From positions 1 to 61,496 of IMG/VR virus record IMGVR_UViG_3300021963_000137: 61,496 bases of DNA; one strand, given 5' to 3'. The notes under the pieces are model-generated. The model ran no database searches. It was given only the letters and a program-made list of their open reading frames with translations, and was not told the origin of the DNA. The stretch is from a virus (Duplodnaviria; Caudoviricetes). A program made the translations under genes and the position numbers. Below are positions 1 through 61,496 of this stretch, in pieces (the first letter of the stretch is position 1; each line of letters starts with the position of its first letter).

Positions 1-137
1 AAAATGCTCAATCATTATTTGAAGTAGCTGATAAAACATGTTATGGTGGTTTGAATACTTATATTGGTGACTATCTTAGAGACTTAGGTAAATTACATTG
101 GAAAGTAAAAGCAACTATTGGAAAGAGTTTTAAATGA
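1..137 (+). CDS. dps: 3' part of Dps-family gene (duplicate of the end of 59054-59515)
   Basis: Near-identical to 59379-59515. Confidence 0.85.
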   Translation, partial: NAQSLFEVADKTCYGGLNTYIGDYLRDLGKLHWKVKATIGKSFK

Positions 138-388
138 AACAATATCAAAACTATAACATCTTTGCTTTAAGAGGTGATAGAGAAACATCTGACATGGATG
201 TATGTACAAATCTAGGGTTAGACCCTAAACTAGCTGGTACGCCAGATATTAATGAAGCTGCTATCCGAAAGATGCACAAAGATAATTATGAAGGATACCT
301 TACAAAAGGTTATTCTCCAGATGAAGCTTTATCTTTGGCTGATACAAATGCAGATAGTGTTCGTCAAGAAATTAAAAGACTGATTTAA
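134..388 (+). CDS. Hypothetical protein, 84 aa (duplicate of 59512-59766)
   Basis: ORF overlapping the dps stop; conserved in both copies with 1 aa change. Confidence 0.8.
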   Translation: MKQYQNYNIFALRGDRETSDMDVCTNLGLDPKLAGTPDINEAAIRKMHKDNYEGYLTKGYSPDEALSLADTNADSVRQEIKRLI

Positions 389-433
389 AAAAAATAGCCC
401 TTCAAGGAATTATCCTTGAGGGGCTTTTTATTT
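387..433. terminator. Bidirectional rho-independent terminator between the two arms
   Basis: A-tract, AGCCCTTCAAGGA-ATTA-TCCTTGAGGGGCT hairpin, T-tract; lies between convergent genes. Confidence 0.9.
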
Positions 434-435
434 TG

Positions 436-3400
436 CTATGCGTGAGTCATCTGAGCAATACCATGTTTTATTACATTACCGTTTGTACGTAATGCTTTAA
501 AACCTTGATCTACTTTTCCTTCAAATTCATTTGCAAAAATCTTAAACATATTTTCTGCACCACCTAATTGTTGGTAAGATTCAATCATATTAAATAAGTC
601 TCTAAATTGTGAACCAGATACTGTTAGATTAGGTATACCATCAATCCAACCTGCTTTCTTAGCTTTATCTAATAATTGATTGTTCTTTGCTTTAAGATCT
701 TCCCAACTTTTGATTGAATCTTTTGATCTATTTTTAATATACGCTTCATACTCTGGACTATTATTAGTCTTCTTATTTAAGTCTTCAAAGAAAGCCCCTA
801 ATGCAGGGAAATCTCCTTTAGTACCTATACCTACGTCTGATGCACCAGCTGTTCTTCTAAACACTTCGTCTTTAGCTTTAATGTAAGCATTCTCTAATTG
901 TTTAGCAAACTTTTTAATTTCAGGTATTGCCTGAGGAATTGCTACGTTATTATAAGTATTACGATAAAGATGCATTGTATCCATTGTTGTGATTAATGAA
1001 TCATGAACAGTAGCTACTGGTAAAGGAATTTTTCTATCCGCATTTAAATCTAACATCATTAGCTTAAGCAAGTCAGCATCAGTAGATTGAATAGGCATAA
1101 CACCTAATAACCTAGACAATGCAGAGCCAAGAGCATTTTCAAACAAATCAAATTTATTTTTGGCTTTGTTATAGAATGATTGATTAGGTTTACCAGCAGC
1201 AGCATTGTACATTCTTCTTGCAGCTTGTACTTCAACAATACCTTCAGGAGCTAAATAAGTATTTGTTTCAATACCTCTATCTACAGTAGTATATGGTTGT
1301 CCTTCAGGAGTCATACCCGTTCCTTCTATATCTCTGAATTGATCAGGAATAAAACCTAAGTCAACAGAAGAATATACAGTGTCATCACCCGTAATACCTT
1401 TTAAAATAGGTATTGAGTTAATAACAGCAAACATACGACCAACCTTTTTAAGCATTCTAGTAAAGCTAGGGTCAATTACTTTTCTTAGAGTTGCATCTAA
1501 TGCGTTAGCTAAATCTTGAGCTGCTTCCGTTGAACTATTGTAATTGGGTAAAACATATTCAGCAAATACAGAATTATATTCTTGAGAATTTTCTAAGAAA
1601 GATAATACATGATCAAAGAACATTCCAGAATCTTTACCATAAGAATTCTGCATTAAAGGTGCCTTAAATAAATCAGTTGCTAATTTTTCATTGACTGCAT
1701 TGCTAAAGAAATTTTTCCAACCATCAAGTCTATCTTTGTTATCAACAATTATATTAGATAAATTATCACCAATAATACTTAAAGCATAGCCACGCATATC
1801 AGATAAGTTAGGGTTATAAGAACCTAATCTAATTGCAACTGTTGGTTTACCTGCATACAAAGATTGAATAAAGATACCATTTTGGTTTCCATCATCATAG
1901 TTTAAAGCACTAAGCTTAATAAAACGATTAGCCATTGCTGGATCTATTGCTGCCATACCTAATTGAGCAAAGTCATCATAAAGATTTTGATGTGACTGGG
2001 CTTCACCTCTAGGCATATTAGCAAGTAGGTTAACAATGTTTGATCCTTCAGCTACATTACCTGATAACCAATCATTATATTCTTTACCTAACATACCTAA
2101 ATGTTTACCAATCTCAGGTGTATACATTCTAATTAATTGTATCTCAGGTTGTTTAACAATATCTTTATTGAGTACAGTTGGGTCACCACTATAACTATAG
2201 TAATTAACTACAGCACATTCCATAAGACCAAGAGCAGTTCTTTCATCAGGAGTTAATGCCATTAAAGCTTTGTTACGGGCTTTACCTGACTTGCTAAATA
2301 TACCCATTGCTTTGTCTTGTAAGTTTTTAATTTTTACAGGATCAAAGAAATGATTAGCGTAAGTTAAACCTTGAATACCAAAGTTAAGCATCTCACGAGT
2401 AGCATTTTTAGACGCTAGTATATCAGTTCCAGCATTAGTTCTGAAAAATCGTTGGTTAGCCATTGAATGAGAGTAACCTGTATACACTACACCTTTAATC
2501 TTCTGAGCATTTGCTAAATCATATTCCATAAATTGAATAGCATTATTTATAGTAGTTTTTGCATGTTGATTTTGTAACTCAACAAATTTAGCTCTAGATA
2601 CTGGGTCATTATTATTATAGTCACTAGGGGGTTTAACTCTTTGTTTAAGCTTATTGTAGTCTGATAAAGATACTTTATGACGTTTAGCAAATGGACTTGA
2701 AGAATAGAAGCCTTCTGGACCATCTACCATATTTTTTTTAATATCTTCTAATTGAATACTAGTAGACAACATGGCTTTTGGTAGGAAAATTTCACCGATA
2801 GAACTAAATATATCTTTAACTGTTTCAGCTACAGGTTGTTTAGCACCTTCTATAAATAAAGAATTCTTTGTACCTTGTGAACCAGGCTTAATAAAATTAG
2901 AACCAGATATTTGTGGTACCTTAGAAGGTAAAGATCTACGTTCATCACCAGCTAATGCAGCAGACATATAGCTTAATTCAGCTGCTAAATCTTTCATTTC
3001 TTTAGAAGAACCATACACAATATTATTATCTTTATCTAACATAGGCAGGTGACGATGTTGAGCAATCTCTGCTTCAACTTTAGCTTCTGCTAATTGTCTT
3101 ACTGCTTGAGCAGGTATATTCATACCTAAGTTAGATAAGGCATTGTGCATTGAAGCAATAGTAGAGTTAACCAAATTAGTTTTTGGTTGGGCATCCATAA
3201 GATTACCGTTTTTGTCTCTTACTTCAGCAACATCTTCAAACGGATCTGTCTTAATACCATTTTTAAATAATCGTGTTTGCTCAGTAGCTCGTGCATGCGC
3301 AATACCTAACACTGTAGAGATTGGTCTGGCATATTCTAAAGGAATATTATTAGTATTTAAAATTTCTAAACCAGCAGGAACACCATAGTACCCTTCAGCA

Positions 3401-4050
3401 GTACTTCTAATAACAGCTTCAGGGCTAAACAAATCAGCAGCAGTAGCATCTGACACCATGCTTAATGCAGGTGCTGCACTATCAGCCCATTGTTTAATAA
3501 TACTATCATCCATACCCATAAATTGAGAAGTACCAGCTGGCATAGATTCTGCTGAAGATACTTCTGCTCTTGCCCTAAGAATAGCTTGACCTGCCTCTAC
3601 TGGATCTTCAGTCATTAAGGCAGGAGCCATATTAGGTCTGGTAGATAAGTCAACTTCTTGTTGTTGACCATACTCAGCCATAGTAATAGGCTGAGTCATA
3701 TACTCACCAGTCTGAGGGTCAAACTGAGGCATACCCTGTTCATCTTCTACTAGGCTAAGTCTTTCTCGACCAGCAAGAGATGATTGAGTAGCCTGAGCTA
3801 GGTCTTCAGGAGTTGATTGTGCAGATAACCTATCTATATTAACTGGACCAGCAATACCCCCAGCGGGTAGGGGTACTACAGGAATAGGCTGTGGATTATA
3901 TACATCCATAGCTTGTTTAACTGCTTCTGTCCCAGGTATTTCTACCTGAGGTGCAGCACCAGTACCAAAGGCTTGGTTAGAGAATGCTTGCAATTGCTCT
4001 GCACTTAAAGGTGCTTTGCCTTGCGTATTTACATTTACATTAATTGCCAT
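436..4050 (-). CDS. Putative virion-encapsidated single-subunit RNA polymerase (internal virion protein)
   Basis: Motif A-like YDDGNQNG, motif B-like KAPLMQNSYG (Kx7YG), PIQSTDA, motif C VHDS, in the canonical order; last gene of the ejection-protein block. Confidence 0.75.
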   Translation of the reverse strand: MAINVNVNTQGKAPLSAEQLQAFSNQAFGTGAAPQVEIPGTEAVKQAMDVYNPQPIPVVPLPAGGIAGPVNIDRLSAQSTPEDLAQATQSSLAGRERLSLVEDEQGMPQFDPQTGEYMTQPITMAEYGQQQEVDLSTRPNMAPALMTEDPVEAGQAILRARAEVSSAESMPAGTSQFMGMDDSIIKQWADSAAPALSMVSDATAADLFSPEAVIRSTAEGYYGVPAGLEILNTNNIPLEYARPISTVLGIAHARATEQTRLFKNGIKTDPFEDVAEVRDKNGNLMDAQPKTNLVNSTIASMHNALSNLGMNIPAQAVRQLAEAKVEAEIAQHRHLPMLDKDNNIVYGSSKEMKDLAAELSYMSAALAGDERRSLPSKVPQISGSNFIKPGSQGTKNSLFIEGAKQPVAETVKDIFSSIGEIFLPKAMLSTSIQLEDIKKNMVDGPEGFYSSSPFAKRHKVSLSDYNKLKQRVKPPSDYNNNDPVSRAKFVELQNQHAKTTINNAIQFMEYDLANAQKIKGVVYTGYSHSMANQRFFRTNAGTDILASKNATREMLNFGIQGLTYANHFFDPVKIKNLQDKAMGIFSKSGKARNKALMALTPDERTALGLMECAVVNYYSYSGDPTVLNKDIVKQPEIQLIRMYTPEIGKHLGMLGKEYNDWLSGNVAEGSNIVNLLANMPRGEAQSHQNLYDDFAQLGMAAIDPAMANRFIKLSALNYDDGNQNGIFIQSLYAGKPTVAIRLGSYNPNLSDMRGYALSIIGDNLSNIIVDNKDRLDGWKNFFSNAVNEKLATDLFKAPLMQNSYGKDSGMFFDHVLSFLENSQEYNSVFAEYVLPNYNSSTEAAQDLANALDATLRKVIDPSFTRMLKKVGRMFAVINSIPILKGITGDDTVYSSVDLGFIPDQFRDIEGTGMTPEGQPYTTVDRGIETNTYLAPEGIVEVQAARRMYNAAAGKPNQSFYNKAKNKFDLFENALGSALSRLLGVMPIQSTDADLLKLMMLDLNADRKIPLPVATVHDSLITTMDTMHLYRNTYNNVAIPQAIPEIKKFAKQLENAYIKAKDEVFRRTAGASDVGIGTKGDFPALGAFFEDLNKKTNNSPEYEAYIKNRSKDSIKSWEDLKAKNNQLLDKAKKAGWIDGIPNLTVSGSQFRDLFNMIESYQQLGGAENMFKIFANEFEGKVDQGFKALRTNGNVIKHGIAQMTHA

Positions 4051-7000
4051 TTATTTTCCTTTAAAAGCATTTACAAGTTCTTCTGCCGTATAGTTACTTA
4101 CTACAGGGAAACTACCAATAACAGGCATAGCTCTCATTATCTTTTTAGCGCCCTTCATTTCTTTTCCTTCAGCTATATTGTATGCACCTTCAATAGGCTT
4201 AGCTACCCATGATACAACAGGTGAAGCACCCTTAGCTTTATCTACAGCCCATTCTAAAGGCTTCTCCGTAAATTTAGCACTACTAAATTCAATAGTAGGT
4301 GATATAGCTTCAGTTATCTTTTCTGCCTGACCAATTAAACCTGATGAATTTAAAATACGTTGAGCTTTCTTTGCTCTACTTTTTACATAAGGGCTATCTT
4401 CACCATAAGATAATTGATCTTTAAACATATTAACAAAAGCACTCATAATTAATGTCATACCCATAGTAGCAAAAGCATCATACCTCATACCAACACTACC
4501 ATTAAGGATGTGTTGCTTATATAGTCTGGGTAGTAGAACTGCTGTAGCTGTACCCATAAACTTTTGCATAGTGGTAACCATTTTAAACCTTGGATCATTA
4601 TAAATCTTTGGTGTGTTAAATGGTTGTGGATTAACAATACGAGAATCAACAAAATTAATTAATGCAGTATAAATATTATCTTGTATAGCTTCATATATAG
4701 GAGCATTTTGTTCTGTATTTAAAAATCCACCTTCAAAAGGAGACATATTAAACTGACTTCCCATAACATCTATTGCATTAAGCATATGAGGTACATTTAA
4801 ACCATACTGCTGTAATTGAATTAAAGCTTGTTGTTGTTCTACAGTTAAACCTTGCCCAGTAGCAAATGCAACATCACGAATAGCAGGGTCAACTCCACTA
4901 AGTGTGTTAAGTTGGGTCATCATAATATCACCAGCAACACTAAGAACAGCCATACGGTTAGCATCTGTCTGCGCTCTTAAAGAAATAGCAGAAACAAACA
5001 CACCCATAATCTTACGTAGTTTGTTAGTATCAGTACCACCAAAGTCATATTTGTTAGATGCATCAAAGCCAGCTTCATGAAAACCTAATCTACTAAAAGT
5101 TTTTCTATTGTAATATCTTTCATGTAGATTATCTATTTCTTTTTGAATTGCATCAAGAGATGCTTGAGAAGCATTAGGTGCATTTAATTTAGAATTTAAC
5201 TCATCTAATCTTTCCTGTAAACTTACATCAGGTATTTGTCTTAAATGCTTAATACCAAATAATGAGGCAGCAAATGATGCACCCTTAGCCATATCAGTAG
5301 CATATTCAGTAGCATATTCTTGTGCATAGGTAGAAAATTGTTTTCCTAATAATTTAGCAGGAGTACCTAAGCTTGCTAAGGTTGCTTCAGCTTGAGAAGA
5401 AATAGCTGCTTTAGATAATGAAGATAACAATGCTGCTGTAACTAAATAATTTTGTAAAGAAGATATAAAAGGACTTTCAATATTATTGTAGTCGTTATTA
5501 GTAATATCATACCATGCTCTTACTTCTGTTGTTGCAGCTTTAAAAGCTTTTTCATCAAACACTCCATTAGAGTCATTAAATTCACCTGCATCTTTGGCAG
5601 CTAATAAAAGCTTACCAAGGATATTACCATCTTTTCCAAGATAAGTTGCATGCATCACTTGATGAGCTGTTCTTTCTTTCATATGCTCAATACTATCAAG
5701 GATATTACTATGAAATATATGTTGCAAATTAGGATTAGTAAAGAAACCATATTGGGATAAATAGTCTACTGCAGCACTTGCTTTTGTTCTATTAGAGCTA
5801 TTAAGGTTATTAACAGCAGTAGTAGCTTCTGATCTTGTTGCTCCACTATTAACCATTTCATTTACAATAAGTGGTTTATTATTATTAAGCTTAGGAACAT
5901 CAATACGAGATGATTGAAATAAAGCATTTTCATCTAGTAAATGATTAAATGGTAACCCAGCATCAATAGCAGATTGTGCCATTGATTTTCTAGTATTATC
6001 TAATTTTTCTTTCCAATTTTGAAGAATAACATTTTGTTCTGTATTAAGTGGAAGTTGTAAACCCTGAGACCAATAATTGTTATAAGCCTCTTTTACCATT
6101 TCATTAACAGACTGTTTGTTAACACCAAAACCCATTATACCAGTTAACTTAGAAGCTAAATCGTATGCTCCACCATCAGACCATTTACCCATAAGCTTTT
6201 GTTGAAATACAGAAGCAGAGTCTCCTGGTAATATACCAAAACCTCCCATTATAGCTTTAAGGTAGGCTGAATTATATTTAAAGTTACCATTAGAATCTGT
6301 AATACTTGGGATAGCAGTATGGCTTAGTTGTCTCCACAAAGATAATGGATCAGAAATTGTTTGCTTAATACCTTCAAACCAACCTTTGTTTGTAGGTAAA
6401 TTAGTTAAAGAGGTATCAGGATGATTTGAGGGTTGAACAGCAGTTTGTCGAGCTAATTGAGTAATATCAACATGACCACCATTTTGAGTTGCTAACCGTT
6501 CTTGATTATCAGCTTGAAATGCTTGTGAATCTCCAACAGCTTTATCATAAAGTCTTTGAGCGTCTACAGCTGAATGCCATCCAGCCATATCAGTTACGCC
6601 TCTTGCTCCATGAAAACCAGCACCCATAACAGCACCACCAACAAAGGCATCTTCTAACTGGTCTTTATAATCTAAATTATATTTATAATTACGATTAAAT
6701 TGACCTGATTGACCTAGCATTTGAAGCTCTTGTTGTAATAACTCAGTACCACCTTCACCACCAGCAGCTATAGTAGCTCTTCCAGTAGCTTTAGCAGCAC
6801 CTTCCATAGATAACAATTGCCTTGTAGCAAATTCTTTTCCAAAGCCTGTGAATGCTAATATCTCTTGTTTAGTAGCTTCTTGTAAAATCTTTTCAGCTTC
6901 TACTCTAGTTGCTGCCTTACCATTTTGAATCATAGCATTAATAACTTCTTCTTTACCTGTAATAGTAAATAAATTAGCACCTAATTTACCAGATAAAAAA

Positions 7001-8352
7001 TCAAGACCTATTCTATCTAATGTACCCGAACCAACACCAGCAGCAATAGCTAATGGTACATTCTTTTTGTCATCAGGTTGGTCAGCATAAAATTGTCCTG
7101 TATAAAGAAAAGAACCAGGTACTGTAGATAAAGCTAAACCTAAAGACGAACCACCAGAGGCATATGCAGCACCCATTGTAATAATCATTTGAGGTAATGT
7201 ACCTGCAAACAAATTACCTGTGTATGTTAATGTATCTTTGGCAGTATTCCACCAACCTGAATCAGTATTAATATCTCTAAATGAAGATAATGTTGCAGGT
7301 AAATCTGCTTGAGTCATTTTAATACCATTGACATGAGCCTTAGCATTGTCTTTAAGTTCATCCCAACCAGTCTTTTCACCAACCATTTCTACGTTACCCC
7401 AAAAGCCTTTGGATATGTCTTTAAGAGCACTGTATAACACTGTACCTTGTTGATTATAAGCTTGGTTCATTATAGTTCTGTCATCATGACGAAACTGTAC
7501 ACCACCTACTATATCAGGCAAATAGGAAGCATAAAACATTTGTTGTTGAGCTGCTTCTTTTTGTTTTAATAATTTAGCTTTAATTTCAGGAGGTATTTGT
7601 TGTCCACCATTTGTTGTGTAGGACATAGCTCCTTCAAAACCTACTGCATTAAAGTCAGGTACCATTTCAGGTTTACCTTCACTAGCTAGTATAGCATCAA
7701 TCTTTTTAATAGTATCTCTGGCATTATTAATACCTTTAATACCTGTACTGTTTTTATATGCAGCATATTGTTCTTCGTTAAAAGCATTTACCTTAGGAAC
7801 ATACTGACGTCTTCCCGCCTCAGCAAACTCCTTGTCCCTACGCTCATTTTCTTTAACTATTCCTGCTAATATAGGGTCTTTTTTAGCTCTTTCAGGAAAA
7901 GCTTTTAAGACAGTTTGCATGTTATAGTACTGAGCAGCAGACTCATCATCAGTAAATCTATTAGGTTCTACTGCACCTATTTTTGTTAAAAAGTTACCAG
8001 CACTTTCACCAGTACTAGGATTAATAACCTTAGCTACTTCACGATTATAACTGGATTTACCAGTAGGTTGTATATCAGTAAATCCAGCTTGATTAAGTAT
8101 CTTAGGAATTTGTGGTGCTACGCCTTGCTCCTGAGGAGGTATAAATATACCTTCATACCTATGACCAACCTCAGGCGCATTGTACCCTTCAATACGATAA
8201 GCTTTATTATTTACTTTAATAGTATCAGGATCAACCCATTGTTGAGTACCTTTTACTTGTTTGTTATTAACAGTTAAAGCAGAGCCTGAAGAAGGGGCTA
8301 TAGATGCTTTATCAGCGAGTACATCATCAACATAATCATCTAACGATTTCAT
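4051..8352 (-). CDS. Large internal virion/ejection protein with N-terminal thermonuclease (SNase)-like domain
   Basis: 1433 aa, Ala/Gly-rich hydrophobic stretches; VDPDTI...YRIEGYNAPE...YNR resembles the SNase DGDT/RLxGIDAPE/YGR motifs. Confidence 0.65.
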   Translation of the reverse strand: MKSLDDYVDDVLADKASIAPSSGSALTVNNKQVKGTQQWVDPDTIKVNNKAYRIEGYNAPEVGHRYEGIFIPPQEQGVAPQIPKILNQAGFTDIQPTGKSSYNREVAKVINPSTGESAGNFLTKIGAVEPNRFTDDESAAQYYNMQTVLKAFPERAKKDPILAGIVKENERRDKEFAEAGRRQYVPKVNAFNEEQYAAYKNSTGIKGINNARDTIKKIDAILASEGKPEMVPDFNAVGFEGAMSYTTNGGQQIPPEIKAKLLKQKEAAQQQMFYASYLPDIVGGVQFRHDDRTIMNQAYNQQGTVLYSALKDISKGFWGNVEMVGEKTGWDELKDNAKAHVNGIKMTQADLPATLSSFRDINTDSGWWNTAKDTLTYTGNLFAGTLPQMIITMGAAYASGGSSLGLALSTVPGSFLYTGQFYADQPDDKKNVPLAIAAGVGSGTLDRIGLDFLSGKLGANLFTITGKEEVINAMIQNGKAATRVEAEKILQEATKQEILAFTGFGKEFATRQLLSMEGAAKATGRATIAAGGEGGTELLQQELQMLGQSGQFNRNYKYNLDYKDQLEDAFVGGAVMGAGFHGARGVTDMAGWHSAVDAQRLYDKAVGDSQAFQADNQERLATQNGGHVDITQLARQTAVQPSNHPDTSLTNLPTNKGWFEGIKQTISDPLSLWRQLSHTAIPSITDSNGNFKYNSAYLKAIMGGFGILPGDSASVFQQKLMGKWSDGGAYDLASKLTGIMGFGVNKQSVNEMVKEAYNNYWSQGLQLPLNTEQNVILQNWKEKLDNTRKSMAQSAIDAGLPFNHLLDENALFQSSRIDVPKLNNNKPLIVNEMVNSGATRSEATTAVNNLNSSNRTKASAAVDYLSQYGFFTNPNLQHIFHSNILDSIEHMKERTAHQVMHATYLGKDGNILGKLLLAAKDAGEFNDSNGVFDEKAFKAATTEVRAWYDITNNDYNNIESPFISSLQNYLVTAALLSSLSKAAISSQAEATLASLGTPAKLLGKQFSTYAQEYATEYATDMAKGASFAASLFGIKHLRQIPDVSLQERLDELNSKLNAPNASQASLDAIQKEIDNLHERYYNRKTFSRLGFHEAGFDASNKYDFGGTDTNKLRKIMGVFVSAISLRAQTDANRMAVLSVAGDIMMTQLNTLSGVDPAIRDVAFATGQGLTVEQQQALIQLQQYGLNVPHMLNAIDVMGSQFNMSPFEGGFLNTEQNAPIYEAIQDNIYTALINFVDSRIVNPQPFNTPKIYNDPRFKMVTTMQKFMGTATAVLLPRLYKQHILNGSVGMRYDAFATMGMTLIMSAFVNMFKDQLSYGEDSPYVKSRAKKAQRILNSSGLIGQAEKITEAISPTIEFSSAKFTEKPLEWAVDKAKGASPVVSWVAKPIEGAYNIAEGKEMKGAKKIMRAMPVIGSFPVVSNYTAEELVNAFKGK

Positions 8353-8369
8353 AATAACCCCTTTTCAGT

Positions 8370-11300
8370 TTATTTTTTCTTAGGTTCAGTATAGGATTTC
8401 CATTTAGGAAGACCACTTGTTTCTGCTATAGCCCAATCTTGGAACGTGCTATAGTTCTCCTGAGTATAACCCGATTTTTCCATTTTAGTTCTAACATCTG
8501 CTGGTATATTCTTATAAGCCCTTTTTAAAGCTTCATATGCAGCTTGATCATCTATCACTACATTATCTTTATTATATTTATTTTGAATAACTCTATCTAA
8601 AGCATTAGTAAATTCAGCCATAGATTTTCCAGATAAATTTTTACCATTAGGCTTCCACAAATCTTTGTCAGAGGGACTTGTAGTTTTAGCAATATTACTT
8701 CTAATAACTTTCCTAATACCGTCAGGATCTTGAAGTCCACTTTCTACAAGTTGAGGAATAGCTAAATTCATAACATCTGCTTTGCTATCAATAGTTAGTC
8801 CTCCAGGAATACTAGAAAGTATTCTATTAGAATTATTAGCTACTGCTTTAGCATTAAAAGGTTTTCCATCTTTATCTTTAGCACCTTCAGGTATTAAAGC
8901 TTCAACCTTTCTAGCAACAGTATCTTCTTCATATCGATGAGCTTCAATACTTTTAACAGCGTTAAATGGAATTAACCTACCATCCATAGTCTGATACTGA
9001 CCTTTATGATATTGAACTGGCATAAGTTCACCATCTACAAGCATCATATCGGGTTTCTTAGGATACTTACCTTTACCACCACCTTCGCCATCATCATCAC
9101 TACCACTACCATTTTTACGACCATACCCAGGAGGATAATGCTGAACATTAGCTGCTAGATATGTAGTAACAGCACGCATATTATTCATCCAGTCTTCAGG
9201 TGTTTCAAAATTACCTTTTAACATACTCATAGCTTGACTTCTTACTGCAGGAGATACATCCATAGCTAAATACTTTTGTAAATTATCACTAAGATGCTCT
9301 TGATCTTTTCTGGCAGCAGCAGATTTTTCGTAAGTCCATTTGTTATCTTCTTTTAACTGTTGGAATTTACGGTATTGTATTTCGCTTTCAGCTCTAGCTT
9401 CTTCTTTTCTTTCTGCTAAAGATAATCTTTTCTCATTAAGTTTCCTATCAGCTTCTGCTTTCTTATCGGCTTTAGCTTGTCCAGCTAATGTAATAGCAGT
9501 ACGCATATCTTCACGTTCAGCTTGAGCAGCTAATTGCTTATCTTGACGCTTGTTAGCCTCTTCTTGAGCCTGTCTACGTAAAGAAGTTTCAAATGCTTGT
9601 CTACCACCATAAGATAATGCACGAGCAGTGTCATAACCCATAGCACGACCTGCTACAGTAGCTACAGCTAATCGAGCAACTTCCTGATCATTTAAACCTA
9701 AGACACTCTTAATACCTTTGTATGTAAATAAATCTTTAAGCGAATCAATAGCAGACTCATCGTCTTTATTAGCTATAGCTTTATCAACAGCTTTTTGAGA
9801 ACCTTTTAATTGTTTAATCCAATATTCAGGTCTGGTATCATCATCTTCTGGTTTTAATGGAGGAACAATTTTACCTTCATTAGCATCTATTATTGCTTGC
9901 ATCTCAGCATTAAATGCTTGTTTAGCATTTGGATCAGGGATGAATGCAACTGGCTCTACAGGCATGTTGATGGTACTATTGTTACCACCAACAGACTTAG
10001 CTACAACAGGAGGAGGTACAGGAAAACGATCTTTACCTTCAACAACTACCTTAGGTTTAGCAGCAAGCATTGGTAAAGGTTCAATTACTTCCATACCTAC
10101 ATTTTTAAAAGGTCTTTCTGGGATGTCAAATTCTGAACTAACACTACCATTGATTTTTGCTTGTACATCTTTAAGCTTCATGTCTGCAGTTACATCTGGA
10201 TAAGCAGAACGAGGAACAGCATCTTCTATTTTATCTTTTGTTGTAGAAATATTAACTAGATTTTCAGGGATTACCTTTTGTTGATAATCTATTACTGGGC
10301 CAGCAATTACTGTTGGTTCAAGTATAGGGCTAGACTCAGGTACATCTTCAACACCATTTTCATAATGATAACTAGCTGAACTACCTCTATTAAAGTCATA
10401 TACTCTTTCAGTACCATCTTCAAAAGAAGAACCTGGTACATCAGAATGCTCATATGCTAATGATGGTACAGGTACTTGAATGGTACCTTCATTATAGTTC
10501 ATTAATTGAGGTACTGCAGAAGTGCCGTCAGCATATAACGTATCAGTATATCCTACAGGTATTTTAACACCTAGTCTATCAGAAAAAGGTGATTGACCAG
10601 CATTAACTCGCATGTCTCTATAAGCAGCAGCTTTATTAGCTATTGCATCATTCATTTGACCTTGAGTAATTAATTGAACTTCTTTGTTACTTAATGTAGG
10701 AACTAAACTAGGGTATTGACCCTTATTATCATCAAGAGTATACTCAGTCATTGCACTAGGTCTAATAGATATTTCTTGATTATAAACAGGTATTTCACCC
10801 ATATAACCTTTTCCTTTAGGCATAGGCATCTCATATGATATTGAACCTTGAGTAGGATTATCATTCTGATAACGGAAGCCGTCAGGAGCTAACCCTTTAC
10901 CTTTAACTTTTTTAGTACCATCTTTGTATCCAGCAGCCTGTTGTACTCTACTAGGGATAACATCTGAGTTAACAATGTTAATAGAGCCATCACGAAATTC
11001 TAAAAAACCTTTTTTAGTTTTGTTAGCTTTTCTACCTTCTTGAACCATACGTTTAATAATGGGTTTATTCTTAGGGTCTTGTGCGGCAGGTTCAGGGATA
11101 ACAGCTTCGCCAGGAGTTAGCATAGCAGGTACTGTATCTGTATTTTGTTTAGCAGCTTTCCTAGCTTTAGCAGCATCTTCTGCTTGATATGGCAACATGT
11201 GCTGACCACGTTTAAATAGTTCTGTCCCTGCTAATGGGTTAGGTGATTTAACTTTTAATGGAGCACCTAAGGTACCCATCTTATATTTGTGAACGTCTTC

Positions 11301-11465
11301 TTTATGACCTAATGTTTGTCCAGCCTTACCAGCAGCTTCTACAAGTTTAATTTCATGTAGTTGTTGTTTACGGGCTTCCTCCCGTTCCATCTTAGCTGTT
11401 TCTCTGGCTTCTTGAGAAGCAAACTTTAAGTACTCTCTGTGTTGTTTAGCAGATAGTGGTCCCAT
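8370..11465 (-). CDS. Internal virion protein
   Basis: 1031 aa; TDTVPAMLTPGEAVI motif, repeated [FY]x[DEN]G[TSV] motifs, coiled-coil region; position in ejection block. Confidence 0.65.
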   Translation of the reverse strand: MGPLSAKQHREYLKFASQEARETAKMEREEARKQQLHEIKLVEAAGKAGQTLGHKEDVHKYKMGTLGAPLKVKSPNPLAGTELFKRGQHMLPYQAEDAAKARKAAKQNTDTVPAMLTPGEAVIPEPAAQDPKNKPIIKRMVQEGRKANKTKKGFLEFRDGSINIVNSDVIPSRVQQAAGYKDGTKKVKGKGLAPDGFRYQNDNPTQGSISYEMPMPKGKGYMGEIPVYNQEISIRPSAMTEYTLDDNKGQYPSLVPTLSNKEVQLITQGQMNDAIANKAAAYRDMRVNAGQSPFSDRLGVKIPVGYTDTLYADGTSAVPQLMNYNEGTIQVPVPSLAYEHSDVPGSSFEDGTERVYDFNRGSSASYHYENGVEDVPESSPILEPTVIAGPVIDYQQKVIPENLVNISTTKDKIEDAVPRSAYPDVTADMKLKDVQAKINGSVSSEFDIPERPFKNVGMEVIEPLPMLAAKPKVVVEGKDRFPVPPPVVAKSVGGNNSTINMPVEPVAFIPDPNAKQAFNAEMQAIIDANEGKIVPPLKPEDDDTRPEYWIKQLKGSQKAVDKAIANKDDESAIDSLKDLFTYKGIKSVLGLNDQEVARLAVATVAGRAMGYDTARALSYGGRQAFETSLRRQAQEEANKRQDKQLAAQAEREDMRTAITLAGQAKADKKAEADRKLNEKRLSLAERKEEARAESEIQYRKFQQLKEDNKWTYEKSAAARKDQEHLSDNLQKYLAMDVSPAVRSQAMSMLKGNFETPEDWMNNMRAVTTYLAANVQHYPPGYGRKNGSGSDDDGEGGGKGKYPKKPDMMLVDGELMPVQYHKGQYQTMDGRLIPFNAVKSIEAHRYEEDTVARKVEALIPEGAKDKDGKPFNAKAVANNSNRILSSIPGGLTIDSKADVMNLAIPQLVESGLQDPDGIRKVIRSNIAKTTSPSDKDLWKPNGKNLSGKSMAEFTNALDRVIQNKYNKDNVVIDDQAAYEALKRAYKNIPADVRTKMEKSGYTQENYSTFQDWAIAETSGLPKWKSYTEPKKK

Positions 11466-11466
11466 T

Positions 11467-11988
11467 TTAAATCCATTTCATTGACTTGGCTAACATTAAT
11501 GCGCCTATACCCCAACCAACTGGTCCCATACTAGCAAGCATACCTGCTTCACCAGCAGCAGCACTACCACCAGCTAATGCAGTAGCTTCAGACATTGCGG
11601 CAGTTTGAGCCGCTGTAGTTGCAGCAGATCCAGCAGCGCCTGTACCTATACCTGCCATAGTGCTTGTTGGTGCAGCAACTGTTGGATAACTAGCCATAAC
11701 ACTCTGTTCTACTACAGGAGCGCCACCAGTACCAATAGGACCAGCTGTCATATCTTTATAGGCACCATAAGCATAATTACCACCTTTTTCAACACCTTTG
11801 TTAATAGCCATACTTCTTAATTGTTCTGCATCTCTATTAGGTTTTTCTTGTATAACCTGTCCTGGCTGCATTTGTTCGTTATTAGCTTGTAAAGGAACAA
11901 TAGTATTAGATAGAGGAGCAGCAACTAAAGGTTGTTGCGCTGATTGTGATGATTGATTTGCCCAATCCCAAGGATCATTGTTAATCAT
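11467..11988 (-). CDS. Small internal virion protein with hydrophobic Gly/Ala-rich C-terminus
   Basis: C-terminal MGPVGWGIGALML segment; gene context. Confidence 0.55.
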   Translation of the reverse strand: MINNDPWDWANQSSQSAQQPLVAAPLSNTIVPLQANNEQMQPGQVIQEKPNRDAEQLRSMAINKGVEKGGNYAYGAYKDMTAGPIGTGGAPVVEQSVMASYPTVAAPTSTMAGIGTGAAGSAATTAAQTAAMSEATALAGGSAAAGEAGMLASMGPVGWGIGALMLAKSMKWI

Positions 11989-12680
11989 TATTTACCTCCA
12001 CCAGTTTGAACTACTTGAGTAGATTGTCTTGCAGGATTACCATAAATACTTGAAGCAAATCGTTGATAGCCTTGCCATGCAGCATCTAATTCTTGTTGAT
12101 CAATAGCTCGTTTTTGTCCACCACTAGACTCTAACATTTTAATTAAGTTAGATTGATCAGAGGATAATGCAGCAGCATTTGTATTTAATCCTTGTTCAGC
12201 AGCAGCTTTATTTTGAATTATTTGTTGAGCAAACTTTGCTTTAGTAGCGTCTTCAGCAGAAGCATTAGCTAAGTTTTGTCTGTAAGAACCTAATGTTCCT
12301 GATGCACCATAGTCTTGACCAATTTTAGCAGCACCCATACCAACATCTAATTCAAGTGCGTTTTTAAGTTGATCAGCTCCACCTGTATTAGCCATGTCTT
12401 CTAAACGAGCACGCTGACCTGTTAATGTTCCTCTATTAGCTGCAACAGCTTTTTCTAAATCAGATAAGCCTGAATCCCAAGCTTTAGCTTGTAAATCACT
12501 TTTACCTGCTACTTTACTTAATTCACCTCTTTCAAAAAGAGTTTGTCCAGTACTTTGAACATTGCGTATCGCTGGTCTAAATTCTTCAGGAATGTTTTCT
12601 GTAGTAACTTCTTTTGTACCACCCCCTCCACCACTACCGCCATAACGCTTTGTAACTTTACCTATTTTCCATTTGCTCAT
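11988..12680 (-). CDS. Ejection/DNA pilot-like protein
   Basis: N-terminal GGSGGGGG, Gln/Ala-rich helical body, C-terminal GGGK; follows the GNAT-like gene. Confidence 0.55.
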   Translation of the reverse strand: MSKWKIGKVTKRYGGSGGGGGTKEVTTENIPEEFRPAIRNVQSTGQTLFERGELSKVAGKSDLQAKAWDSGLSDLEKAVAANRGTLTGQRARLEDMANTGGADQLKNALELDVGMGAAKIGQDYGASGTLGSYRQNLANASAEDATKAKFAQQIIQNKAAAEQGLNTNAAALSSDQSNLIKMLESSGGQKRAIDQQELDAAWQGYQRFASSIYGNPARQSTQVVQTGGGK

Positions 12681-13107
12681 TATATGTTCCTTCTAAATCT
12701 TTTCTCATAACTACGTATGCTTGTTTAAAACCAGGAACATACTTGGGTAATTCTTTTGCCCATCCTGGTCTTCCCCATTGTTCAATAGCTTTACATCCCA
12801 TTTGTTTTGCAAACTTTTCTACAGTGGGAAATACTTTAGATTGCTCTTCAAAATCTTTACCTGCAAAGGCTATAATATGAAGTGTTTTATATTGCGCATA
12901 TTGTATTACTTGTGTTAATGCGGCACCAACAATATTGTTATTGTTGTTACCTATCACCCAACAATGTGTAGTGTTATTAAGTATATTACGCATATGATCA
13001 GTTAAAGTAGATTCACTTTGACCTTTATCTATTGCTTTTTCTAACAAGCTGGAAATAGCAGCCCAGTGTTTTAAAACTAATTCTGGAGGTAGTATTACTA
13101 TTTCCAT
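12658..13107 (-). CDS. GNAT-like virion assembly protein (T7 gp13 position)
   Basis: LHIIAFAG...FAKQMGCKAIEQWGRPGW pattern; precedes ejection proteins. Confidence 0.6.
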   Translation of the reverse strand: MEIVILPPELVLKHWAAISSLLEKAIDKGQSESTLTDHMRNILNNTTHCWVIGNNNNNIVGAALTQVIQYAQYKTLHIIAFAGKDFEEQSKVFPTVEKFAKQMGCKAIEQWGRPGWAKELPKYVPGFKQAYVVMRKDLEGTYNEQMENR

Positions 13108-13131
13108 ACTTATTCCTTTTAATATTATTTG

Positions 13132-13779
13132 TTAATAAAATTCTTCAATGATTACAACGCCAGCAGCTCCTGCTCCTCCAGATTGTCCAGGGTTACCAGA
13201 TTGACCACCACCTCCACCACCGCCATAGGCTTGTCCAGCGCCACCTGCACTATTTAAATTAGCAAGTCCACCACCACCTAAGCTAGAGGATCCACCTATT
13301 CCACCTGGGCCATAAGTACTACCACTATACACATGACCAACTGAACCACCTTGTCCACCAATATTTATATTACCGTTTGATCCTACGCCACCTGCACCAC
13401 CAATACCATATGATGCGCTTGACCCGCCTGTTGCAGAAATTACTGTGATAGGTGAACTTCCAAAAGATGAGGTTCCACCAGCTCCTCCAACTACATATGG
13501 ATGTGTTGAGGACAAAGAGCTTGCTGAATAATAACGGATAGCTGTGCCTCCACCACCTCCTCCAGCGCCGCCAGGAGTAGTACCTCCACTAGTGTTTGTT
13601 CCACCATTACCACCTCCACCAACAACAGTTACTTTTATTGATTTAAGACCTGTAGGCTTTGACCAAGTACCTGATGATGTGTAAACGTTTATAAGGTTAA
13701 CTCCTGTAGATCCAGAAGATGTTTGTGAAGAAGAATCAGGAAATGTTATTCCTGAAGAATTGATTGTTGTTGTTGCCAT
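13132..13779 (-). CDS. Glycine-rich tail fibre/adhesin domain protein
   Basis: YTSSGTWSKP...VTVVGGGG...GAAGVVIIEE pattern of phage glycine-rich domains. Confidence 0.7.
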   Translation of the reverse strand: MATTTINSSGITFPDSSSQTSSGSTGVNLINVYTSSGTWSKPTGLKSIKVTVVGGGGNGGTNTSGGTTPGGAGGGGGGTAIRYYSASSLSSTHPYVVGGAGGTSSFGSSPITVISATGGSSASYGIGGAGGVGSNGNINIGGQGGSVGHVYSGSTYGPGGIGGSSSLGGGGLANLNSAGGAGQAYGGGGGGGQSGNPGQSGGAGAAGVVIIEEFY

Positions 13780-13787
13780 ATTTTTCC

Positions 13788-14150
13788 TTAACTTCCTGAG
13801 ACTGCACCACCAGCACTAATTGAATTATTTGTAGTAATTGCTCCAGTAGAGGCAATAGTTACTAAGGTTGTTGATCCATACTTAATAAGTAAATTACCAC
13901 CTGATTCAGTTATTGAAAAGTTTGTTGATACTAAGCTAGGTGCTGATCCTGTAATACTAATAGGCCATGTTCCTGTTGCTGTTGTACCAGAGTTTGAAGG
14001 TACATTTAAACTTGTTCTAGCATCTGCGGCTGTTGCTGCATTAGTGCCACCTTTAGAAAGAGGAACTACAGCATTTAATACAGTAGGAGGTACTTGACCC
14101 GAAGTATCTACCGAATTAGCAAAATTTGCTAAATTAACTGCTTGTGTCAT
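13788..14150 (-). CDS. Small tail fibre-related protein
   Basis: PLSKGGTNATAADARTSL fibre motif. Confidence 0.55.
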   Translation of the reverse strand: MTQAVNLANFANSVDTSGQVPPTVLNAVVPLSKGGTNAATAADARTSLNVPSNSGTTATGTWPISITGSAPSLVSTNFSITESGGNLLIKYGSTTLVTIASTGAITTNNSISAGGAVSGS

Positions 14151-16290
14151 TTGTTTGACCTTTCACTTGTAAACGTAGTTCATCTATTTGATCTTGCATA
14201 ACTTTGAACATATCTGCTATTGTTGGTTTTTGATCTATTACAACAGGCATATCCATACCTAATACACCCGCAGCGCTTACAGAAGATGCTGATGCTTCGC
14301 CATATTTATTAAATGAACAATATTGGTAAGGTTGTCCTGCAATATTTAATGTACCTATTTCAGTTAAATTGTATGATGTTGATGTTGATCCAGGAATTGA
14401 ATAATCTGATGTTGGCCTTAACAATACCCCATTAAGAAACATTAAATGCGAATTTCTATAATAAGGAGTTGGAAACACTACATTGTTAGAAGATATAATT
14501 GTTTCAGTAATGTTTTCACCAAATATAAGGACACTAGAGGCATTAAAAGAAAAAGTAACTACATCACAATTACCACCTTTAGATGCTGTTCTTAATATAT
14601 ATCCTTGAGCTGTTCCAAAATAATCATAATCACTATCAACAATTAAAGTACCATTTATAAATAATAACTCAGAACCATTAGCAGAAGTTGATGATATATA
14701 AGTTTGTCCATCTGTTAATGTAGAACTAGTTGTTATAAAAGGAACTTTATCAGCAGACGTAGCACCATCAATTAAACGAATATAATATATTGCTATTTTA
14801 TCATTTACTGCACAGGCATTTGTAAATGTTACTGTGGTTGTAGTTCTTGTATAATCAGTCCCTGGCTTAAGAAATGCACCATTCCTAAATACTAATATCT
14901 GATTTGTTTGTGCGTTAGAAAAAGTAAATACTGTTTGTCCTGATGTTGCAGTAGTAAGCATTGAACTAAATAATACTTGATCAGAAGCACCTGTTCTATA
15001 TACTCTACCAAATTGATCTACACCAATAGTAGCTGTTGTAGTAATATCAATATCAAAACCACTAGTAGTTGATCCTTGCCCATATGGTGTTAAATTAACA
15101 TTAGTAATACCAGTAGTGTTAGTATAATAGGAAATATTACCATCAGTAGGGCTTGTAATACCTGTAACAACAGATCCTGTTCTTTGATACATATCAATGT
15201 AATCAATTAAATCAGATTGCTCACATATATTTTGCCAACCAGAATTGTCTGGAGCATTTTGAGTTAAACTAAATTGAACTACATTAGATGAATTAGTTCT
15301 TACCCATAAATTAACTGTAGTTAAAAATGTTCCACCTGCTGCAAACCATGTATAATCAGCAGGATTATTATCTACTGTTAATACATCAGATGCTTGTAAA
15401 CCATAATAAGTTTTACCTGAAGGATTATTACTAATACTTGTTCCTGTAATACTAGTAGCATATTGCACTAATAAATATCTGTATGGTGATTCAATAATAA
15501 GTGGTGCTTCAGATATAATACCAATAGTATCTACTGTGCCTAAGGTTGATACATCTAAATTGAGTACATCCCCTTTGTATTCAAGATATCCTAACGGTCT
15601 TGTTTGTGCAGGTAATACATCAATATTACGCCCACCATAAGCTCTATAATATAGCTCATAAGTGGTTCCAAAGGTAAAAGGTGACCAATCAAACAAAGTT
15701 GGATCTACTGAAGTAGAACCATCAGTGCTTGTATATATACCATAATAAGTTTTATTTGTAGGTGTTGTAGATAAACCTGTGCCTACAGAATCATCTGCAT
15801 ATCTAATAATTAAATATTGATTAAATACTGCAGATGGATTATCTAAATCAATAGATCTTTGAGGTACAATTCTCCATTGTCTGCTATCGTCAGGTGCCTC
15901 TGTAGATACTGCAAATGTTGCAAATCGTCCACCAGTAGTAGCTACCCATAATACTTTACTAATACCAAATCCACCATCAGCTACTTCATACCATGTGTAT
16001 GCTGCTGGATTTAAACTTTCAATAACCGTATCATCATTCCTAACACCAAACCATGTTCTTGAATAAGGGTTATCAGATATATTTGTACCAATAGCATCAT
16101 CAGCATATTTGACATCAAGATATCTATAAAGATAGCCAACAAGATTTCCTGAATTATCAGCTATTGAACCAGTACTAGTATTAGTAGATACTACTGAATT
16201 TGAAATACTAGAATTATTTTGATAATCTAAAAATACTTGAGTTAAAAAAGAATTTAAATCTGTGTTATCCGTGATAGGTGGATTAAGCAT
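14134..16290 (-). CDS. Tail protein with three ~100-aa repeats
   Basis: Three copies of YLxxxYAxxxxGTxxSxxPxxxT[WY][FY]G...P...W; C-terminal beta-rich repeats and short coiled coil. Confidence 0.65.
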   Translation of the reverse strand: MLNPPITDNTDLNSFLTQVFLDYQNNSSISNSVVSTNTSTGSIADNSGNLVGYLYRYLDVKYADDAIGTNISDNPYSRTWFGVRNDDTVIESLNPAAYTWYEVADGGFGISKVLWVATTGGRFATFAVSTEAPDDSRQWRIVPQRSIDLDNPSAVFNQYLIIRYADDSVGTGLSTTPTNKTYYGIYTSTDGSTSVDPTLFDWSPFTFGTTYELYYRAYGGRNIDVLPAQTRPLGYLEYKGDVLNLDVSTLGTVDTIGIISEAPLIIESPYRYLLVQYATSITGTSISNNPSGKTYYGLQASDVLTVDNNPADYTWFAAGGTFLTTVNLWVRTNSSNVVQFSLTQNAPDNSGWQNICEQSDLIDYIDMYQRTGSVVTGITSPTDGNISYYTNTTGITNVNLTPYGQGSTTSGFDIDITTTATIGVDQFGRVYRTGASDQVLFSSMLTTATSGQTVFTFSNAQTNQILVFRNGAFLKPGTDYTRTTTTVTFTNACAVNDKIAIYYIRLIDGATSADKVPFITTSSTLTDGQTYISSTSANGSELLFINGTLIVDSDYDYFGTAQGYILRTASKGGNCDVVTFSFNASSVLIFGENITETIISSNNVVFPTPYYRNSHLMFLNGVLLRPTSDYSIPGSTSTSYNLTEIGTLNIAGQPYQYCSFNKYGEASASSVSAAGVLGMDMPVVIDQKPTIADMFKVMQDQIDELRLQVKGQTNDTSS

Positions 16291-16291
16291 T

Positions 16292-17833
16292 TTATCTCCT
16301 ATCTATTTGTTTAGAATCAAGTGACATAGTAGCTAAACGCCAATAGCCAGTGGTTGTTATTCTGTAATTCATTACACGACCATATACTCTTGGATCAACT
16401 TTGTAACCCTGAGATTTTTCATTGTTAGGTAAAAATGTAAATGTATCTTTTAAATCAGGATCATCTATTGATAAATCAATATTATCTACATAATTGTTTT
16501 GCCCTATTACTCTTATAGTAATACTTGCATTACTAGGTACTTGATCAAATATAGGATACACAGAACTAATCATTGTACTTCCAGTAACATCCCCTGTGTT
16601 TAATTTTTTCTTTTCAATATAAGATGTATATGCGACTAATGCTGAACCATTCCACATTAAATAATTGCTATCTGTTACTAATGTTTGTGTTGTATTAGTA
16701 CACATGTATATTACTTCAGTTCCATATTGAAATGTAGTAGATACATTAGCAGGACCAGTAAATGCGTAAGTTAAAGATGGTAATGTTCTTTTAGACCATG
16801 TGTTATTTTTGTAATTAAACACTAAAGCTTCATTACATACTGTAGAAGAGCCTTTAGGGTAGTTAATCCATATTTCTTTATAAAAAGAATTTTTAACTAG
16901 ATGTACTTTATTAATATAATTTTTATTTAAATTATTAAAGAAATATTTTTTAATTCTAAAGTCAGCAATAGACTCAATAGCGCCTGAACCATTATGTGTG
17001 TATATATCATTACGATCAACAACAAAATGTTTACCATCAACTTCAATAACACAATCAGTACTTAAAATACCATATGACTTACTATAAGGAGATACTCTAG
17101 TATTAGCACCAATAGTAAGTATGTTAATACAATCAGAAGAATATATGTACATATTTCCTCTTAGCTCACACATATCTAAGATAGGAGATGTAGAGCTTAT
17201 TTCAAATTCATCTGCTGTGTCTGTTGTAAAACCTGGTTGCCATACAGAAGGTACTGAGCCTGTAGCAGCTTGAACTGATACTCTAACAGTGCTAGGTGCA
17301 TAAGTTAAAATACCACTTTGATTTAATGTTAAGTTAGCTGCAACTAATGAGTAACCTAATGATCTAATAACTTTAGCTGTTACTGTTAAACCTGATACAT
17401 AATTCCATCCTGGTAATGGTTGAAAGGTATTATCTGCAGAAAGACTGCCATATAAACAATATAATGGAGTAGTAGCACCATTGTTAAGAATAACGGCATA
17501 ACCACCATTAAATAAAGTACCTTGCCAATCACTATTTGTATATGATCCAGACCCACTAGAAAACATAGATGAAGTATTTCCAGCAGAATCTACTCTAACT
17601 ATATTTCCATTTTTAGCAAATATATTGTACCCTGTGTCTGGTCTTCTCCAATGAATTCCATAGTCAGGTGCAATAGCAACAGTTCTGGAAGTGGTTTCCC
17701 CAGTAGTTGCTTGTACAGACTCGTCATCAAATCTTATATTTAGTACGTCTGTAAAAGTGTTCATTGGTAGGATCATAGGAGGCATATCTGCGTTCCACCC
17801 ACCCCTACCAAATTGTTCTATAGGTGTAGCCAT
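16292..17833 (-). CDS. Tail nozzle/stabilisation protein (T7 gp12 / P22 gp10-like)
   Basis: 513 aa, beta-propeller-like composition; EIWINYP...ALVFNYKNNTWS motif. Confidence 0.65.
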   Translation of the reverse strand: MATPIEQFGRGGWNADMPPMILPMNTFTDVLNIRFDDESVQATTGETTSRTVAIAPDYGIHWRRPDTGYNIFAKNGNIVRVDSAGNTSSMFSSGSGSYTNSDWQGTLFNGGYAVILNNGATTPLYCLYGSLSADNTFQPLPGWNYVSGLTVTAKVIRSLGYSLVAANLTLNQSGILTYAPSTVRVSVQAATGSVPSVWQPGFTTDTADEFEISSTSPILDMCELRGNMYIYSSDCINILTIGANTRVSPYSKSYGILSTDCVIEVDGKHFVVDRNDIYTHNGSGAIESIADFRIKKYFFNNLNKNYINKVHLVKNSFYKEIWINYPKGSSTVCNEALVFNYKNNTWSKRTLPSLTYAFTGPANVSTTFQYGTEVIYMCTNTTQTLVTDSNYLMWNGSALVAYTSYIEKKKLNTGDVTGSTMISSVYPIFDQVPSNASITIRVIGQNNYVDNIDLSIDDPDLKDTFTFLPNNEKSQGYKVDPRVYGRVMNYRITTTGYWRLATMSLDSKQIDRR

Positions 17834-17856
17834 TAGGTTCTTCCTTTGTTTTGTTT

Positions 17857-17874
17857 CCTATTAGGGGTCTTCTA
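17857..17874 (-). promoter_or_regulatory. Candidate phage RNAP promoter (variant GACCCCTAATAGG)
   Basis: One mismatch to the GTCCCCTAATAG core; intergenic, upstream of the tail/ejection block. Confidence 0.65.
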
Positions 17875-18336
17875 CGGTTGTAAGCCTTTAAGGTAAACTG
17901 TTTTACCATTTTGTTTTACAGCAGTTAAACACTCACATTTAAGATTATTAGGGTCATATGATACGTGTACCCATCCTGAGTCAGGTATCCCTTGTGTATA
18001 AAATTCAAGAATTAATTGTGTAAATTTAAAGTTGTCTTTAATATATTGAGCTAGGTCACCATTAGCTACACCTACAACCTCGATATCCGCAGCCATACCT
18101 TTACAATGGTCTGATGTCTTTGACCCGCCTACAGCAGCATTAGATTCAGGTGAACGATAAGCACTATTAACAGTTACTTTACCATAGTGGTCTCTCACAG
18201 GCTGTAATACCTTTTCACATAATACTTTTAAATTATTTAATGCAGTATCATCAGGAGTATTATCTAAGCCCAGTCTTGTGGCTGTTTCTGATTTAGTTAA
18301 TTCTTTTAAAGAAAAGTTAGTGCTTAACTGGGTCAT
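17872..18336 (-). CDS. Endolysin, peptidase M15A family
   Basis: SAYRS...N..VGG...SDHCKGMAADI and WVHVS zinc-ligand motifs. Confidence 0.9.
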   Translation of the reverse strand: MTQLSTNFSLKELTKSETATRLGLDNTPDDTALNNLKVLCEKVLQPVRDHYGKVTVNSAYRSPESNAAVGGSKTSDHCKGMAADIEVVGVANGDLAQYIKDNFKFTQLILEFYTQGIPDSGWVHVSYDPNNLKCECLTAVKQNGKTVYLKGLQP

Positions 18337-18799
18337 TTAATTTATCCTTAATTTCATTATATTGACTGATACAAACATTTAATTTACGAATAGCAGTGTC
18401 ACCCTCTGCAACTATTGAGATAAGATCTTGAGCAACCTGTCTGTCAAGTTCGGCTCGTGTTTCTCCTGAGTTACTTCTACTGGGAGTGGAGGTATCTGAG
18501 GTGGTTGATACACTACAGTCGGGGGCTTTGGTGGAGATAGGAAGGAACAACTTGCGCTCACCATTAGCAACGGCAACACGAAGGTTAGCAATTTTCTTTT
18601 CAGCATCTTTTTCTTTCTTTCTTAATACAGTAGCATATGTTGTTGCCACTTCACCCATCTGTTTTTCTTTTTCTCTGGCAACATCATTTGCGGCAGATAC
18701 TTGTAGTGCTGTCTCTACTCCTGCATCATAGCTACCTTTCCAATACCCTAAACCAAGGGCTATTAGTATAGCTATAATACATGCTAATATTGTTTTCAT
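18317..18799 (-). CDS. Rz-like inner-membrane spanin (start revised to 18799)
   Basis: N-terminal TM segment MKTILACIIAILIALGLGYW, coiled coil, C-terminal Cys; contains an embedded lipoprotein ORF. Confidence 0.8.
   Translation of the reverse strand: MKTILACIIAILIALGLGYWKGSYDAGVETALQVSAANDVAREKEKQMGEVATTYATVLRKKEKDAEKKIANLRVAVANGERKLFLPISTKAPDCSVSTTSDTSTPSRSNSGETRAELDRQVAQDLISIVAEGDTAIRKLNVCISQYNEIKDKLNDPVKH
18412..18606 (-). CDS. Rz1-like outer-membrane spanin embedded in Rz
   Basis: Lipoprotein signal ending SASC, Pro-rich mature part, fully nested in another frame. Confidence 0.8.
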   Translation of the reverse strand: MLKRKLLTFVLPLLMVSASCSFLSPPKPPTVVYQPPQIPPLPVEVTQEKHEPNLTDRLLKILSQ

Positions 18800-19122
18800 T
18801 CTCCGTGCATCTTTCCTCTGGTATACGCTTGAGCAGCCATAAACGCAACAACAATAGTAGTCATACCAGCACAATAAGTAGTTAATAATCCTGTTAATGC
18901 AGATACTTTATCTAACATAAATAAACTAGAACCAAATAGAATAGTAAGTACAACAGGGAGTCCTAAAGCAAACCATGCCATAATACGCTGTTGATCAGCC
19001 ATTTTATCCATGTTCTCAATCATCATCATTCGTTCTGAACGAGACAATTCTTCATCACTTACAATACCATCTTTGTCACTGTCAAACTGATTGTATACTG
19101 AATCTTTTTCTAGTTGCTTCAT
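18796..19122 (-). CDS. Holin-like two-TM protein with N-terminal EF-hand-like loop
   Basis: Two hydrophobic helices; DSDKDGIVSDEE; upstream of spanins and endolysin. Confidence 0.6.
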   Translation of the reverse strand: MKQLEKDSVYNQFDSDKDGIVSDEELSRSERMMMIENMDKMADQQRIMAWFALGLPVVLTILFGSSLFMLDKVSALTGLLTTYCAGMTTIVVAFMAAQAYTRGKMHGE

Positions 19123-19298
19123 TAATTATCCTTTGATTTTGATTGTTTACGTTCTATTTGTTTTTGTATTTGTTCTGTCTTTTGAAGAAGTGCTTGAGCC
19201 TTAAGCTCTGTTTCATATGCCCTAGAAAACAATAAAGCACCTATAGGCAATAATATAGTAACTAATACACAAGCAGCAACCCATCCTAAATACCACAT
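19122..19298 (-). CDS. Small membrane protein (start revised to MWYLGW)
   Basis: GAGGAG RBS before the ATG at 19298; TM segment then short coiled coil. Confidence 0.55.
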   Translation of the reverse strand: MWYLGWVAACVLVTILLPIGALLFSRAYETELKAQALLQKTEQIQKQIERKQSKSKDN

Positions 19299-19309
19299 TG
19301 GAGACTCCT

Positions 19310-19996
19310 CTAAAGGGTTAGGTACAGGAACCACAGGTGGAGGTATCCAGCTAGGAATATCACTGCCAACACCCATGCTACTGTTATTTTTGTTTGTTTT
19401 TCTAACTGCCTTTGTTGCCATAGCTCCTGCCTCTTCTTAGCTTCTTCTTTTAGCCTTGCTTGGGTTTGCTCCTCTTCAATTTTGTCTCTCATACCAAACA
19501 CTTCAGAGTACAACGCCCCCATTTCTGGTGGGCTTTGATACACCATGCACTCTCTAATTTGAATAACTAAACTGTCCATTTCTTGTTGTGCCATTACTCG
19601 GTTAAGTGCTGACTCCATTAAGTTCTGATCAGGATCATAGACATTCTTTGACTTCTCTTCCTCTTCCCTGATGTGTGCTGCTAATTGTTCTTGGAGCTTA
19701 AAGAATTCTGTAAGGTTTTTAACGATGTCAACTTTGACTTGAGTTTCGTCAACAGCAACATAGTCAGATTTTTTAGATTTAACAGCAGGTTTTGCAACTT
19801 GAGTTTTAGGTTTGTTATCAAAGAACCCAACAAGCGTTGCCCATATTCCTTTGACCTCTTTGCCAATGGCAACAACTTCATCAGCAGTTCTTTTAATCTC
19901 AACAAAAGACTCTTTAGCTTGCTTGTAAAGATCACACCCAGCTTGGATATTTTTAACCAAACCAGCCGCAAGGAGGCAAATACTGATAGGATCAAT
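19310..19996 (-). CDS. Coiled-coil protein with C-terminal TM segment (probable ATT start)
   Basis: Frame open upstream of 19960 to ATT-GAT-CCT-ATC (xDPISI), preceded by GGGGTG. Confidence 0.65.
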   Translation of the reverse strand: MDPISICLLAAGLVKNIQAGCDLYKQAKESFVEIKRTADEVVAIGKEVKGIWATLVGFFDNKPKTQVAKPAVKSKKSDYVAVDETQVKVDIVKNLTEFFKLQEQLAAHIREEEEKSKNVYDPDQNLMESALNRVMAQQEMDSLVIQIRECMVYQSPPEMGALYSEVFGMRDKIEEEQTQARLKEEAKKRQELWQQRQLEKQTKITVAWVLAVIFLAGYLHLWFLYLTL

Positions 19997-19997
19997 T

Positions 19998-20207
19998 TCA
20001 CACCCCTATTAAATGTTTAATAAATTCTGCTGCAGTACCTGGACCTAATAATACACATAGCATTACGCCATAAAGTAAATATTCAATTTTAGTCATACGA
20101 GCAGCACCATCAGAAAGGCTTTTAGATATATTAGCATATCTTTCTGCGCACACTTGTTCGTGTGTCATTAACTTAGCTTCTGTTATTGTTACAGTAGTAT
20201 CTGACAT
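19998..20207 (-). CDS. Small membrane protein of the lysis region
   Basis: HEQVCAERY motif plus C-terminal TM segment. Confidence 0.6.
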   Translation of the reverse strand: MSDTTVTITEAKLMTHEQVCAERYANISKSLSDGAARMTKIEYLLYGVMLCVLLGPGTAAEFIKHLIGV

Positions 20208-20224
20208 TATTCTAATCCTTTAAT

Positions 20225-20728
20225 TTAAGTATTTGGCGTAATAGTAAACGGATTAGGTAATTCACTTGAAATCCATGTAGTATGCCCATATTCATTTGTT
20301 AACTCTCTACAAATAGTAAGAGAGTGTGTTGCAATAATTGCTTTTGCAATTTCTGTTAAAGCAATTTTTGCTTCTTCTTCTGTATCACAATATTGATGAG
20401 TACCAGTTAATGTATTAAAAACTTGATATTTACCCATTGAAAAAACCTTTCCTATATAACGCACAAACTTTTCAGTTTTTCTTTGTTCAATATACCATGC
20501 CAAATCTCTGCTTAAATTATTATCTATTAAAAATTCAATACATTCTATTTCAGTACGGCCCCACATATTAGCAACAGTAAAATAATGATCATCAGCAGAT
20601 GAGTCGTCTTTTGTAGGATCATAATTCTTTTGATTTGGTCTATCAAAACTTATTCCACAAGAACCTAAATGTAAGAGTAATTCTTTAGTAATAATAATTT
20701 GATTATTTTCATTAACTCGTTCTGTCAT
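20225..20728 (-). CDS. Hypothetical protein, possibly tail-fibre associated (start revised to 20728)
   Basis: ATGA overlap with the adhesin stop codon. Confidence 0.55.
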   Translation of the reverse strand: MTERVNENNQIIITKELLLHLGSCGISFDRPNQKNYDPTKDDSSADDHYFTVANMWGRTEIECIEFLIDNNLSRDLAWYIEQRKTEKFVRYIGKVFSMGKYQVFNTLTGTHQYCDTEEEAKIALTEIAKAIIATHSLTICRELTNEYGHTTWISSELPNPFTITPNT

Positions 20729-21732
20729 GACACACTCCCATAAACTCTGGTAGTGTTTCCACTTACCCAAGTAACTGTAAATCCATTTAAAGACACTGCT
20801 TTACCTCCTACCCAACCTGAGCCACCTGAGGCACCCCATCCACCGCCACCTCCAGATCCGCTACCAACACTACCGCCTACTCTAGTGCCTGTAGCTCCAG
20901 CAGCATTTCCAGCACCACCATTACCACCACCACCAGAACCACCTGCACCGCCTGAGCCTGGAAATATCCTTCCACCTCCTGCGCCACCACCATAGTTAGT
21001 AGTTGTAGTTTTACCGCTTGTGCTTACAAATGATCCACCACCACCGCCACCTGCGCCTCCTCCTTGCGCTTGTGACACTGTGTTTCCTGTTCCACCAACT
21101 GCGCCTGCACTCCCAATTGCTCCCCCTGCACCGCCACTAATCCCAGCACTGGTAGGAGCAGCACCTGCGCCGCCACCTGCGCCACCCCCGCCACCTGCAA
21201 AACCGCCGACATTTTGCATGTTTAAGCCACCACCGCCGCCCCCGCCAATATAGGCAGAAGCATTGGTATTATTAATTGTAGTGTGATAGCCCAAACTAAG
21301 AGCAGGACCCCCTGGTCCATTGACCGAGCCTCCTCCACCAAGACCACCTTGACCCATTATGTAGCCATTATTTACAAGAAGAATTGTGTCACCAGTTGTC
21401 CCTCCTGATAACGTTAATCCATGCGTTCCTGTAGATGATGACCAAAGGTATATACCTGAGTTTACTGTAATAGTAATATCTGATGCACCAGCTACGTAAC
21501 CACTAATTGAAGAAACATTTAAGGAAGCATTATTAGTATTAGCTGAAAAAGTGTATGAGATTGAAGCTCTATTTGATTTTCCATAAAAGTTAGACAATGC
21601 AATTTGTCCAGAAGGAACTCCAGCTAAAGTGCGGTATGACGCTTGATTAATGTTTGCACTTGTTGTTCCTGCCTGACCAAGTTCTACGTTAATAGCGTTA
21701 AACGAAATTGCGCCTGATGCTGGTAATGTCAT
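20725..21732 (-). CDS. Glycine-rich receptor-binding adhesin (T-even gp38-like)
   Basis: MTLPASGAIS...NFYGKS N-terminus, polyglycine blocks, directly after the fibre gene. Confidence 0.7.
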   Translation of the reverse strand: MTLPASGAISFNAINVELGQAGTTSANINQASYRTLAGVPSGQIALSNFYGKSNRASISYTFSANTNNASLNVSSISGYVAGASDITITVNSGIYLWSSSTGTHGLTLSGGTTGDTILLVNNGYIMGQGGLGGGGSVNGPGGPALSLGYHTTINNTNASAYIGGGGGGGLNMQNVGGFAGGGGGAGGGAGAAPTSAGISGGAGGAIGSAGAVGGTGNTVSQAQGGGAGGGGGGSFVSTSGKTTTTNYGGGAGGGRIFPGSGGAGGSGGGGNGGAGNAAGATGTRVGGSVGSGSGGGGGWGASGGSGWVGGKAVSLNGFTVTWVSGNTTRVYGSVS

Positions 21733-21744
21733 TTTTAAACTCCG

Positions 21745-24700
21745 TTATTTTAATTTTTCTTCAAGTATTTCTATTTTATTATTTAACTCTTTAATAGCTT
21801 CAATTAATAAAGGCACAAGTTTTTCATATCTAACAGTTAAATATTGTTCATCAATAGGTGCAGGTGCAACTACTTCAGGCATAATTGCTTGGACTTGTTG
21901 TGCAGAAACGCCTACTTCTCTTATTGGTTTATAACCCAAATCTTGTGCAGTTTGATTTGCTTCATAATAAAAACCATTTAAGGTGTTTACTTTATCTAAA
22001 GCATTTTTAATATTGCCAAAATTTGTTTTTAAACGATCATCAGAATAATATGCTGTTACGTTATTAGTTGCTCTAATTTCTCCAGCAGTTCCAGAACCAG
22101 CAGTGCCAACACCTAAACTATTCATTTGAAAGTTGTTTGCGGTATTTGTTGCATTAGCTGTAGTTGCTGTAGTTGCTGTAGTTGCTGTTGTAGCTGTAGC
22201 AGCATTACCTGTACAAGAACCTGATGAGCCATCAATATTGACACCTGTTAACGATTGCGTAGCACTTGCCCTATTAACTGCAATACTTGTTGTACCTAGA
22301 TTAAAAGAGGATGTAGTATAAAAGCCATTAGTTACCGTAGCCGCATTACCAGTACATGAAGCAGATGAACCTGTTGTGTTTTGATTGAGCGTTGGAAATG
22401 TACAGTTAGTTAAAGTGCCGCTTGATGGTGTACCAAGTGCGCCCCCACTGACTAAATTCCCGCTTGCAGTGCCAGTCAAAGCTGCAGTAATAGTTCCTGC
22501 ACTAAAATTACCTGATGCATCTCTAGCAACAATAGTGCTTGCTGTATTTGCATTTGTTGCGTTAGATGTAACTGTAAATGTAGCTGCGGTAGATTGATTT
22601 GCAGTAAATGTTTGTGAACCAGATAACCCTGTTCCTGATACTGCTAATGTTAATGTGCCATTATTTACATTACTTGCAGTCGTAGCTGTAGCAGCATTAC
22701 CTGTACATGAACCAGAAGAACCTGTTGTGTTTTGATTTAGCGTAGGTATATCAGCAGCAACAATAGCTCTAAATGTAGCAGTACCAGCCGCTCCATTAGG
22801 TGCAGCATAAAAATAATTAGCTATTTGAGAGCCAGATAAACCAGCAGCAGTTCCTGTTGTATTTTGGTTTAAAGTAGGAAATGTACAATTAGTTAATGTT
22901 CCACTTGCTGGAGTACCTAATGCACCGCCTTGAACAACAATAGTTGAACTAGCATCTGGTAATGTAAATGTTCTTTCGGTAGTTGTTGGTCCAGTAAATT
23001 TAGTAAATCCATTACCAGTACCACCATAAGTGGATGAAATAATGTTTGTTACATCTGCTGAACCATTAAATGAGCCACCATGAATTGATCTTGCTGTTGT
23101 TAATGTTGCAGCAGAACCTGTTGTATTTTGGTTTAAAGTAGGAAATGTACAATTAGTTAATGTTCCACTTGCTGGAGTACCTAATGCAGGTGTAACTAAA
23201 GTAGGTGATGTAGATAATACAACATTACCACTACCTGTAGTACTATAAGAAGTACCCCATGCACTACCTGTAGAATTTACAATACCTGCACCTGGGTAAG
23301 TAAATGTGCTTGGTGCAGCAAATTGAATAAAAGTAATACCAGTTGTTCCTACTGTAATAGGTAATACTGTTTGTTGTACCCAAGATGTATTAGCATTAAC
23401 TGTACCTAATAATACTAATAAAAAGTCACCAGCATCAATTTGATCGGTACCTGTTCCTGAGCTATCAAAGTCAGTAGCACGAGTTAATACCCATGCAGTA
23501 GATCCTGAACCTACATTGGTAACTGTATATACACCATTTTGAGAACTTGTAGATTGATTTTTAACTAATATACGTTGACCTACAGTTGGAGAAGCACTAT
23601 CAATAGATAATGTTGCAAACGTAGTTGTTTTAGTTAATGTGGCACCTACTCCTGATGTGCCATTGTTATAAGATACAGTACCTAAATCTGCAGTAGTTGC
23701 ATAATTACATGCTGCATGAAAGTTAACACCTACCGCAAGGGAGTCTACATACAGCTTATTAGTAATATCAGTATCTGCTGAAGGTGCTGTAGTAATGGAA
23801 CCTGTTGTTAAAGCAACTGAGGTAATGTCTGTATTTGTACCTGATTTAGCAGCATTTAAATTAGTTCTTGAGGTAGTTACATTACCAACATCTGATAAGT
23901 TGTTAGATGAAAGTAATACACCTGCAGCAGACACATATGCTGTTAACCATGCAGAACCTGAGTATACTCTCATTTCATTGCTAACTGTATTAAAATACAA
24001 TGCGCCTGTTAATAAAGCATTACCATCATTATCTAATGTAGGGTTTGAAGATTTAGCTCCAAGGTATCTGTCATCAAAAGAATCATAAGATGCTGCTGCA
24101 GATATTGCAGAAGCATTAGCACTACTAGCTGAAGTAGAAGCACTAGATGCGCTAGATGCTGCATCACTTGCTTGGGTAGTAGCTATCCCTGCTTGAGTTG
24201 TAGCTGTTGTTGCACTAGTAGCCGAATTGTTTGCTTGAGTAGTAGCTATCCCCGCTTGGGTAGTTGCAGTTGATGCACTAGTAGAAGCAGATGATGCACT
24301 AGATGCTGAATTTGTTGCTGATGTAGCAGCAGATGTAGCTGAACCACTTGCAGATGTAGCACTATTAGCAGCATTGGTTGCACTAGTTGAAGCAGCAGAC
24401 GCACTAGAAGCAGCATTAGTAGCTGATGTTCCTGCAGATGTAGCAGAGCTACTTGCGCTTGTAGCACTAGTAGAGGCGTTAGATGCTTGTGTAGTAGCTA
24501 TACCAGCCTGAGTTGTAGCAGTTGATGCACTAGTTGAAGCAGCAGACGCACTAGAAGCAGCATTAGAGGCTTGAGTAGTAGCTATACCCGCTTGAGTTGT
24601 AGCTGTTGTTGCTGACCCAGAAGCACTTGTAGCACTATTAGCGGCATTAGTTGCTGATGTAGATGCTTCACTTGCTTTTGTAGTAGCCGTTGTTGCTGAT

Positions 24701-25311
24701 GTACTTGCTGATGTAGCAGAATTAGATGCACTAGTAGCACTAGTAGAAGCACTGCTTGCGGATGTTGCAGCATTAGTTGCACTTGTAGATGCTCCACTAG
24801 CAGAAGTTGCGGCATTAGTTGCACTAGTAGAAGCAGATGATGCACTAGCTGCTGCCTCAGTAGCTTTGGTTACTGCAATATTTGCTTGAGTATTAGCATT
24901 TGTTGCTGAAGTTGCAGCAGAAATTGCTGCTGAACCAGCATTTGATGAACTTGCTGAAGCGCTATTTGCAGAAATACCCGCAGATACTGCTGAATTATAC
25001 GAGCTAGTTGCAGAAGTTGCAGCAGCAGTAGCACTTACTGCTGCCGCAGCAGCACTTGCAGCAGCATCATTAGCATCTTCAGCAGCAATATTGCTGTATT
25101 GTACTGCAGTTACAATATCAAGATTATCATATTCACCACCAGCAGAGACACTTCCCGTCATGCCTGGAGCTTGCTGATAACCTGATGTATTTGTAGGTGC
25201 GTCAGAGGAAACAGTATTAACTGTTTGTTGAGCACTAGTCTGTGCTAAGTCTCCGTACTCACCACCAGCAGCCATACCTGCGGTAACCCCAGCTGTTTGT
25301 TGGTATCCCAT
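21745..25311 (-). CDS. Long tail fibre with C-terminal intramolecular chaperone (peptidase S74)
   Basis: Ala/Ser/Thr repeats, RILVKNQ...NGVY motif, YSDDRLK...GVSAQQVQ...VRYEKLVPLLIEAIKEL. Confidence 0.9.
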   Translation of the reverse strand: MGYQQTAGVTAGMAAGGEYGDLAQTSAQQTVNTVSSDAPTNTSGYQQAPGMTGSVSAGGEYDNLDIVTAVQYSNIAAEDANDAAASAAAAAVSATAAATSATSSYNSAVSAGISANSASASSSNAGSAAISAATSATNANTQANIAVTKATEAAASASSASTSATNAATSASGASTSATNAATSASSASTSATSASNSATSASTSATTATTKASEASTSATNAANSATSASGSATTATTQAGIATTQASNAASSASAASTSASTATTQAGIATTQASNASTSATSASSSATSAGTSATNAASSASAASTSATNAANSATSASGSATSAATSATNSASSASSASTSASTATTQAGIATTQANNSATSATTATTQAGIATTQASDAASSASSASTSASSANASAISAAASYDSFDDRYLGAKSSNPTLDNDGNALLTGALYFNTVSNEMRVYSGSAWLTAYVSAAGVLLSSNNLSDVGNVTTSRTNLNAAKSGTNTDITSVALTTGSITTAPSADTDITNKLYVDSLAVGVNFHAACNYATTADLGTVSYNNGTSGVGATLTKTTTFATLSIDSASPTVGQRILVKNQSTSSQNGVYTVTNVGSGSTAWVLTRATDFDSSGTGTDQIDAGDFLLVLLGTVNANTSWVQQTVLPITVGTTGITFIQFAAPSTFTYPGAGIVNSTGSAWGTSYSTTGSGNVVLSTSPTLVTPALGTPASGTLTNCTFPTLNQNTTGSAATLTTARSIHGGSFNGSADVTNIISSTYGGTGNGFTKFTGPTTTERTFTLPDASSTIVVQGGALGTPASGTLTNCTFPTLNQNTTGTAAGLSGSQIANYFYAAPNGAAGTATFRAIVAADIPTLNQNTTGSSGSCTGNAATATTASNVNNGTLTLAVSGTGLSGSQTFTANQSTAATFTVTSNATNANTASTIVARDASGNFSAGTITAALTGTASGNLVSGGALGTPSSGTLTNCTFPTLNQNTTGSSASCTGNAATVTNGFYTTSSFNLGTTSIAVNRASATQSLTGVNIDGSSGSCTGNAATATTATTATTATTANATNTANNFQMNSLGVGTAGSGTAGEIRATNNVTAYYSDDRLKTNFGNIKNALDKVNTLNGFYYEANQTAQDLGYKPIREVGVSAQQVQAIMPEVVAPAPIDEQYLTVRYEKLVPLLIEAIKELNNKIEILEEKLK
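22853..23188. repeat. Exact 72-bp direct repeat in the tail fibre gene (22853-22924 and 23117-23188)
   Basis: Identical DNA encoding ALGTPASGTLTNCTFPTLNQNTTG; diverged copies near 22370 and 22720. Confidence 0.85.
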
Positions 25312-25322
25312 TTGGTGTCTCC

Positions 25323-26237
25323 TTAAATTAATCCGTTAGTATTAAAGTTAACTTGTACGTTACCACCAGATGCTCTACGCCATTTTTCTTCTTTGTTAAG
25401 TGAGAATACATTTTCATTAAATCGTTTTTCGTAACGTTGTTCCATTGCCTGGTCAAACATGTATGCGCCTAAATTGTATAAAGCACCCCATACAACTAAT
25501 CTTTCATTATTATCTCTTAACCAATTAGATACTTCTTTACCAATATAATATTTAGTTGTTACTGTAGCATTATAAGCAGCAGCCTCTGCATATGTTGCAA
25601 AGCATTTTGTAACAGAAGATGCGGTAGAAAAGTATAGTGGTGTATCTGTATTTACACCTGTTAAAGTTAAATATGGTTGATCAGCATCTGATAAACTAAT
25701 TAAATAATTAATAGGTACAACGCTATATAAAGCATTTAATGCAGGTAATCTGCGATAGTAATGGATTTCTACTTCGGCACCTACAGCTAATTGGGGATGA
25801 ATAAATATTTTGTTATCCTGCCACATCCAGTTATATACTGAATATTTTTCTGAATATAAATCAAAGAAAGTTCTACTATCTGTTACTTCATTAAATACTT
25901 TACTTACATTAGATGGATAGGTAGAATATGATGTACCAATATTATCTTGTGCTAAAGTTCTAACATAAACAAACTGAGTTAAATCTTCAGGAATAGCAAA
26001 AGAAGTATAAGCATTACCATAAGGCATACCTAAACTATTTTCTCCTGAATTGTCTGTACTTGCAACTGTGTAAACAACAGTAGCTTCTAATGGAGGAATA
26101 CGTAATTGTCTGTAGCATTCGTCAGCAGAATAGGTTAAACAATCCTGAATGACGCTGTCGGGTATAGTTGCTACTTCGGGTTTATTACTCCAGTCTCTTA
26201 CTTTAGCGACTAAAGCGTCAAATCTAGGTGTTGCCAT
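25323..26237 (-). CDS. Head-tail adaptor (tail tubular protein A-like)
   Basis: Position after the capsid block; YYRRLPAL and SNWL...LVVWGAL motifs. Confidence 0.65.
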   Translation of the reverse strand: MATPRFDALVAKVRDWSNKPEVATIPDSVIQDCLTYSADECYRQLRIPPLEATVVYTVASTDNSGENSLGMPYGNAYTSFAIPEDLTQFVYVRTLAQDNIGTSYSTYPSNVSKVFNEVTDSRTFFDLYSEKYSVYNWMWQDNKIFIHPQLAVGAEVEIHYYRRLPALNALYSVVPINYLISLSDADQPYLTLTGVNTDTPLYFSTASSVTKCFATYAEAAAYNATVTTKYYIGKEVSNWLRDNNERLVVWGALYNLGAYMFDQAMEQRYEKRFNENVFSLNKEEKWRRASGGNVQVNFNTNGLI

Positions 26238-26246
26238 TTAAATTCC

Positions 26247-26570
26247 TTATAAAGCTTTTACATTACTCGTTTTTAGTAATGGATAATCCGATTCAATAAC
26301 TTGTTTTAATTTTCTTAGGTTAGTTGGATCCTGCATAAAGTCAGGAGCATGTACATCTAACCCATGTTTAGTTAACATATCAATAGCAACAATATCAGGG
26401 ATAATAGCAAATGATCTATATGTTCTGCCATTACGGGAAATAGAATCTAACTCTCGTTGTTGAGAAGCATAGTCTTTATAGTCCTGAACATTTTGTTCTA
26501 ATTGAAAATTCTTTTCGTCTGTTTTAACAACAAAGCTTTTAGCATTGTTTTCTTGTGATAAAAATCCCAT
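26247..26570 (-). CDS. Hypothetical protein of the head module
   Basis: ORF with AGAGG RBS. Confidence 0.6.
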   Translation of the reverse strand: MGFLSQENNAKSFVVKTDEKNFQLEQNVQDYKDYASQQRELDSISRNGRTYRSFAIIPDIVAIDMLTKHGLDVHAPDFMQDPTNLRKLKQVIESDYPLLKTSNVKAL

Positions 26571-26582
26571 GTGTCCTCTTAA

Positions 26583-26870
26583 TTAGTTTTTTAATGCTGC
26601 AGAAAATGATCCATCAACAGTAAAACAACCGTATTCATAAAGAATACCACCAGATGCATACGCACTTACTGCGGTTACTACTAAAGCACCAGCTGTGCTA
26701 TTAGCGCCATCATAATACTTAACTTGGCTAATACGACCACGAACTACGTTAGGTGCTCTATAGTCTGAACCAGCATCTAGGCTGTCAGCAGTAGTTGCAA
26801 TATTAACAACATAGTTATCAGGGATGTATTGGCGAGTACCATCTGTCGCTGTAATTCTTAGAAATTCCAT
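26583..26870 (-). CDS. Hypothetical virion-module protein
   Basis: ORF with AAGGA RBS after the capsid terminator. Confidence 0.6.
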   Translation of the reverse strand: MEFLRITATDGTRQYIPDNYVVNIATTADSLDAGSDYRAPNVVRGRISQVKYYDGANSTAGALVVTAVSAYASGGILYEYGCFTVDGSFSAALKN

Positions 26871-26886
26871 TTGTGTTCCTTATAAT

Positions 26887-26916
26887 AAAAAAGGAGGAAG
26901 ATTTCTCTCCCTCCTT
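26887..26916 (-). terminator. Rho-independent terminator after the major capsid gene
   Basis: AAGGAGGGAGA-GAAA-TCTTCCTCCTT followed by a T-run on the minus strand. Confidence 0.85.
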
Positions 26917-26934
26917 GTTTAGGTTATGTAACGA

Positions 26935-28050
26935 TTAAGCGCCAGATAAACCGAAAATCATACCACAACCTTTAGGGTTACGGCATTCTAGTGTACCTTC
27001 TTCAACGATTTGACCAATGATAGAGTCACCTAATTGGCCTAAGTCAACTTCTTGTAGAGGACGTAAAGAAGCATAGCTGAACCACATTGGATCATATAAG
27101 AACGCTGTGAAGTTAGCTGTGTCGTTTAAACCAGAAACAGTAGTATTAGAGATACCCATAACATAGTTAGGAACAACCATAATGTCACCGAAGTCAGACA
27201 TGTAAATCTCAACTGACTGACGGAGTTTACCGTCTTGGTCAATGTTACGGCGAACGTTACCGTCACCAGCATTGCTTGAGCTAGAGCCAGCAGACTGTGC
27301 CTTAGCAGAGAATACACGGCGGTTAGCAGGAGACAACATTAGTTTAGTAGCTTTACCACCGTTTTCGTAGATAGCTTGCATAACAGTGTCAACATGTGAC
27401 AAAGCTAAGCTGTTCTTATCAGCGCCAGTAACAGTAGTGAAAGTACCAGCAATACCACCGCCTGGATTAGTAGGAGCAGTATACTCGCCTGGAGTAGTCA
27501 ACACGTTAAGTGCTGTAGCAGGAGTAGTAGTGGCTGCAGTGTAGTTAACCCATGCTTGGTAACCACCAAAGGTACGAGTACCAGAGCCGTTAGAGCTGTC
27601 CCAGCTGTTAACTAAGTCGAACTCAACGTCACGGCGTAGTTCGGTACCACGCTTCTTGAGTTGATATGCGTATTCGTCAGCAACACCAGCTTGGTCAACA
27701 GCACGTTTAGTACCAGTAACAGTAACAGTTTTGCTGTTAATCTGAGTGTAGTTACCTAAACGAGTACGATAGGGTTCAGTAACTTGGTTAGTTGCTTGGG
27801 TAGCGTAAGAGACACCTTCAGCAACGGGATTAGATGCAGGAGGTGACAACTCGTCAGTTTGCCATTCGTGGAAGACAGCAGTAGCTTTTGTCTTACCAAT
27901 AGATGACATAAAGGGAGTTTCATCTCGAGAAATCATAGAGATAAAGTTAGCGAGGTCTTCACGTTCGCCAGCATTTACTGCATTACCTGTGGATGCAGAG
28001 CTACGAGCAGCAGCCTTAGGGCCGCCTGTAGCAAAAGTTTGAATAGCCAT
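26935..28050 (-). CDS. Major capsid protein (SU10/DUF5309 type)
   Basis: REDLANFISMIS..ETPF...HEWQTDEL, NYTQI, YQLxKxxxELxRDVE, YMSDFG motifs; strong codon bias. Confidence 0.9.
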   Translation of the reverse strand: MAIQTFATGGPKAAARSSASTGNAVNAGEREDLANFISMISRDETPFMSSIGKTKATAVFHEWQTDELSPPASNPVAEGVSYATQATNQVTEPYRTRLGNYTQINSKTVTVTGTKRAVDQAGVADEYAYQLKKRGTELRRDVEFDLVNSWDSSNGSGTRTFGGYQAWVNYTAATTTPATALNVLTTPGEYTAPTNPGGGIAGTFTTVTGADKNSLALSHVDTVMQAIYENGGKATKLMLSPANRRVFSAKAQSAGSSSSNAGDGNVRRNIDQDGKLRQSVEIYMSDFGDIMVVPNYVMGISNTTVSGLNDTANFTAFLYDPMWFSYASLRPLQEVDLGQLGDSIIGQIVEEGTLECRNPKGCGMIFGLSGA

Positions 28051-28079
28051 TTTTAAGTTTCCTTATAGTGAGTTTTGGT

Positions 28080-29222
28080 TTATAGTTTTTTGCTCACAGA
28101 AGAAATACGTTTTAGAAAATCTAATTCGTCTTGTTTTGATCCTTGACCAGAAAGAACTTTGGAACGGTTGGTACTAACATTCTGCTGCTCCTTCTGGGAG
28201 TTCGAAGTTCCCTTTTTAGAGGGTATCGACTTTACCGATGGTGCTGCTTTACGTTTCACTTCGCCTGTTTCCTTTGCGGTTTTTAGCTTACGATAATCAT
28301 TAATAAATTTAACTACTACTGGATCATATACTTGATTTAACAACTCTTCAGGTAAGCCTTCTTTAAGGGCAAACTCTCGGATACTTGTAGCAACTTTTTC
28401 AGAATAATCAGGAATATGATTCATGATATTTTCTTCATAGTTCTTTAATAGTTGTTGTTGATACTCAACTTGTTGAGCCTGTAATTGTTCCATTATTGCT
28501 GAAGTTTTAGCTTCACGACTATTGCGTGCTGCCCAATACTTTTCTTGCACTATTTCTAATTGATCTCTTAATTCACGAGCAGTGTATGAGTCACCGTCTT
28601 CTCGTGCTTTATCAATTTCGGATTTAACCTTATGGTACTCTTTGGCAAGATTAGTTTCAACAATAGTCAATTCTTGATTGATTACTGTACCTAATTGAAT
28701 TACTTCTTGAAGCTTTTCATTTCTTTCTTGTTCGACCTGTTTCTTCAGTTCGCCTAGTTCACGCCCCTTTTGAGATAGATGCTTATCAGTAGAATAGCCT
28801 TTACGGATTTCTTCTAGGGTCACGTACTCTGTTTTACCGTCAACGGTTACAGGTACTTGATATTCCCAATCAATATCTTCTTCAGAAGGTAGTTCAGAGT
28901 TTTGGGTAGACGCATCATCCTCATCTTTACTTTCTTCTTCAGTTGCTGTTGATTCTTCTTCTTCATCTAGGTCAGTTGCAGACTCTTCATCGTTCTCTTT
29001 TTGGGCTTCTTCTTCCGATGATTCGTCTGGATTTGGGACGCCTAAGTCTTCCTCTGGTAGAGATTCTTCTTTATCCAACCCAAGCATTTTAGCTGCTGGT
29101 GAGTTGCGAAGAATGTCATCAAGACTCTTTGCTTCCAAATCTGCACTATAACTTCCGTCATCAAAGTCCTTACTCGATACATTCGAGGCAGGTGTGTTGG
29201 TAGAGAGATGTTGTAGATTCAT
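28080..29222 (-). CDS. Capsid scaffolding protein
   Basis: Very acidic N-half, VTVDGKTEYVTLEEIRKGY motif, coiled coil; directly before the capsid gene. Confidence 0.85.
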   Translation of the reverse strand: MNLQHLSTNTPASNVSSKDFDDGSYSADLEAKSLDDILRNSPAAKMLGLDKEESLPEEDLGVPNPDESSEEEAQKENDEESATDLDEEEESTATEEESKDEDDASTQNSELPSEEDIDWEYQVPVTVDGKTEYVTLEEIRKGYSTDKHLSQKGRELGELKKQVEQERNEKLQEVIQLGTVINQELTIVETNLAKEYHKVKSEIDKAREDGDSYTARELRDQLEIVQEKYWAARNSREAKTSAIMEQLQAQQVEYQQQLLKNYEENIMNHIPDYSEKVATSIREFALKEGLPEELLNQVYDPVVVKFINDYRKLKTAKETGEVKRKAAPSVKSIPSKKGTSNSQKEQQNVSTNRSKVLSGQGSKQDELDFLKRISSVSKKL

Positions 29223-29245
29223 AAATTATTTACCTTTGTGTCCAA

Positions 29246-29509
29246 TTAAACTGCAACAGCAGTTTTTTTAGCAGCCTTAGCTGCCGCCATCTTTTTGACA
29301 AAAGCTTCTTTGTCTTCAACCTTTGTAGCTTTAATGGGTTGACCACTCATTCGATCAATCACATCAATAGCACCTTGTAGGCTTACCAAGATGGGTGCAT
29401 AGCGTTGGGCTAAACCCGTACCGCCATTCTCTCCTGCTCTAGATAGTTCTCGTAAGATTTCTTCTCTAGAACGAATTAATACTTCTTTAACATTTGAATA
29501 ATTACTCAT
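29246..29509 (-). CDS. Hypothetical protein (start revised to MSNYS)
   Basis: GAAGG RBS; overlaps the upstream stop. Confidence 0.55.
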   Translation of the reverse strand: MSNYSNVKEVLIRSREEILRELSRAGENGGTGLAQRYAPILVSLQGAIDVIDRMSGQPIKATKVEDKEAFVKKMAAAKAAKKTAVAV

Positions 29510-29864
29510 TGCCTTCTTCCCCTTCTTGGGATTCCTGTTTTTGTTTGTGCATAAACTGAACGTTCTTGCCGTATCTTTCAATACCAATTAATTTCTCTTT
29601 AACAGAGCCTAATGCCATAGCTGTGTGATACAAGAATTCTCTTTCTTTAGAACAGTGAGGTTCAGTTTTAAGCCATGTAACAAAGAGATCTGCTAAGATC
29701 TCTCCGTATGCATCGCCAAAGAATTGTTCACGTTCTCTTACTGAGAACTCAGCCTTTCCAAGAGCTGTTTGAGCATCTCGGAAAGGTTCAACTTTATATT
29801 CACCAGTTTCATGGTTCATTTTTGGTTTGACTCTTCTTTCAAACCCATCTTTATATTTGTCCAT
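29502..29864 (-). CDS. Hypothetical protein following portal
   Basis: W......ERExLY motif; position between portal and scaffold. Confidence 0.65.
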   Translation of the reverse strand: MDKYKDGFERRVKPKMNHETGEYKVEPFRDAQTALGKAEFSVREREQFFGDAYGEILADLFVTWLKTEPHCSKEREFLYHTAMALGSVKEKLIGIERYGKNVQFMHKQKQESQEGEEGNE

Positions 29865-29873
29865 ATCTTAATA

Positions 29874-32120
29874 TTATTGTGGCATTTCTGCCGCTGGTCC
29901 TTGAGGTTGAGGAGCTTCCATACCATTAGCGGGTCTAGAAGCATCTCCATGCGAGTCTGACGTAATAAAGTCTTTTGCCATAGCTAATAGAACTTTAATA
30001 TCAGGTTGTTTAGGTGGATCAACACCTTCTTTAGCTGCTTGGATATAAATCTTACCCCATTCTTGGTAGGATTTATCTAATGCAACCATAAGTTGTTTTG
30101 TATTATCTTGCATAGCATTTTTAGCTTGGACATTAGTTAAATCAATAGTAGCTTGTCTTTGAGCCATATCTAGCATTTTAACTTGTTCTTCTAATTGCTT
30201 AAGCTTTTCAGTAGCCTTTATTTCATTGTCTCTTGACTCTTGTGCTTTTTGTTTAAAGTCAGGAGCCGTATAATCAACAATATAGTCTAATGGATCTAAG
30301 TCCATAGCTTCAAGAGTCTTACATGCAATACGTACAGCTGCTTCTGGATTGATAGCGCCACCAGCACCTGCTTGTAATAATGCAGGTAAAAGCTGTTGAC
30401 CTACCATAGACATCTTTTTAACAACGTTACTATTGCCATTCTCACCTACATCCGCATCAATATACATGAGCATATTGTTAGGCAATGTTGATGGATCAAC
30501 TGACTTGAAGATATCATTTTGATCAGTGTATTTAACTACCTTACCACGTAGCTTAGATCTCATAGTACGATATACACCGTCACATAAACGTTTAAATCCT
30601 GTCTCAGCAAATCTACGTGCCATAAATTGAATACGTACTTGTGCTGCAGACATAGCCTTCTGCATCTTTTCTTCACTGTTACCTGATACATATAATGTAT
30701 CATTTAAACCTTGAGCAGCTTTACCCATACCAGTAGCTTGTTCTTTATGAACCTGTAGCAATTCTAGGATTGGTACAGTGCCAGGACTAATAGTGTCTGG
30801 AGTCATAGAAGACACAGCTGTCTGTGGGTTTCCATTAGTAGCAATAATCTGTTTAGGCTTCATATTCTGAAGAGCACTAAAGTCTACTACATTAGGATCA
30901 GCTAATTTAGGTGCATAGTTAGTTAAGTATACATTCTCTACGAAGCCACGAAGAATAGCGGTAGTAGCTAATGTAGATGGGCGAACCATATCTGCAACGC
31001 TAATACCAAAGAATTCGTGAGGTACTTCAAAGGGACAAAGAGTTGCTAAAGGAATCATATCACAATCTTCTTCAAGCAGGATTGTTGACCCTGCAATAAT
31101 GAAGTGTTTTAATTCGGCAATACCGTCTCCGTCTCTGTCTACTCTTAACCAACATTCAATAACAGTTAATTGTCTGTTAGCTTCTGAAGGGAATAGTTCC
31201 CTTGAATTTCCCCCTAGCCAGTACTCTTCGCCGACTAGACGCTTTCGAGCTGCTTGCTCTTCGGTGTACTTGGTGGCCCAATCATATGACCCATCACCAA
31301 TAGCGTCCCAATCGATGTTCTCTGCAATATCGGGGAAAAACTTTCTGACCTCAGAACGGGTCATATCAATCTGAATACCTACGAATGCTGCATCATCTAG
31401 TGAGTGCGCATCCCTTGTAATCCTAAAACATTCTGGATGTACGTTCTTAATAAGAACTCGTGTCTTATTTGTTTTACGTTTTAAACGAACATCCTTATAT
31501 ACTACTAGAAACTCTGAGTTACCATCAAGGTTTGTTGTTAACTCTTGCTCATAATTAAGGTTTCCTATGATTTCTACATCGGAATCTGACAAAATAAGGT
31601 CTAGATTTTCTTGAGAAATAGAGTCATATTCTTCGAAATTATAGTCAAAATCCTCAATAAACTCCCAACGAACAATACTATTTTTCCACAAAAGAGCTGA
31701 CTTAACCCATGTATTAAGGATTTCCCAGCCAGGATTTTGTTTAAAGATAGCATAATTAACTAAATCAGAAGCTACCTTAGCATGATGATAGTCTGTGGGT
31801 GTTGGTCCAGCAGGAAGAAACCTTGCTAGCTTGTTATTGTTAAACATTAGTTCAGCAATAATAGCTGTGTAACCTTCAACCGCCTCTACTGTGTCAGATG
31901 AAACAATCTGAGACACACCTTGAGGAGTCAAATGGTACTGTGGCATCATACCATATTCGTATGTAGCCTTTTGTCTTTCACGAGCCAAGTCAGAACTGTT
32001 TAAGAAGTCACCAACAGAGTTCATTACACCCTGTTCGATCATAGCTAATAGTTCATTATCACCTACTGGCTCTTTATACCTGTCAGTAAGCCTGATAGGG
32101 GTAGTTGTATTATCTGCCAT
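29874..32120 (-). CDS. Portal protein
   Basis: SQIVSSDT, ECWLRVDRDGDGIAEL, PHEFFGISVAD motifs; about 750 aa. Confidence 0.9.
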   Translation of the reverse strand: MADNTTTPIRLTDRYKEPVGDNELLAMIEQGVMNSVGDFLNSSDLARERQKATYEYGMMPQYHLTPQGVSQIVSSDTVEAVEGYTAIIAELMFNNNKLARFLPAGPTPTDYHHAKVASDLVNYAIFKQNPGWEILNTWVKSALLWKNSIVRWEFIEDFDYNFEEYDSISQENLDLILSDSDVEIIGNLNYEQELTTNLDGNSEFLVVYKDVRLKRKTNKTRVLIKNVHPECFRITRDAHSLDDAAFVGIQIDMTRSEVRKFFPDIAENIDWDAIGDGSYDWATKYTEEQAARKRLVGEEYWLGGNSRELFPSEANRQLTVIECWLRVDRDGDGIAELKHFIIAGSTILLEEDCDMIPLATLCPFEVPHEFFGISVADMVRPSTLATTAILRGFVENVYLTNYAPKLADPNVVDFSALQNMKPKQIIATNGNPQTAVSSMTPDTISPGTVPILELLQVHKEQATGMGKAAQGLNDTLYVSGNSEEKMQKAMSAAQVRIQFMARRFAETGFKRLCDGVYRTMRSKLRGKVVKYTDQNDIFKSVDPSTLPNNMLMYIDADVGENGNSNVVKKMSMVGQQLLPALLQAGAGGAINPEAAVRIACKTLEAMDLDPLDYIVDYTAPDFKQKAQESRDNEIKATEKLKQLEEQVKMLDMAQRQATIDLTNVQAKNAMQDNTKQLMVALDKSYQEWGKIYIQAAKEGVDPPKQPDIKVLLAMAKDFITSDSHGDASRPANGMEAPQPQGPAAEMPQ

Positions 32121-32183
32121 TGTTAACCTTTCTGGGTTATTCAATCATTCAATCAAGGTCAACAATGACCTAATATATTTCTT

Positions 32184-32930
32184 TTAGCTACAAACTGCTG
32201 TAGCAATACAGTATTCAATAACCATGTAGTCAGTAGCTGTTGCTAGTTGACCAGTAACTCTTAATGCTAAATCATTTTTAGTTTCTTCTGTGGCATATAC
32301 TGCGGCTGAAGCAGAAGCACCATGACCAAGGGCTGTAAGAGGGGTACACACCTGACTATTAGTTTTACCACGATTAGCTAAATCTTTATCAATATTAGTA
32401 GTTAAACTAGTTGTAATAGCTGCATTATGAATGGTTGTAGAACCAAATATAATTTTAGGTGTTTTGTTGTTAGCATTAGTAGGTGTAGAAATTAATAGTT
32501 TAACCAACAATTGACCTGATGGCCCCATTAAATTACCAGGAACAATAGCCCTAATCAAAGAAAGATCAGAGGCAGTAGTTTGCGTATATGAGCTATTAGA
32601 ACCTACTGCATTAACATGAGATACTGTTGTAGGGTCATAAGGGGTAAATGGGGTAGTCGTTGGGTTAATATAGATTGTGTATACTTGACCTACAGTAGTA
32701 CTAGAAAACTCTGTATAATATAATCCTGCAGAACCACCTACCACTGCTCCAGCAGGTAACCAAACCCATGCATCACCATAAATTGTTGGTAATGCTGTTG
32801 TTAATGTAATTGTTCCATTAGTTGCTACTGTTCCATTAGAAGGAATAATAACGGGAATACTTGCTCCAATAATACCTGATTCTTCTGTGGGTACACTAGT
32901 AAATACTGTACCTAAATTTAATTGCCCCAT
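32184..32930 (-). CDS. Hypothetical beta-rich, probably virion-associated protein
   Basis: Thr/Ser/Gly-rich 248-aa ORF in the late arm. Confidence 0.55.
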   Translation of the reverse strand: MGQLNLGTVFTSVPTEESGIIGASIPVIIPSNGTVATNGTITLTTALPTIYGDAWVWLPAGAVVGGSAGLYYTEFSSTTVGQVYTIYINPTTTPFTPYDPTTVSHVNAVGSNSSYTQTTASDLSLIRAIVPGNLMGPSGQLLVKLLISTPTNANNKTPKIIFGSTTIHNAAITTSLTTNIDKDLANRGKTNSQVCTPLTALGHGASASAAVYATEETKNDLALRVTGQLATATDYMVIEYCIATAVCS

Positions 32931-33016
32931 GTGTCTATTCCTTTAATAAAGTGCTACTACTTTGTTCCTTCCCCCATGAGTAGCCAACAAGGTTGGACAC
33001 AAGGGAACTTTGTTTA

Positions 33017-33172
33017 TTATTTATTTTGTCCTCTGATAGCCAAGTATTGACCATCAGCCTCTTTTAGTTTACCATCCTGTTTAGGATATACTAGTTTATT
33101 AGGTTGTTGAGGCTTAATCAAAGCCTTTAATTGTTCTTTTTCTTTACCACGTAGGTTTAAATCAATAGCCAT
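33017..33172 (-). CDS. Small basic hypothetical protein, 51 aa (not in ORF track)
   Basis: MAIDLNLRGKEKEQLKALIKP...GQNK; fills the operon gap. Confidence 0.5.
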   Translation of the reverse strand: MAIDLNLRGKEKEQLKALIKPQQPNKLVYPKQDGKLKEADGQYLAIRGQNK

Positions 33173-33178
33173 ATTAGT

Positions 33179-33460
33179 TTACCATTTCACTTTGTTAGCC
33201 CAGTATGCCGCTGATAACGGTCCTTTAGCAATATTACTTGCATGTCTAGCCTTAAAAGATTCTCTACGCTTTCTGTATGATTCTGACTCTCCCTCTTTTT
33301 TGGGAGACCCTTGAGTACCTTGTTCACCAAAACGAATAGTCTTAACAGTGTCCCCACTCTTAGCAACTACTACATGACTTTTTGTAGGATGACTAGGTGT
33401 CTTCTTAGGTTTATTAAAACCAGATACACCAGCCCTCTCTAATCTAGGATCTTTTGCCAT
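33179..33460 (-). CDS. Small basic phage protein (DUF6321-like)
   Basis: KTIRFG...RRESFKARH...SAAYWA..W motif. Confidence 0.7.
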   Translation of the reverse strand: MAKDPRLERAGVSGFNKPKKTPSHPTKSHVVVAKSGDTVKTIRFGEQGTQGSPKKEGESESYRKRRESFKARHASNIAKGPLSAAYWANKVKW

Positions 33461-33606
33461 TACTTCCCCTTCTTAGCAGTCTTAGCCGAATCTTTAAAAG
33501 CTTTGTTTGTAGGAGCACCCTTAGTTCCAGGTTTCCTCATTTTCTCTTTAGACCCTTCAGCAATCCGTTTTTTCTTAGCATGTATATTATCGTATAATCC
33601 TGCCAT
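33460..33606 (-). CDS. Small basic phage protein, 48 aa (not in ORF track)
   Basis: MAGLYDNIHAKKKRIAEGSKEKMRKPGTKGAPT; GAGGA RBS; stop overlaps the next start. Confidence 0.7.
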   Translation of the reverse strand: MAGLYDNIHAKKKRIAEGSKEKMRKPGTKGAPTNKAFKDSAKTAKKGK

Positions 33607-33615
33607 ATTATTCCT

Positions 33616-35256
33616 CTATATCCAAGTGGTTTCTAATTGTTGAAAGTTCCCCATCTTTTGTGTAAAAGGAACATTAGTTGTTGTTAGTCTATCTCCGTGT
33701 GTCCTGATTACTTCCAGAGCAATAGCAAGAGCGATAACGGTATCATCATTGTGACCAACAATAGCATTTGTCCGACCATTGTCATCAGCCACATAATTCA
33801 TTAGCTCCCCAATAATAGTTCTTGAAGGTATCCATATTTCTTCCTGTTCAATAGCACTCTTAAGAAACCCAATAATAGCTGGCTTAGAAGATGTTGTTGT
33901 TCTCCAACCCATCCGCATACCTTCATCTTTAGATACATTAGCCATTTTAGTTTGATAATACATATTAACATAGCCCATTTGAACTAGTCTATTTAATGTG
34001 GCAATACCCATACTGTTAGACTCTACCGCCATTAAAGCGTTATTATAGTATCTTCCTAGATAGAACAATAGATCTCCAAACTTACTGGGATCAATCATAT
34101 TATTTCTATACGTGGCACATATCTCTTTTTCTGCATTCATAACTACTGCAGCAGAATGGTCTTTACCTACCCCTAAGGATACGTCTGCAGCTATAACAAA
34201 GGATTGATCAAAGGATGGATATTTAAATATCTCAATAGAACCCTGTCGGGCATCCTCCATCATCATACTTTCAAAGTTAAATTCTCTCTGAGCTAATATA
34301 GGTTGTGGTATTAGTTTATTTAACTTTTCAATACTGAATACATTAGAGCCTGAAACAATAAAGGCTTCTTCAGGAGTCGCTGGGTACTCCTGTTTAAATT
34401 TGTCTACCCCACTCTCAGCTATCTTGAGTCTCCTCCAGTATAACTGATCATTATCTAAATTAAACCTTGTAACTAATATTTCTTCTTCATCTGTTTTCTC
34501 AAACCCCTCAGGGCTATTCCTACGATATTCAGACATAAGAAACCAAGGTACAAATATAGGTATATATTCATTCTTACCAGCTACAGCATCTGTCCATAGT
34601 CTATGAAATGAGTTTCCTACCCCATTAGCTGTACTCTCAAGGATAACCTCGGTACCGTCTGCTTGGGAGATCCCCTGAAATAAACCTGCTAGGATTTTTT
34701 CATCATGAAGCCAGAAGGATACTTCTGAAAGATGTGCGATCGTAGGCGTAATACCCCTACCCGCCTCAGGAGAACCTGCTGTATACAATCTATAACCAGA
34801 ATCATTATGTTCAAACATAATCTCTTTTGCGTTAGATCTCTTTAAAGTAGGTGAAAACTGTGTAGGCATATTAGAAATAATATTCCTGGACATAGTAAAT
34901 AAAGCATCAGATGTTGCAGCATCATGAGCCATAACAACACTCTTGTTGTAAGCATTGAAATAAGACTTCCAGAATACTCTACCAGTAGTATATGTAGAAA
35001 GACCCATCTGTCGGGCTTTTAAAATAATAGCCCTAACTTTTCCAGTTTCTTTTAGTTGACCTTCAATAGCATCATTAACGATCTTTTGTGCATCATTAAA
35101 TTCAAAAGGTTGGAATCCTAGTCGGGAGTCTTTGGGTAGAATCTTTATTTGCTCTTTTGCAAAGAGTTCAAAGTTATTTTGGTATTCTGCGAGTTTTTCT
35201 CTGCGCTTTAGTTCCCTTAAAGCCTCTAGCTTGCGGGTGTTTGAAGTGGTTGTCAT
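33616..35256 (-). CDS. terL: Terminase large subunit
   Basis: Walker A ILKARQMGLST, Walker B AHLSE, ESTANG, nuclease AADVS and HNDDTV motifs. Confidence 0.92.
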   Translation of the reverse strand: MTTTSNTRKLEALRELKRREKLAEYQNNFELFAKEQIKILPKDSRLGFQPFEFNDAQKIVNDAIEGQLKETGKVRAIILKARQMGLSTYTTGRVFWKSYFNAYNKSVVMAHDAATSDALFTMSRNIISNMPTQFSPTLKRSNAKEIMFEHNDSGYRLYTAGSPEAGRGITPTIAHLSEVSFWLHDEKILAGLFQGISQADGTEVILESTANGVGNSFHRLWTDAVAGKNEYIPIFVPWFLMSEYRRNSPEGFEKTDEEEILVTRFNLDNDQLYWRRLKIAESGVDKFKQEYPATPEEAFIVSGSNVFSIEKLNKLIPQPILAQREFNFESMMMEDARQGSIEIFKYPSFDQSFVIAADVSLGVGKDHSAAVVMNAEKEICATYRNNMIDPSKFGDLLFYLGRYYNNALMAVESNSMGIATLNRLVQMGYVNMYYQTKMANVSKDEGMRMGWRTTTSSKPAIIGFLKSAIEQEEIWIPSRTIIGELMNYVADDNGRTNAIVGHNDDTVIALAIALEVIRTHGDRLTTTNVPFTQKMGNFQQLETTWI

Positions 35257-35274
35257 GGGGTGTAGTTATAGTTT

Positions 35275-35293
35275 CTCTATTAGGGGACTACTC
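35275..35293 (-). promoter_or_regulatory. Candidate phage RNAP late promoter GAGTAGTCCCCTAATAG
   Basis: Repeat motif at the head of the whole late arm, about 20 nt upstream of terL. Confidence 0.8.
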
Positions 35294-35344
35294 TTTATAC
35301 TTTTTATTTATAGCCCCTTAGTCTTTGTGTGTGAAAAAGAATCA

Positions 35345-35500
35345 GGGGTTTGTTGTTCTCCCCCTCCTGTGTCGTGTGACCCCCCTGTCTCGTGGTGGTC
35401 GGTCGTGCTGCGGTGTCGGGTCGTTCCTGCCTCTCTTCTTCTGTCGGTGGTGCTGTGGCGCTGGTGCTGTCGACTTCCTTTGTTAGCGCTGTCTTGGAGT
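35345..35500 (+). other. Adenine-depleted GC-rich non-coding leader (possible genome-end/first-injected region)
   Basis: 4 A in 156 nt; no A from 35380 to 35472. Confidence 0.6.
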
Positions 35501-35505
35501 TCATT

Positions 35506-35661
35506 ATGCGTTCTATCCTCTTGTTCGTTTGTCTTCGCCGTGGTTTTGGTTTGTCCTTCTCTACTGCCTGTGGTCACTTGCTTAATGCTTGGGGTACTGC
35601 TCAGTGGTACAGTGACATGTCTACTGTTGACCTGTTCCTGTTAGCTACTCGTAAGTCTTAA
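35506..35661 (+). CDS. First early gene, 51 aa
   Basis: GGAG RBS then ATG at 35506. Confidence 0.5.
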   Translation: MRSILLFVCLRRGFGLSFSTACGHLLNAWGTAQWYSDMSTVDLFLLATRKS

Positions 35662-35711
35662 GGGCTTTCTCGATTGGCTCCTTGTGGGGTCTTTCGAGAG
35701 CGTCTTGCTCT
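35662..35711 (+). repeat. Early intergenic structured element type 1, diverged copy
   Basis: Hairpin followed by GAGAGCGTCTTGCTCT. Confidence 0.6.
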
Positions 35712-35726
35712 GTTTGGGAGGTTGGT

Positions 35727-35870
35727 ATGTATCTCGGTGACTTGCTTCGTAAGAAGCTTGCTGAGCTGCCACCTGTGGATGAGGCGGCACTTGATGCTTA
35801 CCTTGACGAAGTAGAAGAAGAATTCTGCTTTGTTTGTGGTAATGAGTGTTGCAATCATCCTCAGGATTAA
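35727..35870 (+). CDS. Small acidic early protein with C-terminal Cys cluster
   Basis: GGGAGG RBS; CFVCGNECC. Confidence 0.6.
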   Translation: MYLGDLLRKKLAELPPVDEAALDAYLDEVEEEFCFVCGNECCNHPQD

Positions 35871-35875
35871 GAGGC

Positions 35876-35921
35876 TGCCTGTAGCATCCTGTTAGGGTGC
35901 TATGGAGAGCGATCTTGCTCT
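35876..35921 (+). repeat. Early intergenic structured element type 1
   Basis: TGCCT-hairpin-GGAGAGCGATCTTGCTCT. Confidence 0.75.
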
Positions 35922-35940
35922 ATTCTAAAAGGGGTTTGTT

Positions 35941-36156
35941 ATGTCTTCTTCTTTTGTTGTCTACGCTGTGTCTGCTTCTGCTCCTCAGTGTGTTGTTGCT
36001 AGCTTTGATACTGTTGCTGAAGCTAATGCTGCTGCTTGGTTGGCTAACTCTATCGATAGTACTTGTGACTATCGTGTTGATGAGGTCTTGCTTGATGATT
36101 TGCTTTGTTCTGAGTGGAAGACCAAGGAGAGAATGTCAGGATACGAGTTACTTTAA
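35941..36156 (+). CDS. Small early protein
   Basis: AGGGG RBS; bounded by repeat elements. Confidence 0.6.
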   Translation: MSSSFVVYAVSASAPQCVVASFDTVAEANAAAWLANSIDSTCDYRVDEVLLDDLLCSEWKTKERMSGYELL

Positions 36157-36165
36157 TAAGATCTT

Positions 36166-36208
36166 TGCCTATTGGGTATAACAACCCAATGGAGAGCGAT
36201 CTTGCTCT
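36166..36208 (+). repeat. Early intergenic structured element type 1
   Basis: TGCCT-different hairpin-GGAGAGCGATCTTGCTCT. Confidence 0.75.
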
Positions 36209-36232
36209 TGTACATAACTCAAGGAGATTAAC

Positions 36233-36430
36233 ATGTACACAATCCTCAACGTCCTTACCGCTATCATGTGGTATGCTGCTGCATCATGGTCTATAGATCA
36301 GATCTATACTCATGACAACAATAGCCCTCTTATGATTGCTATCTTAGTTGCATCAGCTGTCTTAGCGGGTATGCAAGCATTTGATCTGATTAACAACATT
36401 GAAGACAAACACAACCAAGGAGAACTGTAA
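36233..36430 (+). CDS. Small two-TM early membrane protein
   Basis: AAGGAG RBS; two hydrophobic segments. Confidence 0.65.
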   Translation: MYTILNVLTAIMWYAAASWSIDQIYTHDNNSPLMIAILVASAVLAGMQAFDLINNIEDKHNQGEL

Positions 36431-36571
36431 TGTACTACGTATACCATAGGCTCACTAAGGTATTGATTGCTAAGACTACATCAGTCAGAGTGCTCAATGA
36501 GTACGATCCAACATACTATGAAGTAGTAACCTACTAATAGCATACCTTCTCGGTTAGAGAGACCAGGGCAT

Positions 36572-36587
36572 CAGGGGTAAGTACCTG
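36572..36587 (+). repeat. Early intergenic structured element type 2
   Basis: CAGG-GGTAAGTA-CCTG hairpin. Confidence 0.6.
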
Positions 36588-36615
36588 CCGTTAACATCAA
36601 CTCAAGGAGAACGTT

Positions 36616-36906
36616 ATGTCAGTAGCAGAAATCAAACCAGCATTCGCTATCAAAGGCGATACAACAACAACAGCCTACACATCTACACCATCTATCTTGA
36701 TGGCAGTGTTTGTAGACAAAGAAAACAAATACTGGTATGCAGTAGATGATCAGCAGACTATCCGTAAGATGTCCATCACACGGGATGTTGAACATGCTCG
36801 TAGAGAGTATAAGATTGCTCGTAACCTTGTAGGCAAGAAGGTATACTTTGGTGTCACACAAGGATGGGATGGTAATGTATGGTTCAATGAAGTCATTGAA
36901 GCTTAA
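36616..36906 (+). CDS. Early hypothetical protein
   Basis: AAGGAG RBS. Confidence 0.7.
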   Translation: MSVAEIKPAFAIKGDTTTTAYTSTPSILMAVFVDKENKYWYAVDDQQTIRKMSITRDVEHARREYKIARNLVGKKVYFGVTQGWDGNVWFNEVIEA

Positions 36907-36914
36907 CCTGTAAG

Positions 36915-36965
36915 ACAGTCTTCACGGCTGTATAAAAGTGAGACCTCTTGGGGTAAGTACCAAGA
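36915..36965 (+). repeat. Early structured element type 2 preceded by a predicted pseudoknot
   Basis: TCTTGG-GGTAAGTA-CCAAGA hairpin; ACAGTC/GGCTGT and TTCAC/GTGAG pairings. Confidence 0.6.
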
Positions 36966-36997
36966 TCACATAACACACTCAACACAAGGGGATAAAC

Positions 36998-37246
36998 ATG
37001 AAATACATGCTGTTAACACCAGTAACACCAGAGGACTTCTGCCTCGATACCTTCGAGGAAGTACAGGAGTCAGCACAAGAATTCGGATGTAACATAATGT
37101 TATCAACAAAGATAACAGGAGGAACAATTGCATTCTTTGTAGCTAAGACAAAAGAAGCACTAGAGAGTATGTGCTCACAGGTAGACCTAGATGGTACCGT
37201 AATAGGGTACTCAGAAACCTATGACCAACTCGTAGTAATCAGTTAA
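36998..37246 (+). CDS. Early hypothetical protein
   Basis: AAGGGG RBS. Confidence 0.65.
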   Translation: MKYMLLTPVTPEDFCLDTFEEVQESAQEFGCNIMLSTKITGGTIAFFVAKTKEALESMCSQVDLDGTVIGYSETYDQLVVIS

Positions 37247-37260
37247 CCAAAGAGAATAAT

Positions 37261-37452
37261 ATGAACTACCATACCTATATGACGTTACCATTAGAACGAT
37301 TCCTAGAAGAACTTAAACAAGAAAGAGATAGGAGGGTATACCTAAGGACAAAATCTCTGCAGGAAGTACTACAAGGATATACCCAGACATACACCCGACA
37401 GGCAACTGAGGAGAAGTATGCAGAGAACGTAGCGAGAGGAGGTTTTTTGTAG
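37261..37452 (+). CDS. Early hypothetical protein
   Basis: ORF in operon. Confidence 0.55.
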   Translation: MNYHTYMTLPLERFLEELKQERDRRVYLRTKSLQEVLQGYTQTYTRQATEEKYAENVARGGFL

Positions 37453-37516
37453 AAAGTATTTTGTGTGTGCTAAAAGTGTAACAAAGTGAATCAAAATGAA
37501 CATAAAGGAAGTTCAA

Positions 37517-37849
37517 ATGAAACAACACATCCATCATGACGCCATCATAGCGTGGGCTAAAGGTGCTAAGATACAATTCCAAGACACCACTAGTGCAGCT
37601 AAATGGCATGACTCAGAAAGCCCTATGTGGTATGAAGATCACATATACCGAGTAAAGCCTGAACCAATCATCCGAGACGTAACCCATAACCTCTACATTA
37701 ACAGTGTAGAAGAACTAGCCTTAGCATTCGAAGAAAGAGGAGTAGGCAGAGTGCATCCATCATACAAACTCATAGGCTCAATCAAGCTTACATTCCAAGA
37801 CAAAAAACTAGTTAACTATTCAGAAGTATTCATTGACGGAGTAAGCTAA
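37517..37849 (+). CDS. Hypothetical phage protein (start revised to MKQHIH)
   Basis: AAGGA RBS; H...IIAWAKGAKIQ...P.W....YRVKP motif. Confidence 0.65.
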   Translation: MKQHIHHDAIIAWAKGAKIQFQDTTSAAKWHDSESPMWYEDHIYRVKPEPIIRDVTHNLYINSVEELALAFEERGVGRVHPSYKLIGSIKLTFQDKKLVNYSEVFIDGVS

Positions 37850-38055
37850 TGATCTTCCTTCCACTACTCTTTGTATGCCTAACTGACAACGTAACATGTC
37901 AATTCGGTATACTAAAAGCAACAGATGACTTTAACAAATGTCTCATACAAGTCCAAGAGGCTTCTAAAGAACTCGAAGATAATCCTACAGTAGGAGTATT
38001 CAGAGCAACGTGTGCAGAAATAAATGATGTAACTTTAAAAGGAAAACAAACATGA
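37849..38055 (+). CDS. Small Cys-containing protein with hydrophobic N-terminus
   Basis: Coupled ORF; four Cys; similar to 41478-41669. Confidence 0.6.
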   Translation: MIFLPLLFVCLTDNVTCQFGILKATDDFNKCLIQVQEASKELEDNPTVGVFRATCAEINDVTLKGKQT

Positions 38056-38486
38056 ATCCAGAAGTCAAACAACTGTGGCTAGATGCCTTACGTTCAGGTA
38101 AATACACTCAAGGTAAATCTCTACTCAGACCAACTGAAAGCACCTATTGTTGTCTAGGTGTGTTATGCCAGATAGCAGAAGAAAGAGGTATATGTGAATA
38201 CATTCCTTCAGACGAACATGAAGGATTCACAATTAAATATCCAGATGTATTCCAAGATGGTTTTTGTGACGGAAATGTATACGAAGAATCTGAACTACCT
38301 TGGGTAGTAAAACAATGGGCAGGATTAGATAACGAGAATCCTAAAGTAACACTCAATGAAAGGAACACAAAAGAACACCTAAAAGGTACAATGCAAGACA
38401 ACACCATAATAACCTTAGCACAGTTAAATGACGAACATAATTATACATTCACAGAATTAGCAGACATCATTGAGGAGCAATTATGA
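38052..38486 (+). CDS. Hypothetical phage protein
   Basis: W..ALRSGKY.QG..L...CCLGVLC...LND...F.E.AD.IE motif. Confidence 0.7.
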   Translation: MNPEVKQLWLDALRSGKYTQGKSLLRPTESTYCCLGVLCQIAEERGICEYIPSDEHEGFTIKYPDVFQDGFCDGNVYEESELPWVVKQWAGLDNENPKVTLNERNTKEHLKGTMQDNTIITLAQLNDEHNYTFTELADIIEEQL

Positions 38487-38722
38487 TTAAAAGAGATAAA
38501 AGCATGGGTGCATTGTTAACCAAAAACATCACCTATACACTGCACATTAACCAAGAACAGTTAGACCTACTCGAAGAACTACTCGGCTTTGTAGGCGGTA
38601 TAGGTCGTAACAGAGACATGACTAACGAACTACAAATGGCTCTTGAACAATATGCCACAAGAGACAGAGACATGTGTGAAACAAACTACTTCAAAGAAGA
38701 AAGCTTAGTGGTAGTCAAATGA
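38483..38722 (+). CDS. Hypothetical protein
   Basis: GAGGAG RBS, coupled ORF. Confidence 0.6.
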   Translation: MIKRDKSMGALLTKNITYTLHINQEQLDLLEELLGFVGGIGRNRDMTNELQMALEQYATRDRDMCETNYFKEESLVVVK

Positions 38723-38907
38723 TGTTCGAAACATTACTCATCATCCTGTCAATAGTCATTGTATCATACATTCTGATATTCGTATCAGACTATATGCTTA
38801 ATGACTCCGATCAAGAACGTCTCAATCAAGAATACGCAGAGAAAGCCAGAAAACACAATGAGCTTATGGTCAAAAAGGAGAATCGTAATGGCCCATTCAG
38901 CGGCTGA
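38719..38907 (+). CDS. Small membrane protein
   Basis: N-terminal TM segment. Confidence 0.55.
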   Translation: MMFETLLIILSIVIVSYILIFVSDYMLNDSDQERLNQEYAEKARKHNELMVKKENRNGPFSG

Positions 38908-39038
38908 AATATACTTTGATCTTATCAAACGTATCAAAGATAAAGTCAAAGCAGACATATCCATTGTGTATGATCCTGAAACTGGTATCCAAAAACATTT
39001 TCTTAAAGGTAAATTATTAAAAGTTAAAAAGGTATCCG

Positions 39039-39344
39039 ATGGAACAAAACCTAACAGCAATAATCTATGACAAGAAAGGAAGAATCTTAAGTATAGGTAA
39101 AAACAGTTATACCAAGACACATCCTTTTCAAGCGTTACATGCTAAAAAGCAGAATATGCCTGAGAGAATCTTTTTACATGCTGAAGTTTCAGCTATTGTG
39201 AGATGTTCTGATATATCTAAAGCACATAAGATGCTTGTTATCAGAACAAACAAAGAAGGTAGACATCTATATGCAAAACCATGTAATATATGTATGTCTG
39301 CTATAAAGTCAGTAAACATTAACCAAATTGAATGGAGTATATAG
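39039..39344 (+). CDS. Small cytidine-deaminase-fold protein
   Basis: HAE and PCxxC zinc motifs (LHAEVSAI, KPCNIC). Confidence 0.75.
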   Translation: MEQNLTAIIYDKKGRILSIGKNSYTKTHPFQALHAKKQNMPERIFLHAEVSAIVRCSDISKAHKMLVIRTNKEGRHLYAKPCNICMSAIKSVNINQIEWSI

Positions 39345-39520
39345 TATGTTCTTAGCTATTCTACGTGATGACTTCTCTTTAGTAGGTATCGGTGAATCCA
39401 TTGAAGAAGCCTTTGATGCTCTCCATGACCAAGAGTCAGGTGCAGAGATTGAAGACTGTGACTTCTTTGACCTAGTCAACCCAATGCGATTCACCTACGT
39501 ACTCACTCAGAAGTAAACTC

Positions 39521-39540
39521 TAGTTGTCCCCTAATAGGGA
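39521..39540 (+). promoter_or_regulatory. Candidate phage RNAP promoter AGTTGTCCCCTAATAGG
   Basis: Repeat motif; followed by an AT-rich tract. Confidence 0.8.
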
Positions 39541-39604
39541 ATTCTGAAAAAATAATATTTATTAATATATTATTAATAAAAGAACTTAATTAAGATAAAT
39601 AAAA
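39541..39604. other. AT-rich tract, candidate replication origin
   Basis: Nearly pure A/T directly downstream of the phage promoter. Confidence 0.5.
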
Positions 39605-39636
39605 AAGAGAATAATAACAAATGTTACTATTCTCTT
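39601..39636 (-). terminator. Terminator of the inverted small-terminase-like gene
   Basis: AAGAGAATAGTAAC-ATTT-GTTATTATTCTCTT then T-run on the minus strand. Confidence 0.65.
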
Positions 39637-39642
39637 AATTAC

Positions 39643-40023
39643 TTACTCTGATAGACCTTCTTCGGAGATTATCTTCTTAAGTTCTTCATCAGTCAGATCC
39701 ACTGTCTTGTTAGTGTTAGTCTGTTCAATCCTAGCTAGCTTAGGATTCTCATACTCTGCTATCATATTAGCGTATCTTGCTGCATCCTCAAAGTTATCTT
39801 CCTGAAGTGCTTTAAACATAGCCATTCTAAGCACATCAAGTGAAGATACCTGAGGAAGATCATCTAAAGCTCTTTGAAAGGCTTTAGCCGTTATCTTAAA
39901 TTCCTCTGCTAACTTAACGTTTAATGACCTAGATGCTGCACTCTTAAGCTGATTAGCTCGTGCAGTCTCCGAGGTAATAACCTTAAGATTAGCTAAGGAA
40001 TTAGGATGTATTCCTTTTGACAT
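39643..40023 (-). CDS. Putative terminase small subunit
   Basis: HPNSLANLK N-terminus, DLTDEELKKI C-terminus, own late-type promoter. Confidence 0.6.
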   Translation of the reverse strand: MSKGIHPNSLANLKVITSETARANQLKSAASRSLNVKLAEEFKITAKAFQRALDDLPQVSSLDVLRMAMFKALQEDNFEDAARYANMIAEYENPKLARIEQTNTNKTVDLTDEELKKIISEEGLSE

Positions 40024-40046
40024 ATTTTTAATCCTCATAGTAGTTT

Positions 40047-40064
40047 CCTATTAGGGGACTACTC
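40047..40064 (-). promoter_or_regulatory. Candidate phage RNAP late promoter GAGTAGTCCCCTAATAGG
   Basis: Shares an identical 17-mer with the terL promoter. Confidence 0.8.
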
Positions 40065-40088
40065 AATCTTTAATCCATAGGAACAATC

Positions 40089-40598
40089 ATGACAGTAGCA
40101 ACAAATGACACAGTTAACGTAATCATCAAAGATGTAGAATTACACTGGGCTAAATTAGATAAGCCTGTTGATCCCTTCGGTACTCTACAATATGAGTTAC
40201 AGATTCAGGCTCCCAAGAAACGTGAGAAAGAGTTATCTGCTTTCGGTAAAGTTAAAGTTATCGATGGTGGTAAAATCTCTATTAACCTGAAAAAGAAAGC
40301 TCTTAAAGCTGATGGTACTGATGCTGCTAAAGTACGTGTTGTAGATGCCACTAAAGAAGCACTTGATCCAAAGCTTATCGGTAATGGCTCTATCGGTAAT
40401 GTTATGGTTATGCAGAAGCCTTATGAGATCAAGGCTCCTAACGGTAAAGTAACTAAGTCAGGTATCTCCAATATGCTCACAGCTGTACAAGTTACTAAGC
40501 TTGTTAAGTATGAACGTAAGAGTGAAAACTTTGTAGACTTCGATGCTGAAGAGTCTACTGGTGTTCAAGAAACAGCAACAGAAGATTCACCATTCTAA
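40089..40598 (+). CDS. Single-stranded DNA-binding protein (T7 gp2.5-like)
   Basis: IGNGS motif, AVQVTKLVKY, acidic tail ending in PF. Confidence 0.75.
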   Translation: MTVATNDTVNVIIKDVELHWAKLDKPVDPFGTLQYELQIQAPKKREKELSAFGKVKVIDGGKISINLKKKALKADGTDAAKVRVVDATKEALDPKLIGNGSIGNVMVMQKPYEIKAPNGKVTKSGISNMLTAVQVTKLVKYERKSENFVDFDAEESTGVQETATEDSPF

Positions 40599-40629
40599 AT
40601 CTATCAGTTAGTCATAACTGACTAATAAT

Positions 40630-40663
40630 AACCCTTCAAGGAATCCTCTTTGAAGGGTTTTTT
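40630..40663 (+). terminator. Rho-independent terminator after the SSB gene
   Basis: AACCCTTCAAGGA-ATCC-TCTTTGAAGGGTT plus T-run. Confidence 0.85.
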
Positions 40664-40678
40664 AATCAAAGGTAATAT

Positions 40679-40897
40679 ATGTATAAATTTGCTTTTAAAG
40701 ATAAACACACAAAACACTTAGATTATCCTAACGGAGACCTAATGACAGAACAGTCATGTGCATTAATCACATACAAAATTAATGAAGATCATCATGATGT
40801 AGTAATAAATGTAGAAAATATGCACTTCAGAGAAGAAGATCTAAACGAATTAATTGCTTTCTTAACAACTCTAAACAACAAAATCAAAGGACTCTAA
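40679..40897 (+). CDS. Hypothetical protein
   Basis: AAGGT RBS. Confidence 0.55.
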   Translation: MYKFAFKDKHTKHLDYPNGDLMTEQSCALITYKINEDHHDVVINVENMHFREEDLNELIAFLTTLNNKIKGL

Positions 40898-40898
40898 A

Positions 40899-41285
40899 AT
40901 GGCTAAGCTTAACAAAGATCAAATCAAATATGCTGTTCAACGTGCTAATGCTAAACTAAATGAAAAAGAGGAATTACAAAAAGAATCTATTCCTGTAATA
41001 GAAAACCCATTGTATAATGCAAAGGCTGTCTACAATGCTATCTACTCAGGTAAACAAATGCCTTTTGAACAATTCGAAAAAGAATTTAATCATGGTTACT
41101 ACTTTGCTAATGGGGTTCGTGATTTAGCAGCCTATGACAAAGAATTCACAGCGGAACATGATCGTTATAATCTGTTGCTAAGAAAAATCTCTGAAGACAT
41201 CAATGTACAACGTATTGCTATCCAAGATAAACTATACCTCTCAGATGATGCTGCTGAAGTATTAGCCTTAATTGATGCTCTCTAA
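40899..41285 (+). CDS. Hypothetical protein
   Basis: AAGGA RBS, 128 aa. Confidence 0.65.
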   Translation: MAKLNKDQIKYAVQRANAKLNEKEELQKESIPVIENPLYNAKAVYNAIYSGKQMPFEQFEKEFNHGYYFANGVRDLAAYDKEFTAEHDRYNLLLRKISEDINVQRIAIQDKLYLSDDAAEVLALIDAL

Positions 41286-41477
41286 ACCTCGTAGTCTTTT
41301 TGTAGCATTCATATGTATGTATCTAGGACTGTACATCCTGATACCATCATCTGTAGAACCACATAAGCCAAGTGAATTAATGACTATGGCTAAAATGCGT
41401 TCTAAAGAAAAAGTATGTAACAAAAAGAAACTAAAACCTTCTCTTAAAAAACAATGTGAAAGATGGGGTATTTATAT

Positions 41478-41669
41478 ATGACAATATACATAATAGTTTT
41501 ATACATTTGCATAGAAACTAAATGTCAGTTCTTTCAAGCAGAAGGATACATAACTGATGAAAAAGAATGCAAAAGAGAAGTTGCAGCACAAATAGAAAAA
41601 GGAAAAAGTGATGGTATTAAAGTAGATGGTGCATGTATTGACTTAGAAGTTCAAGGAAAAAGAATATGA
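41478..41669 (+). CDS. Small Cys-containing protein, probable paralogue of 37849-38055
   Basis: Hydrophobic N-terminus, C...CQF...C...C. Confidence 0.55.
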   Translation: MTIYIIVLYICIETKCQFFQAEGYITDEKECKREVAAQIEKGKSDGIKVDGACIDLEVQGKRI

Positions 41670-41799
41670 ACGAAGTCCAACAATTCTACGAGGCTATCCG
41701 TAAAAAATGGCCTGTACCAACTAAACCTTGGGAAGAGCTTCATCCACAAGAACAAATGATGCTTATCCAAGCCATAAATATAATACTACAGGTATTACA

Positions 41800-42351
41800 A
41801 TGACAGATCGTATACACATAACAGCATCAGGAAAAAAGATACAAGTATGGGATGACATAATCCCAGCAAACTTACAAAGTGTATTCTTTCAATACATAGT
41901 AGCATCAAGATACTCTATTGGATGGGCTGATCAAAACTCAGAAACAGGAGCAAGATATAGATATCTACATTGCCAAATGACTGACGAAGAAACTTTTCAT
42001 GGTGGAATATACCCATATATTCTAACAACCAAAATAAAAGATCATCTTGAAGGATATGTTTTTGAAAAATCAGTAGTCAATCTAAGCACTCCATCTGATG
42101 TAAATTTCTTTCATACTCATGACAAAAACGGTCTTATCCTACTCTACTATCCTAATCCAATTTGGCAAAATCATTGGCATGGAGAAACCTTATTCTCAAA
42201 TGAATCATCTAAAGAAATTGAATATGCTATATCATACAAACCTGGTAGACTAGCACTATTTGACTCATCAATTTCACATTCTATAAGACCACAATCAATT
42301 GTTGCAGACAATTTTAGATTTACTTATGCAATGGTATTTGTAAAGGGATAA
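41800..42351 (+). CDS. 2OG-Fe(II) oxygenase family protein
   Basis: FHTHD, LYYPN..W...WHGET.F, PGRLALFD...SH, terminal R motifs. Confidence 0.75.
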   Translation: MTDRIHITASGKKIQVWDDIIPANLQSVFFQYIVASRYSIGWADQNSETGARYRYLHCQMTDEETFHGGIYPYILTTKIKDHLEGYVFEKSVVNLSTPSDVNFFHTHDKNGLILLYYPNPIWQNHWHGETLFSNESSKEIEYAISYKPGRLALFDSSISHSIRPQSIVADNFRFTYAMVFVKG

Positions 42352-42352
42352 A

Positions 42353-42634
42353 ATGGATATCTATGAAGGTGAATTCAATACAGACGTACTATGGGACTTC
42401 GACTATACAGACTATGAGGATACCGAAACAACAGTTCTCTATTCTGTAGAACCCGCAGAACCATGGGTAGGTATCATGCATGACGGTTATGAATACCAAG
42501 TATTATTATACCGTAATGACATACTATTAAGAGATATTACTGATGAATTATCTGATAAAGATCATGCAGCAATATATCATGCCTGTGTAACCAACTTTGA
42601 GGAGATTAAAAATAGTCAATACGAACCATTCTAA
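42353..42634 (+). CDS. Acidic hypothetical protein
   Basis: ORF in operon. Confidence 0.55.
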   Translation: MDIYEGEFNTDVLWDFDYTDYEDTETTVLYSVEPAEPWVGIMHDGYEYQVLLYRNDILLRDITDELSDKDHAAIYHACVTNFEEIKNSQYEPF

Positions 42635-42812
42635 TAGCTTTGGGTCATCAAAGTATTTTGTATTTAACCAACAAGGTTATGACCGTATGTATTTCGGTGT
42701 AGCTGGTCGTGAAATCAGTCTACTAAACGCAGTTCTATTCTTAACACATAAAGAGGCACAAAAACATGCAGACAATCTCAATTCCCGTATCACAGATCAA
42801 AAAGAAACGCAC

Positions 42813-43074
42813 AATGAACCCTGAAGTACAAGCTAAAGGTGCTATTGCTCTTGAAAAATGGCGTAAAGAAAAAGCCAAAGCACATGCTAAAGGTGGTAAA
42901 ACATTAGCTAACTGGATTGCTAAAGAAGAAGCTAAGAAAGCATCTCGTACAATCTCTCCATTAACAGCTATTCGTAATTTCTGTGTTGACTGTGTAGGCG
43001 GTAGTACTCAAGAAGTATCTAACTGTTCTAACCAAAAATGTAACTTATACATTCATCGTCCATACCAACTATGA
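42813..43074 (+). CDS. Small protein with C-terminal four-Cys domain
   Basis: SPLTAIRNFCVDCVGG...C....C.LY..RP. Confidence 0.65.
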
Positions 43075-43224
43075 GATTATACGAACTAAATCGTAATACA
43101 CTATTCACTCTTACAGGTGATGATCGTATCTACAAACTACATAACCTTGATGGTATGTATTCATACATCACAGATGCTATGGATAATGTATATCATTTTG
43201 CAGTATTTACTGAAGTGGAACCAT

Positions 43225-43545
43225 ATGAAAGCAATATTCGCATACAAACTGTTTCGTAAACGTAAAAACGGTACCTATGGTCCATTATTTATTAATAGAC
43301 CACAAATGCTCTTTGTAGGTATAACCTATGATGCTGAAGATCATCCTACTAAAGGATATGCTCACAGACCAGGTTGGCACTGTTGTTCTTTACCTATAGC
43401 ACCACACCTATCTAAAAAAGGTCGTGTATGGTGTGAAGTTAAAATTGAAGGATACACAGAACACATAAGACCATACAGTCAAGGTGGCTTGTGGTATACA
43501 GCAGATAAATTAACTATCCTAAAGGAAATAGATGTTAAGGCATAA
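43225..43545 (+). CDS. Hypothetical phage protein
   Basis: AYKLFR...PLFIN...HPTKGYAHRPGWHC...PHL...QGGLW. Confidence 0.6.
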   Translation: MKAIFAYKLFRKRKNGTYGPLFINRPQMLFVGITYDAEDHPTKGYAHRPGWHCCSLPIAPHLSKKGRVWCEVKIEGYTEHIRPYSQGGLWYTADKLTILKEIDVKA

Positions 43546-43966
43546 AGAACATACCTATCTTGCTGGTCCTATTGAAGGATTAACCAAAGAACAAGCAATG
43601 AAATGGAGAACAGAAGCTTCTTTTGAACTAGCTAACTTTGGTGTTGATACATTAGACCCAACTCGTAGAACATCTTTCATTGACAGTAACCATCTAACAA
43701 CCAAGAATGCTGCAAGACGAGTATGGAAGGCTGACCTTCAAGATATCGCCTATAGTACAGTTGTATTAGCTAATCTATCAGACAATCTCCCAGGAAAAAA
43801 GTGGGGTACTGTATGTGAGATAGCTCATGCACATACCAAAAATAAAATCATTATTGTTGTTATGGATAAAGATCAATTCGAACATCCATTCATAACACAA
43901 TATGCTACTGAAGTGCATCATACGTTAAAAGATGCTATTGAAGCTGTAAAGGAGTATTACCTGTGA
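43532..43966 (+). CDS. Nucleoside 2-deoxyribosyltransferase-like protein
   Basis: YLAGPI, DL..I, GT..EI motifs. Confidence 0.75.
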   Translation: MLRHKEHTYLAGPIEGLTKEQAMKWRTEASFELANFGVDTLDPTRRTSFIDSNHLTTKNAARRVWKADLQDIAYSTVVLANLSDNLPGKKWGTVCEIAHAHTKNKIIIVVMDKDQFEHPFITQYATEVHHTLKDAIEAVKEYYL

Positions 43967-44138
43967 TTCCTTATAACTACAGAAAATTACTAGCTTTTAT
44001 GCTAAGCTTAATGTTCGTATTTGCAACAATAGAATTCTGGTTAACTGTGCTAAAAGTTATCATAATAGGAAGTAGCTTAGGGATCATATATGCAATCCTA
44101 ACCTATGAATCACCAATCAACATCAACAGGAGATAACA

Positions 44139-44648
44139 ATGCCAAACTGGACAGCAAACAGTGTTATCATCACTGCAAACAATAATGCACAACAAAATAA
44201 AATCAAAGAGCTACATGATAGAATGTTTAGTGGTGATGAAACCTTTTTAGATGGTTTGTTTGAATACTTCGTACCATCTTCCAAAGGTGATGACTGGTAT
44301 CAATCTAACATTGATAACTGGGGTACTAAATGGGATGCCACTGATGTAGTCCTTGAAAATAGTGATGAAACAACATTCATCCATTTAACCTTTGATACAG
44401 CATGGAGTCCTCCTGAAGCATTCTATGATAACCTAAATAAACAAGGTTATACTGTTGAAGCTACATTCTGTGAACAAGGTTGTGACTTCATCGGTTATTA
44501 TCGTAATGGTGAATTCGTATCTGAATCATTTAATGATGGTACATTTAACTATGAAGATGATGACTACTATGAAAAGCAAGATGAACGTATCTCGTCTTAC
44601 TTTGCTATTAATAACTTTACACACCAACCAACACACGCAGGAGGTTAA
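44139..44648 (+). CDS. DUF1281/Api92-like ferredoxin-fold protein
   Basis: MPNW, NWGTKW, FDTAWSPP motifs. Confidence 0.75.
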   Translation: MPNWTANSVIITANNNAQQNKIKELHDRMFSGDETFLDGLFEYFVPSSKGDDWYQSNIDNWGTKWDATDVVLENSDETTFIHLTFDTAWSPPEAFYDNLNKQGYTVEATFCEQGCDFIGYYRNGEFVSESFNDGTFNYEDDDYYEKQDERISSYFAINNFTHQPTHAGG

Positions 44649-44649
44649 T

Positions 44650-44913
44650 ATGCCATACATTCGTAGCATTGATCGAGATCGTTTAGACTATATTACTGAT
44701 GCAGTACTTAATACAGGTATCACATCAGCAGGTGAAATGAACTATCTGTTTACAATTATTGCAAATGAATATCTTAATCGTAATGGTAAAAACTACCAAT
44801 ACATTAACGATGTTGTAGGAGCTTTAGAAGGTGCTAAGCAAGAATTCTATAGACGTATTGCTGCACCTTATGAAGATATTAAAATCACAGAAAATGGAGA
44901 TGTATATTTATGA
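44650..44913 (+). CDS. Conserved phage hypothetical protein (MPYI family)
   Basis: GGAGG RBS; GEMNY...GALE.AK.EFYRR...PYED.KI..NGDV. Confidence 0.7.
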   Translation: MPYIRSIDRDRLDYITDAVLNTGITSAGEMNYLFTIIANEYLNRNGKNYQYINDVVGALEGAKQEFYRRIAAPYEDIKITENGDVYL

Positions 44914-45368
44914 ACATTGATGATGATCGACAACTGTGGAAATCAAAAGATCCACAAGATGATTCATTCAAGTCAGACTTCTATGATGCATGGGCTAAAA
45001 AACAAATATGGCCTTACCCTGAAAAATCATGGACTGATACTTTTGCAAAAGCGTATAATAAAGAAATTAATTATGAAGCCGCTAAAAAAGAAGAATATAC
45101 TCTAGATGAAAACTTCTTTATACAATCAAGCATAGATGCCGTTATTAATCCTAAACACTACAAGAACGTAGCAGCAGGTAAACAATACATGGAACTCATG
45201 GTTGACATGCTTGATGGTAAATCAGGTGTAGAAGCACACTTGTTCGGTCAAATTTATAAATACCTCATGCGTTGTGGTAATAAAGATGATGAAGTACAAG
45301 AGTTAGAAAAAGCTCTATGGTATTTAAATGCTCTTATTAAATACAAGAAAGAAGGTGTTGTACTATGA
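44910..45368 (+). CDS. DUF3310 (T7 gp1.7-like nucleotide kinase) domain protein
   Basis: INPKHY...KYLMRCGNK...LEKALWYL. Confidence 0.75.
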   Translation: MNIDDDRQLWKSKDPQDDSFKSDFYDAWAKKQIWPYPEKSWTDTFAKAYNKEINYEAAKKEEYTLDENFFIQSSIDAVINPKHYKNVAAGKQYMELMVDMLDGKSGVEAHLFGQIYKYLMRCGNKDDEVQELEKALWYLNALIKYKKEGVVL

Positions 45369-45592
45369 AAATAGAATTAGAACATGAAACCTTTACAAAA
45401 GCAATAGCTCAAGAACTTAAAGAGCAATATCATTCTTTTAAACGTGATCTTGATAATGATACACATGTAGGTTTATTTTCTCTTGATAAAGAAGAAGATA
45501 AAAAACAAATGAAAGAATTTTTAAATGCCTTTGAAAAAGTGCATAGCTACTATTCAATTTATCGTATTGATGAATATCCGCATGAAAGCTAG
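45365..45592 (+). CDS. Hypothetical protein
   Basis: Coupled ORF. Confidence 0.55.
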   Translation: MKIELEHETFTKAIAQELKEQYHSFKRDLDNDTHVGLFSLDKEEDKKQMKEFLNAFEKVHSYYSIYRIDEYPHES

Positions 45593-46344
45593 AAACAAAG
45601 TAGTCAGAGACAGTATTCGTAATCCTAAACGTAATGCTGGTAAACACAAAGATAAACGTGAAGACATACTAAAACAATTATCTCAACTTGAAGAAGAAAT
45701 GGTTTTAATTAAGTCACGAGTAAAACAATTTGAGGAGTTATATAATGAAAGTACAGAGCATAGATGAACATGAAGATGGTAGTGCTACATTAATTATGGA
45801 TATGACTAATGAAGAAGTACGTACCTTAATTGAATACGCTATGATAGAGCTACTTAAAAAGTTTATTGCAGATACAGGAAAAAATAAACAGTGGACAGAC
45901 TAAAAGAAATACGTACTTTCTTTGGTAAACTGTATGGTACATATGGTAGAAAACAAATTACAATGGTACAATCAAAAGCGTATGAATGTACTGAATGCCA
46001 ACAGATATTCTTAAACAAAAAACAAGGAATAAATCATGAGTGTATTGAAACCATATCGTAATAACTTATTTGCTTCTAGAGATACCATAGAAGAAGCATT
46101 AGACTATTGTACTATGATAGCTAGTGGTTGCGGTGAATATCATGGCGCAGTTCTTACAGCTATTATGGTATTAATAAACACTGTATGTAAAGTAGAAGAA
46201 GCAAGTGAGTAGCTGGCTCATTATAACAATAGGTTTTGTATACCTTTATATATCAATAGAACAGTTATATAGAGGTAATACAGGAATGGCAATAACTTAC
46301 TTTGGATATGCCTTCGGTAACGTAGGTTTATATATGTTAGCAAA

Positions 46345-46554
46345 ATGAATATTGAAGAACAAAAAGCTTTTGTTAAAGCATATAGTAATAATGTTGCTCA
46401 TAATCCTGATGATTTTGTAGCAGACTTTGTTGCTAAATATAACTTAAATCAAGACATTGATTACTCATATGAACACACATCTATAATGGACGCATTAGGG
46501 ATGTGGCATGACGCTATCAAATGGAAACTAAATGAACTTAATAAGAACAGTTAA
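46345..46554 (+). CDS. Hypothetical protein
   Basis: ORF in operon. Confidence 0.5.
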   Translation: MNIEEQKAFVKAYSNNVAHNPDDFVADFVAKYNLNQDIDYSYEHTSIMDALGMWHDAIKWKLNELNKNS

Positions 46555-47137
46555 AAAGTTTGTTACAGGCACTGATAAGTACTTTGATATCTACGAATGT
46601 ACTGTTGACGAAGTTGAGTCTTATACATCTGACTCAGGTAAATCAATGATACGTGTTAAGATAAATGAAGTAGAATACTCAGGCTTGTATAACAAATGGG
46701 TGTATGAATACCTATGTGAGAACGAAGGAACAACTTCCTTTGTAGTCATGTGGAGAGCACCTAAGGGTAAGCCTATGTTGGCATACCTAAAAGAACTATG
46801 GCAGAACCATATTGAAGGAGTAACAGATGGAGAAGTGTCCAGTGAATCTGACGCTTATAGCCCAAGCGGTGAGTCATTTTGTTATCTTTGGGTCAATAAA
46901 GATACAGACAGAAAGTATATCGGAAAGCACAAAGGAACAGCAGATGATGGATATGTCTGCAGTTCTGAGTCGATGCTTGAAGAATACAATGATTGTCCAT
47001 CACGATTCATCAGGACAATCTTAGCATATGGTACTGACCAAGAAATGCATGAGTTAGAAACAATGTTATTGTTGCAACTCAAAGCTTCTAAGTCAGAATT
47101 GTTTTATAACTTGAGTAACAATTTAAGGAAAGACTAA
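46532..47137 (+). CDS. Protein with C-terminal GIY-YIG-like endonuclease domain
   Basis: FCYLWVN...KYIGKHKG..DDGY..SS...E...FYN. Confidence 0.7.
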   Translation: MNLIRTVKKFVTGTDKYFDIYECTVDEVESYTSDSGKSMIRVKINEVEYSGLYNKWVYEYLCENEGTTSFVVMWRAPKGKPMLAYLKELWQNHIEGVTDGEVSSESDAYSPSGESFCYLWVNKDTDRKYIGKHKGTADDGYVCSSESMLEEYNDCPSRFIRTILAYGTDQEMHELETMLLLQLKASKSELFYNLSNNLRKD

Positions 47138-47138
47138 C

Positions 47139-47396
47139 ATGTCTACGCAAGATTGGTGCAAAACATATAACTATAATCAAGTAATTGATACACGCAACTT
47201 TGAAATCTGTATTGATCTTAATGCTAAGTACGGATACTTCGAACACAAACTATTAGGAGAAGATTGTGCTGGTGGTTTGTGGTTTGATGAATGTATGTTT
47301 CTACAAGACTACGATGGTGTTTATGAGTTACCTGGTGAAGTCATCAGAGAGCTTAGTAGCCGCAGCTATATAGATGCTGAAGAATTTCAACCTTAA
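47139..47396 (+). CDS. Hypothetical phage protein
   Basis: GYFEH...GGLWF...L.DYDGVYELP motif. Confidence 0.65.
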   Translation: MSTQDWCKTYNYNQVIDTRNFEICIDLNAKYGYFEHKLLGEDCAGGLWFDECMFLQDYDGVYELPGEVIRELSSRSYIDAEEFQP

Positions 47397-47400
47397 ACCG

Positions 47401-47419
47401 CAGTTGTCCCCTAATAGGA
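47401..47419 (+). promoter_or_regulatory. Candidate phage RNAP promoter AGTTGTCCCCTAATAGG
   Basis: Repeat motif upstream of the DNA replication block. Confidence 0.8.
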
Positions 47420-47561
47420 GTGAACATGAAAAAGACAATCGTAACAGTTGTGTTTGAACTTAGAGATGAACTATCTAAAGATCAAACCTTAAATACAATA
47501 GACTGCCTTATTGACAGTGATGGTATGCTCAAAGGAGAAACTTATAACGTGGTAGATATTG

Positions 47562-47837
47562 ATGTCATCGAAGAATAATCTTATAGCACGTATCACACAA
47601 GAAGAATGTGCTGAAGTGATACAGGCTATTTCTAAAGCATTACGCTTTGGAGTAGATCATGTGTCACCTGTTACAGGTATCACTAACAAATCTCATCTTG
47701 AAGACGAGATGGGACAATTGATTGCTATGATGCAGCTACTAGCTGATGAATGGAAATTAGAACGTGATAACGTAACAGCAGCATATAAACAAAAACAAAA
47801 GAATTATGACTTATGGGATAAACAATATGCTGATTGA
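47562..47837 (+). CDS. MazG-like NTP pyrophosphohydrolase
   Basis: EECAEVIQAISK..RFG...LEDEMG. Confidence 0.65.
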   Translation: MSSKNNLIARITQEECAEVIQAISKALRFGVDHVSPVTGITNKSHLEDEMGQLIAMMQLLADEWKLERDNVTAAYKQKQKNYDLWDKQYAD

Positions 47838-47950
47838 AGATCATGGTGATATTCTTACTATTTTGTTTGTTCTTAAACCACCTAAAGACCATACTCAACT
47901 ATGGCATTTAACAGAAGTATGTAAAAAACTACAGGAGCTAGTGATACAAT

Positions 47951-48418
47951 ATGAAAACTCAGAAGGATTGGGATCAGTTTTATCTGAAGATAGCACAGCT
48001 AGTAGCGCAACAAAGCTATGCTAAAGACCGTAAAGTAGGTGCTGTTATCGTTAAGAATGATAACATCATTTCTTTTTCTTACAATGGAACACCACGAGGA
48101 TGGGATAATGAAACTCAGACAGATGATGGACAAACTAAATCAATGGTACTACACGCTGAAGCTCAAGCTATTGCTAAGTTGGCTCGATCAACCTTATCTA
48201 GTGATAGCGCTACTCTCTACTGTACCCTTAGTCCTTGTATTGATTGTGCAAAGCTTATTAGTGAAGTGGGTATTAAACGGTTAGTTTATATTGATGAATA
48301 TAAATGTACTCAAGGTATTGATTTCTTAATAGCTAACAATGTATTAGTCAATGAAGAATATTCAACAACAAGATTAGCCAGTAAAGAATGGTTAGCTAGA
48401 ACAGGATTACTATGGTAG
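47951..48418 (+). CDS. dCMP deaminase
   Basis: KVGAVIV, YNGTP, HAE, TLSPCIDC. Confidence 0.9.
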   Translation: MKTQKDWDQFYLKIAQLVAQQSYAKDRKVGAVIVKNDNIISFSYNGTPRGWDNETQTDDGQTKSMVLHAEAQAIAKLARSTLSSDSATLYCTLSPCIDCAKLISEVGIKRLVYIDEYKCTQGIDFLIANNVLVNEEYSTTRLASKEWLARTGLLW

Positions 48419-48597
48419 ATATTTATTTGTTAGTAGCACTTGTTTTATTTCTTGGTGTATATAACTGGAAATTAATAACTCAAGTTAATGACCAAGAAGA
48501 ACAATTAGAAATGGCTAATGATTTAATTTTAACTATGGCAGAAGAACTACAAAGTTTAGGTTCGCCTAATGTTAAGGTAGTTGAACGTGAAAAATAA
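48412..48597 (+). CDS. Small membrane protein
   Basis: N-terminal TM segment. Confidence 0.55.
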   Translation: MVDIYLLVALVLFLGVYNWKLITQVNDQEEQLEMANDLILTMAEELQSLGSPNVKVVEREK

Positions 48598-49063
48598 ACT
48601 ATTTCCTGGTATCACAGTAGAAGTAGTATGTTTACCTAATTGTGAGAAAGAAATAGGTAAACTATTCTTTGATTGCTTAGAAGATTATGTTGAAAGGTTT
48701 AATAAACCAGTTCAATTTCTTAATTTTAAAATACAAATCTGTGCAATAGAATACCCTATTGGCGCAGAGATGGGTATCACTATGTTCAATGAGCAAGATG
48801 ATCGTATACTTATACAAGTAAAAGATCCATTTGTTTCTGAATGCGAGTATAGTGATTGGGCTATGGAAAAATTTATTTGTGTGTTATGTCACGAGATTGT
48901 TCATGCCTGTCAACATTTAACAGGTAGTACTGGTATTAAAATTCCAAAGTATAAGAATAATACAAACAATATACATGATGAATATTTCTTTGATCCTATT
49001 GAAATAGAAGCCAGAATTTTAGAATCAGTTTATTCTACCTATTATGGACAAACTTTATTATGA
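48581..49063 (+). CDS. Zinc metallopeptidase-like protein (HExxH)
   Basis: LCHEIVHACQ...Y...P.EIEA. Confidence 0.7.
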   Translation: MNVKNKLFPGITVEVVCLPNCEKEIGKLFFDCLEDYVERFNKPVQFLNFKIQICAIEYPIGAEMGITMFNEQDDRILIQVKDPFVSECEYSDWAMEKFICVLCHEIVHACQHLTGSTGIKIPKYKNNTNNIHDEYFFDPIEIEARILESVYSTYYGQTLL

Positions 49064-50919
49064 AAAAATTAAGGCTATGTGTAGACATAGAAACAAACGA
49101 CCTGATGCCTAAAGTAGATACTATATGGTGTCTAGTAGCGGTTGATTCAGATACAGGTACTGTATACTCTTTTTCGGATTACGATAATGAATTACCATCA
49201 CTTAAAGAAGGTCTTGATTTTATTAGCACCGCTGATATTTTATTCGGTCATAACTTTATTGGTTATGATCTTGTTGTGCTTAAACATTTACTGGGATGGA
49301 GTCCACCTAATACAGTAAAATTAGTAGACACTTGGATACTATCTATGCTTAACCAATACAAACGAGATCACAAACATGGTCTTGAAGGTTGGGGTTCTAA
49401 ATTAGGTTTTCCTAAACTAGAATTTAATGAATTCAATAAGTATAGTAAAGAAATGCTTACATATTGTATTCGAGATGTAGAACTTAATGTTAAGGTATAC
49501 AAGGTACTTGTAGAAGAAGCTACTAAAATTATATCTAAACATCCTACATATAAAACAGGTATTGAAGTTGAAATGGAGTTTGCTACTATTGAATCTGAAA
49601 TCCAATACAAAGGATGGATGTTTGATATGGCGGGTGCTCAGACTCTGTTAACTAAAATCAATAATAAGCTTGAAGCTATTGAAGCAGTACTTGAGCCTAA
49701 GATAGGTTTAAGATGTCTTAAAGTAGATAAAGCTGATGAATACAAAGAACCTGCTTGGCGTAAAGATGGTTGTTATACAGTAGCAACTGTTAAACACTTT
49801 GATATACCACAAGAAGCAGGTAAAGAAGATAGACCTATTGCTGGTCCATATTGTCGTATTGCTTTTGAACAAGGTAAAGTAGGCAGTATTGAAGTAGTAA
49901 AAGATTGGTTGTATAGTCTTGGATGGGTACCTGATGAATGGAACGTTGAAAAGATTAACGGTAAATTCGTAAACAAAAGCCCTAAGATTACAGAATCTTC
50001 TCTTGAAAAGTTAGGACCAGATGCTATGCTAGTGTCTGAGTATTACACAATCAGAAGCCGTAAAGGTATTTTAGAAGGATGGATTGATGCTGTTAAACAA
50101 TCAAAAGATAACCGTCTTCATGGGCGCATGTGGACTATTGGGACTCCTACCTTTCGTTGTCGTCATGAGCTTGTTGCTAATCTCCCTAGCGTTGATTCGG
50201 TTTATGGCAAAGAGATGCGAGGACTTCTTATCTGTGAAGCTGGAACAAGTATTGTGGGAGCCGACTCATCGGGTAACCAGATGCGTGGTCTATGTCATTA
50301 CATTGGTAACGATGATTTTACTAATGAAGTAATCAACGGAGATGTACATACAAAGAATGCTGAGATTCTTAGCACAGTATATCCATGCTCTCGTAAGACA
50401 GCTAAACCTTGGCTATATGCTTATCTCTTCGGAGCAGGAGCAGGTAAGTCTGGTTTAATTCTTACAGGTAAACGTGATGCTACTATCGGTAAAGCTTCTC
50501 AAGATAAATTTGAGACTGCTATTCCAGGATTAAAAGAACTTAAAGATAAACTTAATGGTATGTTTGAAAAAACATCAGGATCATTTGGTAAAGATAAAGC
50601 TTTTATTCGTGGTGTTGATGGTAGATTAATCTTTGTTAGTTCTGGTCATCAGGTATTAAACTACTTGCTGCAAACAGCTGAAGGTGTTACTTGTAAAGCA
50701 GCTATTGTTTATCTTAAACGTAAGCTACAAGAACGTGGTATACAATTCTACTTTGCTATTCATTATCATGACGAACTAGCAGTAGTAGTTAAAGATGAAT
50801 ATGCAGAAGAAGTAAAAGAGTTAGCCATTGAAGCGTTCACTGAAGCACCTAAATGGTTTGGTATTAATTGTATGGGTGGTGACGCTCACATTGGAAAAAC
50901 ATATGCAGAAGTACACTGA
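49060..50919 (+). CDS. DNA polymerase family A with 3'-5' exonuclease
   Basis: DIET exonuclease motif, GADSSGNQMR motif A, RKTAKPWLYAYLFG motif B, HDE motif C. Confidence 0.95.
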   Translation: MKKLRLCVDIETNDLMPKVDTIWCLVAVDSDTGTVYSFSDYDNELPSLKEGLDFISTADILFGHNFIGYDLVVLKHLLGWSPPNTVKLVDTWILSMLNQYKRDHKHGLEGWGSKLGFPKLEFNEFNKYSKEMLTYCIRDVELNVKVYKVLVEEATKIISKHPTYKTGIEVEMEFATIESEIQYKGWMFDMAGAQTLLTKINNKLEAIEAVLEPKIGLRCLKVDKADEYKEPAWRKDGCYTVATVKHFDIPQEAGKEDRPIAGPYCRIAFEQGKVGSIEVVKDWLYSLGWVPDEWNVEKINGKFVNKSPKITESSLEKLGPDAMLVSEYYTIRSRKGILEGWIDAVKQSKDNRLHGRMWTIGTPTFRCRHELVANLPSVDSVYGKEMRGLLICEAGTSIVGADSSGNQMRGLCHYIGNDDFTNEVINGDVHTKNAEILSTVYPCSRKTAKPWLYAYLFGAGAGKSGLILTGKRDATIGKASQDKFETAIPGLKELKDKLNGMFEKTSGSFGKDKAFIRGVDGRLIFVSSGHQVLNYLLQTAEGVTCKAAIVYLKRKLQERGIQFYFAIHYHDELAVVVKDEYAEEVKELAIEAFTEAPKWFGINCMGGDAHIGKTYAEVH

Positions 50920-51757
50920 TAATGATATTCAGTTTGACATGGCAATTATAGATGCAGACAGTATCATGTATCAAATTGCTTTTGTTGAACCCTCTCCAGC
51001 TAAATGCAAGAAAGGTCTTGACAATAAGCTAAAAGAAATTATGGAAAACACTAATGCCTCTAATGGTGTAGTGTTTATTAAAGGTAGTAATAACTTTAGA
51101 TATGAAGTTGATATTGCTTATAAAGGAAATCGTAAAGATACTATTGAACCTGAAGTAAAAGATCGTATTGAAATGTTATATGAATACGCTAAAGACTTCT
51201 GTGTATTAAGCGATAAAGGTGAGGCAGATGATCTTTGTGGTATCACTGCTCGCAAAGCTCTTGATGAAGGTAAACTATATATTGTATCTCACATAGATAA
51301 AGATCTTAATGCTATCACAGGATGGCATCATAACTTTAAGACAGGTGAGATATATCATATGGATGACTCACAAGCTTATCGTTTCTTAATGACTCAAATC
51401 CTTACAGGAGATGCTACAGATAATATCCAAGGGTTACGTGGTGTAGGTATTAAGACAGCTGAAAAGCTAATTAAAGATACACCTAATAACCTCTTGTGGG
51501 ATAAGGTTATCGAGTTGTGGAAAGCAAAACAAGGAGACTTGTGGTATAATAATTTCCTGAAGTGTGCTAACTGTATTTACATCAGGGAGTTTGAAGAAGA
51601 TCTCAGACCATTAACTTTTGAAGAAATAAAAGAAAGATTAGTATGGACTATGGACATTGGCATCCCCTTACAGACAGACCAGACGGAGCCTTTGGATTTA
51701 TCTACTATGTCGAAAACCTCCAAACAGGAAGACGATACATTGGAAGAAAGCAATTAA
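50903..51757 (+). CDS. 5'-3' exonuclease (T7 gp6-like)
   Basis: IDAD, YKGNR, EADD, DKDL, GDATDNIQG motifs. Confidence 0.9.
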   Translation: MQKYTDNDIQFDMAIIDADSIMYQIAFVEPSPAKCKKGLDNKLKEIMENTNASNGVVFIKGSNNFRYEVDIAYKGNRKDTIEPEVKDRIEMLYEYAKDFCVLSDKGEADDLCGITARKALDEGKLYIVSHIDKDLNAITGWHHNFKTGEIYHMDDSQAYRFLMTQILTGDATDNIQGLRGVGIKTAEKLIKDTPNNLLWDKVIELWKAKQGDLWYNNFLKCANCIYIREFEEDLRPLTFEEIKERLVWTMDIGIPLQTDQTEPLDLSTMSKTSKQEDDTLEESN

Positions 51758-52059
51758 TCAGTGAATCAAAACGACTACTACCTGGAGCAACAAGAAGAAC
51801 CATCACTCGAAGAGAGAGTGATTGGAGAGATTATAGATCCTCGTGCAGAGAACTCTTGGATGATATTAACTACTACGGATTTGATTCATTTACTTTTGTT
51901 ATCTACGAATGGGTATTTGGAAAAGGAATGCTTACGTATCGGGAAGTCCAAGAGCAATGGGAATGTGAAGTCCTTTCGAGAATTGAAACACCTGATGGAG
52001 AACGCCTCTACTACAATGGGAATATTGGGGCAGTAAAATTTCTTAAACCAAAGCTATGA
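51643..52059 (+). CDS. GIY-YIG-like endonuclease
   Basis: FGFIY...YIGRKQ...ESDWRDY.SS...YYNGNI. Confidence 0.75.
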   Translation: MDYGHWHPLTDRPDGAFGFIYYVENLQTGRRYIGRKQLISESKRLLPGATRRTITRRESDWRDYRSSCRELLDDINYYGFDSFTFVIYEWVFGKGMLTYREVQEQWECEVLSRIETPDGERLYYNGNIGAVKFLKPKL

Positions 52060-52209
52060 AAAATAAAAAACCTGAACCTTTAAAAGAATATATTAGTCTT
52101 AAGGATGAATTTAAAAATCAATTCCAAAAGAAAAAGTCTACTCAACAAGAGGCTAGACAGCGTAGAAAAGAAATTAGAGATATGAAGGAACAAAGGGAGT
52201 GGAATTAAT

Positions 52210-53814
52210 ATGTCCCGCTGGATACATGCACCATGTCCTAAATGTAGTTCATCAGACGCATTTAGTTACAAAGAAGATGACTCGCATGGCTTTTGTTTTA
52301 GCTGCCAGAAGTCTTCACCTATAGACCCTAACTTCAAACCAACTGTATATCACAAAGAGAATTACAACATGCATACTTTAGAGGAAATTAAAGATTATGA
52401 CACTAGAGGTTTTCAAGAAAGAGCTATCACAAAAGTGGTTGCATCTCATTATGGAGTTAAAGTATCATATGCAGAAGATGGCACGATCAGTAGCCACTTC
52501 TATCCATATACTCGTGGCGGTGTCGTTGTTGCCTATAAGGAACGTAAACTACCTAAAACATTCCTTATACATGGTGACTTTAAAGATACTGAATTATTTG
52601 GTCAAAATGTTTCCTCAGGTGGTAAGCGCATTGTTATTACTGAAGGAGAATTGGATGCACTTGCCGTGGCACAAGCCCAACACGATAAGTATGCTAAATT
52701 CTATCCGTCAGTCGCAATCCCGTCGGCATCGGCAATGGCTCTAATCCTTAATCAACGTGAGTACCTTCGTAGTTTTGATGAAGTAGTACTTATGTTTGAT
52801 ATGGATGAACCTGGTAGGAAAGCTACTCAACAAGCAGCTAAAATTATTGGTTACGATAAAATTAAGGTAGCAGACTTACCTGAAAAAGATCCATGTGATG
52901 TGTTAATTAAACATGGTTCAGCAGAGTTAATGAAGTGTATCTTTAATGCTCGTACATACAGTCCTGCTGGTGTAGTTAAAGGTGAAGAGATTTGGGAACA
53001 GTATCAACGTAGACAGTCTACTGTATCTGTACCTTATCCTCATTGTTTGAATGGCTTAAATGAAAAGCTATATGGCATGAGACAAGGTGAGATTGTATTG
53101 TTTACTTCAGGTACTGGCTCAGGTAAATCAACTGTTATTAAAGAAATTGTATTTGAAATACTAAGTAAAACTACTGACATGGTAGGTATGGTTTCTCTTG
53201 AAGAATCTGTAGGTGATACTGCTCAGAAGTTTATTAGTATGCAACTTAAAAAGAATCTTAATGTTGATGTTGTATCTGAACAAGAACAATATCAAGCTTT
53301 CCAAACAGTCTTTGGTGATGAACGATTAATCTTATTAGACCATCAAGGTTCTGTTAGTGATGAGTCTCTTATTGATAAGATGGAACACCTAGCATTGATG
53401 GGTTGTAAATATATTATCCTTGATCACATCACTATTGCTGTATCTGAAGGTGCTAAAGGTAAGACAGGTAATGAGGCAGTTGACTCTGTTATGTCTGACT
53501 TACTTAAGATAGCTAAGAAACATAACGTATGGTTAGGTGTTGTATCTCACCTACGTAAAGGTGAAAAACCTTTTGAAGAAGGTAACCTACCTACTATTGA
53601 TGACATCAAGGGTTCTGGTTCTATCAAACAAATTTCATTTGATATCATCGCCTTTGCACGTAATATGATTGCTGAAACAGAAGCAATGCGTAATACTATT
53701 CGCCTTCGTGTTCTCAAATCTCGTTTTACTGGTCTTACAGGTGACTGTGGTACTACTAAATATGATGCTGGCACAGGGCGACTACAACAAAATACATTCG
53801 TAGACTTTCAATAA
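52210..53814 (+). CDS. Primase-helicase (T7 gp4-like)
   Basis: CPKC...CFSC zinc finger, TOPRIM EGE.D and DMD, Walker A GTGSGKST, DIKGSG. Confidence 0.95.
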   Translation: MSRWIHAPCPKCSSSDAFSYKEDDSHGFCFSCQKSSPIDPNFKPTVYHKENYNMHTLEEIKDYDTRGFQERAITKVVASHYGVKVSYAEDGTISSHFYPYTRGGVVVAYKERKLPKTFLIHGDFKDTELFGQNVSSGGKRIVITEGELDALAVAQAQHDKYAKFYPSVAIPSASAMALILNQREYLRSFDEVVLMFDMDEPGRKATQQAAKIIGYDKIKVADLPEKDPCDVLIKHGSAELMKCIFNARTYSPAGVVKGEEIWEQYQRRQSTVSVPYPHCLNGLNEKLYGMRQGEIVLFTSGTGSGKSTVIKEIVFEILSKTTDMVGMVSLEESVGDTAQKFISMQLKKNLNVDVVSEQEQYQAFQTVFGDERLILLDHQGSVSDESLIDKMEHLALMGCKYIILDHITIAVSEGAKGKTGNEAVDSVMSDLLKIAKKHNVWLGVVSHLRKGEKPFEEGNLPTIDDIKGSGSIKQISFDIIAFARNMIAETEAMRNTIRLRVLKSRFTGLTGDCGTTKYDAGTGRLQQNTFVDFQ

Positions 53815-53823
53815 AAGGAATAC

Positions 53824-56025
53824 ATGAATCCAGTACAATATCTATCTGAAAGAGTAGCCAAAGTCGTGGTCAACTCAGATAAGATTTATAATGAAGGTGC
53901 TCGACTATTAGCACATCATCCAACATGGGAATATGACTTAGAAAGGTTTGTAAATGAATCGTGGGACACACTCCTCCGCTACTGTATTCGCAACAAGAAT
54001 GCAACTCATAGCGCATCAGTTAAACTTACTTTTGCAAGTGACCTTATCGGAAAACGAATCGCAAGAGCTATTGGAACTGATGAAAGCAACATCAAATCAA
54101 CTCTCGCTCTTGGAGACATTCTACTCGAAACATTTCTCCAAGATAGTCTTATAGATATCTTCAGAGAGTATGATGGATTTAAAGCTCCATACATGGTGCG
54201 TATTGTCAACATGCCTGACAATATTAAGCCTACATTAATAGGTACTTCATTTGAACCTTTATTACCTATAGCTGGTCTATATAGTAACCTTACTAAAGAA
54301 CCATTCATTAAAGGATGGACTAACAGTAAGCTGTTTCATGAGTACTTAGATAAACCTTTTGTACGTGCATTAGAAACATTACGCCAACAACCTTGGGTAT
54401 TAAATCAAGGTGTGTTAGAAGGTATGAGAAACTATAAGCCAACTGAAATACTAAAGTTGGTTGATGATGATGGTGTATTATATGACTACAACATTCATTA
54501 TGAAAATTTAGAACTACCAAAGAAGCTTAAGCACCTAGATGGTACTTCTTTCCTTGGTAAGAAAGACCCTAAGCTACAACGTATGCTTAGTAAGTTCTTT
54601 GAATACAATCAAGTAGTAAAGAAAGCTGAATTGATTGGTGATAGATCATTCTATCAAGAAGTATCCTGTGACTATCGTGGTCGAGTATACTATGCTGAAT
54701 CCTTCTTAGAGTTTCAGGGTAGTGACTTGGCTCGTAGTCTCTTTTTATTCCAGAATAAAAAAGAAATGGATGATCGTGGTTACTTCTGGCTTAAGGTTCA
54801 TACAGCAGGATGCTATAATGAATCGTTTAATGTTAATAAATTACCACATTATTTTACTACTGACTATAAGACTTATTTAAAAGGAGAAGGTTTAGATACT
54901 ATCTCCCTTGATAAAATGACTCTTGAAGATAGAGCTATATGGGTAGATAATAATTTAATTAAATTAGCTAACATTGCTAATCAATATACTATAGATACAT
55001 CCGCTGAAAAGCCTTATAGTTTATTAGCTTGTTGTCTTGAAATTAAAAATTATATCCAAGCTAAATCTAAAGGTAAGAAGCATATGTCTGGTCTTCCTAT
55101 ACCTATTGATGGTAGTAATAATGGATGGCAGCATCTGGCAGCTATGTCTAGAGATACCCAAGCAGCTACCTTAGTATCATTAGTACCTACACCTATACAG
55201 AAAGACTTTTATGTAGCTGTGGCTAAAGAGCTAATTAACATTATGCCTGACTACTTTAAACAAAAGAATATGCCTATGAAAGATATCCGTAAAGGTATTG
55301 CTAAACGAGGTTCTATGACTCGTGCATACTCAGCAGGTAAACAACGTATTGCTAAGAATATGTATGATGACTGCCATGTAGAAGGATTTACTGTTAAATA
55401 TGGTATCACAGAAAAAGAATGTGGAGACTTAGCAGGTAACCTAATTAAGGCTATTAATGCAGTATGCTCTGGTCCATTAAAGACAACTAAGTTCTTACAA
55501 AAAATTGCTGAACATGAGCTTAACTCTGGTCGTAATCAACTATCATGGCATACACCTTCAGGATTCCCTGTAGTGTATAAAGCATTTCTTCAGCATGAAC
55601 GTAAACATAGAGGTACTATTAGAGGTATACCTGGAAACCCTAAAGGAAGGATTAGACATGTTATTAAAGTGGATGTACTCAATAAAGATACAGGTGAAAA
55701 AGTTCCTTGTAGACGCTCCTTTGCTTCTGGCATCAGCCCTAATCTCGTTCATAGTTACGATGCTGCTCATATGGCTAATGTTATCTCTATTTTTAATGGC
55801 AACTTTGGTGCTGTCCACGACAGCTTTAGTACTCATGCCAGTGAAGTGGATTTTCTTCAGGAAGTAACTAAGATGACCTTTGTAGCACAGTATGATATAG
55901 AAAACTTCTTTAGTAATCTTATGGATACATTAATGCTTAACAAAGATACATTCACTTACCCTCCACCAGAAGAAGGTACATTAGATTTAAAACAAGTCTA
56001 TGAATCTAAATACTTTTTCTGCTAG
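53824..56025 (+). CDS. T7-type single-subunit DNA-directed RNA polymerase
   Basis: DYRGRVY, motif A IDGSNNGWQH, motif B RKGIAKRGSMTRAY, PNLVHSYDA, motif C VHDSF. Confidence 0.95.
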   Translation: MNPVQYLSERVAKVVVNSDKIYNEGARLLAHHPTWEYDLERFVNESWDTLLRYCIRNKNATHSASVKLTFASDLIGKRIARAIGTDESNIKSTLALGDILLETFLQDSLIDIFREYDGFKAPYMVRIVNMPDNIKPTLIGTSFEPLLPIAGLYSNLTKEPFIKGWTNSKLFHEYLDKPFVRALETLRQQPWVLNQGVLEGMRNYKPTEILKLVDDDGVLYDYNIHYENLELPKKLKHLDGTSFLGKKDPKLQRMLSKFFEYNQVVKKAELIGDRSFYQEVSCDYRGRVYYAESFLEFQGSDLARSLFLFQNKKEMDDRGYFWLKVHTAGCYNESFNVNKLPHYFTTDYKTYLKGEGLDTISLDKMTLEDRAIWVDNNLIKLANIANQYTIDTSAEKPYSLLACCLEIKNYIQAKSKGKKHMSGLPIPIDGSNNGWQHLAAMSRDTQAATLVSLVPTPIQKDFYVAVAKELINIMPDYFKQKNMPMKDIRKGIAKRGSMTRAYSAGKQRIAKNMYDDCHVEGFTVKYGITEKECGDLAGNLIKAINAVCSGPLKTTKFLQKIAEHELNSGRNQLSWHTPSGFPVVYKAFLQHERKHRGTIRGIPGNPKGRIRHVIKVDVLNKDTGEKVPCRRSFASGISPNLVHSYDAAHMANVISIFNGNFGAVHDSFSTHASEVDFLQEVTKMTFVAQYDIENFFSNLMDTLMLNKDTFTYPPPEEGTLDLKQVYESKYFFC

Positions 56026-56041
56026 TTGTCCCCTAATACCG
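56023..56041 (+). promoter_or_regulatory. Candidate phage RNAP promoter, variant at the start site (AGTTGTCCCCTAATACC)
   Basis: Repeat motif overlapping the RNAP stop codon, upstream of RNR. Confidence 0.7.
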
Positions 56042-56062
56042 AAGAATAAACAAAAGGAACTC

Positions 56063-57940
56063 ATGAACTCTTATCAACAACTTATCGCTAAATCCCGTTA
56101 TGCCCGTTACTTACCTGAAAAGAAACGTAGGGAGAATTGGAATGAAACCTCTGAACGTTGGGTAGCTTTCTTTCAAAGAGAATTAAAAAATAAAATTAAA
56201 CCAAATGACAGTATCTGGGAAATTTTAGGTAATGAGATTAATAATTTGTCTACATTACCCTCAATGCGTTCTATTATGACAGCTGGAGAGGCATTACGCC
56301 GTACTAATGTGGCTGCATATAATTGTTCTTATTTACCTATTGATAGTCCTCGTTGTTTTGATGAGGCCATGTATATCCTATTATGTGGTACTGGAGTGGG
56401 CTTCTCGGCTGAACAGCAATATACCAGTCAGTTACCTCCAGTACCTTTCTTAGTAAATGATTATTCTTTTATCATTAAGGTTGAGGACAGCAAAGAAGGT
56501 TGGTGTGACGCATATCGTACACTTATTAATAACTTATACAAAGGTATTATTCCTCACTGGGATACATCTTTAGTACGCCCAGCAGGTGCTCCACTTAAGA
56601 CCTTTGGTGGTCGTGCTTCTGGTCCTGGCCCATTGATTGACTTGTTCAGCTATACAGTTAACAAGTTTATGGTAGCTCAAGGACGTCAACTAAAGCCTAT
56701 TGAGTGCCATGATATCATGTGTAAGATTGGTGAGGTAGTTGTGGTAGGTGGTGTACGCCGCAGTGCTATGATTAGCTTAGGAGACTTAGGAGACTATGAC
56801 CATGCTACTGCTAAGACAGGTACATGGTGGGAACAACATGGTGAACGTGCTTTAGCTAATAACTCAGCTGTATACAATAGTAAACCTTCTGTAGGCGAGT
56901 TCATGAAGGAATGGTTAGACATCTACAACAGTCATTCAGGTGAACGAGGAATCTTTAATCGTGAAGCATCACAAAAACAAGCAGCAAAATGGGGAAGACG
57001 ATCAGCTAGTGTTGATTACGGAACTAATCCCTGTTCAGAAATCATCCTTAAGCCCTACCAGTTTTGCAACTTATCCACCGTTGTTGTCTCACCAGAGGAT
57101 ACTCTTGCCTCCCTCAAACACAAGGTCAGAGTGGCTACTATTATGGGTACCATGCAGTCAACCCTAACTTACTTCCCTTACCTACGTGATATCTGGCGTA
57201 CTAATACTGAGTCAGAACGCCTGTTAGGTGTGTCTATGACTGGTATCCTTGACAATCAACTATTACGTGGTCAAGGTAATATGAATTTAGAAGAAGTATT
57301 ATCTATCCTACGTGACGTAGCTCGTGAGACTAATGAAGAATGGGCTGAGATCTTAGGTATCTCTGCTTCAACAGCTATTACTTGTGTTAAGCCTGAAGGT
57401 ACTGTATCTCAGTTAACACAAACAAGTAGTGGTATTCATGCTGGACATGCACCATATTATATCAGACGTATTCGTCAGGATAAAAAGGATCCTTTAACAC
57501 AGTTCTTAATTGAACAAGGTGTTCCTCATGAAGACTGTGTTATGAAGCCTGATCAAACATCTGTGTTTAGCTTCCCACAACGTTCACCAGGATTTACCCG
57601 CAAGGACTTAACCGCTATTGAACACTTAAATATCTGGTTAATGTATCAACGTCATTGGTGTGAACACAAACCATCTGTCACTATCTCTGTTAAAGAACAT
57701 GAGTGGATGGAGGTAGGTGCATGGGTATATGAACACTTTGATGAATGTACTGGTATTAGCTTCTTACCTGATGATGGTGGTACTTATCGTCAGGCTCCAT
57801 ACGAAGATATTGACTTGTCAGTATATCATCGTTTAAAAGATACACAACCCACTATTGATTGGGAAAATTTTATTGAAGATCGTGATAATGTTGAGGGTGC
57901 TCAAACATTAGCATGTACAGCTGGAGGATGTGAGATTTGA
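56063..57940 (+). CDS. nrdJ: Ribonucleotide reductase class II (adenosylcobalamin-dependent)
   Basis: YNC, GGVRRSA, TNPCSEI, VKPEGTVS, C-terminal CxxxxC; no small-subunit gene. Confidence 0.88.
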   Translation: MNSYQQLIAKSRYARYLPEKKRRENWNETSERWVAFFQRELKNKIKPNDSIWEILGNEINNLSTLPSMRSIMTAGEALRRTNVAAYNCSYLPIDSPRCFDEAMYILLCGTGVGFSAEQQYTSQLPPVPFLVNDYSFIIKVEDSKEGWCDAYRTLINNLYKGIIPHWDTSLVRPAGAPLKTFGGRASGPGPLIDLFSYTVNKFMVAQGRQLKPIECHDIMCKIGEVVVVGGVRRSAMISLGDLGDYDHATAKTGTWWEQHGERALANNSAVYNSKPSVGEFMKEWLDIYNSHSGERGIFNREASQKQAAKWGRRSASVDYGTNPCSEIILKPYQFCNLSTVVVSPEDTLASLKHKVRVATIMGTMQSTLTYFPYLRDIWRTNTESERLLGVSMTGILDNQLLRGQGNMNLEEVLSILRDVARETNEEWAEILGISASTAITCVKPEGTVSQLTQTSSGIHAGHAPYYIRRIRQDKKDPLTQFLIEQGVPHEDCVMKPDQTSVFSFPQRSPGFTRKDLTAIEHLNIWLMYQRHWCEHKPSVTISVKEHEWMEVGAWVYEHFDECTGISFLPDDGGTYRQAPYEDIDLSVYHRLKDTQPTIDWENFIEDRDNVEGAQTLACTAGGCEI

Positions 57941-58206
57941 ACTTATATAAATTTTATACTGATACATGTGTACCATGCAGACAAATGAATAATCGTATTA
58001 AAGATGTAGATTTTAATTTTGATTATGGTGTAGTATTAACTAATGTTAATGCTACTGAAAACACAGAGCTTAGAGACAAGTATGGGGTTAAGACTGTACC
58101 TACCTTTGTACTAGCCGATGATAAAGATAATATGATTCGTAAGATTAGTGGATCTATTTCTTTACCTGAGTTAGATACTTTTATTACAGGCACAGCCGTC
58201 CCCTAA
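57937..58206 (+). CDS. Thioredoxin-like protein
   Basis: CVPC, YGVKTVPTF. Confidence 0.85.
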   Translation: MNLYKFYTDTCVPCRQMNNRIKDVDFNFDYGVVLTNVNATENTELRDKYGVKTVPTFVLADDKDNMIRKISGSISLPELDTFITGTAVP

Positions 58207-58211
58207 TAGGG
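58193..58211 (+). promoter_or_regulatory. Candidate phage RNAP promoter for the tRNA pair
   Basis: AGCCGTCCCCTAATAGGG immediately before the first tRNA. Confidence 0.75.
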
Positions 58212-58216
58212 AACAA

Positions 58217-58291
58217 TGCGGGATAGCTCAGTAGGAGAGTGCTGGACTCATAATCCAGAGGTCAGTGGTGCGAATCCACTTTCCGCAACCA
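58217..58291 (+). tRNA. tRNA with CAT anticodon (Met; Ile2 not excluded)
   Basis: Acceptor TGCGGGA/TTCCGCA, anticodon arm CTGGA-CTCATAA-TCCAG, encoded CCA. Confidence 0.88.
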
Positions 58292-58299
58292 AACAACAA

Positions 58300-58374
58300 G
58301 GGTCATTAGTTCAATGGATAGAACAGTGATCTTCTAAGTCACGAGTGCATGTTCGATTCATGCATGACCCACCA
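58300..58374 (+). tRNA. tRNA-Arg (TCT)
   Basis: Acceptor GGGTCAT/ATGACCC, GTGAT-CTTCTAA-GTCAC, TTCGA T-loop, encoded CCA. Confidence 0.92.
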
Positions 58375-58384
58375 TAGGACACAT

Positions 58385-58726
58385 ATGAAATCTAAAAAAT
58401 ATAACTCAAGAAAATTCCTTAACAGCAAACACGGATTAGCAGCTATTGAAGTTAGTTGTGATATCTGTGATTGGTCTATGGATACTAATGTTACTATCTC
58501 TGATTGTAATAGGAATGTTACATTAGACTTTAGTATTTATAAAGAAAAAGATTATGCTGAGAAATCTAAAAAGTTATCTTTAATTATTAATGAATTAATG
58601 GTATTAAAGGAATTTATGGATCTTAATGCTGATGAGTATATTGAAGCAAGAAAACAATTAGATTTAAAAAACAGTAAACGAAAGTCAAAACCACTTTCAG
58701 AATTATTAGGGGAATTAGATGATTAA
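58385..58726 (+). CDS. Hypothetical phage protein (start revised past the tRNA)
   Basis: AGGA RBS; RKFLN...ISDC.R...LDF. Confidence 0.65.
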   Translation: MKSKKYNSRKFLNSKHGLAAIEVSCDICDWSMDTNVTISDCNRNVTLDFSIYKEKDYAEKSKKLSLIINELMVLKEFMDLNADEYIEARKQLDLKNSKRKSKPLSELLGELDD

Positions 58727-58958
58727 CGAATACGATATTCAAGATATGCGTGAAGATAGTATTGTCTTTGAATGCAAACACAGTAACCCCAAACTAATTA
58801 CCCGTATGGAGATGTCTGCTCACTCTCATATCACTGAAGTGGTAGAGCAGTTTGAAAGGTTTCTACGAGGTATGGGTTACTTTCCTCCATCAGGATGTCA
58901 TCTGGAATTTGTAGATGACCATACATATACTATGGATTGGGCAGACGCTAATGAGTAA
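58719..58958 (+). CDS. Hypothetical protein
   Basis: FERFLRGMGY motif. Confidence 0.6.
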   Translation: MINEYDIQDMREDSIVFECKHSNPKLITRMEMSAHSHITEVVEQFERFLRGMGYFPPSGCHLEFVDDHTYTMDWADANE

Positions 58959-59064
58959 GGGTAGTAATCGTAGACCTACTGACGAAAAGAAATACAAAGA
59001 TAACTACGATCAGATCTTTGGTAAAACTAAACAACCAATTAAGGAACAATCTAATGGTAAATAA
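58951..59064 (+). CDS. Small peptide, 37 aa (not in ORF track)
   Basis: MSKGSNRRP....Y.DNYDQIF; overlaps both neighbours. Confidence 0.55.
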   Translation: MSKGSNRRPTDEKKYKDNYDQIFGKTKQPIKEQSNGK

Positions 59065-59515
59065 TATTTCTGTAGTGTTATTACCACTACGTAATCTTTT
59101 TGCAGATAACTTTGTTGTATATTACAAGTCACATGGATACCACTTCAATGTTGAAGGACCAACTTTTGCTCAAGACCATGAGTTATTAAATGAAATTTAT
59201 GATTTCCTTTGGGCACAACATGATAGCTTAGGTGAACAATTACGTCAGCTAGATAAGCCAGCATTACCCTCTCTTAAAGCTATTTTAGATACAACAGAGA
59301 TTTCTGAGTGTAACAAACTAGGTGAGTCTAGTAAGACCATGTTTACTGAATTATGTAATGACTTTGAAATATTAATTCAAAATGCTCAATCATTATTTGA
59401 AGTAGCTGATAAAACATGTTATGGTGGTTTGAATACTTATATTGGTGACTATCTTAGAGACTTAGGTAAATTACATTGGAAAGTAAAAGCAACTATTGGA
59501 AAGAGCTTTAAATGA
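59054..59515 (+). CDS. dps: Dps-family ferritin-like protein
   Basis: HGYHFNVEGPTF...H...Y...D..GE..R and C-terminal K..W. Confidence 0.85.
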   Translation: MVNNISVVLLPLRNLFADNFVVYYKSHGYHFNVEGPTFAQDHELLNEIYDFLWAQHDSLGEQLRQLDKPALPSLKAILDTTEISECNKLGESSKTMFTELCNDFEILIQNAQSLFEVADKTCYGGLNTYIGDYLRDLGKLHWKVKATIGKSFK

Positions 59516-59766
59516 AACAATATCAAAACTATAACATCTTTGCTTTAAGAGGTGATAGAGAGACATCTGACATGGATGTATGTACAAATCTAGGGTTAGA
59601 CCCTAAACTAGCTGGTACGCCAGATATTAATGAAGCTGCTATCCGAAAGATGCACAAAGAAAATTATGAGGGATACCTTACAAAAGGTTACTCTCCAGAT
59701 GAAGCTTTATCTTTGGCTGATACAAATGCAGATAGTGTTCGTCAAGAAATTAAAAGACTGATTTAA
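59512..59766 (+). CDS. Hypothetical protein, last gene of the plus arm
   Basis: 84-aa coupled ORF. Confidence 0.8.
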   Translation: MKQYQNYNIFALRGDRETSDMDVCTNLGLDPKLAGTPDINEAAIRKMHKENYEGYLTKGYSPDEALSLADTNADSVRQEIKRLI

Positions 59767-59812
59767 AAAAAAATAGCCCTTCAAGGAATTATCCTTGAGG
59801 GGCTTTTTATTT
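59765..59812. terminator. Bidirectional terminator (duplicate copy)
   Basis: Same hairpin as 387-433. Confidence 0.9.
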
Positions 59813-59814
59813 TG

Positions 59815-61496
59815 CTATGCGTGAGTCATCTGGGCAATACCATGTTTTATTACATTACTATTTGTACGTAATGCTTTAAAACCTTGATCTACTTTTCCTT
59901 CAAATTCATTTGCAAAAATCTTAAACATATTTTCTGCACCGCCTAATTGTTGGTAAGATTCAATCATATTAAATAAGTCTCTGAATTGTGAACCAGATAC
60001 TGTTAGATTAGGTATACCATCAATCCAACCTGCTTTCTTAGCTTTATCTAATAATTGATTGTTCTTTGCTTTAAGCTCTTCCCAACTTTTGATTGGGTCT
60101 TTTGATCTGTTTTTAATATATGCTTCATACTCTGGACTATTATTAGTCTTTTTATTTAAGTCTTCAAAGAAAGCGCCTAATGCAGGGAAGTCTCCTTTAG
60201 CACCAATACCTACGTCTGATGCACCAGCTGTTCTTTTAAACACTTCATCTTTAGCTTTGATATAAGCATCTTGTAATTGTTTAGCAAACTTTTTAATCTC
60301 AGGTATTGCCTGAGGAATTGCTACGTTATTATAAGTATTACGATAGAGATGCATTGTATCCATTGTTGTGATTAATGAATCATGAACAGTAGCTACTGGT
60401 AAAGGTATTTTTCTATCCGCATTTAAATCTAACATCATTAGCTTAAGCAAGTCAGCATCAGTAGATTGAATAGGCATAACACCTAACAATCTAGACAATG
60501 CAGAGCCAAGAGCATTTTCAAACAAATCAAATTTATTTTTGGCTTTGTTATAGAATGATTGATTAGGTTTACCAGCAGCAGCATTGTACATCCTTCTTGC
60601 TGCTTGTACTTCAACAATACCTTCAGGGGCTAAATAAGTATTTGTTTCAATACCTCTATCTACAGTAGTATATGGTTGTCCTTCAGGAGTCATACCCGTG
60701 CCTTCTACATCTCTGAATTGATCAGGAATAAAACCTAAATCAACAGAAGAATACACAGTGTCATCACCAGTAATACCTTTTAAAATAGGTATTGAGTTAA
60801 TAACAGCAAACATACGACCAACCTTTTTAAGCATACGAGTAAAACTTGGATCAATTACTTTTCTTAAAGTTGCGTCTAATGCGTTAGCTAAATCTTGTGC
60901 TGCTTCAGTTGAACTGTTGTAGTTAGGTAAAACATATTCAGCAAATACAGAATTATACTCTTGAGAATCTTCTAAGAAAGATAATACATGATCAAAGAAC
61001 ATTCCAGAATCTTTACCATAAGAATTCTGCATTAAAGGCGCTTTAAATAAATCAGTTGCTAACTTCTCATTAACTGCATTACTAAAGAAATTTTTCCAGC
61101 CATCAAGCCTATCTTTGTTATCAACAATTATATTAGATAAATTATCACCAATAATACTTAACGCATAACCACGCATGTCAGATAAGTTAGGGTTATAAGA
61201 ACCTAATCTAATTGCAACTGTTGGTTTACCTGCATACAAGGATTGAATAAAAATACCATTCTGATTTCCATCATCATAGTTTAAAGCACTAAGCTTAATA
61301 AAACGATTAGCCATTGCGGGATCCATTGCTGCCATACCTAATTGAGCAAAGTCATCATAAAGATTTTGATGTGATTGAGCTTCACCTCTAGGCATATTAG
61401 CAAGTAGGTTAACAATGTTTGATCCTTCAGCTACATTACCTGATAACCAATCATTATATTCTTTACCTAACATACCTAAATGTTTACCAATCTCAG
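59815..61496 (-). CDS. Partial duplicate of the putative virion RNA polymerase (C-terminal half)
   Basis: About 10 aa differences from the first copy; truncated by the window end. Confidence 0.8.
   Translation of the reverse strand, partial: EIGKHLGMLGKEYNDWLSGNVAEGSNIVNLLANMPRGEAQSHQNLYDDFAQLGMAAMDPAMANRFIKLSALNYDDGNQNGIFIQSLYAGKPTVAIRLGSYNPNLSDMRGYALSIIGDNLSNIIVDNKDRLDGWKNFFSNAVNEKLATDLFKAPLMQNSYGKDSGMFFDHVLSFLEDSQEYNSVFAEYVLPNYNSSTEAAQDLANALDATLRKVIDPSFTRMLKKVGRMFAVINSIPILKGITGDDTVYSSVDLGFIPDQFRDVEGTGMTPEGQPYTTVDRGIETNTYLAPEGIVEVQAARRMYNAAAGKPNQSFYNKAKNKFDLFENALGSALSRLLGVMPIQSTDADLLKLMMLDLNADRKIPLPVATVHDSLITTMDTMHLYRNTYNNVAIPQAIPEIKKFAKQLQDAYIKAKDEVFKRTAGASDVGIGAKGDFPALGAFFEDLNKKTNNSPEYEAYIKNRSKDPIKSWEELKAKNNQLLDKAKKAGWIDGIPNLTVSGSQFRDLFNMIESYQQLGGAENMFKIFANEFEGKVDQGFKALRTNSNVIKHGIAQMTHA

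Follow-up and report, generated by a model that had tools for sequence, protein, structure and literature searches.

A conserved early-RNA element with two competing folds at the end of an adenine-depleted leader in a clade of uncultured phages

What is the role of a short, hairpin-bearing sequence that a phage repeats between the first genes of its early region? The question is raised by the window, a virus record of 61,496 bases that was analysed here over its whole length. Its last 2.1 kb repeats the first ~2.1 kb at 98-99% identity, and the genome is, therefore, about 59.4 kb long. The genes are arranged in two arms. The late or structural arm, on the - strand, extends from 35256 to 436 and carries the genes for the large terminase subunit (TerL), portal, scaffold, capsid and tail fibre, with three giant open reading frames (ORFs) of 1031, 1433 and 1204 aa placed after the structural genes. 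The early or replication arm occupies the + strand from ~35300 and encodes a DNA polymerase, an exonuclease, a primase-helicase, a 733-aa T7-like RNA polymerase and a ribonucleotide reductase. Judged by the 733-aa polymerase, the nearest named phage is Roseobacter phage CRP-7 (33% identity), a roseophage and the only cultured relative found in the analysis. CRP-7 is also laid out in two arms and has three giant ORFs at the corresponding position, annotated in its record as hypothetical proteins; in the available part of its description, a single polymerase is mentioned (PMC6918029). A blastn search of 35300-37000 against a phage collection gave no match.

A preliminary description of this DNA had drawn attention to two copies of a double hairpin, and had read them either as N4-type hairpin promoters for a virion RNA polymerase or as elements that process or stabilise RNA. 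The parts that it listed are all present at the places given for them. The identical 20-mer is found at 35902-35921 and 36189-36208, and the TGCCT ahead of the first stem at 35876-35880 and 36166-36170. The first stems, unrelated to each other and each self-pairing, are GTAGCATCCT/AGGGTGCTAT and ATTGGGT/ACCCAAT, and the fixed part reads AGAGC-GATCTT-GCTCT, as expected for the AGAGC/GCTCT hairpin. The looser third copy that had been suspected carries a one-base deletion and is matched by a covariance model. All three copies do lie between a stop codon and the next Shine-Dalgarno sequence (SD) and ATG. The extent, however, had been drawn too narrowly, as the conserved unit is wider and begins at the stop codon itself. 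The 5' arm of this wider unit, T(A/G)AGATCTCTGCC, pairs with the loop of the fixed hairpin. It is reported here that, in the sense-strand early RNA, the element is structured and can adopt either of two competing folds, and that it most likely marks the cutting or switching-on of early mRNA rather than a start of transcription. The features of the locus are as follows.

35345..36150, + strand: adenine-depleted tract of the sense strand, AT skew down to -0.76, GC 0.54
35507..35661, + strand: first small ORF, 51 aa, within the adenine-depleted leader, ending at copy A
35657..35714, + strand: copy A of the element, divergent 'type A' form, cmsearch E 4.5e-8
35728..35870, + strand: second small ORF, 47 aa, ending at copy B, no match in Pfam
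35866..35924, + strand: copy B, cmsearch E 6e-10
35941..36156, + strand: third small ORF, 71 aa, ending at copy C, no match in Pfam
36155..36210, + strand: copy C, consensus form, cmsearch E 4.3e-14
36233..36430, + strand: first early gene with normal base composition, 65 aa, after the leader CATAACTCAAGGAGATTAACATG

Each element is ~57 bases in size and spans the region from the stop codon of the upstream gene to just before the next ribosome-binding site. The covariance model, when run over the whole window, found these three copies and no others. The first small ORF stops at a TAA (35659-35661) with which copy A begins; the long hairpin of this copy covers ~35661-35706 and its alternative small hairpin ~35697-35711, with the SD GGGAGG 4 nt further on and ATG at 35728. 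In copy B, the TAA of the second small ORF stands at 35868-35870, followed by an upper hairpin at 35879-35905 and a small hairpin at 35906-35921. The 5' arm of its lower stem is degenerate (AAGAGGC). Copy C begins with a tandem TAATAA stop (36154-36159); its lower stem is formed by 36157-36163 with 36198-36204 and by 36165-36166 with 36195-36196, its upper hairpin lies at 36169-36192 and its small hairpin at 36193-36208. The minimum free energy (MFE) fold is the long hairpin in copy C and the two-hairpin fold, with a poor lower stem, in copy B; that of copy A reaches -29.3 kcal/mol (z -3.9). Against dinucleotide shuffles, the three intergenic stretches gave z = -3.9, -2.8 and -3.4. Further, two matches to a 17-mer pattern are present in the window when up to 3 mismatches are allowed, whereas 0.20 would be expected.

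The element is not peculiar to this phage. Its exact 18-mer was found in 23 viral contigs, 22 of which carry the whole element in the same context; one match (L003) was rejected as a GC-rich chance match outside the context of the element. The wider consensus consists of the stop codon T(A/G)AGATCTCTGCC(T/C)A, the variable hairpin and (T)GGAGAGCGATCTTGCTCT, with SD and ATG following shortly after. A covariance model was built from 21 aligned instances with only the upper stem given as structure, and the flanking helices were therefore not fitted; the seed had been picked by the exact 18-mer, which biases the core towards invariance. By a terminase protein search, 204 related contigs were reported, of which the best 80 (77-99% identity) were examined. 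The window, these best 80 of 204 TerL loci and nine pattern-scan loci made up a set of 88 sources, in which the model gave 98 matches at E <= 0.02, comprising 76 distinct rows. The covariance check that had been proposed for the element shows it to be conserved. In the TerL-oriented loci, every match is on the early-gene strand. Among 51 relatives with at least 2.5 kb upstream of TerL, one copy is present in 34, two in 12, three in one and none in four, and the copies lie 259-1686 nt from the terminase start. As the relatives mostly have one copy, the three of the window are at the upper end of the range.

The Rfam scan that had also been suggested gave no match at E <= 1 in Rfam 15, over 33000-41000 on both strands. 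In CRP-7, the best match of the model is a single one at E 0.18, in the wrong place, and this phage lacks the element. Representative prokaryote genomes gave 11 exact matches to a 19-mer, several of them inside recognisable coding sequence, and the upstream arm and hairpin, and hence the element, were present in 0 of the 11.

In the aligned rows, three helices covary: the variable upper hairpin, a lower stem that starts from the stop codon, and the small hairpin AGAGC/GCTCT. The rows are related sequences, such that shuffle controls overstate significance and the cells counted below are sequences rather than independent events; with this reading, the upper stem is paired in 89.6% of cells, with 167 cells changed on both sides, a level reached in 0 of 500 shuffles, and slid controls are paired in 37-46%. 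In the lower stem, the stop codon and the bases next to it pair with GATCTTG, and CT pairs with AG. Here, 95.0% of cells are paired, against only 37-54% in slid controls; 12 cells in four pairs are changed on both sides. G·U pairs fill 24, 30, 36 and 62 cells at four pairs of this stem, many one-sided changes being to G·U. The small hairpin is paired in 95.1% of cells, with 7 cells in three pairs changed on both sides and a single G·U in 364 cells. The co-changes can be followed in whole arms, from AAGATC/GATCTT to GACAGC/GCTGTT, AAAGC/GCTTT and AAGAG/CTCTT in the lower stem, and from AGAGC/GCTCT to ACAGC/GCTGT, GAAGC/GCTTC and AGAGT/ACTCT in the small hairpin. Since the upper and lower stems are rich in G·U, they are structures of the sense RNA and not of the DNA.

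The lower stem and the small hairpin share bases and, therefore, cannot both be complete at once; the RNA thus has two states. In the first fold, the RNA forms one long and irregular hairpin, each arm of which measures ~21 nt and which is interrupted by an internal loop at its centre. Its base takes in the stop codon of the upstream ORF. Near the middle are a U×C mismatch, which is conserved, and a small internal loop (2×2, or a closed variant). In the second fold, the variable upper hairpin is kept, and the small hairpin AGAGC-loop-GCTCT, made from the 3' arm of the lower stem, abuts it. Both folds appear, from the pattern of substitutions, to be under selection. In the three rows where column 52 is A instead of G, its lower-stem partner, column 11, is U in all three, and in the two of these rows with an aligned 3' arm, the small-hairpin partner is also changed (2/2). 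A pseudoknot containing both helices at once was considered, since the 3' arm of the lower stem serves as the loop of the small hairpin; it is disfavoured in comparison with two alternative states, because the pairing of columns 11 and 52, itself conserved, overlaps the small hairpin.

RNAalifold alone returned the long hairpin. With constrained folding, the long fold is the more stable one in 73 of the 76 rows, at a mean of -23.4 against -20.0 kcal/mol, a gap of ~3.3. The arms of the long hairpin have a modal length of 21 nt (18-24 in 74/76 rows) and a mean of 17.5 bp, and this range holds although the type A copies spread their pairs differently. A51 and G54 are invariant in 76/76 rows, A49, G52 and C53 vary very little, and 65/76 rows retain the U×C mismatch.

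The placement of the element is equally regular. Of the 83 distinct contexts, 60 have a stop codon whose first base falls exactly on the first paired column (column 3), and 8 more have one within 3 nt of the first paired base; the positions other than zero are -3 (1), -1 (4), +1 (2), +2 (1) and 13-27 (7), with none found in 8. This scoring relies on the longest open frame, a choice that can mislead in A-poor DNA, and copy C was mis-scored by it (TAATAA at -3 and 0). SD and ATG follow the element at 4-43 nt. The elements punctuate the adenine-depleted tract and the last one closes it: the A fraction in the window is 0.149 up to the last element and 0.335 downstream. Over 39 genomes, the mean A fraction is 0.09 from a conserved block (35322-35344 in the window) to the last element and 0.28 in the next 600 nt, and the last element ends the A-depleted leader in 39/39 genomes scored, 3 of the 42 chosen having been dropped as the block was missed by a simple pattern. 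The lowest content was 1.2% A over 847 nt in one relative. The first small ORF has its SD and ATG conserved in relatives, and 3 of its 5 differences from one of them (L028) are synonymous, as read by eye. The leader CATAACTCAAGGAGATTAACATG, which precedes the 65-aa gene here, is common to different genes in the relatives.

What, then, could such an RNA be for? Its function is probably ordinary in kind, namely processing or coupling of early mRNA, and of the two earlier readings, it is processing or stabilisation that fits the covarying, G·U-rich upper and lower stems, the arms of ~21 nt, the central internal loop and the intercistronic position. The explanation tentatively preferred, with a probability of roughly 40%, is by analogy an RNase III-type processing site whose 3' product would refold so that a hairpin protects its 5' end. 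The first fold would be cut near its central internal loop, as at the early R sites of T7, by a double-strand-specific endoribonuclease, for which the host RNase III is the likeliest candidate. The upper hairpin would then stay on the upstream RNA and cap its 3' end. In the downstream mRNA, the small hairpin would form at once at the new 5' end, and could protect that end and leave the SD free. By the same cut, the A-depleted leader, with its small ORFs, would be parted from the ordinary early genes.

Several properties of the element speak for this processing. The modal arm of 21 nt and the mean of 17.5 bp come close to two A-form turns (~20-22 bp), and the frequent G·U pairs together with the uniform early-gene orientation place the structure in RNA of the transcribed strand. 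The small hairpin starts exactly where the upper hairpin ends; as the refolded hairpin directly abuts the upper one, a cut near the internal loop would cap both new ends. A review is in line with these dimensions and with a hairpin left behind as a 3' cap: for E. coli RNase III, an idealised substrate has 22 bp, or two A-helical turns, loops, bulges and mismatches at the target site permit cleavage of one strand, and such one-strand cleavage can leave 3' hairpins that act as stability determinants (PMC3867540). RNase III or other endoribonuclease families were not found among the 53 + strand ORFs of the phage, and the enzyme would, therefore, have to be that of the host. Against the processing reading count the poor lower stem of copy B and its two-hairpin MFE fold. 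It is also suggested by the conservation of the 3' half, which goes beyond the loose sequence needs of RNase III, that an additional sequence-specific reader may exist. The contigs of metatranscriptome run X1, compared with 35000-38000, gave five pieces at 88-97% identity, none of which bridges an element; a 299-nt contig starts at 36205, inside GCTCT, and since contigs cannot show RNA ends, strand or level, it is at most a weak hint of an end; stretches without cover carry no meaning.

In T7, RNase III sites are present between the early cistrons and after the leader. The element resembles these early R sites in being an intercistronic hairpin of an early polycistronic region, with a helix of about two turns and an internal loop, in the location of one site at the junction of leader and first gene, and in the upper hairpin that would stay behind as a 3' cap. 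It differs in its unrelated sequence, in having no Rfam match and a cleavage that is only predicted, and in the second selected fold that reuses the 3' arm, the stop codon in its base and the closing of an A-depleted leader.

The main rival, itself doubtful and compatible with processing by a nuclease, is a translational coupling switch driven by the ribosome. Translational coupling generally works by the unmasking of a sequestered ribosome-binding site. In the resting state of such a switch, which we would hold with some doubt, the long hairpin would leave the 3' arm of the small hairpin, an anti-SD-like GCUCU, free to mask the downstream SD; in its on state, no more probable, a terminating ribosome would melt the lower stem, whereupon GGAGAGC would capture GCUCU in the small hairpin and the next SD would be exposed. 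The stop codon lies at the helix base, in most contexts exactly at the first paired base, and opening of the helix would change the pairing near the next SD, as coupling would have it. The covariation of both exclusive pairings and the energy gap of only ~3.3 kcal/mol also agree with a switch, and CUCU(U) is seen paired to the GGAG or AAGGAG downstream of it when copies A and C are folded to their MFE. The compensated small hairpins, however, speak otherwise: GCTGT (4 rows), GCTTC, ACTCT and CACTC lose their complementarity to an SD that stays AAGGAG-like, and it is therefore the hairpin, not an anti-SD, that is conserved. Moreover, the distance to the SD varies from 4 up to 43 nt, the L048 element lies in a leader with a stop codon only 27 nt into the element and not at its base, and the agreement in stop position is weakened by the errors of longest-frame scoring noted above. 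Less probable still is a role as the sequence-specific binding site of an RNA-binding protein, whether from the phage or the host, as an RNA for processive antitermination or as an unrecognised self-cleaving RNA. In its favour, conservation exceeds what pairing needs, as seen in A51, G54 and the U×C mismatch. A resemblance to nut/boxA-like or put-like antitermination sites and to the mobile regulatory cassettes of T4-type phages may exist. Yet one or the other pairing accounts for nearly all conserved positions, the Rfam families without a match at E <= 1 include the known small ribozymes, and a family search of the + strand ORFs did not find a candidate protein partner. A transcription boundary, at which a 'pre-early' adenine-free unit would end by termination, attenuation or pausing, is improbable. 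It would account for the change from A-poor to normal composition at the last copy in 39/39 genomes and for the stability of the long hairpin (mean -23.4 kcal/mol), but no U-tract follows the hairpin, and a terminator scan flagged sites elsewhere and none of the three copies, by which an intrinsic terminator was rejected. A terminator also leaves the selected alternative small hairpin unexplained, and the downstream genes would need a promoter of their own, none being recognised in the scan.

The promoter reading needs a separate account, since the phage encodes a candidate enzyme for it. For the 1204-aa protein, which had been put forward as the RNA polymerase, PHROGs, Pfam and a tblastn search against phages gave no identification, a profile search of PDB sequences returned only DNA polymerase I (E ~2.7, in the region of motif C), and hhalign against the single sequence of the 733-aa polymerase gave no match. 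In the protein Atlas, it is placed near clusters with PF00940 (scores 0.92 and 0.91). Its 18 homologues share the invariant residues D715-D716-G-N-Q-N-G721, K792...Y800-G and H1012-D1013 (numbering follows the query of alignment A5, of 1200 residues, from which the first four of the protein are missing), which we take to be polymerase motifs A, B and C. An AlphaFold2 model (pLDDT 79.4, pTM 0.78) matched, in Foldseek, the yeast mitochondrial RNA polymerase (1.7e-13), T7 RNA polymerase (~2e-11) and human POLRMT over ~1000 columns. On the strength of this predicted model, the protein has a single-subunit, T7-like RNA polymerase fold, and the earlier proposal is right at the level of the fold. The late arm of the phage therefore closes with the gene of a second T7-like polymerase, a cryptic one. 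This protein is reminiscent of the virion polymerase of N4, although its packaging is suggested by gene position only. Because of this fold, the promoter reading keeps some weight.

If the element were an N4-type DNA hairpin promoter, the template strand would extrude the small hairpin, which the injected 1204-aa polymerase would recognise, and the RNA hairpin upstream would perhaps end the previous transcript. This appears very improbable to us. To its credit are the polymerase fold with invariant acidic and K...YG residues, the position of the 1204-aa gene, which closes the late arm beside two other giant ORFs, the almost entirely Watson-Crick small hairpin, which could form in DNA, and the location of the copies 0.26-1.7 kb into the early arm. 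N4 promoters are conserved from -17 to +1, with a GC-rich heptamer centred at -11, a 3-nt loop and a fixed +1 (PMC4496689). The N4 promoters P1-P3 resemble the element as a few copies of a short conserved hairpin with compensating stem bases near the start of the early region, and N4 resembles this phage in encoding a divergent T7-like polymerase in the late arm. The element, by contrast, has no 3-nt loop within a GC-rich heptamer; its loop is of 6 nt (GATCTT or variants) and covaries with an upstream RNA arm, with which it pairs. No purine or start base is conserved at a fixed distance, the sequence beyond the stem is variable, and some copies have their SD only 4-6 nt from the stem. Most relatives have a single copy, and in the window no copy lies upstream of the first ORF at 35507, for which another promoter must therefore exist; sigma-70-like TTGGAT-17-TATAAT sites were read by eye upstream of the conserved block (35322-35344 in the window) in several relatives. 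The upper and lower stems are formed at the level of RNA, not by Watson-Crick pairs only, and transcripts must therefore cross the element. Finally, the polymerase diverges to 49% identity or less while the 3' half of the element stays nearly invariant: P0007, a protein from a contig of 63,339 bases (the length of the contig of L033, whose TerL is 95% identical), is only 49% identical to the 1204-aa protein, and in two of three complete relatives no match to it was found. From these comparisons, a conserved host factor as the reader would fit the divergence pattern better than the polymerase.

Promoters of other kinds were looked for as well. A pattern, CTATTAGGGGACTACTC, occurs seven times against 0.14 expected, and since each copy, in its reverse-complement reading, faces downstream genes, it is taken to be the putative promoter of a phage polymerase. 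In this gene-fitting orientation, 0 of the 7 copies point into 35300-39500. As the sequence of this motif differs from the element, the latter is ruled out as the phage's own T7-like promoter; the motif also changes between the relatives in which the polymerase was compared, unlike the 3' half of the element. A sigma-70 promoter within the element was not found, either by a + strand scan of 35257-37600 or by reading the spacing by eye.

The element is a real one, conserved and of unusual structure, with two folds that both seem to be selected. Nothing in Rfam 15 matches this RNA motif, which a large clade of uncultured phages has in common, as judged from the best 80 of 204 TerL contigs. Since two mutually exclusive pairings appear to be selected at once, it offers a compact natural case of a two-state RNA. 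Its setting is of interest too, as it closes the A-depleted leader in a phage clade with a hidden second polymerase. Taken with this leader and the second RNA polymerase, the element points to an early-expression strategy that mixes T7-like and N4-like features. A bolder proposal, which we consider quite unlikely, is that the element forms the exit gate of an undescribed 'pre-early' module, an almost adenine-free leader that would be made first after injection, possibly by the cryptic, injected T7-like polymerase. At such a gate, with similarly low odds, the two-state RNA would convert the leader to ordinary early mRNAs by means of a nuclease, a terminating ribosome or self-cutting.

The early arm opens with a tract in which adenine is strongly scarce on the sense strand, over the first 0.1-1.5 kb in the window and in 38 relatives. 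The mean A fraction in these genomes is 0.09, as against 0.28 immediately downstream; one relative shows 1.2% A across 847 nt. A tract that is nearly free of A leaves no room for stop codons, ATG or sigma-70 -10 hexamers, and it also excludes every palindromic restriction site containing A or T. Directly upstream lies a single-copy block; 42 genomes were examined for it, and 39 of them keep it. The block is a candidate for an early start signal or an end-proximal site. The tract and its surroundings carry the following features:

35322-35344, + strand: the block TCTTTGTGTGTGAAAAAGAATCA, with the inverted repeat TCTTT/AAAGA inside
35345-36150, + strand: the A-depleted tract, in the same region in the 38 relatives
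35443-35474, + strand: G·U-rich leader hairpin, then TTCCTTTGTTAGCGCTGTCTTGGAG, immediately 5' of the first ORF (51 aa)
36560-36590 and 36940-36970, + strand: two copies of a second conserved intergenic hairpin type

The leader hairpin and TTCCTTTGTTAGCGCTGTCTTGGAG are kept in relatives; in one related contig (L048) a full copy of the two-state intercistronic element sits there instead. In the second hairpin type, the 8-nt loop GGTA(A/T)GTA is conserved and the stem covaries (CTTGG/CCAAG versus CAGG/CCTG). This looped form was found in 17 of the 22 relatives scanned, as a single copy apiece except for the two in locus L033. With the intergenic stretch taken whole, its folding was no better than that of shuffles.

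A promoter-like motif, the reverse complement of CTATTAGGGGACTACTC, recurs seven times in the window at up to three mismatches, where 0.14 copies are expected. Its sequence is not the same among relatives. It is probably a promoter for one of the phage polymerases.

17858, 35277, 39521, 40048, 47401, 56023 and 58193: motif copies, facing downstream genes in both arms
39643-40038, - strand: lone 131-aa gene within the + arm, with a motif copy on either side; its own terminator-like hairpin is at 39605-39636
436-4050, - strand: 1204-aa ORF that closes the late arm, after two other giant ORFs of 1433 and 1031 aa

The 1204-aa ORF gave no match to PHROGs or Pfam, nor to phages by tblastn. Its invariant residues and an AlphaFold2/Foldseek match identify it as a divergent single-subunit (T7-like) RNA polymerase. 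In the cultured Roseobacter phage CRP-7, gp33-35, the counterparts of the giant ORFs by position, are annotated as hypothetical.

Positions 1-2118 and 59379-61496 of the window repeat one another at 98-99% rather than 100% identity. The repeat has the look of an overlap left by assembling a circular or concatemeric form from a mixed population, rather than of a clean terminal repeat.

Four genes of the + arm encode proteins that may bear on nucleotide pools or DNA modification:

39039-39341, 43532-43963, 47562-47834 and 47951-48415, + strand: two cytidine/dCMP deaminase-like proteins, one nucleoside 2-deoxyribosyltransferase-like and one MazG-like
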